A stretch of 64,000 bases of DNA from Laetmonice hystrix (Eukaryota). The position numbers and the translations under genes are program-made. The stretch is taken from the NCBI GenBank assembly GCA_965235115.1, contig OZ249436.1, positions 19,966,001 through 20,030,000 on the forward strand, written 5' to 3'. Positions within the stretch are counted from its first letter, which is position 1, and every line of letters begins with the position of its first letter. Below the pieces are notes generated by a model. That model was given only the letters and a program-made list of their open reading frames with translations. It was not told the origin of the DNA and did not search any database. Of the stretch, positions 1 through 64,000 are shown in pieces.

Positions 1-104
1 TTCTTACATGCACCTCTAATATACACGCATGCCTCTTTTATTGGTTCCTCCAATAAAAGAATAGTCTGACCTTACATGATGATTCTGCCCATTGTTTGCG
101 TCAG

Positions 105-1530
105 GTGAGTGCTCAAAGAAGTTCTACAGGTCCAGGGTTATCTTTGAAGAAATGGTGAAACATTATCGAGACAGACTTATCCGATGTGACCCTTCCCATC
201 TTAAAGGATATAGGTCGTTCTTCGCCAACTCCGCTTGCTGCGTACCCTGTACAGTGGTAAGTCAGAAATAGTGCGTGGATTAGGCCTACTATATATTACG
301 ACGATGTGAACAAACTACATTGTATAGGCTAATACTTGATAATCGTTATATTTTCCGTTTCCTCACATCTTCTTGTTTTACAGAAGTTTAGTGGGCCTGA
401 ATCGATGCTTAATTTCTTCAACCATATGCGACGAACCATACATGGCGGAACCAAAGAGCAGAAAGAGAGCCACGCGTCTCTTCTCTCTCTGTGCATTCAT
501 CCATTAGTGGGTAAGATCGACTGTGACAACTAATCACTATTTTTATTTAGCTTGTATTTAGCTTGCATGCATGCATGTAGTTGCTCAAAGAGCGTAATAT
601 GATCTCTTTGGTTTGATGAAATTTAGATTATAGAACACAGGATAAAATTTAAAGGAATCATAGCACCCTGGTTGAGCGTTCCGGGAAGCCAGTTCGGCCT
701 GGTTTCACGCTTACCTCGTCAAAATATATGCACCTTCTGTCCTGAGGATACTTCCTAGGTTTAATATAGGCCTACATTATGTATTGTAAACAGACAGCAG
801 CGAAATGCACTGTCACCTTCCCATTTCACATTTTGTGTCGAGAACACTCAAAACCAACGCTGCATTCCGCCATCGGGAATGTCTGACTGCAGGCATAGCG
901 TTGCAACGGGTGAGATGATCACGCAAAACGGGTGTAAAGTCGCCCGGCCAAAACTCTATCGCGTAGGTGGGCTGCAGGTCTCGAAAAAGACGCGCGTCAT
1001 TCCAAATTTGCTGGTTTTTAAATATTTTTAAAAAATAGTCGCGAAATCCAACCAGGCAGGTAGGCAGTGCTACGGAACATAATTACCAGACTATATACAG
1101 GCAGTATTTTCGCCAATTTGTAAAATCTATATGAAATAGGTGACATGATTTTTTAAAGTTAAGAATTAAACAAAGCCAGGATAATGGAGCCAGGGATGCA
1201 TTATTAATGTTATGTCACTGTATATTATCACATGTGGATCCAGGCACAGGAAGAGTAAAAATCTCGGCTCCATTATTTACAGAACGTGACCTCGGTTTGC
1301 TGACGTCAGACGAGGCGGAAGAGTTATTGGCGATGATTTTGTTAGGAGACGAGTCGGGCAGCAGGGAGCGGGAAGGTGCGGCAGCCACCCTTGATGATGC
1401 TATCAAAGTGCTTCGTTCGACGGGAAAATTTGAGCTGTCTACTTCAATAGATACCATGGATTTTAACACGCTCAGTGACCTCTATGAAAGATTGACAAGG
1501 CTTCAACAGAATGCCCTGTTAGGGAGATAA
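105..1530 (+). CDS. Zinc-finger family paralogue A, 3' part only (last three coding exons; 5' end lies outside the window)
   Basis: Exons 105-256 (GECSKKFYRSRVIFEEMVKHYRDRLIRCDPSHLKGYRSFFANSACCVPCTV), 384-510 (KFSGPESMLNFFNHMRRTIHGGTKEQKESHASLLSLCIHPLV) and 1283-1530 (ERDLGLLTSDEAEELLAMILLG...ALLGR*). All have AG/GT boundaries with compatible phases (1,0,1), identical to the matching exons of paralogues B and C. AATAAA at 1610-1615. Confidence 0.8.
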
Positions 1531-4400
1531 TTATTACATGGAATGATACGAACATCTTTTACCATGTATAATTATACATGTTTTGTTGTTATTGATTTAG
1601 AAGCCAGACAATAAAGTATCGTTTATTATTGTTACCCACCATATATCGCAGTTCTTATGTGAAAGAATGTGTCAAACAGCAGCCAATATAAAGTAAATGT
1701 AGCCTATTATTAAGACAAACTCCCCCCCCCCCAAATGGGGGTATTTATAGACCCTTTCTGTGAATGATTATGCCACGGGTTTTTGAAAACCGGTCTGTAA
1801 TATCTTAATTGACCAACGGACTACCTCACTGTAGTGTTTGCATGGCTAGAAGGCCAGCCGATAAGATGTAGGGATTTCTCACTCTACTGAATGGCCTCCC
1901 ACACTGCTTGGCCCCACAGTGTATACTGTTTGGCCTCACTGTACTCTTTGGCCTCACTGTAGTGTTCGCTGGGGTGCTAGACCAGCCAGTATACCTCGTA
2001 GCGATTCCTCCCTGTACTGTTTGGCCTCCCTGTACCGTCTCCTTGTATACAAGACTAGCCAGTTGTATAGGAACGCCTCATGTTTCATGTTTCCATGCCT
2101 TTATTGTCCATGAGGCAGGCCATACTTTTCGTCTATCATCTACTCCCATGTAATCTGTGTCGCCTACAGACCATCTGTAAGCGTGCGACAACGTTGTCAG
2201 GTCGTCCCAATGACTGTTTGCCGTCAAGGTTTAGTTAACAACGGCAAATGACGCTGTACGCCTTTTCTATATCAGATATCCCATCCCCAAGTAACAAACA
2301 AACAAGCAAAGATGACACAGAGATGCTGCAGACAGAAAACACCAGGGCGGCGGCGGTGGCGTTGACTGCACTGCCGCCTTCCGGCCAGCGGTGGAATCAC
2401 CACGTACAGCTGGCCGGGATGGCGGGCACCTGTGGCTCTGAGGCGAGAGACAGGTTAAAGCAATGATAATCGAAAAATGGCTACATTTCTAATACGTCAA
2501 ATTGAAACTACGCCCCCCAAAATTATGATTCTTAGGCCAGATGTATAACTGCTGTCAAACGTATAGGTCTCGTACGTTCGCTACAGATAAATGGTTGTGA
2601 TCTGTACACTTTCCATTTGAGTATCTTCTTCAGATTTTAACATTAGATGCTCCTCGCCTGTACCTTTCATTTCCACTACCTCACTGTAGTGTTTGCATGG
2701 CTAGAAGGCCAGCCGGTAACATGTAGGAATTTCTCACTCTACTGAATGGCCTCCCACACTGCTTGGCCCCACAGTGTATACTGTTTGGCATCACTGTACT
2801 CTTTGGCCTCACTGTAGTGTTCGCTGGGGTGCTAGACCAGCCAGTATACCTCGTAGCGATTCCTCCCTATACTGTTTGGCCTCCCTGTACCGTCTGCTTG
2901 TATACAAGAGTAGCCAGTAGTATAGGGACGCCTCATGTTGCATGTTTCCATGCCTTTATTGTCCATGAGGCAGGTCATACCTTTCGTCTGTCATCTACTC
3001 CCATGTAATCTGTGTCGCCTACAGACCATCTGTAAGCGTCCGACAACGTTGTCAGGTCGTCCCAATGACTGTTTGCCGTCAAGGTTTAGTTAACAACGGC
3101 AAATGACGCTGTACGCCTTTTCTATATCAGATATCCCATCCCCAAGTAACAAACAAACAAGCAAAGATGACACAGAGATGCTGCAGACAGAAAACACCAG
3201 GGCGGCGGCGGTGGCGTTGACTGCACTGCCGCCTTCCGGCCAGCGGTGGAATCACCACGTACAGCTGGCCGGGATGGCGGGCACCTGTGGCTCTGAGGCG
3301 AGAGACAGGTTAAAGCAATGATAATCGAAAAATGGCTACATTTCTAATACGTCAAATTGAAACTACGCCCCCCAAAATTATGATTCTTAGGCCAGATGTA
3401 TAACTGCTGTCAAACGTATAGGTCCCGTACGTTCGCTACAGATAAATGGTTGTGATCTGTACACTTTCCATTTGAGTATCTTCTTCAGATTTTAACATTA
3501 GATGCTCCTCGCCTGTACCTTTCATTTCCACTACCTCACTGTAGTGTTTGCATGGCTAGAAGGCCAGCCGGTAACATGTAGGAATTTCTCACTCTACTGA
3601 ATGGCCTCCCACACTGCTTGGCCCCACAGTGTATACTGTTTGGCATCACTGTACTCTTTGGCCTCACTGTAGTGTTCGCTGGGGTGCTAGACCAGCCAGT
3701 ATACCTCGTAGCGATTCCTCCCTATACTGTTTGGCCTCCCTGTACCGTCTGCTTGTATACAAGAGTAGCCAGTAGTATAGGGACGCCTCATGTTTCATGT
3801 TTCCATGCCTTTATTGTCCATGAGGCAGGCCATACTTTTCGTCTATATCATCTACTCCCATGTAATCTGTGTCGCCTACAGACCATCTGTAAGCGTCCGA
3901 CAACGTTGTCAGGTCGTCCCAATGACTGTTTGCCGTCAAGGTTTAGTTAACAACGGCAAATGACGCTGAACGCCTTTTCTATATCAGATATCCCATCCCC
4001 AAGTAACAAACAAACAAGCAAAGATGACACAGAGATGCTGCAGACAGAAAACACCAGGGCGGCGGCGGTGGCGTTGACTGCACTGCCGCCTTCCGGCCAG
4101 CGGTGGAATCACCACGTACAGCTGGCCGGGATGGCGGGCACCTGTGGCTCTGAGGCGAGAGACAGGTTAAAGCAATGATAATCGAAAAATGGCTACATTT
4201 CTAATACGTCAAATTGAAACTACGCCCCCCAAAATTATGATTCTTAGGCCAGATGTATAACTGCTGTCAAACGTATAGGTCTCGTACGTTCGCTACAGAT
4301 AAATGGTTGTGATCTGTACACTTTCCATTTGAGTATCTTCTTCAGATTTTAACATTAGATGCTCCTCGCCTGTACCTTTCATTTCCACTACCTCACTGTA

Positions 4401-4552
4401 TTTTTCTTTTGAAATGCACGGGCATCAGGGGTAACCCAATTACTTTGACAATGTCCCTAAAGAGAAAAGTTGTATAGTCCTCTACAGGAATCGAACCCAG
4501 GCCCTAAGATTACTGCACCCATTCGCATAGCATAAGGTGTTGACATCCATGC
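4401..4552 (-). mobile_element. 152 bp 5'-truncated tRNA-derived (SINE-like) insertion in a satellite monomer
   Basis: Inserted at CCTCACTGTA|GTGTTTGC. Contains the B box (GGTTCGATTCC on the - strand) but not the A box. Matches 35321-35475. Confidence 0.85.
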
Positions 4553-7500
4553 GTGTTTGCATGGCTAGAAGGCCAGCCGGTAACATGTAGGAATTTCTCA
4601 CTCTACTGAATGGCCTCCCACACTGCTTGGCCCCACAGTGTATACTGTTTGGCATCACTGTACTCTTTGGCCTCACTGTAGTGTTCGCTGGGGTGCTAGA
4701 CCAGCCAGTATACCTCGTAGCGATTCCTCCCTATACTATTTGGCCTCCCTGTACCGTCTGCTTGTATACAAGAGTAGCCAGTAGTATAGGGACGCCTCAT
4801 GTTTCATGTTTCCATGCCTTTATTGTCCATGAGGCAGGCCATACTTTTCGTCTATATCATCTACTCCCATGTAATCTGTGTCGCCTACAGACCATCTGTA
4901 AGCGTCCGACAACGTTGTCAGGTCGTCCCAATGACTGTTTGCCGTCAAGGTTTAGTTAACAACGGCAAATGACGCTGAACGCCTTTTCTATATCAGATAT
5001 CCCATCCCCAAGTAACAAACAAACAAGCAAAGATGACACAGAGATGCTGCAGGCAGTAAACACCAGGGCGGCGGCGGTGGCGTTGACTGCACTGCCGCCT
5101 TCCGGCCAGCGGTGGAATCACCACGTACAGCTGGCCGGGATGGCGGGCACCTGTGGCTCTGAGGCGAGAGACAGGTTAAAGCAATGATAATCGAAAAATA
5201 GCTACATTTTTGATACGTCAAATTGAAACTACGCCCCCAAAAATTATGATTCTTAGGCCAGATGTTTAACTGTCAAACGTATAGGTCTCGTACGTTCGCT
5301 ACAGATAAATGGTTGTGATCTGTACACTTTCCATTTGAGTACCTTCTCCAGATTTCAACATTAGATGCTCCTCGCCTGTACCTTTCATTTCCACTACCTC
5401 ACTGTAATGTTTGCATGGCTAGAAGGCCAGCCGGTAAGATGTAGGGATTTCTTACTCTACTGAATGGCCTCCCACACTGCTTGGCTCCACAGTGTATACT
5501 GTTTGGCCTCACTGTACTCTTTGGCCTCACTGTAGTGTTCGCTGGGATGCTAGACCAGCCAGTATACCTCGTAGCGATTCCTCCCTGTACTGTTTGGCCT
5601 CCCTGTACCGTCTCCTTGTATACAAGAGTAGCCAGTTGTATAGGAACGCCTCATGTTTCATGTTTCCATGCCTTTATTGTCCATGAGGCAGGCCATACTT
5701 TTCGTCTATCATCTACTCCCATGTAATCTGTGTCGCCTACAGACCATCTATAAGCGTGCGACAACGTTGTCAGGTCGTCCCAATGACTGTTTGCCGTCAA
5801 GGTTTAGTTAACAACGGCAAATGACGCTGTACGCCTTTTCTATATCAGATATCCCATCCCCAAGTAACAAACAAACAAGCAAAGATGACACAGAGATGCT
5901 GCAGGCAGTAAACACCAGGGCGGCGGCGGTGGCGTTGACTGCACTGCCGCCTTCCGGCCAGCGGTGGAATCACCACGTACAGCTGGCCGGGATGGCGGGC
6001 ACCTGTGGCTCTGAGGCGAGAGACAGGTTAAAGCAATGATAATCGAAAAATGGCTACATTTTTGATACGTCAAATTGAAACTACGCCCCCCAAAATTATG
6101 ATTCTTAGGCCAGATGTTTAACTGTCAAACGTATAGGTCTCGTACGTTCGCTACAGATAAATGGTTGTGATCTGTACACTTTCCATTTGAGTACCTTCTC
6201 CAGATTTCAACATTAGATGCTCCTCGCCTGTACCTTTCATTTCCACTACCTCACTGTAATGTTTGCATGGCTAGAAGGCCAGCCGGTAAGATGTAGGGAT
6301 TTCTTACTCTACTGAATGGCCTCCCACACTGCTTGGCCCCACAGTGTATACTGTTTGGCCTCACTGTACTCTTTGGCCTCACTGTAGTGTTCGCTGGGAT
6401 GCTAGACCAGCCAGTATACCTCGTAGCGATTCCTCCCTGTACTGTTTGGCCTCCCTGTACCGTCTCCTTGTATACAAGAGTAGCCAGTTGTATAGGAACG
6501 CCTCATGTTTCATGTTTCCATGCCTTTATTGTCCATGAGGCAGGCCATACTTTTCGTCTATCATCTACTCCCATGTAATCTGTGTCGCCTACAGACCATC
6601 TGTAAGCGTGCGACAACGTTGTCAGGTCGTCCCAATGACTGTTTGCCGTCAAGGTTTAGTTAACAACGGCAAATGACGCTGTACGCCTTTTCTATATCAG
6701 ATATCCCATCCCCAAGTAACAAACAAACAAGCAAAGATGACACAGAGATGCTGCAGGCAGTAAACACCAGGGCGGCGGCGGTGGCGTTGACTGCACTGCC
6801 GCCTTCCGGCCAGCGGTGGAATCACCACGTACAGCTGGCCGGGATGGCGGGCACCTGTGGCTCTGAGGCGAGAGACAGGTTAAAGCAATGATAATCGAAA
6901 AAATGGCTACATTTTTGATACGTCAAATTGAAACTACGCCCCCCCAAATTATGATTCTTAGGCCAGATGTATAACTGTCAAACGTATAGGTCTCGTACGT
7001 TCGCTACAGATAAATGGTTGTGATCTGTACACTTTCCATTTGAGTACCTTATCCAGATTTTAACATTAGATGCTCCTCGCCTGTACCTTTCATTTCCACT
7101 ACCTCACTGTAGTGTTTGCATGGCTAGAAGGCCAGCCGGTAACATGTAGGAATTTCTCACTCTACTGAATGGCCTCCCACACTGCTTGGCCCCACAGTGT
7201 ATACTGTTTGGCATCACTGTACTCTTTGGCCTCACTGTAGTGTTCGCTGGGGTGCTAGACCAGCCAGTATACCTCGTAGCGATTCCTCCCTATACTGTTT
7301 GGCCTCCCTGTACCGTCTGCTTGTATACAAGAGTAGCCAGTAGTATAGGGACGCCTCATGTTTCATGTTTCCATGCCTTTATTGTCCATGAGGCAGGCCA
7401 TACTTTTCGTCTATCATCTACTCCCATGTAATCTGTGTCGCCTACAGACCATCTGTAAGCGTGCGACAACGTTGTCAGGTCGTCCCAATGACTGTTTGCC

Positions 7501-7966
7501 GTCAAGGTTTAGTTAACAACGGCAAATGACGCTGTACGCCTTTTCTATATCAGATATCCCATCCCCAAGTAACAAACAAACAAGCAAAGATGACACAGAG
7601 ATGCTGCAGGCAGTAAACACCAGGGCGGCGGCGGTGGCGTTGACTGCACTGCCGCCTTCCGGCCAGCGGTGGAATCACCACGTACAGCTGGCCGGGATGG
7701 CGGGCACCTGTGGCTCTGAGGCGAGAGACAGGTTAAAGCAATGATAATCGAAAAATGGCTACATTTCTAATACGTCAAATTGAAACTACGCCCCCCAAAA
7801 TTATGATTCTTAGGCCAGATGTATAACTGCTGTCAAACGTATAGGTCTCGTACGTTCGCTACAGATAAATGGTTGTGATCTGTACACTTTCCATTTGAGT
7901 ATCTTCTTCAGATTTTAACATTAGATGCTCCTCGCCTGTACCTTTCATTTCCACTACCTCACTGTA

Positions 7967-8923
7967 TTTTTCTTTTGAAATGCACGGGCATCAGGGGTAA
8001 CCCAATTACTTTGACAATGTCCCTAAAGAGAAAAGTTGTATAGTCCTCTACAGGAATCGAACCCCGGCCCTAAGATTACTGCACCCATTCGCATAGCATA
8101 AGGTGTCGACATCCATGCCTACTAGGCCACCGCCACTCCCCTATAAAAGGAGCTTTGGTGGTCGAGCAGGACAATGGACCCTCCCCCCTACACACATCTT
8201 TTTTAAATGAGACGGAATCCATATTTTCCTAGTTAGAGCTACACATGATTTCTACCGAACATTGACTGTTAAGGTAATCCTGGCACTGGCGTAGACTGTA
8301 TTTTTCTTTTGAAATGCACGGGCATCAGGGGTAACCCAATTACTTTGACAATGTCCCTAAAGAGAAAAGTTGTATAGTCCTCTACAGGAATCGAACCCCG
8401 GCCCTAAGATTACTGCACCCATTCGCATAGCATAAGGTGTCGACATCCATGCCTACTAGGCCACCGCCACTCCCCTATAAAAGGAGCTTTGGTGGTCGAG
8501 CAGGACAATGGACCCTCCCCCCTACACACATCTTTTTTAAATGAGACGGAATCCATATTTTCCTAGTTAGAGCTACACATGATTTCTACCGAACATTGAC
8601 TGTTAAGGTAATCCTGGCACTGGCGTAGACTGTATTTTTCTTTTGAAATGCACGGGCATCAGGGGTAACCCAATTACTTTGACAATGTCCCTAAAGAGAA
8701 AAGTTGTATAGTCCTCTACAGGAATCGAACCCCGGCCCTAAGATTACTGCACCCATTCGCATAGCATAAGGTGTCGACATCCATGCCTACTAGGCCACCG
8801 CCACTCCCCTATAAAAGGAGCTTTGGTGGTCGAGCAGGACAATGGACCCTCCCCCCTACACACATCTTTTTTAAATGAGACGGAATCCATATTTTCCTAG
8901 TTAGAGCTACACATGATTTCTAA
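7967..8923 (-). mobile_element. 957 bp insert: 2.87 tandem copies of a 334 bp unit carrying a tRNA-derived head
   Basis: Unit starts at 7967, 8301 and 8635 (period 334). The - strand has A box TGGCCTAGTAGG and B box GGTTCGATTCC. Inserted at CCTCACTGTA|GTGTTTGC. Confidence 0.9.
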
Positions 8924-11900
8924 GTGTTTGCATGGCTAGAAGGCCAGCCGGTAACATGTAGGAATTTCTCACTCTACTGAATGGCCTCCCACACTGCTTG
9001 GTCCCACAGTGTATACTGTTTGGCATCACTGTACTCTTTGGCCTCACTGTAGTGTTCGCTGGGGTGCTAGACCAGCCAGTATACCTCGTAGCGATTCCTC
9101 CCTATACTGTTTCGCCTCCCTGTACCGTCTGCTTGTATACAAGAGTAGCCAGTAGTAATAGGGACGCCTCATGTTTCATGTTTCCATGCCTTTATTGTCC
9201 ATGAGGCAGGCCATATCTTTCGTCTATCATCTACTCCCATGTAATCTGTGTCGCCTACAGACCATCTGTAAGCGTCCGACAACGTTGTCAGGTCGTCCCA
9301 ATGACTGTTTGCCGTCAAGGTTTAGTTAACAACGGCAAATGACGCTGTACGCCTTTTCTATATCAGATATCCCATCCCCAAGTAACAAACAAACAAGCAA
9401 AGATGACACAGAGATGCTGCAGGCAGTAAACACCAGGGCGGCGGCGGTGGCGTTGACTGCACTGCCGCCTTCCGACCAGCGGTGGAATCACCACGTACAG
9501 CTGGCCGGGATGGCGGGCACCTGTGGCTCTGAGGCGAGAGACAGGTTAAAGCAATGATCATCGAAAAATGGCTACATTTTTGATACGTCAAATTGAAACT
9601 ACGCCCCCAAAAATTATGATTCTTAGGCCAGATGTTTAACTGTCAAACGTATAGGTCTCGTACGTTAGCTACAGATAAATGGTTGTGATCTGTACACTTT
9701 CCATTTGAGTACCTTCTCCAGATTTCAACATTAGATGCTCCTCGCCTGTACCTTTCATTTCCATTACCTCACTGTAGTGTTTGCATGGCTAGAAGGCCAG
9801 CCGGTAAGATGTAGGGATTTCTTACTCTACTGAATGGCCTCCCACACTGCTTGGCCCCACAGTGTATACTGTTTGGCCTCTCTGCTCTTTGGCCTCACTG
9901 TAGTGTTCGCTGGGATGCTAGACCAGCCAGTATACCTCGTAGCGATTCCTCCCTGTACTGTTTGGCCTCCCTGTACCGTCTCCTTGTATACAAGAGTAGC
10001 CAGTTGTATAGGAACGCCTCATGTTTCATGTTTTCATGCCTTTATTGTCCATGAGGCAGGCCATACTTTTCGTCTATCATCTACTCCCATGTAATCTGTT
10101 TCGCCTACAGACCATCTGTAAGCGTCCGACAACGTTGTCAGGTCGTCCCAATGACTGTTTGCCGTCAAGGTTTAGTTAACAACGGCAAATGACGCTGTAC
10201 GCCTTTTCTATATCAGATATCCCACCCCCAAGTAACAAACAAACAAGCAAAGATGACACAGAGATGCTGCAGGCAGTAAACACCAGGGCGGCGGCGGTGG
10301 CGTTGACTGCACTGCCGCCTTCCGGCCAGCGGTGGAATCACCACCTACAGCTGGCCGGGATGGCGGGCACCTGTGGCTCTGAGGCGAGAGACAGGTTAAA
10401 GCAATGATCATCGAAAAATGTCTACATTTTTGATACGTCAAATTGAAACTACGCCCCCCAAAATTATGATTCTTAGGCCAGATGTATAACTGTCAAACGT
10501 ATAGGTCTCGTACGTTCGCTACAGATAAATGGTTGTGATCTGTACACTTTCCATTTGAGTATCTTCTCCAGATTTTAACATTAGATGCTCCTCGCCTGTA
10601 CCTTTCATTTCCACTACCTCACTGTAGTGTTTGCATGGCTAGAAGGCCAGCCGGTAAGATGTAGGGATTTCTCACTCTACTGAATGGCCTCCCACACTGC
10701 TTGGCCCCACAGTGTATACTGTTTGGCCTCACTGTACTCTTTGGCCTCACTGTAGTGTTCGCTGGGGTGCTAGACCAGCCAGTATACCTCGTAGCGATTC
10801 CTCCCTGTACTGTTTGGCCTCCCTGTACCGTCTGCTTGTATACAAGAGTAGCCAGTAGTATAGGGACGCCTCATGTTTCATGTTTCCATGCCTTTATTGT
10901 CAATGAGGCAGGCCATACCTTTCGTCTGTCATCTACTCCCATGTAATCTGTGTCGCCTACAGACCATCTGTAAGCGTCCGACAACGTTGTCAGGTCGCCC
11001 CAATGACTGTTTGCCGTCAAGGTTTAGTTAACAACGGCAAATGACGCTGTACGCCTTTTCTATATCAGATATCCCATCCCCAAGTAACAAACAAACAAGC
11101 AAAGATGACACAGAGATGCTGCAGGCAGAAAACACCAGGGCGGCGGCGGTGGCGTTGACTGCACTGCCGCCTTCCGGCCAGCGGTGGAATCACCACGTAC
11201 AGCTGGCCGGGATGGCGGGCACCTGTGGCTCTGAGGCGAGAGACAGGTTAAAGCAATGATAATCGAAAAATGGCTACATTTCTAATACGTCAAATTGAAA
11301 CTACGCCCCCCAAAATTATGATTCTTAGGCCAGATGTATAACTGCTGTCAAACGTATAGGTCTCGTACGTTCGCTACAGATAAATGGTTGTGATCTGTAC
11401 ACTTTCCATTTGAGTATCTTCTTCAGATTTTAACATTAGATGCTCCTCGCCTGTACCTTTCATTTCCACTACCTCACTGTAGTGTTTGCATGGCTAGAAG
11501 GCCAGCCGGTAACATGTAGGAATTTCTCACTCTACTGAATGGCCTCCCACACTGCTTGGCCCCACAGTGTATACTGTTTGGCATCACTGTACTCTTTGGC
11601 CTCACTGTAGTGTTCGCTGGGGTGCTAGACCAGCCAGTATACCTCGTAGCGATTCCTCCCTATACTGTTTGGCCTCCCTGTACCGTCTGCTTGTATACAA
11701 GAGTAGCCAGTAGTATAGGGACGCCTCATGTTTCATGTTTCCATGCCTTTATTGTCAATGAGGCAGGCCATACCTTTCGTCTGTCATCTACTCCCATGTA
11801 ATCTGTGTCGCCTACAGACCATCTGTAAGCGTCCGACAACGTTGTCAGGTCGCCCCAATGACTGTTTGCCGTCAAGGTTTAGTTAACAACGGCAAATGAC

Positions 11901-14900
11901 GCTGTACGCCTTTTCTATATCAGATATCCCATCCCCAAGTAACAAACAAACAAGCAAAGATGACACAGAGATGCTGCAGGCAGAAAACACCAGGGCGGCG
12001 GCGGTGGCGTTGACTGCACTGCCGCCTTCCGGCCAGCGGTGGAATCACCACGTACAGCTGGCCGGGATGGCGGGCACCTGTGGCTCTGAGGCGAGAGACA
12101 GGTTAAAGCAATGATCATCGAAAAATGGCTACATTTTTGATACGTCAAATTGAAACTACGCCCCCAAAATTATGATTCTTAGGCCAGATGTTTAACTGTC
12201 AAACGTATAGGTCTCGTACGTTAGCTACAGATAAATGGTTGTGATCTGTACACTTTCCATTTGAGTACCTTCTCCAGATTTCAACATTAGATGCTCCTCG
12301 CCTGTACCTTTCATTTCCACTACCTCACTGTAGTGTTTGCATGGCTAGAAGGCCAGCCGGTAAGATGTAGGGATTTCTTACTCTACTGAATGGCCTCCCA
12401 CACTGCTTGGCCCCACAGTGTATACTGTTTGGCCTCACTGCTCTTTGGCCTCACTGTAGTGTTCGCTGGGATGCTAGACCAGCCAGTATACCTCGTAGCG
12501 ATTCCTCCCTGTACTGTTTGGCCTCCCTGTACCGTCTCCTTGTATACAAGAGTAGCCAGTAGTAATAGGGACGCCTCATGTTTCATGTTTCCATGCCTTT
12601 ATTGTCCATGAGGCAGGCCATATCTTTCGTCTATCATCTACTCCCATGTAATCTGTGTCGCCTACAGACCATCTGTAAGCGTCCGACAACGTTGTCAGGT
12701 CGTCCCAATGACTGTTTGCCGTCAAGGTTTAGTTAACAACGGCAAATGACGCTGTACGCCTTTTCTATATCAGATATCCCATCCCCAAGTAACAAACAAA
12801 CAAGCAAAGATGACACAGAGATGCTGCAGGCAGTAAACACCAGGGCGGCGGCGGTGGCGTTGACTGCACTGCCGCCTTCCGACCAGCGGTGGAATCACCA
12901 CGTACAGCTGGCCGGGATGGCGGGCACCTGTGGCTCTGAGGCGAGAGACAGGTTAAAGCAATGATCATCGAAAAATGGCTACATTTTTGATACGTCAAAT
13001 TGAAACTACGCCCCCAAAAATTATGATTCTTAGGCCAGATGTTTAACTGTCAAACGTATAGGTCTCGTACGTTAGCTACAGATAAATGGTTGTGATCTGT
13101 ACACTTTCCATTTGAGTACCTTCTCCAGATTTCAACATTAGATGCTCCTCGCCTGTACCTTTCATTTCCATTACCTCACTGTAGTGTTTGCATGGCTAGA
13201 AGGCCAGCCGGTAAGATGTAGGGATTTCTTACTCTACTGAATGGCCTCCCACACTGCTTGGCCCCACAGTGTATACTGTTTGGCCTCTCTGCTCTTTGGC
13301 CTCACTGTAGTGTTCGCTGGGATGCTAGACCAGCCAGTATACCTCGTAGCGATTCCTCCCTGTACTGTTTGGCCTCCCTGTACCGTCTCCTTGTATACAA
13401 GAGTAGCCAGTTGTATAGGAACGCCTCATGTTTCATGTTTTCATGCCTTTATTGTCCATGAGGCAGGCCATACTTTTCGTCTATCATCTACTCCCATGTA
13501 ATCTGTTTCGCCTACAGACCATCTGTAAGCGTCCGACAACGTTGTCAGGTCGTCCCAATGACTGTTTGCCGTCAAGGTTTAGTTAACAACGGCAAATGAC
13601 GCTGTACGCCTTTTCTATATCAGATATCCCACCCCCAAGTAACAAACAAACAAGCAAAGATGACACAGAGATGCTGCAGGCAGTAAACACCAGGGCGGCG
13701 GCGGTGGCGTTGACTGCACTGCCGCCTTCCGGCCAGCGGTGGAATCACCACCTACAGCTGGCCGGGATGGCGGGCACCTGTGGCTCTGAGGCGAGAGACA
13801 GGTTAAAGCAATGATCATCGAAAAATGTCTACATTTTTGATACGTCAAATTGAAACTACGCCCCCCAAAATTATGATTCTTAGGCCAGATGTATAACTGT
13901 CAAACGTATAGGTCTCGTACGTTCGCTACAGATAAATGGTTGTGATCTGTACACTTTCCATTTGAGTATCTTCTCCAGATTTTAACATTAGATGCTCCTC
14001 GCCTGTACCTTTCATTTCCACTACCTCACTGTAGTGTTTGCATGGCTAGAAGGCCAGCCGGTAAGATGTAGGGATTTCTCACTCTACTGAATGGCCTCCC
14101 ACACTGCTTGGCCCCACAGTGTATACTGTTTGGCCTCACTGTACTCTTTGGCCTCACTGTAGTGTTCGCTGGGGTGCTAGACCAGCCAGTATACCTCGTA
14201 GCGATTCCTCCCTGTACTGTTTGGCCTCCCTGTACCGTCTGCTTGTATACAAGAGTAGCCAGTAGTATAGGGACGCCTCATGTTTCATGTTTCCATGCCT
14301 TTATTGTCAATGAGGCAGGCCATACCTTTCGTCTGTCATCTACTCCCATGTAATCTGTGTCGCCTACAGACCATCTGTAAGCGTCCGACAACGTTGTCAG
14401 GTCGCCCCAATGACTGTTTGCCGTCAAGGTTTAGTTAACAACGGCAAATGACGCTGTACGCCTTTTCTATATCAGATATCCCATCCCCAAGTAACAAACA
14501 AACAAGCAAAGATGACACAGAGATGCTGCAGGCAGAAAACACCAGGGCGGCGGCGGTGGCGTTGACTGCACTGCCGCCTTCCGGCCAGCGGTGGAATCAC
14601 CACGTACAGCTGGCCGGGATGGCGGGCACCTGTGGCTCTGAGGCGAGAGACAGGTTAAAGCAATGATAATCGAAAAATGGCTACATTTCTAATACGTCAA
14701 ATTGAAACTACGCCCCCCAAAATTATGATTCTTAGGCCAGATGTATAACTGCTGTCAAACGTATAGGTCTCGTACGTTCGCTACAGATAAATGGTTGTGA
14801 TCTGTACACTTTCCATTTGAGTATCTTCTTCAGATTTTAACATTAGATGCTCCTCGCCTGTACCTTTCATTTCCACTACCTCACTGTAGTGTTTGCATGG

Positions 14901-17444
14901 CTAGAAGGCCAGCCGGTAACATGTAGGAATTTCTCACTCTACTGAATGGCCTCCCACACTGCTTGGCCCCACAGTGTATACTGTTTGGCATCACTGTACT
15001 CTTTGGCCTCACTGTAGTGTTCGCTGGGGTGCTAGACCAGCCAGTATACCTCGTAGCGATTCCTCCCTATACTGTTTGGCCTCCCTGTACCGTCTGCTTG
15101 TATACAAGAGTAGCCAGTAGTATAGGGACGCCTCATGTTTCATGTTTCCATGCCTTTATTGTCAATGAGGCAGGCCATACCTTTCGTCTGTCATCTACTC
15201 CCATGTAATCTGTGTCGCCTACAGACCATCTGTAAGCGTCCGACAACGTTGTCAGGTCGCCCCAATGACTGTTTGCCGTCAAGGTTTAGTTAACAACGGC
15301 AAATGACGCTGTACGCCTTTTCTATATCAGATATCCCATCCCCAAGTAACAAACAAACAAGCAAAGATGACACAGAGATGCTGCAGGCAGAAAACACCAG
15401 GGCGGCGGCGGTGGCGTTGACTGCACTGCCGCCTTCCGGCCAGCGGTGGAATCACCACGTACAGCTGGCCGGGATGGCGGGCACCTGTGGCTCTGAGGCG
15501 AGAGACAGGTTAAAGCAATGATCATCGAAAAATGGCTACATTTTTGATACGTCAAATTGAAACTACGCCCCCAAAATTATGATTCTTAGGCCAGATGTTT
15601 AACTGTCAAACGTATAGGTCTCGTACGTTAGCTACAGATAAATGGTTGTGATCTGTACACTTTCCATTTGAGTACCTTCTCCAGATTTCAACATTAGATG
15701 CTCCTCGCCTGTACCTTTCATTTCCACTACCTCACTGTAGTGTTTGCATGGCTAGAAGGCCAGCCGGTAAGATGTAGGGATTTCTTACTCTACTGAATGG
15801 CCTCCCACACTGCTTGGCCCCACAGTGTATACTGTTTGGCCTCACTGCTCTTTGGCCTCACTGTAGTGTTCGCTGGGATGCTAGACCAGCCAGTATACCT
15901 CGTAGCGATTCCTCCCTGTACTGTTTGGCCTCCCTGTACCGTCTCCTTGTATACAAGAGTAGCCAGTTGTATAGGAACGCCTCATGTTTCATGTTTTCAT
16001 GCCTTTATTGTCCATGAGGCAGGCCATACTTTTCGTCTATCATCTACTCCCATGTAATCTGTTTCGCCTACAGACCATCTGTAAGCGTCCGACAACGTTG
16101 TCAGGTCGTCCCAATGACTGTTTGCCGTCAAGGTTTAGTTAACAACGGCAAATGACGCTGTACGCCTTTTCTATATCAGATATCCCATCCCCAAGTAACA
16201 AACAAACAAGCAAAGATGACACAGAGATGCTGCAGGCAGTAAACACCAGGGCGGCGGCGGTGGCGTTGACTGCACTGCCGCCTTCCGGCCAGCGGTGGAA
16301 TCACCACCTACAGCTGGCCGGGATGGCGGGCACCTGTGGCTCTGAGGCGAGAGACAGGTTAAAGCAATGATAATCGAAAAATGGCTACATTTTTGATACG
16401 TCAAATTGAAACTACGCCCCCAAAAATTATGATTCTTAGGCCAGATGTATAACTGTCAAACGTATAGGTCTCGTACGTTCGCTACAGATAAATGGTTGTG
16501 ATCTGTACACTTTCCATTTGAGTATCTTCTCCAGATTTTAACATTAGATGCTCCTCGCCTGTACCTTTCATTTCCACTACCTCACTGTAGTGTTTGCATG
16601 GCTAGAAGGCCAGCCGGTAAGATGTAGGGATTTCTCACTCTACTGAATGGCCTCCCACACTGCTTGGCCCCACAGTGTATACTGTTTGGCATCACTGTAC
16701 TCTTTGGCCTCACTGTAGTGTTCGCTGGGGTGCTAGACCAGCCAGTATACCTCGTAGCGATTCCTCCCTATACTGTTTGGCCTCCCTGTACCGTCTGCTT
16801 GTATACAAGAGTAGCCAGTAGTATAGGGACGCCTCATGTTTCATGTTTCCATGCCTTTATTGTCCATGAGGCAGGCCATACTTTTCGTCTATCATCTACT
16901 CCCATGTAATCTGTGTCGCCTACAGACCATCTGTAAGCGTGCGACAACGTTGTCAGGTCGTCCCAATGACTGTTTGCCGTCAAGGTTTAGTTAACAACGG
17001 CAAATGACGCTGTACGCCTTTTCTATATCAGATATCCCATCCCCAAGTAACAAACAAACAAGCAAAGATGACACAGAGATGCTGCAGGCAGTAAACACCA
17101 GGGCGGCGGCGGTGGCGTTGACTGCACTGCCGCCTTCCGGCCAGCGGTGGAATCACCACGTACAGCTGGCCGGGATGGCGGGCACCTGTGGCTCTGAGGC
17201 GAGAGACAGGTTAAAGCAATGATAATCGAAAAATGGCTACATTTCTAATACGTCAAATTGAAACTACGCCCCCCAAAATTATGATTCTTAGGCCAGATGT
17301 ATAACTGCTGTCAAACGTATAGGTCTCGTACGTTCGCTACAGATAAATGGTTGTGATCTGTACACTTTCCATTTGAGTATCTTCTTCAGATTTTAACATT
17401 AGATGCTCCTCGCCTGTACCTTTCATTTCCACTACCTCACTGTA

Positions 17445-18401
17445 TTTTTCTTTTGAAATGCACGGGCATCAGGGGTAACCCAATTACTTTGACAATGTCC
17501 CTAAAGAGAAAAGTTGTATAGTCCTCTACAGGAATCGAACCCCGGCCCTAAGATTACTGCACCCATTCGCATAGCATAAGGTGTCGACATCCATGCCTAC
17601 TAGGCCACCGCCACTCCCCTATAAAAGGAGCTTTGGTGGTCGAGCAGGACAATGGACCCTCCCCCCTACACACATCTTTTTTAAATGAGACGGAATCCAT
17701 ATTTTCCTAGTTAGAGCTACACATGATTTCTACCGAACATTGACTGTTAAGGTAATCCTGGCACTGGCGTAGACTGTATTTTTCTTTTGAAATGCACGGG
17801 CATCAGGGGTAACCCAATTACTTTGACAATGTCCCTAAAGAGAAAAGTTGTATAGTCCTCTACAGGAATCGAACCCCGGCCCTAAGATTACTGCACCCAT
17901 TCGCATAGCATAAGGTGTCGACATCCATGCCTACTAGGCCACCGCCACTCCCCTATAAAAGGAGCTTTGGTGGTCGAGCAGGACAATGGACCCTCCCCCC
18001 TACACACATCTTTTTTAAATGAGACGGAATCCATATTTTCCTAGTTAGAGCTACACATGATTTCTACCGAACATTGACTGTTAAGGTAATCCTGGCACTG
18101 GCGTAGACTGTATTTTTCTTTTGAAATGCACGGGCATCAGGGGTAACCCAATTACTTTGACAATGTCCCTAAAGAGAAAAGTTGTATAGTCCTCTACAGG
18201 AATCGAACCCCGGCCCTAAGATTACTGCACCCATTCGCATAGCATAAGGTGTCGACATCCATGCCTACTAGGCCACCGCCACTCCCCTATAAAAGGAGCT
18301 TTGGTGGTCGAGCAGGACAATGGACCCTCCCCCCTACACACATCTTTTTTAAATGAGACGGAATCCATATTTTCCTAGTTAGAGCTACACATGATTTCTA
18401 A
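17445..18401 (-). mobile_element. 957 bp insert of the 334 bp tRNA-derived unit (second HOR copy)
   Basis: Same sequence as 7967-8923 at +9478. Confidence 0.9.
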
Positions 18402-21400
18402 GTGTTTGCATGGCTAGAAGGCCAGCCGGTAACATGTAGGAATTTCTCACTCTACTGAATGGCCTCCCACACTGCTTGGTCCCACAGTGTATACTGTTTG
18501 GCATCACTGTACTCTTTGGCCTCACTGTAGTGTTCGCTGGGGTGCTAGACCAGCCAGTATACCTCGTAGCGATTCCTCCCTATACTGTTTCGCCTCCCTG
18601 TACCGTCTGCTTGTATACAAGAGTAGCCAGTAGTAATAGGGACGCCTCATGTTTCATGTTTCCATGCCTTTATTGTCCATGAGGCAGGCCATATCTTTCG
18701 TCTATCATCTACTCCCATGTAATCTGTGTCGCCTACAGACCATCTGTAAGCGTCCGACAACGTTGTCAGGTCGTCCCAATGACTGTTTGCCGTCAAGGTT
18801 TAGTTAACAACGGCAAATGACGCTGTACGCCTTTTCTATATCAGATATCCCATCCCCAAGTAACAAACAAACAAGCAAAGATGACACAGAGATGCTGCAG
18901 GCAGTAAACACCAGGGCGGCGGCGGTGGCGTTGACTGCACTGCCGCCTTCCGACCAGCGGTGGAATCACCACGTACAGCTGGCCGGGATGGCGGGCACCT
19001 GTGGCTCTGAGGCGAGAGACAGGTTAAAGCAATGATCATCGAAAAATGGCTACATTTTTGATACGTCAAATTGAAACTACGCCCCCAAAAATTATGATTC
19101 TTAGGCCAGATGTTTAACTGTCAAACGTATAGGTCTCGTACGTTAGCTACAGATAAATGGTTGTGATCTGTACACTTTCCATTTGAGTACCTTCTCCAGA
19201 TTTCAACATTAGATGCTCCTCGCCTGTACCTTTCATTTCCACTACCTCACTGTAGTGTTTGCATGGCTAGAAGGCCAGCCGGTAAGATGTAGGGATTTCT
19301 TACTCTACTGAATGGCCTCCCACACTGCTTGGCCCCACAGTGTATACTGTTTGGCCTCTCTGCTCTTTGGCCTCACTGTAGTGTTCGCTGGGATGCTAGA
19401 CCAGCCAGTATACCTCGTAGCGATTCCTCCCTGTACTGTTTGGCCTCCCTGTACCGTCTCCTTGTATACAAGAGTAGCCAGTTGTATAGGAACGCCTCAT
19501 GTTTCATGTTTTCATGCCTTTATTGTCCATGAGGCAGGCCATACTTTTCGTCTATCATCTACTCCCATGTAATCTGTTTCGCCTACAGACCATCTGTAAG
19601 CGTCCGACAACGTTGTCAGGTCGTCCCAATGACTGTTTGCCGTCAAGGTTTAGTTAACAACGGCAAATGACGCTGTACGCCTTTTCTATATCAGATATCC
19701 CATCCCCAAGTAACAAACAAACAAGCAAAGATGACACAGAGATGCTGCAGGCAGTAAACACCAGGGCGGCGGCGGTGGCGTTGACTGCACTGCCGCCTTC
19801 CGGCCAGCGGTGGAATCACCACCTACAGCTGGCCGGGATGGCGGGCACCTGTGGCTCTGAGGCGAGAGACAGGTTAAAGCAATGATAATCGAAAAATGTC
19901 TACATTTTTGATAAGTCAAATTGAAACTACGCCCCCCAAAATTATGATTCTTAGGCCAGATGTATAACTGTCAAACGTATAGGTCTCGTACGTTCGCTAC
20001 AGATAAATGGTTGTGATCTGTACACTTTCCATTTGAGTATCTTCTCCAGATTTTAACATTAGATGCTCCTCGCCTGTACCTTTCATTTCCACTACCTCAC
20101 TGTAGTGTTTGCATGGCTAGAAGGCCAGCCGGTAAGATGTAGGGATTTCTCACTCTACTGAATGGCCTCCCACACTGCTTGGCCCCACAGTGTATACTGT
20201 TTGGCCTCACTGTACTCTTTGGCCTCACTGTAGTGTTCGCTGGGGTGCTAGACCAGCCAGTATACCTCGTAGCGATTCCTCCCTGTACTGTTTGGCCTCC
20301 CTGTACCGTCTGCTTGTATACAAGAGTAGCCAGTAGTATAGGGACGCCTCATGTTTCATGTTTCCATGCCTTTATTGTCAATGAGGCAGGCCATACCTTT
20401 CGTCTGTCATCTACTCCCATGTAATCTGTGTCGCCTACAGACCATCTGTAAGCGTCCGACAACGTTGTCAGGTCGCCCCAATGACTGTTTGCCGTCAAGG
20501 TTTAGTTAACAACGGCAAATGACGCTGTACGCCTTTTCTATATCAGATATCCCATCCCCAAGTAACAAACAAACAAGCAAAGATGACACAGAGATGCTGC
20601 AGGCAGAAAACACCAGGGCGGCGGCGGTGGCGTTGACTGCACTGCCGCCTTCCGGCCAGCGGTGGAATCACCACGTACAGCTGGCCGGGATGGCGGGCAC
20701 CTGTGGCTCTGAGGCGAGAGACAGGTTAAAGCAATGATAATCGAAAAATGGCTACATTTCTAATACGTCAAATTGAAACTACGCCCCCCAAAATTATGAT
20801 TCTTAGGCCAGATGTATAACTGCTGTCAAACGTATAGGTCTCGTACGTTCGCTACAGATAAATGGTTGTGATCTGTACACTTTCCATTTGAGTATCTTCT
20901 TCAGATTTTAACATTAGATGCTCCTCGCCTGTACCTTTCATTTCCACTACCTCACTGTAGTGTTTGCATGGCTAGAAGGCCAGCCGGTAACATGTAGGAA
21001 TTTCTCACTCTACTGAATGGCCTCCCACACTGCTTGGCCCCACAGTGTATACTGTTTGGCATCACTGTACTCTTTGGCCTCACTGTAGTGTTCGCTGGGG
21101 TGCTAGACCAGCCAGTATACCTCGTAGCGATTCCTCCCTATACTGTTTGGCCTCCCTGTACCGTCTGCTTGTATACAAGAGTAGCCAGTAGTATAGGGAC
21201 GCCTCATGTTTCATGTTTCCATGCCTTTATTGTCAATGAGGCAGGCCATACCTTTCGTCTGTCATCTACTCCCATGTAATCTGTGTCGCCTACAGACCAT
21301 CTGTAAGCGTCCGACAACGTTGTCAGGTCGCCCCAATGACTGTTTGCCGTCAAGGTTTAGTTAACAACGGCAAATGACGCTGTACGCCTTTTCTATATCA

Positions 21401-24400
21401 GATATCCCATCCCCAAGTAACAAACAAACAAGCAAAGATGACACAGAGATGCTGCAGGCAGAAAACACCAGGGCGGCGGCGGTGGCGTTGACTGCACTGC
21501 CGCCTTCCGGCCAGCGGTGGAATCACCACGTACAGCTGGCCGGGATGGCGGGCACCTGTGGCTCTGAGGCGAGAGACAGGTTAAAGCAATGATCATCGAA
21601 AAATGGCTACATTTTTGATACGTCAAATTGAAACTACGCCCCCAAAATTATGATTCTTAGGCCAGATGTTTAACTGTCAAACGTATAGGTCTCGTACGTT
21701 AGCTACAGATAAATGGTTGTGATCTGTACACTTTCCATTTGAGTACCTTCTCCAGATTTCAACATTAGATGCTCCTCGCCTGTACCTTTCATTTCCACTA
21801 CCTCACTGTAGTGTTTGCATGGCTAGAAGGCCAGCCGGTAAGATGTAGGGATTTCTTACTCTACTGAATGGCCTCCCACACTGCTTGGCCCCACAGTGTA
21901 TACTGTTTGGCCTCACTGCTCTTTGGCCTCACTGTAGTGTTCGCTGGGATGCTAGACCAGCCAGTATACCTCGTAGCGATTCCTCCCTGTACTGTTTGGC
22001 CTCCCTGTACCGTCTCCTTGTATACAAGAGTAGCCAGTAGTAATAGGGACGCCTCATGTTTCATGTTTCCATGCCTTTATTGTCCATGAGGCAGGCCATA
22101 TCTTTCGTCTATCATCTACTCCCATGTAATCTGTGTCGCCTACAGACCATCTGTAAGCGTCCGACAACGTTGTCAGGTCGTCCCAATGACTGTTTGCCGT
22201 CAAGGTTTAGTTAACAACGGCAAATGACGCTGTACGCCTTTTCTATATCAGATATCCCATCCCCAAGTAACAAACAAACAAGCAAAGATGACACAGAGAT
22301 GCTGCAGGCAGTAAACACCAGGGCGGCGGCGGTGGCGTTGACTGCACTGCCGCCTTCCGACCAGCGGTGGAATCACCACGTACAGCTGGCCGGGATGGCG
22401 GGCACCTGTGGCTCTGAGGCGAGAGACAGGTTAAAGCAATGATCATCGAAAAATGGCTACATTTTTGATACGTCAAATTGAAACTACGCCCCCAAAAATT
22501 ATGATTCTTAGGCCAGATGTTTAACTGTCAAACGTATAGGTCTCGTACGTTAGCTACAGATAAATGGTTGTGATCTGTACACTTTCCATTTGAGTACCTT
22601 CTCCAGATTTCAACATTAGATGCTCCTCGCCTGTACCTTTCATTTCCATTACCTCACTGTAGTGTTTGCATGGCTAGAAGGCCAGCCGGTAAGATGTAGG
22701 GATTTCTTACTCTACTGAATGGCCTCCCACACTGCTTGGCCCCACAGTGTATACTGTTTGGCCTCTCTGCTCTTTGGCCTCACTGTAGTGTTCGCTGGGA
22801 TGCTAGACCAGCCAGTATACCTCGTAGCGATTCCTCCCTGTACTGTTTGGCCTCCCTGTACCGTCTCCTTGTATACAAGAGTAGCCAGTTGTATAGGAAC
22901 GCCTCATGTTTCATGTTTTCATGCCTTTATTGTCCATGAGGCAGGCCATACTTTTCGTCTATCATCTACTCCCATGTAATCTGTTTCGCCTACAGACCAT
23001 CTGTAAGCGTCCGACAACGTTGTCAGGTCGTCCCAATGACTGTTTGCCGTCAAGGTTTAGTTAACAACGGCAAATGACGCTGTACGCCTTTTCTATATCA
23101 GATATCCCACCCCCAAGTAACAAACAAACAAGCAAAGATGACACAGAGATGCTGCAGGCAGTAAACACCAGGGCGGCGGCGGTGGCGTTGACTGCACTGC
23201 CGCCTTCCGGCCAGCGGTGGAATCACCACCTACAGCTGGCCGGGATGGCGGGCACCTGTGGCTCTGAGGCGAGAGACAGGTTAAAGCAATGATCATCGAA
23301 AAATGTCTACATTTTTGATACGTCAAATTGAAACTACGCCCCCCAAAATTATGATTCTTAGGCCAGATGTATAACTGTCAAACGTATAGGTCTCGTACGT
23401 TCGCTACAGATAAATGGTTGTGATCTGTACACTTTCCATTTGAGTATCTTCTCCAGATTTTAACATTAGATGCTCCTCGCCTGTACCTTTCATTTCCACT
23501 ACCTCACTGTAGTGTTTGCATGGCTAGAAGGCCAGCCGGTAAGATGTAGGGATTTCTCACTCTACTGAATGGCCTCCCACACTGCTTGGCCCCACAGTGT
23601 ATACTGTTTGGCCTCACTGTACTCTTTGGCCTCACTGTAGTGTTCGCTGGGGTGCTAGACCAGCCAGTATACCTCGTAGCGATTCCTCCCTGTACTGTTT
23701 GGCCTCCCTGTACCGTCTGCTTGTATACAAGAGTAGCCAGTAGTATAGGGACGCCTCATGTTTCATGTTTCCATGCCTTTATTGTCAATGAGGCAGGCCA
23801 TACCTTTCGTCTGTCATCTACTCCCATGTAATCTGTGTCGCCTACAGACCATCTGTAAGCGTCCGACAACGTTGTCAGGTCGCCCCAATGACTGTTTGCC
23901 GTCAAGGTTTAGTTAACAACGGCAAATGACGCTGTACGCCTTTTCTATATCAGATATCCCATCCCCAAGTAACAAACAAACAAGCAAAGATGACACAGAG
24001 ATGCTGCAGGCAGAAAACACCAGGGCGGCGGCGGTGGCGTTGACTGCACTGCCGCCTTCCGGCCAGCGGTGGAATCACCACGTACAGCTGGCCGGGATGG
24101 CGGGCACCTGTGGCTCTGAGGCGAGAGACAGGTTAAAGCAATGATAATCGAAAAATGGCTACATTTCTAATACGTCAAATTGAAACTACGCCCCCCAAAA
24201 TTATGATTCTTAGGCCAGATGTATAACTGCTGTCAAACGTATAGGTCTCGTACGTTCGCTACAGATAAATGGTTGTGATCTGTACACTTTCCATTTGAGT
24301 ATCTTCTTCAGATTTTAACATTAGATGCTCCTCGCCTGTACCTTTCATTTCCACTACCTCACTGTAGTGTTTGCATGGCTAGAAGGCCAGCCGGTAACAT

Positions 24401-26922
24401 GTAGGAATTTCTCACTCTACTGAATGGCCTCCCACACTGCTTGGCCCCACAGTGTATACTGTTTGGCATCACTGTACTCTTTGGCCTCACTGTAGTGTTC
24501 GCTGGGGTGCTAGACCAGCCAGTATACCTCGTAGCGATTCCTCCCTATACTGTTTGGCCTCCCTGTACCGTCTGCTTGTATACAAGAGTAGCCAGTAGTA
24601 TAGGGACGCCTCATGTTTCATGTTTCCATGCCTTTATTGTCAATGAGGCAGGCCATACCTTTCGTCTGTCATCTACTCCCATGTAATCTGTGTCGCCTAC
24701 AGACCATCTGTAAGCGTCCGACAACGTTGTCAGGTCGCCCCAATGACTGTTTGCCGTCAAGGTTTAGTTAACAACGGCAAATGACGCTGTACGCCTTTTC
24801 TATATCAGATATCCCATCCCCAAGTAACAAACAAACAAGCAAAGATGACACAGAGATGCTGCAGGCAGAAAACACCAGGGCGGCGGCGGTGGCGTTGACT
24901 GCACTGCCGCCTTCCGGCCAGCGGTGGAATCACCACGTACAGCTGGCCGGGATGGCGGGCACCTGTGGCTCTGAGGCGAGAGACAGGTTAAAGCAATGAT
25001 CATCGAAAAATGGCTACATTTTTGATACGTCAAATTGAAACTACGCCCCCAAAATTATGATTCTTAGGCCAGATGTTTAACTGTCAAACGTATAGGTCTC
25101 GTACGTTAGCTACAGATAAATGGTTGTGATCTGTACACTTTCCATTTGAGTACCTTCTCCAGATTTCAACATTAGATGCTCCTCGCCTGTACCTTTCATT
25201 TCCACTACCTCACTGTAGTGTTTGCATGGCTAGAAGGCCAGCCGGTAAGATGTAGGGATTTCTTACTCTACTGAATGGCCTCCCACACTGCTTGGCCCCA
25301 CAGTGTATACTGTTTGGCCTCACTGCTCTTTGGCCTCACTGTAGTGTTCGCTGGGATGCTAGACCAGCCAGTATACCTCGTAGCGATTCCTCCCTGTACT
25401 GTTTGGCCTCCCTGTACCGTCTCCTTGTATACAAGAGTAGCCAGTTGTATAGGAACGCCTCATGTTTCATGTTTTCATGCCTTTATTGTCCATGAGGCAG
25501 GCCATACTTTTCGTCTATCATCTACTCCCATGTAATCTGTTTCGCCTACAGACCATCTGTAAGCGTCCGACAACGTTGTCAGGTCGTCCCAATGACTGTT
25601 TGCCGTCAAGGTTTAGTTAACAACGGCAAATGACGCTGTACGCCTTTTCTATATCAGATATCCCATCCCCAAGTAACAAACAAACAAGCAAAGATGACAC
25701 AGAGATGCTGCAGGCAGTAAACACCAGGGCGGCGGCGGTGGCGTTGACTGCACTGCCGCCTTCCGGCCAGCGGTGGAATCACCACCTACAGCTGGCCGGG
25801 ATGGCGGGCACCTGTGGCTCTGAGGCGAGAGACAGGTTAAAGCAATGATAATCGAAAAATGGCTACATTTTTGATACGTCAAATTGAAACTACGCCCCCA
25901 AAAATTATGATTCTTAGGCCAGATGTATAACTGTCAAACGTATAGGTCTCGTACGTTCGCTACAGATAAATGGTTGTGATCTGTACACTTTCCATTTGAG
26001 TATCTTCTCCAGATTTTAACATTAGATGCTCCTCGCCTGTACCTTTCATTTCCACTACCTCACTGTAGTGTTTGCATGGCTAGAAGGCCAGCCGGTAAGA
26101 TGTAGGGATTTCTCACTCTACTGAATGGCCTCCCACACTGCTTGGCCCCACAGTGTATACTGTTTGGCATCACTGTACTCTTTGGCCTCACTGTAGTGTT
26201 CGCTGGGGTGCTAGACCAGCCAGTATACCTCGTAGCGATTCCTCCCTATACTGTTTGGCCTCCCTGTACCGTCTGCTTGTATACAAGAGTAGCCAGTAGT
26301 ATAGGGACGCCTCATGTTTCATGTTTCCATGCCTTTATTGTCCATGAGGCAGGCCATACTTTTCGTCTATCATCTACTCCCATGTAATCTGTGTCGCCTA
26401 CAGACCATCTGTAAGCGTGCGACAACGTTGTCAGGTCGTCCCAATGACTGTTTGCCGTCAAGGTTTAGTTAACAACGGCAAATGACGCTGTACGCCTTTT
26501 CTATATCAGATATCCCATCCCCAAGTAACAAACAAACAAGCAAAGATGACACAGAGATGCTGCAGGCAGTAAACACCAGGGCGGCGGCGGTGGCGTTGAC
26601 TGCACTGCCGCCTTCCGGCCAGCGGTGGAATCACCACGTACAGCTGGCCGGGATGGCGGGCACCTGTGGCTCTGAGGCGAGAGACAGGTTAAAGCAATGA
26701 TAATCGAAAAATGGCTACATTTCTAATACGTCAAATTGAAACTACGCCCCCCAAAATTATGATTCTTAGGCCAGATGTATAACTGCTGTCAAACGTATAG
26801 GTCTCGTACGTTCGCTACAGATAAATGGTTGTGATCTGTACACTTTCCATTTGAGTATCTTCTTCAGATTTTAACATTAGATGCTCCTCGCCTGTACCTT
26901 TCATTTCCACTACCTCACTGTA

Positions 26923-27879
26923 TTTTTCTTTTGAAATGCACGGGCATCAGGGGTAACCCAATTACTTTGACAATGTCCCTAAAGAGAAAAGTTGTATAGT
27001 CCTCTACAGGAATCGAACCCCGGCCCTAAGATTACTGCACCCATTCGCATAGCATAAGGTGTCGACATCCATGCCTACTAGGCCACCGCCACTCCCCTAT
27101 AAAAGGAGCTTTGGTGGTCGAGCAGGACAATGGACCCTCCCCCCTACACACATCTTTTTTAAATGAGACGGAATCCATATTTTCCTAGTTAGAGCTACAC
27201 ATGATTTCTACCGAACATTGACTGTTAAGGTAATCCTGGCACTGGCGTAGACTGTATTTTTCTTTTGAAATGCACGGGCATCAGGGGTAACCCAATTACT
27301 TTGACAATGTCCCTAAAGAGAAAAGTTGTATAGTCCTCTACAGGAATCGAACCCCGGCCCTAAGATTACTGCACCCATTCGCATAGCATAAGGTGTCGAC
27401 ATCCATGCCTACTAGGCCACCGCCACTCCCCTATAAAAGGAGCTTTGGTGGTCGAGCAGGACAATGGACCCTCCCCCCTACACACATCTTTTTTAAATGA
27501 GACGGAATCCATATTTTCCTAGTTAGAGCTACACATGATTTCTACCGAACATTGACTGTTAAGGTAATCCTGGCACTGGCGTAGACTGTATTTTTCTTTT
27601 GAAATGCACGGGCATCAGGGGTAACCCAATTACTTTGACAATGTCCCTAAAGAGAAAAGTTGTATAGTCCTCTACAGGAATCGAACCCCGGCCCTAAGAT
27701 TACTGCACCCATTCGCATAGCATAAGGTGTCGACATCCATGCCTACTAGGCCACCGCCACTCCCCTATAAAAGGAGCTTTGGTGGTCGAGCAGGACAATG
27801 GACCCTCCCCCCTACACACATCTTTTTTAAATGAGACGGAATCCATATTTTCCTAGTTAGAGCTACACATGATTTCTAA
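26923..27879 (-). mobile_element. 957 bp insert of the 334 bp tRNA-derived unit (third HOR copy)
   Basis: Same sequence as 7967-8923 at +18956. Confidence 0.9.
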
Positions 27880-30800
27880 GTGTTTGCATGGCTAGAAGGC
27901 CAGCCGGTAACATGTAGGAATTTCTCACTCTACTGAATGGCCTCCCACACTGCTTGGTCCCACAGTGTATACTGTTTGGCATCACTGTACTCTTTGGCCT
28001 CACTGTAGTGTTCGCTGGGGTGCTAGACCAGCCAGTATACCTCGTAGCGATTCCTCCCTATACTGTTTCGCCTCCCTGTACCGTCTGCTTGTATACAAGA
28101 GTAGCCAGTAGTAATAGGGACGCCTCATGTTTCATGTTTCCATGCCTTTATTGTCCATGAGGCAGGCCATATCTTTCGTCTATCATCTACTCCCATGTAA
28201 TCTGTGTCGCCTACAGACCATCTGTAAGCGTCCGACAACGTTGTCAGGTCGTCCCAATGACTGTTTGCCGTCAAGGTTTAGTTAACAACGGCAAATGACG
28301 CTGTACGCCTTTTCTATATCAGATATCCCATCCCCAAGTAACAAACAAACAAGCAAAGATGACACAGAGATGCTGCAGGCAGTAAACACCAGGGCGGCGG
28401 CGGTGGCGTTGACTGCACTGCCGCCTTCCGACCAGCGGTGGAATCACCACGTACAGCTGGCCGGGATGGCGGGCACCTGTGGCTCTGAGGCGAGAGACAG
28501 GTTAAAGCAATGATCATCGAAAAATGGCTACATTTTTGATACGTCAAATTGAAACTACGCCCCCAAAAATTATGATTCTTAGGCCAGATGTTTAACTGTC
28601 AAACGTATAGGTCTCGTACGTTAGCTACAGATAAATGGTTGTGATCTGTACACTTTCCATTTGAGTACCTTCTCCAGATTTCAACATTAGATGCTCCTCG
28701 CCTGTACCTTTCATTTCCACTACCTCACTGTAGTGTTTGCATGGCTAGAAGGCCAGCCGGTAAGATGTAGGGATTTCTTACTCTACTGAATGGCCTCCCA
28801 CACTGCTTGGCCCCACAGTGTATACTGTTTGGCCTCTCTGCTCTTTGGCCTCACTGTAGTGTTCGCTGGGATGCTAGACCAGCCAGTATACCTCGTAGCG
28901 ATTCCTCCCTGTACTGTTTGGCCTCCCTGTACCGTCTCCTTGTATACAAGAGTAGCCAGTTGTATAGGAACGCCTCATGTTTCATGTTTTCATGCCTTTA
29001 TTGTCCATGAGGCAGGCCATACTTTTCGTCTATCATCTACTCCCATGTAATCTGTTTCGCCTACAGACCATCTGTAAGCGTCTGACAACGTTGTCAGGTC
29101 GTCCCAATGACTGTTTGCCGTCAAGGTTTAGTTAACAACGGCAAATGACGCTGTACGCCTTTTCTATATCAGATATCCCATCCCCAAGTAACAAACAAAC
29201 AAGCAAAGATGACACAGAGATGCTGCAGGCAGTAAACACCAGGGCGGCGGCGGTGGCGTTGACTGCACTGCCGCCTTCCGGCCAGCGGTGGAATCACCAC
29301 CTACAGCTGGCCGGGATGGCGGGCACCTGTGGCTCTGAGGCGAGAGACAGGTTAAAGCAATGATAATCGAAAAATGTCTACATTTTTGATAAGTCAAATT
29401 GAAACTACGCCCCCCAAAATTATGATTCTTAGGCCAGATGTATAACTGTCAAACGTATAGGTCTCGTACGTTCGCTACAGATAAATGGTTGTGATCTGTA
29501 CACTTTCCATTTGAGTATCTTCTCCAGATTTTAACATTAGATGCTCCTCGCCTGTACCTTTCATTTCCACTACCTCACTGTAGTGTTTGCATGGCTAGAA
29601 GGCCAGCCGGTAAGATGTAGGGATTTCTCACTCTACTGAATGGCCTCCCACACTGCTTGGCCCCACAGTGTATACTGTTTGGCCTCACTGTACTCTTTGG
29701 CCTCACTGTAGTGTTCGCTGGGGTGCTAGACCAGCCAGTATACCTCGTAGCGATTCCTCCCTGTACTGTTTGGCCTCCCTGTACCGTCTGCTTGTATACA
29801 AGAGTAGCCAGTAGTATAGGGACGCCTCATGTTTCATGTTTCCATGCCTTTATTGTCAATGAGGCAGGCCATACCTTTCGTCTGTCATCTACTCCCATGT
29901 AATCTGTGTCGCCTACAGACCATCTGTAAGCGTCCGACAACGTTGTCAGGTCGCCCCAATGACTGTTTGCCGTCAAGGTTTAGTTAACAACGGCAAATGA
30001 CGCTGTACGCCTTTTCTATATCAGATATCCCATCCCCAAGTAACAAACAAACAAGCAAAGATGACACAGAGATGCTGCAGGCAGAAAACACCAGGGCGGC
30101 GGCGGTGGCGTTGACTGCACTGCCGCCTTCCGGCCAGCGGTGGAATCACCACGTACAGCTGGCCGGGATGGCGGGCACCTGTGGCTCTGAGGCGAGAGAC
30201 AGGTTAAAGCAATGATAATCGAAAAATGGCTACATTTCTAATACGTCAAATTGAAACTACGCCCCCCAAAATTATGATTCTTAGGCCAGATGTATAACTG
30301 CTGTCAAACGTATAGGTCTCGTACGTTCGCTACAGATAAATGGTTGTGATCTGTACACTTTCCATTTGAGTATCTTCTTCAGATTTTAACATTAGATGCT
30401 CCTCGCCTGTACCTTTCATTTCCACTACCTCACTGTAGTGTTTGCATGGCTAGAAGGCCAGCCGGTAACATGTAGGAATTTCTCACTCTACTGAATGGCC
30501 TCCCACACTGCTTGGCCCCACAGTGTATACTGTTTGGCATCACTGTACTCTTTGGCCTCACTGTAGTGTTCGCTGGGGTGCTAGACCAGCCAGTATACCT
30601 CGTAGCGATTCCTCCCTATACTGTTTGGCCTCCCTGTACCGTCTGCTTGTATACAAGAGTAGCCAGTAGTATAGGGACGCCTCATGTTTCATGTTTCCAT
30701 GCCTTTATTGTCAATGAGGCAGGCCATACCTTTCGTCTGTCATCTACTCCCATGTAATCTGTGTCGCCTACAGACCATCTGTAAGCGTCCGACAACGTTG

Positions 30801-33663
30801 TCAGGTCGCCCCAATGACTGTTTGCCGTCAAGGTTTAGTTAACAACGGCAAATGACGCTGTACGCCTTTTCTATATCAGATATCCCATCCCCAAGTAACA
30901 AACAAACAAGCAAAGATGACACAGAGATGCTGCAGGCAGAAAACACCAGGGCGGCGGCGGTGGCGTTGACTGCACTGCCGCCTTCCGGCCAGCGGTGGAA
31001 TCACCACGTACAGCTGGCCGGGATGGCGGGCACCTGTGGCTCTGAGGCGAGAGACAGGTTAAAGCAATGATCATCGAAAAATGGCTACATTTTTGATACG
31101 TCAAATTGAAACTACGCCCCCAAAATTATGATTCTTAGGCCAGATGTTTAACTGTCAAACGTATAGGTCTCGTACGTTAGCTACAGATAAATGGTTGTGA
31201 TCTGTACACTTTCCATTTGAGTACCTTCTCCAGATTTCAACATTAGATGCTCCTCGCCTGTACCTTTCATTTCCACTACCTCACTGTAGTGTTTGCATGG
31301 CTAGAAGGCCAGCCGGTAAGATGTAGGGATTTCTTACTCTACTGAATGGCCTCCCACACTGCTTGGCCCCACAGTGTATACTGTTTGGCCTCACTGCTCT
31401 TTGGCCTCACTGTAGTGTTCGCTGGGATGCTAGACCAGCCAGTATACCTCGTAGCGATTCCTCCCTGTACTGTTTGGCCTCCCTGTACCGTCTCCTTGTA
31501 TACAAGAGTAGCCAGTTGTATAGGAACGCCTCATGTTTCATGTTTTCATGCCTTTATTGTCCATGAGGCAGGCCATACTTTTCGTCTATCATCTACTCCC
31601 ATGTAATCTGTTTCGCCTACAGACCATCTGTAAGCGTCCGACAACGTTGTCAGGTCGTCCCAATGACTGTTTGCCGTCAAGGTTTAGTTAACAACGGCAA
31701 ATGACGCTGTACGCCTTTTCTATATCAGATATCCCATCCCCAAGTAACAAACAAACAAGCAAAGATGACACAGAGATGCTGCAGGCAGTAAACACCAGGG
31801 CGGCGGCGGTGGCGTTGACTGCACTGCCGCCTTCCGGCCAGCGGTGGAATCACCACCTACAGCTGGCCGGGATGGCGGGCACCTGTGGCTCTGAGGCGAG
31901 AGACAGGTTAAAGCAATGATAATCGAAAAATGGCTACATTTTTGATACGTCAAATTGAAACTACGCCCCCAAAAATTATGATTCTTAGGCCAGATGTATA
32001 ACTGTCAAACGTATAGGTCTCGTACGTTCGCTACAGATAAATGGTTGTGATCTGTACACTTTCCATTTGAGTATCTTCTCCAGATTTTAACATTAGATGC
32101 TCCTCGCCTGTACCTTTCATTTCCACTACCTCACTGTAGTGTTTGCATGGCTAGAAGGCCAGCCGGTAAGATGTAGGGATTTCTCACTCTACTGAATGGC
32201 CTCCCACACTGCTTGGCCCCACAGTGTATACTGTTTGGCCTCACTGTACTCTTTGGCCTCACTGTAGTGTTCGCTGGGGTGCTAGACCAGCCAGTATACC
32301 TCGTAGCGATTCCTCCCTGTACTGTTTGGCCTCCCTGTACCGTCTGCTTGTATACAAGAGTAGCCAGTAGTATAGGGACGCCTCATGTTTCATGTTTCCA
32401 TGCCTTTATTGTCAATGAGGCAGGCCATACCTTTCGTCTGTCATCTACTCCCATGTAATCTGTGTCGCCTACAGACCATCTGTAAGCGTCCGACAACGTT
32501 GTCAGGTCGCCCCAATGACTGTTTGCCGTCAAGGTTTAGTTAACAACGGCAAATGACGCTGTACGCCTTTTCTATATCAGATATCCCATCCCCAAGTAAC
32601 AAACAAACAAGCAAAGATGACACAGAGATGCTGCAGGCAGAAAACACCAGGGCGGCGGCGGTGGCGTTGACTGCACTGCCGCCTTCCGGCCAGCGGTGGA
32701 ATCACCACGTACAGCTGGCCGGGATGGCGGGCACCTGTGGCTCTGAGGCGAGAGACAGGTTAAAGCAATGATAATCGAAAAATGGCTACATTTCTAATAC
32801 GTCAAATTGAAACTACGCCCCCCAAAATTATGATTCTTAGGCCAGATGTATAACTGCTGTCAAACGTATAGGTCTCGTACGTTCGCTACAGATAAATGGT
32901 TGTGATCTGTACACTTTCCATTTGAGTAACTTCTTCAGATTTCAACATTAGATGCTCCTCGCCTGTACCTTTCATTTCCACTACCTCACTGTAGTGTTTG
33001 CATGGCTAGAAGGCCAGCCGGTAAGATGTAGGAATTTCTCACTCTACTGAATGGCCTCCCACACTGCTTGGCCCCACAGTGTATACTGTTTGGCATCACT
33101 GTACTCTTTGGCCTCACTGTAGTGTTCGCTGGGGTGCTAGACCAGCCAGTATACCTCGTAGCGATTCCTCCCTGTACTGTTTGGCCTCCCTGTACCGTCT
33201 GCTTGTATACAAGAGTAGCCAGTAGTATAGGGACGCCTCATGTTTCATGTTTCCATGCCTTTATTGTCAATGAGGCAGGCCATACCTTTCGTCTGTCATC
33301 TACTCCCATGTAATCTGTGTCGCCTACAGACCATCTGTAAGCGTCCGACAACGTTGTCAGGTCGTCCCAATGACTGTTTGCCGTCAAGGTTTAGTTAACA
33401 ACGGCAAATGACGCTGTACGCCTTTTCTATATCAGATATCCCATCCCCAAGTAACAAACAAACAAGCAAAGATGACACAGAGATGCTGCAGGCAGAAAAC
33501 ACCAGGGCGGCGGCGGTGGCGTTGACTGCACTGCCGCCTTCCGGCCGGCGGTGGAATCACCACGTATACAGTTGGCCGGGATGCGAATTTTTTTTCCCCA
33601 CATTAGTTCTGGACCCCCCATTTTCATACAGCCAATCAGAAACAGGCACACATATGGCTATGG

Positions 33664-33899
33664 TATGGAATACCGGCGACGACATGCGAGATGCAAGACA
33701 GTGTGTTTGGGTTAGGGTAAAGGTTAGGCCTAGGGTTAGTGTTAGTTTTCACTTTAGGGAAAGTTTAGCCCCCAAATTAGGCTATTGTTAAATAGGCACG
33801 TGGATCGTGATGTCGGTGTCAATAAGAAACATTCTATGTGCTAAATTGACACTGTTCGGTTCTATGTCGCTTCTCGCATGTCGTCGCCGGTATTCCATA
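33664..33899. mobile_element. MITE with 28 bp perfect inverted termini (including flanking TA) and internal degenerate TTAGGG repeats
   Basis: TATGGAATACCGGCGACGACATGCGAGA (33664-33691) is the reverse complement of 33872-33899. The interior contains GGGTTAGGGTAAAGGTTAGGCCTAGGGTTAGTGTTAG. Confidence 0.85.
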
Positions 33900-33901
33900 G
33901 T

Positions 33902-34352
33902 TGTACGCCTTTCCTATATCAGATATCCCATCCCCAAGTAAAACAAAATTACAGAGATGTTGCAGGCAACCGCCAGGGTACTGCGGCTACGACTGCGCTG
34001 CTACCTTCCGGCTACCGGTGGAATCACCACGTATATCTGGCCGGGCTGGCAGGCACCTGTGGCTCAGAGGCGAGAGACAGGTTAATACAATGGTAATCGA
34101 AAAATGGCTACATTTTTGATACGTCAAATTGAAACTACGCTCCCAAAATTATGATTCTTAGGCCAGATGTATAACTCTCAAACCTATAGATCTTCTACAT
34201 CTCGTACGTTCGCTACAGATAAATGGTTGTGATATGTATACTTCCTATTTGAGTATCTTCTCCACATTTTAACATTAGATGCTCCTCGCCCGACCTTTCA
34301 TTTCCACTACCTCGCTGTACTATTTACATGGCTACTATAATCGGCCATCGGT
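33902..34352. repeat. Diverged single partial copy of the satellite monomer (second half plus junction), candidate progenitor or relic
   Basis: Colinear with the monomer from TGTACGCCTT through CACTACCTC and CATGGCTA, with far more substitutions and indels than any array copy. Confidence 0.85.
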
Positions 34353-34464
34353 GGTCGAGCAGGACAATGGACCCTCCCCCCTACACACATCTTCCGAAAT
34401 GAGACGAAATCCATATTTTCCTAGATAGAGCTACACATGAGTTCTACCGAACATTGACTGTTAA

Positions 34465-35288
34465 AAGAAAAGACCATCGCCAGTCTGTACAGGCCAGGCA
34501 CACATGCCGTGATATTCCAAGCAAGTTAAATAATATTTGAACACAATTGGTGCTCAGATGGTTAAGATATAAGCACTTTAGTGCCGGAGGCTTCTTACAA
34601 CCTGCTCAGCTGGTGATGGCGGCCATTAGCTGTCTGCTCGTTGGGCTAATCTCAAATTGCGCATGCTCGACCTAGGCCTGACCAATCACAGCACCACTGC
34701 TCTCCAGTTTGGGAGGAACGAAAAACTGACGCACCTGTTGCGTTGAGCGAACGTTGACAGCTTATTTATAGACTATAAGCAAAATTTGTTAGAACATCGA
34801 CGAAAACCATCGATCATAGCGATATGAGGAATGGCCGCCGGCATTCGTCCCGCTCGGAGCCGGAGCGGCGGAGGTGATGTTGACGGGGCTTCCAGGGCCA
34901 CTGGGCCAGGCCCTAACAGTGGCTTCGACCGCGGGCGGGTGCTGGCAGTGTCAGGCTCCTGTGTCAGCACAGACCTGCTTTAGTTGTGACTGTGACTGTG
35001 GGACTGACCCCCGTTGATTTTACCACGCGCCTCGGCTGCCTTTAGGCCTACTTTAGTCTAGTCTAGCCTAGCCCCGGCATGCAGATTAGCCCGGGAACGT
35101 CACTTTCGGCCAGCCCAATAGCAACAAATGACTGCGCCGCTGAAGCCAGTGATTTTGACACGATTGTCATGTTCAACATTTGACTTCTTGGAATGGGGGG
35201 ACATTTATTTCCAACCACTACTCTGAAAGGTGAGTGTATATAGAGGCCTTGCAGCTGTCCAAATGTGATTTTTGACTGGTCTTCTCCT
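34465..35288. mobile_element. Non-autonomous Kolobok-like DNA transposon (824 bp) with TTAA target-site duplication
   Basis: TTAA at 34461-34464 and 35289-35292. Termini AAGAAAAGACCA and revcomp AGGAGAAGACCA match 10/12. The array's 334 bp units show the empty site ...TTGACTG-TTAA-GGTAATCC. Superfamily is inferred from the TTAA TSD plus purine-purine termini. Confidence 0.72.
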
Positions 35289-35292
35289 TTAA

Positions 35293-35516
35293 GGTAATCC
35301 TGGCACGTGGCGTAGACTGTATTTTTCTTTTTTGAAATGCACGGGCATCAGGGGTAACCCAATTACTTTGACAATGTCCCTAAAGAGAAAAGTTGTATAG
35401 TCCTCTACAGGAATCGAACCCCGGCCCCAAGATTACTGCACCCATTCGCATAGCATAAGGTGTCGACACCCATGCCCACTCGGCCACCGCCACTCCCCTA
35501 AAAAAGGAGCTTTGGT
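35293..35516 (-). mobile_element. Solo tRNA-derived SINE-like or pseudo-tRNA element
   Basis: A box TGGCCGAGTGG (35476-35486) and B box GGTTCGATTCC (35410-35420) on the - strand. The acceptor stem cannot form, so this is not a functional tRNA. Confidence 0.7.
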
Positions 35517-35867
35517 TTGGCCTCCGCCAATGGTAACCATCGGGCAAAAACATATGGCCTACTATATATAGGGTGACCGGGCACCACGGACACCTAAATT
35601 TCATTAGGCAATTTCTCCGAAGTTAGCCTATTAAAGATAGAACCCTAGAACTGGTTTGGCCCAACACATACTTAGGCCTAATGCATACGTGTATTCAGAA
35701 AGTAAAAGCAATATTTAAAAAATAGGAAAACTGAAAATTGAATTTTAATTTTTTGGAGGAAGTGTTCATGGTGCCCCAGGCATACGATCTTCATAGGTGG
35801 CGCCGCGTATGTTTGGAGGGATATTTTGACGTTAAAAATCAAAGTGTTGCCCCACTGTCCATGGTGC

Positions 35868-36001
35868 CCGGGGCCCGGTTCACAAACAAAGTCAAGTCAG
35901 TTTTAATTGACTTGAAGTCCATTTTACTTGAATCTGATTGGTTAAAATGGATTTCAAGTTAATTAAAATTGACTTGACTTTGTTTGCGAACTGGGCCCCG
36001 G
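35868..36001. mobile_element. Palindromic MITE (~134 bp)
   Basis: CCGGGGCCCGGTTCACAAACAAAGTCAAGTCAGTTTTAATTGACTTGAAGTCCATTTTA is an imperfect inverted repeat of TAAAATGGATTTCAAG...GAACTGGGCCCCGG. Confidence 0.8.
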
Positions 36002-36011
36002 TCTCCCTATC

Positions 36012-36224
36012 AAGGGCCTTATCCACTAAGACGATTTTCCTTGCGACGCCCACGCGATTTTGACATCACCCTTTTATTTTACTGTTATTTTGAGATTAAA
36101 GGATGGAACCCATTTCCTTAAACAGGAAACGCCAGCCAGGAAAGATTTCAGCATGAAATTCCACCATTAAATCAAAAATCGCATGGCCGTCGCAAGGTGA
36201 ATCGGCTTAGTGGATAAGGCCCTT
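36012..36224. mobile_element. MITE with ~50 bp imperfect TIRs
   Basis: AAGGGCCTTATCCACTAAGACGATTTTCCTTGCGACG ... CGTCGCAAGGTGAATCGGCTTAGTGGATAAGGCCCTT. Confidence 0.8.
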
Positions 36225-36892
36225 CAGGGGCCTTGATAACATTGTCATGGATTTTAATATGGATTCCCCCCTTCTCATAGCAAAACCATATCTAGGCATA
36301 GGCCTATAAAGCATGTGCCCGGGGAGCCGGGGGCAGGGGTAGAATTTGCTACGGAAGGCGGGGGGTGGGGGTGGGGGTGGGGGGTTCAGCAGCCATGGTC
36401 AATTCAGAAAGGTCTATTGAGGAAAAAGAAAAATTGGTTCCCATGTCTGGGGTTCACCCCACACCTTCAATGGATCCACCCTCGTCCTCCGCTCCATGTC
36501 GTTCCCTTCAATCAATGGACTTCTACTTTCACCCGTTTCACAACATTTCGTAAGGTAAATTGTATCGTGAAAGCCAATGTGGGCAACGTTGTCAAACGCA
36601 CCCTGGCGGGCATGTGTAATTTTGACACTAGGGGGCACTTATAGACTCTAGATGTGAAAACCATTTTGCCCCCCCCCCCCCTTCTTCGTCTTTCCTTCTA
36701 TCGTCTGAAACTACTAGACCCTCTATAGGCCTACAGCAAAAGGCCTAAATCAAACTTCATATCCCCCCCTCCCCCTCAAAACAAAAAAATAGCAGAAAAA
36801 AAGTGATAGAATCTAGACATTGGATTAACCATCAGTTTAAGAATCAGATCTTATTGATTTCGGCCTTCTGATAACACTAGGATTGGTAGCTG

Positions 36893-36908
36893 GTGCCACC
36901 TGGTGGCA
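36893..36908. promoter_or_regulatory. CTCF-like motif just upstream of the paralogue B start codon
   Basis: GTGCCACCTGGTGGCA; the reverse complement CCACCAGGTGGCAC matches the CTCF core consensus. Related motifs occur at ~41979 and ~42027, upstream of paralogue C. Confidence 0.45.
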
Positions 36909-36935
36909 GTATTACGACTATCTCAATCGAGGAAA

Positions 36936-39900
36936 ATGGCGACCGGTGGCGGCAAGTTTGTATGTAGAGCTCGTCTTAAAGCAAATAAGCAGCCTTGTTA
37001 AGTTGTAATAACTACTGGGTGTGCGTCGCAATTGAGACACTATTCAGAGTTGCATTGGAACAGAATATTGAGTCAAAGGGCCGATTTATAATTCATAATT
37101 ACGAACATGGAGGCTAGCCCTGCATGTCTGATTTCCACTCAGCTGATCACCTGTCCTGATGCTGCTGTAGTGTACTAGGCCTACCTTAAAGTTAGTGTAG
37201 TCTTCTCAGCCAGGCTGATGATTAGGAAACCAAGTGTTGGAGCTTAGTGCCGTGCCTCAATTACCAGCCAGTTTATTATTATGGTAAAAGGTAGGCCTAC
37301 TGCACAGGGCCAGTAGGCCGGCCACTAGGCCCCCTAGTTTAATTAATTAATTAATTAGTAATTAGGCTAATAGTAATTTTATGGCAGTGTAGGCCTTTAT
37401 TTGGCCGGCAATGGCTAAAAAGGATTATCTTAGTTTGACTAATTACCGAATCCAAACAAATTGCTTGGGTTAGGGTCCGGCCATGGAGTGTTAGTTTAAT
37501 TTTTGTCTCAAATTAGGTGTTAATTAGTACCTTTTAATGGGGGGGGGGGGGAAATGGGGGGCACGTGCCCCCCCCCCCCCTGGTAAAACTGGGAACCCGT
37601 GTAATATTTCCCAGGAAATTAGGCCTCCCAGGAAATTAGGCCTTCAGTGCTTGCCCCCTCCCCCCTCCCCAGAAACACCCTGTGGCCCCCGGCAACGACC
37701 CCTCTGGATCTGCCCCTGAGGATAGAAAATTAATGGTATGACCCTGCCAATTGCCACCTCAATATACTCTGCCTAATTTTATTGGGGCCCTCATATATAA
37801 TCCTTAATTAATTTATTTAATTAGATCATGTTCCACTACAGGCACTACACTACCAGGCAAGGTCCCCCCCCCCCCCCCCCCCCCAATATTAGACCTGACT
37901 GTTCTTCTGCTGACTGCATAAAAATAGGTCGAATGGGATGGTCAAGTAGGGGGGAAGCCCCAGTAGGCATCTACATTTTTTCCCATAGAGCTTTCTTCAT
38001 CGACCCAGGACGCCATTTGCTCTGTTTCCCCTCCCCCTTTGAACCTTTCTTATTAAATGATCCAGCGTTTTTGTGCCTTTCAGAATAAGGTTTGTTGGTA
38101 TTTCAACAATGGAAGATGTTTGTTTGGAGAAAGCTGTCGTAATGAGCATGTTTTCGTGGATCCACTTGAAATTAATCCTCGATGCAAATTCTACAGGTTT
38201 GTTATAATTTCATAGAATTCTGGAAGTATTAATTAAGAGGAAGCACTTGCTTACCTATCGTGATTTTGCCCAGTCTTCAAGTATACACTGCATCGGATTA
38301 ATTATTAAGATTTTCTGCATTAGACATTGAATCGGTTTCTGAATAATAAGTAACAAGATACAGGGTACAATCTCTATGATTTCAGAACCCCAAGTGGATG
38401 CCGTAATGGAAACAGATGCAGTTATCGACACGATAATGTAGACAGCACCCTGACCAGTCTGGAAAGTTCTGTGAAGAAGGAGGGCTCAGATGAACATGAT
38501 ACAACAGATTCTGATTCGGGTGTCCCAGATCTAATTGATGACAACTTACAGCAGGATCATTCTTCTGCCAACACAGCAACAAATGATCAAGCAGGAATCA
38601 AAGAAGAGGACAAATCTACCGGGGAACTAGATGAAGAGCTTGAACATGTGAGCCAAAATCGGATGACTTTCCTGAATTCAAAATGCTTTAAATTTAAGGG
38701 GGGATTATGAAAAGACTCGCAAGAATTTCATGACCTGATGTCTTGAAAAATGTGTTTGGTTATTGATGATGATGATAAAATTGACTTCCAGGCTTCAGAT
38801 GTAGATAGTGATGATGTTGCTGCCATGAGAAAACGGATTTTGGGTTTATCATGTGGTAAGTATCAATTATTTAAATAACCATTTACTGATATTACCTAAT
38901 AAATGAATCAAGTCAATATTATGTGTTATAGTAAAGTCTTCATACTCATTCCTGTAACCTGTGGCTCAGATGTGTACCAGATGGACACTTAGCTTCATTC
39001 AAAGGTAGAATAGAAGTTGACACTGGTCAGACTTTTTCTCCTTTGTTTGGTAAAAAGATACATTGCAGTCACTGGATGTGACTGCTATGTCACATTATTT
39101 CACTGCTGTTGATGTGATGATGATCCTGGAGCAAAGACTTATAATATTCTTGGCCCTTAGCCCACAGTATTCTACTAGGTGTACATGTATACCGTAAATA
39201 CTCTCTCTAGAAACCAAGGGCTGGTGACAAGAACAGTTTAATGTGGATCCTTCATTGTGTTTAAGGAGAATGTGGGAAGGAATTTCCAGAGACACCGTCC
39301 AACTTTGAGGAACTGTGTGACCATTATGTGGAGAAGCTCCTGACAAGAGATCCTGAGCACATCGAGTACTTCGAAGGGGATCCAGACTTCAAGCAGCATC
39401 GATTTCTCTGCTCCTACTGTGAGAGGGTAACTAGTCAACTTCTCTAGTTGAAGTTGATACTAGCAGATATAGACCGAGAACTAGAGCAACGAGTCAGTCT
39501 TTGAAGAATAACAGTGCAGTAATGATGTGTAGATTTACGATGTTTATGATGTCCCTTCTAAGTGAAAACTTTTCAGGCAAGTGTTTCATTACATTTGTAG
39601 TTCTTGGTTTATCATTTTGCAGAGGTTTCCCAAGCTGGTGTCATATCTGCAACATATGAAATCAAAGATTGAATCAGGCAAAGAAATGGAAAAGGATGTT
39701 CACAAGACAATAATGGAGTCTTATGGTGACTTATTTACAGGTAGATATGGAAAAATCAAAATTTGTGAGAAAAACATTTTTCTTGCAGATTTTATAGAAT
39801 AGAAGCCTGCATCAGTCTGAAAATAATTTAGAATTGTCTAATTTAGTACTATTTGTGTAGGCTGTCTGAAATAACTTGTATTACTACTGGTATGTTGAAA

Positions 39901-40700
39901 TAGGAACTTACTGTACTATGTTAAAATAAGTGCATTGTGACAGAAATTCTTCAAGTATAGCATGGAATCATTCACAAAGCCAAAGTGCTTAAACTCTTTC
40001 CTAAGCAGAAGAGTTTCAGTGTTCAAGAAGAAAATCAGCCCACACCTGGTCAACCTTTTTATGTTTCCATCAAAAATTAGTTTCAAATGTACTTCAGTGG
40101 ATCTGATCTAGATGCATTTCAAGTCATAGTAACTAAGTGTGGTATGGCAGAGCATAGTTGTCCAATGCTGCGGCATAAATGGTCCAGGCCAAAAATACTG
40201 GGTGAACATGAAGAATGTTAATTGAATGTTGCAGAACGTGACATGGGTATATATGACGAGGAGTACACGCTTGAGCATCTCAAAATAACTATGCTGGACA
40301 ATTACGTTGGCAAGGGTAGTGACTCTGACAGTGACTCTGACGATTGTGTATTGAGAGTATCCTCATACCAAATGTAAGTATCCAAGGCAATTGAATTTCA
40401 AGAGCTTATCATAAGATATTTGCGGTATAACAGATTGAAGTAAATCTTACACATGACTTTTTGAATCTGAACTATGGTATTGAAAGAGAAAGCTAGAATT
40501 ATGAATGACGACAAAGTAATGTTTGTAGGTACCAGATGACACGAGCCGGGGAGTGGTCAGAGGACGAGATTGACGAACGTATGAACAACCTTGGTTTCAC
40601 TGAGGATGAAGTACAGGAACTCCTGTGTCAAGGTGTCAAACCCTGGGATGATGACGCCTGGGATGTCTTGGATGTCCTCTACGATGGCTGGCAGTTCTAA
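36936..40700 (+). CDS. Zinc-finger family paralogue B: tandem CCCH plus two atypical C2H2 fingers plus C-terminal QGVKPWD motif (8 coding exons)
   Basis: Exons 36936-36959 (MATGGGKF), 38084-38196 (NKVCWYFNNGRCLFGESCRNEH...RCKFYR), 38386-38647 (TPSGCRNGNRCSYRH... acidic linker), 38792-38855, 39266-39426 (ECGKEF...DHYVEKLLTRDPEH...FLCSYCER), 39623-39740 (RFPKLVSYLQHMKSK...KDVH), 40235-40373 and 40529-40700 (...GFTEDEVQELLCQGVKPWDDDAWDVLDVLYDGWQF*). All introns are GT-AG and splicing gives one open frame. AATAAA at 41132-41137. Confidence 0.88.
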
Positions 40701-41485
40701 CAGCAGATAATTCATGCCAGAAGTGAATGTGTAAACATTGAGCCTTGCCTGACAATTCTTCAAGATTTCATTATCACATAGTTAACTGCTCAAGGTGGTG
40801 TGGCAGACCTATTTAAGAAGTGGAATGAAAAAAGCTGTAGCTCGGTTCGTTATTGTTACATAATTGACTTCTGGAGTAGTTCTGTCGATCAATTGGCCTT
40901 CACTTGTTTCTGTGATATCCTTCAATTACCAAAGGACATATGTCTTCTACATATCGCAGTTGTATTTGTGTGTAATGCAGGAAATACTAATATAAGAAAG
41001 GTGGACTAAAGTGGTTACCGTTGACTGTTTATGTTCAAACTAATTATTCTTTGTTACTTTAATGATTAAACTGCCACATAGGAACCTAGACTAATAAGAA
41101 CTTGGTAAAATATTTGGACGCTAACCTGGAAAATAAAACCTTTCTTTGTTGCTTCACAAATGACTTTTCTTCTTTTTTGCAAACACGCCTAATAATTTGC
41201 CCTTGACAGCGTCTATTAAATGGAAAGTTGTGCAGAGAATTAGGGTACATGATCACATGGTGTACAGTTTGAAGCATCGGTGTTACATATCTTTGATTTC
41301 TATTTAAAATTTTCTTTTATATTATCGGGGGTATTCAATTTATCTTTACACGACATGTAGTAAACTTGGTTGAAGGAAAGAAGAATCGTACTAAAAGGTA
41401 TCGATCAATATAATACACATGTACGTGTATTAGGGCTGCTGAAGGTATCTTATTATAGATCTTTTTTTTCATATCAGTATGGCTA

Positions 41486-41939
41486 AGGAACTGTCCATAA
41501 ATTATGTAACGCTTGGGGGTGGGGGATATGTGGGGTTCCGTTACAAAGCGTTGGGGGTGGCGGGGTGTGAGTTCAGTAAGTGTTACATAACATGTACACC
41601 CAACTTATAAAAAAATACGTTCCTAAATTACACCTTTTTATTATTATTACTATTCTCGGTGACCAAAAACATAGGTTTAGACGTCTACCTTGTCAATATA
41701 AGCGTAGGGCTAGTTTTAGTCCTACAAATCCTATAAATCATGATTTGAAAATACAGTCATTTTTTCTTTAGGCAGGTTCAGGCGTCAGATTCTATACCCG
41801 AAACTCAAAGGGGGGGGGTGTCTTGTGCCGATTAGCCTTTACATAATTTTTAGGGGGTGTTTCTTTTGCCGTTACAAAGTGTTACAGGGGTGGGGGTCTT
41901 TAAAACAGGCAAAAAAGGCGTAATTGATGGACAGCCCCT
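41486..41939. mobile_element. MITE-like element between paralogues B and C
   Basis: Termini AGGAACTGTCCATAAATTATG and CGTAATTGATGGACAGCCCCT are imperfect inverted repeats, with internal GTTAC motifs and G-runs. Confidence 0.6.
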
Positions 41940-42124
41940 ATAACCATTGAATACTATCGGGTTAATCTCAAACTAAATCCGGTAGGTGGCGCAGCTGTTG
42001 AGAAAAGAAACGCACCACCCTTAAGGTGGCGCCACCTATCAGAAGGTTGTTACTCATACCACAGAGACCTATAATTCTGTGCTCATACTGCCTACATATT
42101 TTGGACAGCTGCTGCGGGAGGGCC

Positions 42125-45100
42125 ATGGCCACCGGAGGCGGGAATTCCGTGAGTGTTTGATTGAGAAGTTCGAGGTTTAGTAGCTGTGTTACCCAGTCTG
42201 GGCCGAGAGTTATCGATAGGTTAATGGGATGTAGAATGGTGTCTGAACTAACTGATTAGGCCGCCTAGCTAGGCCTACTCACTTACTGTGGCCACAAGGA
42301 GTATCATGTTGTTATGTTGGTTGAGGTATCGTCTCCCAAGTGAGTTGATAAAGGGCGCTGTGTGTAGGCCAGTAAAGTGCTACCAACTCTCACGAAATTT
42401 CCGTGACCCTGACGGATTTTTCTGGTCATGGCTCATGTACTCACGGCTGACGGGTGATCTCACGGACAGTGGGCCCCGGGGATCCAGGATTTTGATCATA
42501 AGGGGGGGGGGGGGGCAAAAAAGTTTAGCCTCGCTATATCTACGCTCGGTATGATTCGGGCCCCTGGGCGCCCCCGCCCCCCCCCCCCCCCGATCCCCCA
42601 ACTGTGCACGGATATTTAGGCAAATGGGGGTTTAATTTCACCCATGACAACATAAGCACTGTCACTTTACCCAAATAGGCCCATAACCCCCCCAATGCAC
42701 AGATCGAATATGTACCATTTTTAACGTAATATTTCAAATTTTTCCGAGAGGGCATGCCCCCAGACTGCCCCTAGTGTTGCTTCGTACCTCTGGTGTTCGC
42801 CAGATTTTCTTTCTCCTGGTTGGCAACACTGCCAGTATTATAACTAATGATGTGTAAACAAATTACCTGCCAGGTGAAATGATTTGTATATAGGCCCCTA
42901 GCCTATTATAGGCCAACATATGTAGGACAGTCATGACATAAGCCTATATATCATTGTTTGCAGAATAGGAAAGTTTGCCGCTATTTCCTTACCGGAGGTT
43001 GTTGGTTTGGGAATGCATGCCACTTTTTACATGCCGAAAATGAACAGCCTGAAAAATGCAGATTCTATAGGTGAGTAGGCCCTACAGCGTATAATTAGGC
43101 CTGCATGTTTAATGGGCCAGTAGGCTCTAAAGATTAACGAAAGATTAATGGTAAGTTATGCTACAACACGTGGTTCTGTGAGAAGACTACTGTGTTTACT
43201 TTAATCTCTCTAGGACAGTCACTGGGTGTCGTTATGGTGAAACCTGTTTCTACCTCCACGATGCCTCATCCTCGGAGAGTCTGCTTGCACCGTCAGAACT
43301 TGCCATCATGATTGAAAGCTGGCGATCTCTACCATTCACCTCGGACTCGCCCAGACAGTCTCCTGCCATCACCAGCAATGACCCCTGGGTCAGTGACCCA
43401 GCCGAAAAAACAGATTCCTTAACAGAGTGCCTAAGGGCTCAGACATTGTTTGCATCCGAATCTGGCAAGAGTAGCAGTGATGGGAAGGGGACTCATGGGG
43501 TTACACCCGAGAAGGTTGACGGTGCACTGAGAGATATAATCAGCCCAATACAAATGGTAAGTCCTGACAAAGCAGAGCTTGCAGCTTCATTTGGAGGCCT
43601 CGAAATGACTTCAAGTACTCCAATGAAGGAGGGCCCTGCGTCTATTGGAAGTGAAGGCATTGGGAAAGAGCCAAGGAAGGATGAGGCAAAACACCAAGAT
43701 GTGAAAAAGGTACAAATTATTAGTATTGACATGTACTGATTACCAGTTGCACACAAATTACTCCCCTTAATGTGGGGAACCAACATGCTAGACCAACTTT
43801 AAACAAATTGTTTCATACAGGCTTTATCAGTTAAAAGCATGCTGTTGGGGTACTTTTTGGGGAGCAAACTCCATTTTTACGTTTCCTATTGCCAAATTAT
43901 ATGGTTTCAGAGACCTGCCAGGCTAGTCACCATTTTAGTGATCTTCCGCAACATGTACATGAAAAAAGGTTTTTTTAGCTCGTCTGATGGTGAAAAGATT
44001 TTCTGGCTGAAAATTTCAGATGAACATTATTATTATACTCGTAATAATGGGATTGTTCGTTATATCCCCATAGAATGTTGAAGAGGCCTGTTGTCCGTGT
44101 GGGAATCGAGGAAAATGCTGTAGTTGTATCTGTGCAAAGTCAGGTTGTACCAACTGCAAAAATCGCAATTGTCGCTTCAAGATCCAGAAGGTTAGCACCC
44201 ATATCCCAATCACAGAATCCAGATTAACAAAGATTGAGTTGCAGTATTGTATTTGAACAGAAAGTTTTGTGTTAAATCTTCTATAAAATAACCATGAGTG
44301 TGAAAAGTCAAACTTTACATCTATCAGAGGATAGAGTTAAGGAAGGTTTGGTTATTTTACAGGAAAACAGTGAAGATGACCAAGTCGTTACTAAGTTGAA
44401 GCCTCTGAAGAAGAAGCACAGCTTGGTTGCTGTACAGACAGCCACATGTGGTATCTGAACTTTAAACTGTTGTTAGTTGTAGAAGCTAACTTACAGGTCA
44501 TATGAAATCGTTATCCAACAAGAATAAATAAAAAACTAATCTAACTTATTTAAATTAATCATGAAATGAGACATGCGTGCCTAAACGTGTGATGAGTTGG
44601 CATATCTCCCTATAGGTCATTGTAGTGAGAAAATAAAGGAGCAAAACTTGTCGAAGGCCTTAACTCAACACTACATAGAACGTCTTCTGGCAGCAGACCA
44701 GAACCACATGCGATTCTTCAGTCAACACTATCAGTTTTCAGAAGCTTCCTTTTGGTGTGGTGCCTGCACTAAGGTGAGTGTTAATTACACATGCCCAACC
44801 TCCAATGGACAATAGACAGGTTTTCCACGTACATTTCCTCTACATTATTTGTATTGTCCACAATTAAAGTCAAATTGTTTTTGGTAACAGAAGGAAAAGA
44901 ATGAAACAAATACAGCGCTTGAATAAGATAAGGGCACGATATATATGTTGCTACAGGTACTGAGTTGCTTTAATAGTGATCAGACTTTCAGCTGAAGTTA
45001 GTTAATCGACAATCTAGAGATGGCACTCCATTGACCAATATAATCTTGTTACATGTTTTTTTATTTCTTTACACCTAGATTTATTCAGGAATCAAAGGTT

Positions 45101-45955
45101 TCATGAGTCACATGAAAAGTAAGCTGGCCAATGTAAACAAACCTAAAGAGAGACAGACGCATGCCAAGATGATGGACATGATCGTGCAGCCATTTATAGG
45201 TCAGACTTTCTTTGCTTTAAACATTTTTAACGTTCAACTTTCTTTCCACTACAAGGAAAGAAAGGACAATTGTAGAAACCGAGTAGGTTAATACCAGTAC
45301 ATGTACATGTACCGTTGTTTGTCTCTAGACCTATGGGGGTATGTAGTTAGCGTTTGGCAGATTTGGCAAAATTGTGGGAAATCTCTTACGTGCTTTCTCA
45401 ATAAGTAAACAAAGTTTTGAGGGCACTGATTTTTTTTTCAATTACAAGGCTCTAAGCACCAACACGTCATTACGTTTAGTTGAGTTTGCTTTGGTTTTAT
45501 TGTTAACAGAACATGATCTTGGGACCCTGTGTAGGTCAGATGTACTTGGGAGGCTAATGCTCATGTTGTTGTCCTGCTACATATATGACGACGACACCAC
45601 TCCACAACTTATGTAAGTTAAAGTGAATTCACTGTTATTCAGTCGTGTATAACTTCTCAATTAGCCTTGCAGCTGTTACGGCGTGGAATATTCATGTTTG
45701 ATATCGGCATTCACTGCTAACCTTACTGAACGTATGTCTGTTTTGCATATTATATCGTTTGCAAGGCGTCGCATGAAGAAAGTCAATACGATGACAGGAG
45801 TTGAGCTTCAGAGAGAGATGCAGAAACGCGAGGTGAACTTTGACGACTTGTTCATGCCCACCGACCCAGACGACATCAACGACCTGCTGTGTCAGGGAAT
45901 CAAACCATGGGACAGTGAGGCTGGCGCAGCTCTCGACGCACTCTATGACTTCTAG
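42125..45955 (+). CDS. Zinc-finger family paralogue C: tandem CCCH plus Cys-rich exon plus two atypical C2H2 fingers plus QGIKPWD motif (9 coding exons)
   Basis: Exons 42125-42148 (MATGGGNS), 42964-43070 (NRKVCRYFLTGGCWFGNACHFLH...KCRFYR), 43214-43709 (TVTGCRYGETCFYLH... Ser-rich), 44074-44190 (CCPCGNRGKCCSCICAKSGCTNCKNRNC), 44363-44450, 44616-44773, 45079-45199, 45510-45612 and 45766-45955 (...DINDLLCQGIKPWDSEAGAALDALYDF*). Introns are GT-AG, phases match paralogue B, and the frame is open. AATAAA at 46211-46216. Confidence 0.88.
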
Positions 45956-46714
45956 TCACACCGAGATACCGGGGGTCTCTGGTAGTCAGCTCTCAACGTT
46001 GCGTAGGTGACTGTCGTCATCATAGGGAATGACGACACCGGTAACGCTTGGGATCTGGGGCGACGCTGTGATATCCACAAAGTCGCACAAAGCTCACAGT
46101 CGCTGGACAAGTTGTTATGTTAGAAATTTTTGATGTCTTTTCAGACACCTGTGATATAACAAAGAAATCACGCATGTCTGAACGCTTGAGATATATTTCG
46201 TGATACTTTTAATAAATTATAGGCCTACGAAGATTCTTTTTTGAAAGTAAAAAAATTAGACTTGTTGGCAGGCACCATGGTGTAAGCATTAGTCGGCGAT
46301 GGCTAGACTCGTAAAGTGGTCGAATAGAGAGAAATCTATGTGAATCCTTGTCGCCAGGGAGTCTGTGATGAAAATGTAGTTATTCAATGACAACATTTGA
46401 GAATTGTGTATGCATAAAAATGAATCTATAATTCTACATGTGGTGCGACAATTGTACAGTCGTGGAATGAAGTAAACATGTGAAGTGATCAGTTCTCTAT
46501 GTTATATTTCTACCGTCGGCCTGCTGTGGTCGAGTTTTTAGTGAGGAATTTTCTTATCACGGTCGGGAGTGTCCTGATGCAGTGCTCATTTAGCTAGAAA
46601 AAAATGATAACGTCTTGGAAAATGGATTGTCATATCGCTTCGCTTTTTCCATCCTCGGAGATGTATGGCCAGTTTTCTCATTCAGTCCAGAGAGATACAG
46701 CCATCTTTATGGTT

Positions 46715-46874
46715 GATGAAGTAATTACTTTTGTGCTTTGGCTGTAAATGGGGGTGTGGGGGTGTGGGGGTGTGATGCAGTAATTATTTTTGTGATTTGG
46801 CTATAGATGGGGGGGTGGGGGGTGGATGCAGTAATTATTTTTGTGCCTTAGCTATAGATGGGGGGGGGGGGGGG
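46715..46874. repeat. Three degenerate ~50-60 bp tandem repeats ending in G-runs
   Basis: GATG(A/C)AGTAATTA(C/T)TTTTGTG...GCT(G/A)TA(A/G)ATGGGGG occurs three times. Confidence 0.75.
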
Positions 46875-48805
46875 TCCAGTAAGGTCGCGTAGGCCTACCG
46901 GTAATAGGAAACTTGATAATTCAATCTTCACAGCGAAAACGGAGCCAGAATACTGAACACTGAAAGGGGTCCATTTTATCCCGGGTCCCCACGGCAACTG
47001 CTGAAAATAGCACAAAAAGCAAAGGCGACCAAGTCAGTGCCAGTGGTCTGACGCATTGTTGGCAATAAGGCCATGTTTTAGGTGATGAATTCAAGTCCCG
47101 AGCAGTGCAGGACCAAATATTGAGTTATATATACCCGGTATTATTTTTGCTTTTAGTTGGCGTTCATATGAAAATCAAAGTACGTGTAATAAACCCGATC
47201 ACGGGGGCGTCAAAACTGAGGCGAGGGATTTCCGATAGGGCCAAAACACAAGCAGCTACTTTCTGTCCATCCATTTATTTCATTATAACGAACACGCACA
47301 ATAGCAGTGAACTCTAACTTTTATAGATATCTTCTAACATTCAGAACTACGGTAGTCTCCTTTTCTATAAATATATCGTTTTTGTTAACCATACGTAGGT
47401 TTTACAACTTGTTACCGTCAACAAACTGTACAATCAATGTTCTCTAAACAAAATAAACGAGGAGATTAACATAACGATAACAGGTTATTCAGAACACTGG
47501 CTACAGTCGAGACCTGGCCAGCAAGAGATAATCCGTGTGATTAACTGTACATGTACTGATGTGAGGTTTGATACATTTAACAATTGACTAGAAAATCAGA
47601 ACCATATCGTACAAGGCACTAATACAAAATACTTACATCCTGTGCTCGGCGCATGACCAGAAACAGCTTTTATGTGCCGGTGTATTATGCTATGAAACGT
47701 CAATTAATGTGACCAATATTTTTGGTGGATATAAACATTTCTTGCACATGAGCTATCAATTGGCACATTCAATCGTGAACGATATATAGCAATATGAATG
47801 CTACATATGATGGATTTTATGCAGCAAACCAACCACATTAAAAAAAAACAGATTTTTCCCTCGGTAGGGCACATTCAGGTTGCCATCCTCCCTCCTAGTC
47901 TACATTATGAAGAATTCCCTGAACCTAGGCCTAGAAAGAACCGAGTCCCAATTACAAACACTACTTGTTCGGTATTAGTTCCTATGTAATCTGAATAATG
48001 GAACTGATAAGAACTCTGTAAAGAAAATTTATTCTTACTCTTGATTTTAAATGCTGTAAAAATCTTTCGCCGACTGCATCCCTTCTGTAAATTCACATGT
48101 ATATGTTAAATACTGCAGAACAAATACCCCTTGGTAATTACTATTAAACAAATGGACTGGTAGGACGATTGGGGACCCAGGAGAATCGCCCCCTTTTTGC
48201 CAAATTATCCCCTCTGGAACACACTCCATTTTAAAAATTCTGGATCCGCCTCTGTTCGTACCGACTCCTTGTAATGTGCGGTTAAAAATATATCGGCTCA
48301 TTTTCAAGTGATGAAACTAGTTTCTTAATATCTGTGGGAACGTTAACAAAAATCTGAAGTTTTTATCTGTACCTGATTTTAATATCTATTGCGTATTCAC
48401 TGTGCAGGTCCAAACTATCTTCTGGCTTACCAAAACTACACCATATTACAAAACACGATATCACAGATATTAAACTAAGGTTGTATAGGTCTTGATGAAG
48501 ACTGGAATGATGATGTCATTCCTGCACACATTCAGGATTCTTGCAACACAACACCCTGTGTCGTACTGTGTTTGTCGAGGCGAGTTTCTATCTGTTGAAA
48601 TCACGCTCACGTTCAAAACAAATGTCCTCTGAAAACTCATTAAACTGAATTTTACAATTCCTCTAACTGTCTTTATCATTTGTAATTCATTACTTTCTAA
48701 TACTGATTAAAGTTTCTGATTATACTGGCCATCATACCTTGTACTTTGATCGTCTTAATGAGTTACAATTAAGGACCCCCCCCCAACAAAAAAAAAATTC
48801 ATTAA

Positions 48806-49136
48806 ACTGGCACCCCAAATTCTTCAGATACTTGCCTTTGATCCCCACGGTAAAATTTCAGGTTCGAGCGATAATCGAAAGTATTTTTAAAATGAAGTTG
48901 TTAGGGCCTCGAGTTACCGTTCGACCCGTACGCTATTTTCTGAAACCAGCGCGGGCTGGGAGGTAGCGGTAATCTATTTATAGATCACAGATTAGGCTCC
49001 TATGACAGCGGAATGGAGTGGAAGCCAGGACAGTGTAGACAGATTTTTCCATTCCATTTTTATACTTTCGCTTAACGCTCTAACCTAAAATTTGTGGGGG
49101 TCAATGGTAAGTATTTGATGAATCTGGGGTGCCACT
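48806..49136. mobile_element. Kolobok-like MITE (331 bp) with TTAA TSD and ~42 bp imperfect TIRs
   Basis: TTAA at 48802-48805 and 49137-49140. Left end ACTGGCACCCCAAATTCTTCAGATACTTGCCTTTGATCCCCA versus right-end revcomp AGTGGCACCCCAGATTCATCAAATACTTACCATTGACCCCCA. Confidence 0.8.
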
Positions 49137-49953
49137 TTAACGCACCCATGCCTACCTGTTCGTCAGGCAACATAGAAAAGGTTAACATTTTGCCATATCT
49201 TTTAGGACGCATCGACCTATACATTCGAAACATATTCTTATTGATAATGTGACAAACTAAAATGGCACATCAAGTACCGGTCGCCGGGAGTTGCAGGTAG
49301 GCCTAAGTTTGAATCTTCAAAAGTCACGCGATTCCACCGTCTTGGACTGGTCCGCTCTTGGACTGGACGATAAAAATATTAACTTTTCTGACACTGGATT
49401 CGGGCACCCGTGATTTATGTGGTTGTAATACACCTAAGAGTGCAGCTGTCTAAAATATATGCCTCATGAATTGAATTATGTAAGCCATAGGAACACTTAA
49501 CACTCTTGGCTAGACAATAGCTGTGTGTCCTGATACTCGATAGGCAGGATGGACAGAAAACTTGCGATTAGACAGTGCTGCCACCTGGCGAGGCCTTGTT
49601 GATCAAACTCTGCCGCCATATATGGTATACTTTTGGTGCCTGTGAAAACAACCACACACGCTCTCAGACGCCAACATGTAGAACATAATATATTATAGTT
49701 ATGTGTGCGCCTGTGCTACGTAAGGGTAGATATTTGGGTGGACCACCATATTTTACATATATTTTGTAATGGCTACCAATAGCCGCCACTCACCCGGCTA
49801 TATTCCTGAAGCAAAGAGTTGAGGTTTTTCGTGTTGTTAACGTGCACTTTTTGATATAATGCTCTGAGCGAACAGGGTTCTAGGATCTATATATGTGTAA
49901 TCCTGTGTGCTATAGCCTCTGTTAGTGTGAGCTCGGTCATGTAGGTACAACCA

Positions 49954-50192
49954 CTTATGCGGGATTTCCACCGGACGCGAGCGAGCGATTTGTTTTGGTG
50001 CGCACGCTCGCGTCAAAAGTAGAAATCGTTGAAGTGATTGCAGTAATTTCCACCAGACGCGTGCGCACACATGCCGGGCTCGCGTCTGGTGAAAATTACT
50101 GTAATCACTTCAACGATTTCTACTTTTGACGCGAGCGTGCGCAACAAAACAAATCGCTCGCTCGCTCGCGTCCGGTGGAAATCCCGCATAAG
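49954..50192. mobile_element. Near-perfect palindromic MITE (~108 bp arms, 19 nt spacer, TA flanks)
   Basis: CTTATGCGGGATTTCCACCGGACGCGAGCGAG...CACCAGACGCG and CGCGTCTGGTG...CCGGTGGAAATCCCGCATAAG. Confidence 0.9.
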
Positions 50193-51893
50193 GGGACATT
50201 TATGAAGCTACTAGTTTTCAGTGAAAAACCATCCTAGCTAAAGTTGTTAACAAAATAGTTGTTCCGTTGTTCCAGTTGGCCTACGTGCAAACAGTTATAA
50301 TATACCAATACTACCACAAGTAAAACAGTTTTCCTAAAACAACATATTTGCCATTTTCGTACATTTTTTTTCTCCTTTCTTTCTTGTCGATTTTGACTTA
50401 GGGCTAAAAGAATCTGTGTCTCCATAGTAGCCCTTACCTGCTTCTTTTCACGTGAAACATTACCTTCTAATCTACAGTGTGTAAAGAGGCTCTTGTAAAT
50501 CGCATATAATAAGGTACAGTATGACTGTTTTATTGATCTATTATAGCACAAAGGCATAGCGCCGGTGGCAGCTGCAATGGTGCAAGGTCGTGGAACCCAG
50601 CCATGACTGTTAATTCAAGGCACCAGACCCGCTACCCGACTCTATCCGACTGACCTTCACGACACAGTGCTGCCGTGGAATACACTGTATCCACAAACTG
50701 GGGTTGGCAAGGTGGCCGCTAGAGACGATTCCTTGTCATGAATTTACCACTAGCCTGCGAGAAGCGCTTCCTCGACAGTATATCAGTATTATGGGCACAC
50801 ATATCAACTTGTTTGTCGCATCTCTCTACATGCGGAACTCGAATTTCCGACTTGCTCCAATCGCTGTGTATACGTCGCAGCCACTACTAGATAGCGTGCC
50901 AACGAATACGACTATCTGCAGGAATATAACTGTAGAGTGTGAGAGATGTTAAGAGATAATACATGGGGTTACGCCGAACATGATGAAACTGGAAGGTCGA
51001 ACATACTGTGAGCAGCAGCTGATAACGATAGATTTCCCCCGCCTTCCATGTAGGCCTAGCCTAATCACAATAATGCCATAATAAGGATGGCCATTGGCAT
51101 TGGTGGCTTAGGTTAACTATCACACTATAAGGGCTGACTCGAACCAGCTGCCCTCTAACAGTCGTCCCCTGGGTGACGTTGGGACAGGCGCCGATTCAAT
51201 ATGCCACGACTCGTGCAATCTGGACACAGGCACCGTTATACCGGCATTTACCTGCTACCTGTCGCAATGCGTTTATATTTCTTATCAACAGAAACCTTCT
51301 AAATATGTAGATCTATACACTAAAAACTGCTTGTGTATGAATCTAAACGGACTAAAACTAATGCCCACTTTAATGATCATGTAAATGTTTTGCATTCATT
51401 CCATGCATTATTTGCCCCAAAATGAGCATCACTTGATATTTCATTGTTGCCATCTCTCACACATATATCATCTACAAGAATACCCACTGTCATGCATGCA
51501 GATCAAATTCCAGAACTTATCACAAAGCTTTGCTGGAAACTGCAAACCTCCACAGGAGATTTCATTTCTCAGTTAATCTGACCTCCTTCCTGTACCCCTG
51601 TGTCTGAACGGTCAAACAGAAATCCTAAGTCACTGAAGTGCATCACGCTAAGTCCTAAATCGCCATATTACAAACGTGCCTTCATCATTTTGAACGAGAG
51701 AACTGACATGTAACTGTATGGGTCAGTTTGAAGAGGTTATAAGGACAACAGAAGAAGAAAGGCCCTTATTATTGACCATCAGTGTTTGTTGTTATGGTCG
51801 TATCAACTTGGTGCATTGTGCCAAGCTGGTGCTCTATAATGTGTGATGCCGTTCGTCACAAGTTGGTCAGGTTGGGCGGATGGGGTACTCGGA

Positions 51894-54800
51894 TCATTTC
51901 TTACTGTTTTTGTTGTCTACGGCAACTCCCTTACCCTTGTCGGGCTGAAAATAGAAAACATTTAGACGTCAAAGGCAGTAATTTCCAACAATATATAATA
52001 TATTACATAGATTTCACAAGACAAGATGCCGTGTTAGGTAAACCTCCACTGGCGAGAATGTATTTACTAGAGTAATGTTTTCTTTTTAATCCGCACATGA
52101 GATAGGCTGGTATTACCTTCGCATCATTATGTACACCCATGCACGTACATATCGAGACAAATTGTGACCTCTGAAGTCAGTGGAACTCTCATATATCGGT
52201 GGTAGGCCAAGGAAATAAAGAGTCAGGGGGAAAAGGTCACCAGAAGGCAACGAATTATGCTAAAACACTGGTCATACTTCCTCGCTATTGCCACGGTAAC
52301 TAAATGGCTATTTGTTTCAGTCAGCAAAGAAATATCTGACACCAGGTTATTAAAACAATACGGCATTTGACCGCAAAGGTCAGTCACGTTGATCTATGAG
52401 TCACAATTACATTTTACACAACTTGTCTGCACAACGCTGCGCCTGTCAGTTCACTATACGATAAGGTCAGGAGCTGACGAAAATCCTTCCGTTATGTTGA
52501 TTGCGTCAAATCTATCAAATTAGCTGCTTCATACATGTCTGCTAAACGACACTCTATAGACGTATGGTCGTGCAGGTAATACACATATTATACTTACCTA
52601 TGTCGACAGATCATGCATGCGTAACATCCCTTTCTACGCTAGGGACCATTTATAAGATGGCAAATCAATTTAAAAAAAAAACGAACAAGAAGACTGCTTT
52701 GCTGAAACTGACAAACTATACCTATTTATCCTCATCCAGACTGTGCGCCATAGTAAGCTGTGTATAAAATCCATATGAAACTTCCTTGCCTACTTGAGCA
52801 TTAATGTAATGCTTTTCGACCTCCGCCGGTGGGTGGTTAACCAAATGATGAAGCAACTTAGGATGCCTCAGGAGATAACAATTACATCACAGAATCTATT
52901 AATTACGTGTCCAGAGTTGAAAGGGCCACAACTAGAGAAGACGCACCTGATTAGCAAAAAACATCTAGTGTTCAATTCGAGGTCAACGTTTTGGAGGAGC
53001 ATGCAAGGGGACAGAATCTTGAACTTTCCTATACCTCTAAAACGTCATTTTAGTCAACAAGATTCTGGTAAAAACACGATATAGAGTTCTATTAGCCAAG
53101 TTTGGCCAATTTAATCATACATGCTTGGTAGCATGCAGGAGGGATCAAAGTGCACCTATATATATATTAAAAAAATAATACTTACACGCTACTGTCACTG
53201 AGAAAAAAATAGACAAAAAATTGAACGCCATGAACACCTTGTCAAATCCTACAGAAAATATTTTCGCGACAGAAGTTGACGCTTAAATTATGTAGCCAGG
53301 TATACTGTCAACAGTGCCCCCTCCCCCACCTTACAGTAGAATGATAAAATATATACTTTAAGCTTACCAGACTTAAAACCTTACAAAGGTCTAACCTATG
53401 TGGTCGCAAGAACTGAATACACAAAGTTAGGTCGTTATTATCCGTTTCCCTTTCGTCATGCTGTTAATTGGTTATTGTTTCGTTCACATCAGTTGGTAGG
53501 CGTACCAATGTGTTATTAATTCGTTGCTGTAGCTTGGAAGATACAAGAATCAGCAGAGGGAAGCCTGACCAGTTTTCTGACGACATGAACGGCAGAGGAG
53601 ATTGTCAACGATCCTGTGCCTTCCATGTCAAGCTTCATACATGAAAGGTCCTCCACCTGTAAGGGACTTGGCGTCCAATCATTCCATAATGCATGCATCG
53701 TCTCCTCGGCAGCACATATTCATTGGAATACCACCGCACTGTACACCCAGTATCTGGGCAACATGATCTACATCTCCCAGGCAGAGTTAGATTGGTTTAG
53801 TATTAGTGTTTGTCTACCCGTATAGAGCGTGCCATGGCCAGGCCTACCTGTACCACTGCCGCACTGTGCACCCAGTATCTGGGCAACATGATCTACATCT
53901 CCCAGGCAAAGTTAGATTGGTTTAGTATTAGTGTTCGTCTACCCGTATAGAGCGTGCCATGGCCAGGCCTACCTGTACCACTGCCCCCACTGTACACCCA
54001 GTATCTACATCTCCCAGGCAGAGTTAGATTGGTTTAGTATTAGTGTTTGTCTACCCGTATAGAGCGTGCCATGGCCAGGCCTACCTGTACCACTGTACAC
54101 CCAGTATCTGGGCAACATGATCTACATCTCCCAGGTAGAGTTAGATTGGTTTAGTATTAGTGTTCGTCTACCCGTTTAGAGCGTGCCATGGCCAGGCCTA
54201 CCTGTACTACTGTACACCCAGTATCTGGGCAACATGATCTACATCTCCCAGGCAGAGTTAGATTGGTTTAGTATTAGTGTTTGTCTACCCGTATAGAGCG
54301 TGCCATGGCCAGGCCTACCTGTACCACTGCCGCACTGTACACCCAGTATCTGGGCAACATGATCTACATCTCCCAGGTAGAGTTAGATTGGTTTAGTATT
54401 AGTGTTCGTCTACCCGTATAGAGCGTGCCATGGCCAGGCCTACCTGTACCACTGTACACCCAGTATCTGGGCAACATGATCTACATCTCCCAGGCAGAGT
54501 TAGATTGGTTTAGTATTAGTGTTCGTCTACCCGTATAGAGCGTGCCATGGCCAGGCCTACCTGTACCACTGTACACCCAGTATCTGGGCAACATGATCTA
54601 CATCTCCCAGGCAGAGTTAGATTGGTTTAGTATTAGTGTTCGTCTACCCGTATAGAGCGTGCCATGGCCAGGCCTACCTGTACCACTGTACACCCAGTAT
54701 CTGGGCAACATGATCTCATAAACACAACCACCGCAATGGTGAGGGAACATCGCCACTTGACCACACAGGCGCAGGGCTCGGCTACAACAGCAATGTAAAC

Positions 54801-57800
54801 ACCCTCTACAAGTCTCAATCATTACCCATCCGGTTGGAGCAGGGACGTCATAAGATCAATATAACCAACTGTATCTTTTCTGACAATATGCTACACTTGC
54901 TGTTCTCATGCTACTCTCACATCATGAATGCGTCTCGATTACAAGTTTGTTAATAAAAACTTCGGATATGTTACACCAGTACAAAACCTTGAAGCAGTGT
55001 ATCTTCTTTGCAAATGTATTCAATTTCCAAGATCACCTACAATGACTTAGCTGATATACTAGTACACTACTCATGCTGTTAGATTACGAACCTAAATAAC
55101 ATCCTTATACATGTACAGTCTATACCATGTTGCTCTAATAATATGTATACAATGTACACTCCCACTGCTCATGGTACCATCCTGCACCATAACACCAGAG
55201 ATATTAGAAATACTGTTGTTGTTAGTAGTATATAAAATGGTGGTCGCATCGCATTTATTTCTGCTGGTCGGGTCAAACTATCTCTCTTTCTCACCACTCG
55301 ATAGAGGCTGTGCAACCCACATCTACGATCCTTTCTAAAGGATGACCAGAAAACGACCAGATTCGCGTTGCTGAGAAATATCAGCCTGAATCTATCTAAA
55401 TATCTTTTGTCTGCTCAATAATGTTACCTGTAGGGCTATAGTTGTGTGTAGGCCTGCGTATATTTCACATGTATACTCTTACAGTACTATACTACATGCA
55501 CGTTACCTAACGTAAAGAAGAAAGGGGTGGGGACTCTATAATTTTTCTTTTAAAAATGTCCCTAATATATCAACAATCATTCTGTAATTTTCAGGTAGCA
55601 CCCATTCTGACATGGCCATTCCTCTTGCAACGGTTTGCACTACTTGGTAAGAAACAGTGAGTGGAGTGTCCCGAGGGGCTAGGGTAGAAGCGCACTATAC
55701 TTACTGGAAGAATCCTGAATGAACAGGTTAGATCTTCTGAGACTATCATGACAGCAGCGGCATTGTCAAACTCTCCACAGTAGTTCGGGGCACTAAATAA
55801 AGTCACAAGCTGCAAAGGAAGCAAAACATTGTAGTGATATGAATCCTATTAAATAATACACAGCATCAGGAAATACATATCTCTCCCCAACCCAAAACAT
55901 CACGGCCAGCGCTTCACACGAGTTCTCTCCGGTAGTCCAAACTTATTGTTCTTCTTCATAGCGACACACAGCGACAGCCGAGTCCCTCCAGGTGCAGGGA
56001 GAAGACTATAGTCTGTTCACTCTAAAAAGAGCTCGACCTCGGCCTCATTAAAGCTATTACTTCATTTGGGGTAATACAGAACAACGTGGAATTTGGTAAT
56101 ATTCTTGAATGACAGGCGGTAATGACTTGTGATACGCCAGCTGTGGGTAGACGGGAGGAGGGGGGCAGGTCAGAGCTTTAATGAGGCTGAGGTCGAGCTC
56201 TTCTTAGAGCGAACAGACTATAGTGCATGTTCTCTTCAAACTGCCATGGTCTCTCCTTCTTCAAGAAGGGCATTAATAGTATAACGTGCATCATGTGAGG
56301 CGCATGTTGCGAGAAATCCTTCCTCAGGGTTGAGACCAACGTATGGTACTCCTTGCGCTCCACACGATGCAGGTTATACTATGATACCCTTCCTGAAGAA
56401 GGCAGAAGAAGAAGGCAGTTTCTCCTTCTTCACGAAGAAGAGAATATGCATCTAATGCCAATGATCATCCCGTTTGACAACTCCCAGCTACAATTACTAT
56501 ATTTTACACTGCTAGTTGGAGTACACTTCCATCTGACAAAATTACAGTATTTGCTTTGCACCGCACCATTGAATATACTGTAACAGTCCTGACTCCCAAG
56601 GGGACACTAATGGGGTAAAAAAGGATTGGGACTAATTGGGGTTAACTAAGAAAAATGAGACGGAAATAAAAAAAAGAAGATAAATTGTTATTTTCAAGTA
56701 GGGGAAGCGGATCACCCACTGACGTAAGTATACACTAAACACGGGCCTCATCTAATGTTATACTTTCCGCCACAGGACGGAACGAAGTTTAGAAAAACCT
56801 CAAACAAGTGCCATTTCTCAGCCCATTCAGAGTAATTTCACAGACATGGTTTTGCATTCTTACCCGCCCTCCCACCCCCAAAATTTTCAAATAATATCAT
56901 ATATCTGCAGCTTGCCTTATCAAATATATCATTACTAAAGGTCCATGGGGTGATATGTCCGCAGGCCTTCACGAGTGCGGATCGATGAATACATGAGGAA
57001 TCCACCTTGTTCAATCCACTTCATTTCAAGCAGCACTCTGTGTGGTCTCCAAGACCTGTTTTTGTAGCTCTGTGCACGTTGTTAGTGCTGTAGATAAGCA
57101 AACAAAAACCTAGGCTAAGCTACTAATGGCAAGGCGCAGGCCCAGATGTGTCCGGAAAAAGACCTGACCTTGCCGTTGTTTGCTTTATCTGTGCACGCTT
57201 CCCAGCAGCCAAACTGCCAGCCGGCCAGCCTGGTCATTCATATTATCGCCAGGCCATCGCATGCTGGCTCCCAATACGTGACATTCTCATGCAATGCTTG
57301 AATGCGGGGGCAGAAAATGGTTTTTATGTATTCCAGTACTTTAACGAACACCCTGGTCCTTTCTGCTCTACTGACCTTGAATCTCATATTATTATGATCC
57401 ATAGCATATCACAGGTTCAAACCAGTCCGCCATCATTGAGAATCTGTGACTGGACACTTATTTTTTCCGATATCGATATTTCCCTCTGTGACAACCTGAG
57501 CTCCAGTCATTCATTATAAGTGAATTATCACACATACCTTTCTCTTCTGGAAGAACTGATATCCATCTTCTACCACCTAGAAAATATCAAGACGTCATTC
57601 AGTGGTGTGCAATTACATATAATATGGGAGCATTGTGAGGAAGCATATATGGCCTGCGGAGAAACCAGTAAAGTCAGGGAGGGAGGGAGGGAGGGAGGGA
57701 GGGAGGGAGGGAGGGAGGGAGGGAGGGAGGGAGGGAGGGAGGGAGGGAGGGAGGGAGGGAGGGAGGGAGGGAGGCAGGGAGGGAGGGAGGCAGGGAGGGA

Positions 57801-60800
57801 GGGAGGCAGGCAGGGAGGGAGGCAGGGAGGGAGGCAGGCAGGGAGGGAGGCAGGCAGGGAGGCAGGCAGGGAGGCAGGCAGGGAGGCAGGCAGGGAGGCA
57901 GGCAGGGAGGCAGGCAGGGAGGCAGGCAGGCAGGGAGGCAGGCAGGGAGGCAGGCAGGGAGGCAAGGAGGCAGGCAGGGAGGCAGACAGGAAGGCAGGCA
58001 GGGAGGCAGGCAGGGAGGCAGGCAGGCAGGGAGGCAGGCTGGCAGGGAGGGAGGCAGGGAGGGATGGAGGGAGGCAGGCAGGGAAGCAGGAAGGGAGGGC
58101 CGCTCTGTTTATTTTCTACTCACTATGTTAAGTAGGATTTTAATTTACTGCGGCTAATCTTTCCACTATCAGACAGGCAGAGACCACAGTGGAGCAGTGC
58201 GTGCAAACCAGTTCAGGAGATAACTGAAGTCATTGTGACTAATAGAATCAGCGCTGTGCTGCACACAGAGCCAAACCATGCTGTTTTACGTGATTACTAC
58301 ACTTTGCACGCTCCTTTTAATATTATTTTTGTCCTTTTGATCATGAATTATAAGCTGTTCACTCAACCACAAGTATGAGTAATGTTAAAATAAAGATTTG
58401 CCTCCAAAAGTTAATAAGTCGTGATGGGAACACAAAGAATAAAGCGCAAAGAAAAATGCCAGTTCCAAACATACTGAGTTAGATCCCGTTACAGGATGCA
58501 GGCGACACTGGTGAACTGAGAGCTTCAACTATGACCGAAGATAAACTAGAAACAATCTCTGAGGAGGCTTGTATAATTAATGGCGAGTGCCACAATGTGT
58601 GACAGTCGCTTGAGAGACCATGTACAGAAACCGTAAACTGGTTTACACTGTAAACTCCACTTCCTAACACTGGGGTTATACCACGATACAGAACATGGCG
58701 ATTGGAACTATATCTCCTGGAAAACACAACTTCTCACGGAGTGGAAATCAACTCTTACATGCTCCAAATGTTTTCACAGGCCCTGGATAATTTGCTGAGA
58801 TGACTTTTAGCTCTCCGTTTCAGGTTTTACATGTTCCCATAGATCATCAACAATCCAGGGCCGTAGCCTGGCCCAAATACGTGGGGGGGGGGGGGGGGGG
58901 TAGGCCTGCCAAGTGATAGCGCCGGTCGAGCTGGCCCGGGGTGTGGGTTAAAAAACACACAAAACTGGAAATCCCAGGGGGGCAGCTGACCCCTCCCCCC
59001 CCCCCGCAGGCTACGGCCCTGCAGTCCATACAAGTTTTGATATTCAGATCGCTGAAAAAGGGTGTTACAAACGGCCACAGCTGACTTGTCTTCAATGGAC
59101 TGAATCACACGTCAACCATCAACAATGTTAGCATGATCCACAGAGAACAACGTGGTACAATCCCTCGCTGTCTACCGTCAAGAAGGTGAGCCGACAGGTT
59201 TGAATTCTTTGAATTACTCTGAAACACGCCCCCCCCCCCTCCCCTAAGGTGGTCGAGTTGAACCCCATCACTCATAATGTGTCAGATCATCAATAAAAGC
59301 CAAATGAGGCACTATTAATATTTCATTCCTTCCTTAATTATGTATTAGGTAGTCAGGCAAAAAAAAAGAGAGAAATACGAAACACTTCAAAAGGCCTTCC
59401 GCAGCGAGAGCTGTGAGACTAAACCGGAAGATTTTACCTGAGGCGAGAGACCTTTATTCTTGGTACGTCAAAAGGTCTCCCATGAGACCTGAACATTCTC
59501 TCACTGTGCCCGACCGCTGAGCCTGCCAGCAGACGGCAGGAACAGTTAATCTCGACTCGAGATGGTTTCAATGTGACAAGCGAGCGTCAGTCAACACAGT
59601 TTCTATTGGCCGTCTGCTGCCTGCGGGAACGTAATGCCAGCCCACGCCTGGCTACACGCAGGCCCGTACAGTGCCCACTCATCCTATCATATTCGCTATG
59701 ACACTGCACCATCCCACTGACTGACACTGCTGCTAATGTCAGTCATGTAACGCCAGATAAGGCCTCTCTTACCAAGGTCAATCGTGTATGGACCGAACAA
59801 ATGCTCCCTCTTGTTATTGCCTCTCTTAGCCTTCGACACATCTGTTACCTAATAAGGAACCTTGGCAGTCTACGGAACCATCAGTATTGCGTAATGTACA
59901 ATTAAGGGATGTTCCTTGTAACTTGGCTCTAGTCTAATGGGAAACTGTATACAAATGACATTTTAGCCAAACCTTTAAATTTTATTGAAAAACATGAGAA
60001 GTGGATTATCTACCTATTTGACATTTGCTTTGTGTACCAGTAGAACGGGACTCCTTACCGGTTCTGAGTCTCTATAATATCTCGAAAGTAAATGGTTGTA
60101 TTGCTGTACGATCATCTCTGCGTGTAATACAAAACGGTTCGAACATTGAAGTGTTCGAGCAAGCTCTCCAGCAGACTGTAGATGGGTGAAGAATAATTAT
60201 TGAGCTCAGCAATAGGTACCATTGTCCATCACAAGAGCCCATGAGCTATTTAAATGCTTGATACCGCTCGATATCGGCTTTCTCTCCACTCTCCACAACC
60301 GTGTTCCATCTGGTGAATTGCGGGCCTAGATTCGACTTCATACGGAGATTAGCCGTTAGATGTACATGTTCCCTAACCTTTCACTTTATGACATTGATAT
60401 TCTATTAATACCCCGGTACATGCAGAAACTAGTGCGGAGCCCTGTGGGTTTATGGCACAGAGTCAACGTACAAAACAAGGAAACCTCCCCTCAAACAGTA
60501 CATAAGGTGACAATAGCACACCTGAGCACAAGTAGCAAGAGGTCGCGAGTTATCGGGGTTGACTGCCTAGCGAATCTTCAATTCGTCTGTTAGTCACATT
60601 AAATAACCAACTTAATGTAGATTTTCTTTCTACGACTAGGGATATCATTTTATTGAGCGGACCAAACCAAATGGCGCTAATGGCTTTTGGAGCCAATATG
60701 GAATCAAATGTATCATTAGATACAGATTCAAAACAGATTGAAACCTAGGTAAATTAGAAATTACGTAAGCGAGTTTTCACAGTAATCAAGTCCATACTGT

Positions 60801-63593
60801 GAGGAACACCATCTGGAGTGATCGCCATATTGGTTTAGAACAGGTGGCTCAAACATCTGCTACTGTATCACTGTATATAGTACCCCAGACACGCCGCACA
60901 AGATGCTGCCGACGTTTAAGAAGTGCAGCGCTTGCTGTCACGCCATCTCTGTGTGAGGAGGCAGGCTCTGTGCCAGCTGGCTCTCTACAAGCCCAATCAA
61001 TGTTCGACATGCATGTACAACAATCGAAGCCTTACATATAGCCGTGCCTTAGAAGTCTAAGGTATCACCGGAGACCACACAATGTTGGAGGGTTGCATTC
61101 ATTATTGAGAGGTGGTGTAACGGTAGGGGTGTTAGGAATAGGATAGGTATAACACAGTCTAACGACGTCAGGCCTCAACATGGATCAATAATCAGTGCCC
61201 TTCGGTCCATCATTTGTAGAGACTTACTAAGGGGCTCCAGCAATCTGAAATAGCGCCAGTCCTTCGCGGTTCTTGTGGAGTGGCTCACAAAAACATGAAA
61301 CAGGCATTGCGACACTCAAGCCACAACTGTCCCTGTTAGACGATATAATTTTATCATTGTTTAGAACCCTAAATTCTGATCAAGGCATATAAACTATTAA
61401 AAAGTTCATTCCTTGCTTCAGCCTAACATTTCAGCGACAAGGTCGGACTGATCAGTTAATAGAGGTCAAACAAAGCCCCAGGCCCTCCCTCACTTCAAAT
61501 AGCTTCCAACAGAAAACGTTATGTCTCACAGAGGGTAAAACAAATAGAAAACAAAGTTTCCAAAATCTTTAGTGGTTTCTATTGAATATTCTAACGATAC
61601 ATGTATAATATGGAGGTCCGTCATAGTCTGAATCCACAGTCAATATCAGACAGGTACAAAGTACAAAAACCCAAAGAGTAAGACCCAAGATTGCAGTGAA
61701 CACTAGAAAATGGTCAATATACGACCTTATATGCATGGCTCTCAGATTGCTCGCATGAAAGCTTCCGACCAGTGCCATACTTCTCCAAAATAAATGTTTC
61801 TTTAATATAAAGAACAATATACACGGACTCTTGTACCTGTATGGCATGGTATTATACGACCAATCTTTGATCCAACACCAGTTCTAGGACATAGCCTCGA
61901 AGGCGAGCCCTAATATAGATTATGTTTCTATAAACAGCAGGCACTGTGCTTTATTTGGCATCTCCGAGCCGATTACTTTGTGTGCAGATATAAGGTGAAA
62001 TAAACAAATTCCCGGTTTCTCACCAGGACTGCGTGGAGATCTCCAAGCGGGATGCTTTTTGATATATGTTAAGTTGTTAACCTTCTCATTAGGCCGCGCT
62101 ATTCTCAAGGTGCTGTTGCCGGGAGCATTATTTTCTCTCAGGAGAATAACTAGTCACTAGTAATAGCTAATGTGCTGCATAATAGTTCGGGTTCTCACAT
62201 ATATAGTGTTGGCCAATATGTTGCACAACAACAGAAAGCTAAATTGCTCGTCTAAAGTCTGTTGTCGTTTTATTCCCTCAAGAGAACCATTTTCATGACT
62301 AAAATACTCATGATTTCCTTATATCAAAAGAAGACATCAGGTTCTCCAGAGATAAATTGCTCTGTAATCTTAAAAGATCTCCTTTAGAAAATCAGAAATC
62401 AGACTCCAACCACTTGTCCGGGTCCCACACTCGTTGCCTTCACAAATCGTGCAGCTTTAACAGGCCCAACCACCACACAACAAGACAGCAATTACGGCAA
62501 AGATTGAAAACAATTTTCCACCTGTACCTGACTCGACCTGCTCTGGGAACGGCTGTGATAGGATTGCCTGTGTCGCCCATTAGCGTCATTCTGGCACAAT
62601 ACACACCGGCCGATTTGATTTAAGACTAATGTAGACACAAAGGCCAGTCCCAAATTCAGTTGTGGTCTTCTAACGACCACGGCCGCCCAAGAACGCCTAG
62701 TCTGAGAACGTCTCCAACTGCTGCTTGAAGCGCAAAGGACCGGTTAAAGAGCTTTTCCCAAGTTGCTACTGCTCAGATATTAAAGCAGGGACAACCAGGA
62801 TTCTCACCAAAACAAATGTAGTAATGCACAGAATGCATTTGGCAAACCTGGCTCACGAGGAAAAATATGCGAAAATTGAAGTTAATAAAAATTCAAAAAT
62901 AAATAAATAAAATGAAAGTGTGTCTGTTTTGGGTAAAAGCTTCGTATCGTGAGTTGAACGAATTCCGTTTTAAAAGACATTATGTTTAAGAAACTAGGTT
63001 TTGAAGTTTGAAAGACCAAAACGTCCTCGTGCAGCGACAAACACATGGAGTAATTGTACAACCGTAGACGTCCGATCACTGCCGTGGTGATTGGTAGATC
63101 GGTATTAAAGGATTGAAAAGAATGGCTGCTTACCTGATGGGCTCGTACTATTAAACTGCAGTCGTGTCGTTTCAGGAACTGTCGTACTATGTCGCCACCA
63201 AACGTATAAGATACACCCCTGTCGTTTTCTCCCCAACCTGTAATGTCCTGAAAGACAAAAACGTTCCTATATTAAACTGATAGGTATCGACGCTGTTCAA
63301 ACCAAATGGAGAAAAGAATCACTTTTAAAAATTTACGGTGATCAAGTTAAGCGTGGTCTATGATTCATTTTCTTTTTTCTAAGAAGATGAAGATATACTC
63401 GAGTAATCATTCTAGGTGTATGTGTATAGTTGATGGACACTCACTTCGTCAGGGTCGGACCACAAGAGATCACAGACAAGACCATGGTCAGGCACATCTA
63501 AAGGTCGCTCCACCTCCCTTAGCTGCTCAAGATCTATGAGGTCGGGCGACAGACCTCCGTGCATGCAGAATATGGTTCCTTCTATCAAGGCCG
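51894..63593 (-). CDS. PPP1C: Serine/threonine protein phosphatase 1 (PP1) catalytic subunit, divergent paralogue; last five coding exons (5' part outside the window)
   Basis: Exons 63445-63593 ([18 protein letters not shown]...[13 protein letters not shown]), 63134-63247 ([38 protein letters not shown]), 57538-57576 ([13 protein letters not shown]), 55705-55809 ([35 protein letters not shown]) and probable last exon 51894-51944 ([16 protein letters not shown]). PPP motifs HGG, WSDP, RAHQ and the PP1-typical [11 protein letters not shown] are present; introns are GT-AG and phase 0. Candidate AATAAA on the - strand at 50529-50534. Confidence 0.93.
53731..54716. repeat. Minisatellite, ~117 bp unit, ~8.3 copies, in the last PP1 intron
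   Basis: CACTGTACACCCAGTATCTGGGCAACATGATCTACATCTCCCAGG...GCCTACCTGTAC is repeated with period 117 (54451 to 54568). Some units carry an 8 bp insertion and one has a 13 bp deletion. Confidence 0.95.
56005..56224. mobile_element. MITE with ~50 bp TIRs (TAGTCTG...CAGACTA ends)
   Basis: ACTATAGTCTGTTCACTCTAAAAAGAGCTCGACCTCGGCCTCATTAAAGCT and AGCTTTAATGAGGCTGAGGTCGAGCTCTTCTTAGAGCGAACAGACTATAGT. Confidence 0.8.
57676..58099. repeat. Compound tetranucleotide microsatellite, (AGGG)n grading into (AGGC/AGGG)n
   Basis: Directly visible. It lies ~100 bp from the acceptor of the 39 nt PP1 exon and explains the spurious GGRE/GRQA ORFs. Confidence 0.97.
58856..59021. mobile_element. Short MITE with 15 bp TIRs CAGGGCCGTAGCCTG
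   Basis: CAGGGCCGTAGCCTG ... CAGGCTACGGCCCTG with internal G/C runs. No clean TSD. Confidence 0.7.
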
Positions 63594-63728
63594 CTGCAAC
63601 AAGCGAAGAGAATAAGAAATTCATGGAGGTACTTTTAAACATAACACAACTGTTATCAATCTTTGACATACACGTACATCGCACTAATTGTCCATAGATC
63701 AGTGTATTTATCTGGATATCTCTTGCTA

Positions 63729-63900
63729 TACAGGGTGTCCCCCCCAAAAATGTCCACGCCAAACCAGGCAACCTAAGAATCTATGTTCCCCCCGGTCCTG
63801 ATGGGGAATCTTCTTACATGAAAAACAGTCTTTATTTTATCAAAATCAGTCAAGCGAATAAAAAGTTATATGCCATTTTTAGTGCAGCAAAGTCACACCC
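63729..63900. mobile_element. Probable left end of a Tc1/mariner-type MITE
   Basis: TA-CAGGGTGTCCC terminus typical of such elements. The partner TIR is not seen inside the window, so the end coordinate is approximate. Confidence 0.4.
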
Positions 63901-64000
63901 TAGTTCATTAGCCAGATCTCATTATCTGACAGGTAGAACTGGCCACTGTAAAAAAAAGAGACAAATACTTCACTCAAACTCAAAACTCAAAAGCGAACTT

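Follow-up and report, generated by a model that had tools for sequence, protein, structure and literature searches.

How do two inserts of very different length come to start at exactly the same nucleotide of a satellite monomer? The question is raised by a 64,000-nucleotide stretch of the Laetmonice hystrix assembly (contig OZ249436.1, positions 19,966,001 to 20,030,000; hereafter the window), in which a tandem array carries inserts of 152 and 957 bp that are both made of one 334-bp unit (Table 1).

Two inserts at one satellite nucleotide

An earlier note on this DNA placed both inserts at the same nucleotide of the monomer, and both junctions confirm this. CCTCACTGTA ends at 4400 before the short insert and at 7966 before the long one, and the satellite restarts with GTGTTTGC at 4553 and 8924, respectively. 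Both inserts start at unit position 7. The unit's own preceding bases are AGACTGTA, and ACTGTA is therefore common to donor and target; empty satellite sites contain ACTGTA once. The claim that there is no target duplication holds strictly for the short insert. The long insert, in which the unit is repeated head-to-tail in 2.9 copies (a 2.87-mer), matches the unit only to 8922, ending at unit position 294, and A8923 lies outside the unit sequence; it could be a target duplication of 1 bp or a base added without a template. This insert sits at 7967, 17445, and 26923 in a 9,478-bp higher-order repeat, copies 1 and 2 of which show 6 differences. Because its three copies are identical within that repeat, they are counted as one event, triplicated later by unequal exchange. 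Insert-bearing junctions make up 4 of the 33 monomer junctions in the array.

Table 1. Features of the window (strand given where assigned)
Feature	Positions	Strand	Remarks
Host array, ~853-bp monomer	1820..33583		Young tandem; 34 monomer starts, 97-100% alike
Target end CCTCACTGTA	4391..4400	+	Precedes short insert; ACTGTA common to donor
Short insert	4401..4552	-	152 bp; unit positions 7-158; blunt satellite joint
Long insert	7967..8923	-	957 bp; 956 bp of perfect head-to-tail 334-bp units plus extra A at 8923
Complete 334-bp unit	8295..8628	-	Reference numbering (unit 1 = 8295)
Pol III B box GGTTCGATTCC	8387..8397	-	Exact; such a motif in 1/2000 shuffles
Strongest hairpin of unit	8445..8513	-	Unit 151-219
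A-box-like TGGCCTAGTAGG	8455..8466	-	54 nt upstream of B box
Long insert, copy 2	17445..18401	-	Letter-identical; via higher-order duplication
Long insert, copy 3	26923..27879	-	Letter-identical; via higher-order duplication
Older diverged 853-bp family piece	33902..34349		83.5% identical; holds permuted unit
Older permuted unit copy, part 1	34350..34464	-	Unit 197-312, 94%
DNA-transposon-like insert	34465..35288		824 bp; duplicated TTAA, short terminal inverted repeats; splits older copy
Older permuted unit copy, part 2	35289..35516	-	Unit 309-334 then 1-199, 96.5%

Several lines of evidence support two separate insertion events, in agreement with the earlier note. The inserts differ at 4541 and at 4499 (unit 105), where the short insert has A and every unit of the long one has C. 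This A is a family allele, found in 59 contigs of run X1 (~45% of depth), in the majority in X8, and in the sole contig of X6 and of X4. The monomers flanking the two inserts differ at 6 and 14 positions, as against 0-2 for higher-order copies, and no rare allele is common to the flanks of both. Nor is there microhomology for deleting the long insert down to the short one, and the difference in length is not a multiple of 334. The alternative is a single ancestral insertion: either the 957-bp allele gave rise to the 152-bp form by deletion or conversion, or a single older junction is ancestral to both. Satellites do readily convert and delete, and both events fall in one monomer-junction class (11 of 33 junctions), which mildly favors a common history. 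However, a deletion would have to stop exactly at the old junction and also drop the extra A, and together with the alleles, the flanks, and the lack of microhomology this leaves the single-insertion explanation largely refuted and, in our judgment, the most improbable of those considered here.

The common donor end is the nonrandom feature, whereas the common target nucleotide is weaker than it first appears because each monomer offers several such sites: CTGTA occurs eight times on the plus strand, three of these being ACTGTA, and three times on the minus strand. Two events would meet at one site by chance in about 1 in 3 cases if ACTGTA is needed and in 1 in 11 if CTGTA is enough.

The 334-bp unit, its arrays and its ends

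The 334-bp unit occurs in high copy number as a head-to-tail repeat. A joint leading from 8922 back to 8589 was found in 4 of 4 runs examined, in X4 and X6 as single 364-nt (334+30) contigs. The requirement in the earlier note that the 2.87-mer have a concatemer or a circle as its template stands, but RNA circles are not needed for it because read-through multimers of such arrays suffice.

Contigs of the runs contain further junctions. In one contig of X8, the unit is joined to 255 foreign bases at 8630, which is the C of CTGTA and the same donor base; in X1, a joint of 8785 to 9034 involves the second ACTGTA site of the monomer and a joint of 8787 to 9045 another one. One of the X1 joints may reflect a 7-bp duplication, compared with 0-1 bp for the window inserts. 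Each of these additional junctions comes from a single contig whose shorter side spans 24-26 letters, at 85% likeness within a monomer that is itself internally repetitive. They were seen among the matches listed, which cover 15 of 43 joints and 24 of 662 loose ends, and could reflect misplaced contigs or descent from a single ancestor. Each of the three different 3' junction types observed has 5-6 nt common to donor and target, which bears out the microhomology proposed for the fixed end. Because the contigs show other ACTGTA sites and one foreign flank, the insertion specificity looks motif-level (CTGTA) rather than single-site. The site-specific insertion into the satellite proposed in the earlier note would fit the two window events, which use one site, but it is weakened by the single X1 and X8 contigs, which point to other CTGTA sites. 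The depth profile of X8 (58 million letters) differs from that of X1; contig depth cannot rank parts and was not counted as expression. Of the 13 runs listed as containing the unit, none is recorded as RNA, which speaks neither for nor against transcription.

The B box and the A-box-like motif both lie on the minus strand, whose 3' end is the fixed end. The fixed 3' end of the earlier note is borne out, and it is the A-rich side of the strand that carries the B box; the length of its A-rich run varies in X1. Judged against the A-box consensus, the upstream motif is A-box-like; the better A box is at unit 161-172, and its counterpart in the older copy reads TGGCCGAGTGG. On the minus strand, two T4 runs could stop Pol III. 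ARAGORN at default settings found no tRNA in the unit. A relaxed call of an intron-bearing tRNA-Ile was discarded as unspecific, as Val was also called on the opposite strand and three calls were made on the monomer, and matches of a B-box 19-mer to 2 phage tRNA-Arg genes reflect T-arm-like sequence only and no parentage.

No ribozyme was found in the unit by Rfam at E up to 10. A scan for the hammerhead core allowing one mismatch matched just CTGATGC...GAAA, around which neither stem I nor stem II is paired, and our own HDV-like descriptor gave 0 matches on both strands, as did Rfam; our hammerhead and HDV-like descriptors were run without a positive control. We rejected a hammerhead core on the monomer minus strand (CTGAAGA...GAAA; 1.1% of 2000 shuffles), which has no stems and reads CTGGAGA in most monomers, and likewise a rod-like or unusually stable fold of the whole unit, which was no better than in shuffles (z -0.99, -0.35). 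The strongest hairpin, a segment picked post hoc among five, exceeds shuffles by a modest margin only (z -2.1, 5/200).

The far (5') ends lie at unit 157/158, 158, 159, and 294. That three of four fall within 3 nt has p = 0.0007 under uniform, independent truncation, and these three are at the hairpin base, 7-9 nt into the hairpin. The far arm of the hairpin is upstream of the A box, and stops inside it therefore indicate a template that extended past a plain Pol III monomer. No nuclease motif is common to the four far ends seen.

An older copy lies near the array. Its two parts amount to exactly one unit plus a 3-nt GGT redundancy, and it starts at unit 197 instead of CTGTA, an exception to the fixed-start rule. 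This one-turn copy opened elsewhere hints at a circle. The TTAA insert that splits it is presumably Kolobok-like, judging from its features.

Within the window there are no other matches to the unit and no LINE match. Seven flanking ORFs (7 of 20 long ORFs in 33.5-64 kb, one of the seven from the left flank, and none inside the array) contained CCCH fingers and a phosphatase exon by Pfam, and neither an RT nor a GIY-YIG domain. A protein search for a flanking exon returned no matches, and a unit 20-mer had 0 matches in metagenome contigs. Matches to a monomer 20-mer (2) and a unit 18-mer (27, bacterial genomes) were dismissed as chance, blastn of the 29 loci giving at most 22 exact-seeded bases.

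Possible origins of the inserts

[quoted passage not shown] The 334-bp unit would then be a non-autonomous tandem retroposon. Read-through of head-to-tail arrays would yield multimeric, possibly also circular, minus-strand RNA, and a borrowed endonuclease and RT, most likely from a Penelope-like element (PLE) and otherwise from an R2-type LINE, would nick just 3' of CTGTA. As the junctions suggest, the freed DNA 3' end would pair with UACAG(U) of the RNA and prime cDNA at a fixed internal point. Synthesis would halt variably, preferentially at the hairpin base (unit 157-159), or continue over several units; the far junctions are blunt or have one extra base, presumably from the joining of the cDNA end. 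The 853-bp satellite, with three ACTGTA sites per monomer, would act as a preferred sink.

The inserts show partial tandem structure, a fixed 3' end, and 5' truncation, as PLE-dependent non-autonomous elements do. Non-autonomous PLE partners yield multicopy head-to-tail inserts and some PLE clades are without hammerheads (PMC8557442), and PLE inserts lacking a target-site duplication exist (PMC3846280). For the sole PLE studied in vitro, the Poseidon element PAc, the RT is reported to initiate at a fixed internal point of multimeric RNA with no need for ribozyme cleavage, which is like the situation proposed here (PMC11167929). In the same account, however, its start site is not homologous to the cut DNA, which is AT-rich with a preference for ATT (PMC11167929), whereas the 334-bp unit shows 5-6 nt of homology and CTGTA. 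This difference counts against a PLE driver, although a single in vitro precedent is a weak family rule.

The earlier note regarded target-primed reverse transcription as established by the junction signature. We do not, because microhomology-primed templated repair from arrays leaves similar junctions. Such repair is the main rival: a satellite break would invade a chromosomal array or an extrachromosomal DNA circle via the ACTGTA microhomology and be rejoined after variable copying, with no RNA. Donor arrays are abundant as DNA, homology (5-6 nt) is confined to one of the two junctions, no target-site duplication is seen, and a hairpin in the nascent strand could likewise end DNA-templated synthesis. 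The older copy, one unit plus 3 redundant nt opened at unit 197-199, is what a crossover with a monomeric circle would leave. However, repair requires that the satellite broke twice directly behind ACTGTA and lost no base either time. In addition, the donor end is fixed even with an unrelated flank (one X8 contig), and this end is the A-rich 3' end of the promoter strand; we hold repair to be unlikely, if still a serious competitor. The circle enters a further, speculative reading that we also rate as rather unlikely, namely a ribozyme-free analog of retrozymes. Here a Pol III/tRNA-headed 334-nt RNA would be cut by host enzymes at the hairpin into unit-length circles and copied repeatedly by Penelope-like machinery priming via CTGTA homology, parasitizing the 853-bp repeat (itself possibly mobile) as a preferred landing pad; the one-turn copy opened at unit 197-199 would be the footprint of the circle.

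Two other explanations seem to us quite improbable. HUH rolling-circle transposition (Helitron/Helentron/Replitron-like), with nicks at ACTGTA in both donor and target, would account for the fixed end, read-through concatemers, a variable far end, and little or no target-site duplication, and the motif 5' of the nick is indeed identical in donor and target; Un12 and Un3 show variable target-site duplications upstream of RG. Helitrons and Helentrons insert between A and T or between T and T and have TC...CTRR ends or subterminal inverted repeats. The junctions here instead fall between A and G (window) and between A and C (X1), the insert begins TTTTTC, the far ends CATGC and TTCTA have no common CTRR or other motif, subterminal inverted repeats near the ends are absent, and a Pol III promoter directed at the fixed end is left unexplained. 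By the other explanation, which we doubt just as strongly, the 152-nt form is an ordinary SINE of a discrete short subfamily with its own fixed 5' end, the long insert is a rare multimer, and the clustering at 157-159 reflects inheritance rather than a stop site. This would suit the three junctions that end within 3 nt and the contig depth in X8, a weak indication, which over unit 1-160 is several times that over the spacer. Against it, a 152-nt monomer would be without the better A box, and the three ends lie in different targets and are offset from one another by 1-2 nt.

Relation to known elements and implications

Compared with the available parts of published descriptions, the 334-bp repeat looks like the ribozyme-carrying Sm-alpha and retrozyme repeats, without the ribozyme. 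It is similar to the SINE-like schistosome retroposons Sm-alpha/Sj-alpha, which are ~335 bp long, tandem, non-coding, and high in copy, with a tRNA-related Pol III promoter and multimeric transcripts; Sm-alpha has an active type I hammerhead, unlike what we found in the unit, and neither CTGTA-type priming nor a satellite sink, both features of the unit, is described for it there (PMC6765202, PMC2770079, PMC8490949). Metazoan non-LTR retrozymes likewise form 150-400-bp head-to-tail units with monomer-to-multimer insertions and a proposed PLE dependence, and are reported to have type I hammerheads, expressed circles, and target-site duplications of >4 bp when present (PMC7229834; bioRxiv 10.64898/2026.07.22.740005). 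In contrast, the unit has no hammerhead that we found, a 0-1 bp duplication, and a Pol III B box. The PLE partners MRC1 and Chlamys-N and the Naiad/Chlamys PLEs share with it head-to-tail multicopy structure, 5' truncation, short-motif target bias, and the lack of a canonical hammerhead, but the excerpts give microsatellite targets and 3' ends common to the autonomous PLE for the non-autonomous partners, and report no tRNA-like head (PMC8557442; bioRxiv 10.1101/2022.05.23.493040).

R2 and the R2/R1 SIDEs resemble the unit in non-autonomy, a constant 3' junction, 5' junctions that are blunt or have untemplated bases, and a repeat-array target; the SIDEs, as far as the accessible text goes, have one long 28S rDNA target, an HDV-like ribozyme, and an origin by internal deletion (PMC3414825), whereas the unit has a short motif, no ribozyme that we found, and concatemeric inserts without spacer duplications. 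SINE-derived squamate satellites are also tandem repeats made of SINE sequence, and the available part of their description does not report fixed-end mobile multimers (PMC10702118). In the literature searched (mainly open-access, without Repbase reports or supplements), no tandem element is described that is ribozyme-less, tRNA-headed, and PLE-driven and that has a short target motif.

The insertion of tandem non-coding retroposons such as animal retrozymes has so far been largely inferred, and a 2026 preprint states that retrozyme mobilization is still to be characterized (bioRxiv 10.64898/2026.07.22.740005). Here a high-copy family lies in a homogeneous array with empty and filled sites adjacent, and priming homology, nick position, untemplated additions, and RT stops are therefore directly readable. 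The locus also shows clearly how a mobile element can feed a satellite and then be multiplied within a higher-order repeat. Should a PLE prove to be the driver, priming at CTGTA with the help of homology would depart from what the sole PLE examined in vitro does, and the family would demonstrate that multimers can insert without a ribozyme. The ribozyme-free circle reading, if true, would make this locus a natural in vivo record of PLE priming and RT stalling, and would reveal a second route to animal circular retro-RNAs.

Two insertions in the satellite monomer

As the earlier note had claimed, two inserts of different length interrupt the ~853-bp satellite monomer at the same nucleotide. Each starts at position 7 of a 334-bp head-to-tail repeat (the unit, numbered from 8295), both are preceded by CCTCACTGTA, and after both the monomer restarts at GTGTTTGC; the unit's own bases ahead of position 7 read AGACTGTA. 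The asserted absence of a target duplication holds strictly for the short insert alone, which has a blunt joint; the closing A of the long one may be an untemplated base or a duplication of 1 bp.

Features of the window and their coordinates
Feature	Position	Strand	Description
Short insert	4401-4552		152 bp; unit 7-158, blunt joint at unit 158
Long insert	7967-8923		957 bp; 956 bp of perfect tandem from unit 7 to unit 294, plus one A
Insert between young array and older monomer	33584-33901		318 bp; 31-bp inverted repeat 33664-33694 / 33869-33899; GGTTAG-like short repeats; resembles a non-autonomous Helentron-type element
Older unit copy	34350-35516		Unit 197 round to 199, exactly one unit, GGT at both ends; 94-96.5% identity
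Insert splitting older copy	34465-35288		824 bp, non-coding; TTAA duplicated, short terminal inverted repeats; Kolobok-like in these features
GGGA/GGCA microsatellite	57676-58099		About 420 bp
Serine/threonine phosphatase exons	62880-63780	minus	Metallophos match; presumably PP1-type

At unit 105 the short insert has A where the long one has C, and the two also differ at unit 147. Contigs from four of 13 listed sequencing runs (X1, X4, X6 and X8) were aligned to 8589-9776; marine metagenomes are among the datasets listed as containing the stretch. At unit 105 (8733), A occurs in 59 X1 contigs with about 45% of depth, in the bulk of X8 depth and in the sole contig of both X6 and X4, and is an allele of the unit family. 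That one ancestral insertion underlies both forms, the short being a deletion of the long as the earlier note had allowed, would agree with the occurrence of both within one junction class (11 of the 33 junctions), but such a deletion must regain A at unit 105, stop exactly at the old junction and drop the extra A. It would also have proceeded without microhomology, and the length difference of 805 bp is no multiple of 334. The flanking monomers differ at 6 positions upstream and 14 downstream, against 0-2 between higher-order copies, and comparison of these monomers revealed no rare allele in common. We therefore regard a single origin as highly improbable and, given the family allele, the lack of deletion microhomology and the differing flanks, take the two inserts as independent insertions.

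Each monomer contains eight plus-strand CTGTA sites (three of them ACTGTA) and three on the minus strand, and the chance of two insertions hitting one site is 1-in-3 to 1-in-11. Two other unit-monomer joints are present among the 15 of 43 joints listed, each in one contig: one (8785 to 9034) falls on the base following the second ACTGTA site, the other (8787 to 9045) is at the third site. One X8 contig, among the 24 of 662 loose ends listed, has 255 foreign bases joined at 8630, the C of CTGTA. We treat the extra junctions as leads because they come from single contigs, with 24-26 letters on the short side of the joints, in an internally repetitive monomer. They point to a candidate target consisting of a CTGTA motif with a donor-fixed start rather than one special nucleotide, so that recurrent insertion specific to one satellite nucleotide, as proposed earlier, was an overstatement.

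The host array and its surroundings

The monomer array (1820-33583) comprises 34 monomer starts, 97-100% alike, and four of its 33 junctions carry an insert. The long insert recurs letter-identical at 17445 and 26923 within a 9,478-bp higher-order repeat, the first and second copies of which differ by 6 bases; its three copies are a single insertion event, subsequently copied. The higher-order unit, whose copies span 7112-33583, holds ten monomers (types A, B and C) and the long insert; the third copy is shorter, and the near-identity of the copies reflects either very recent duplication or assembly over-expansion.

The 853-bp repeat may be mobile in its own right. It is high-copy, with variants ~10% diverged, and the array begins abruptly, merely 14 bases ahead of the insertion site. 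Two X8 contigs join foreign flanks with ACTGT(A) to it at 9165 and 9698. Its fold scores z -3.75 (0 of 20 shuffles as good), a value that internal repeats may inflate. A young 117-bp tandem repeat (53737-54716, 8.3 copies) has a unit that also starts CACTGTA, and showed no likeness to the 334 or 853 units by blastn. Two genes split by introns and bearing CCCH zinc-finger exons occupy 38000-46000; their last exons (about 40530-40700 and 45770-45935) are similar, suggesting tandem paralogues. Intron-split genes and a phosphatase exon near 63.4-63.8 kb mark the window as animal-type DNA.

The unit and its far ends

The unit is abundant and tandem: its back-joint (8922 to 8589) was found in all four runs, and X4 and X6 each yield a single 364-nt contig, 334 plus a 30-letter overlap, as expected of a head-to-tail array or a circle. 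X1 has 65,291 contigs matching unit and monomer together, a contig depth that is not a copy number. The minus strand carries an exact Pol III B box (such a motif arose in 1 of 2000 shuffles), an A-box-like motif 54 nt upstream, and an A-rich end at the fixed junction, where X1 contains length variants of the T run. No tRNA gene was called at default settings, and no ribozyme was detected by Rfam, a hammerhead core scan or an HDV-like descriptor (two descriptors own-built, without a positive control).

The four far ends, opposite the fixed end beside CTGTA, fall at unit 157/158, 158, 159 and 294. Three within 3 nt has probability 0.0007 under uniform, independent ends, common descent being possible instead. 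Over its full length the unit is no more stably folded than shuffled sequences; the top local fold is a hairpin over unit 151-219 (z -2.1, matched by 5 of 200 shuffles), with pair probabilities near 1 at unit 158-163 and 167-171, and its arms are retained in the older copy (duplex -27.3 against -24.8 kcal/mol). The clustered ends lie 7-9 nt inside the hairpin base, where a polymerase coming from the fixed end would reach its most stable part. The second arm of the hairpin is upstream of the A box, from which we infer a template longer than a plain Pol III monomer, either a read-through multimer or a circle.

The older copy, set 30 bases inside a diverged monomer (83.5%), is an exception in not starting at CTGTA. 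One turn with 3-nt redundancy is the trace that a monomeric circle, or RNA cut there, would leave; this is a single case, and it also fits capture of a DNA circle.

Route of insertion and related elements

Beyond the observed junction anatomy, independence of events, tandem donor, promoter polarity and later amplification, target-primed copying of multimeric RNA most likely made both insertions. RNA would serve as template, DNA would be nicked 3' of CTGTA, cDNA would be primed through 5-6 nt of homology and reverse transcription would stall at the hairpin. The earlier emphasis on RNA circles went too far, the unit being tandem in all four runs aligned. RNA-templated insertion of the unit is, in our judgment, probable; templated repair or circle capture is doubtful, and rolling-circle transposition or a discrete short subfamily very unlikely.

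In its working mode the unit resembles Sm-alpha, a tandem Pol III element of 335 bp with multimeric transcripts (PMC6765202, PMC2770079, PMC8490949), and animal retrozymes (PMC7229834; bioRxiv 10.64898/2026.07.22.740005). The hammerhead defines both groups and was not found in the unit, which we therefore do not class with either. SINE-derived satellites are already known (PMC10702118); a ribozyme-less, tRNA-headed tandem element with such an insertion signature was not found in the part of the literature covered.

An R2-type LINE, whose partners have constant 3' and untemplated 5' junctions (PMC3414825), is an alternative putative driver. That unit-length circles and homology-primed insertion by a Penelope-like element (PLE) acted together seems rather unlikely. 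Although PAc, a Poseidon PLE tested in vitro, shows non-homologous initiation (PMC11167929), which counts against a simple match to the unit's 5-6 nt homology, we favour a PLE as putative driver because PLE reverse transcriptase can initiate inside unprocessed RNA (PMC11167929), non-autonomous partners give multicopy head-to-tail inserts, certain PLE clades lacking hammerheads (PMC8557442), and PLE inserts without target duplications occur (PMC3846280).
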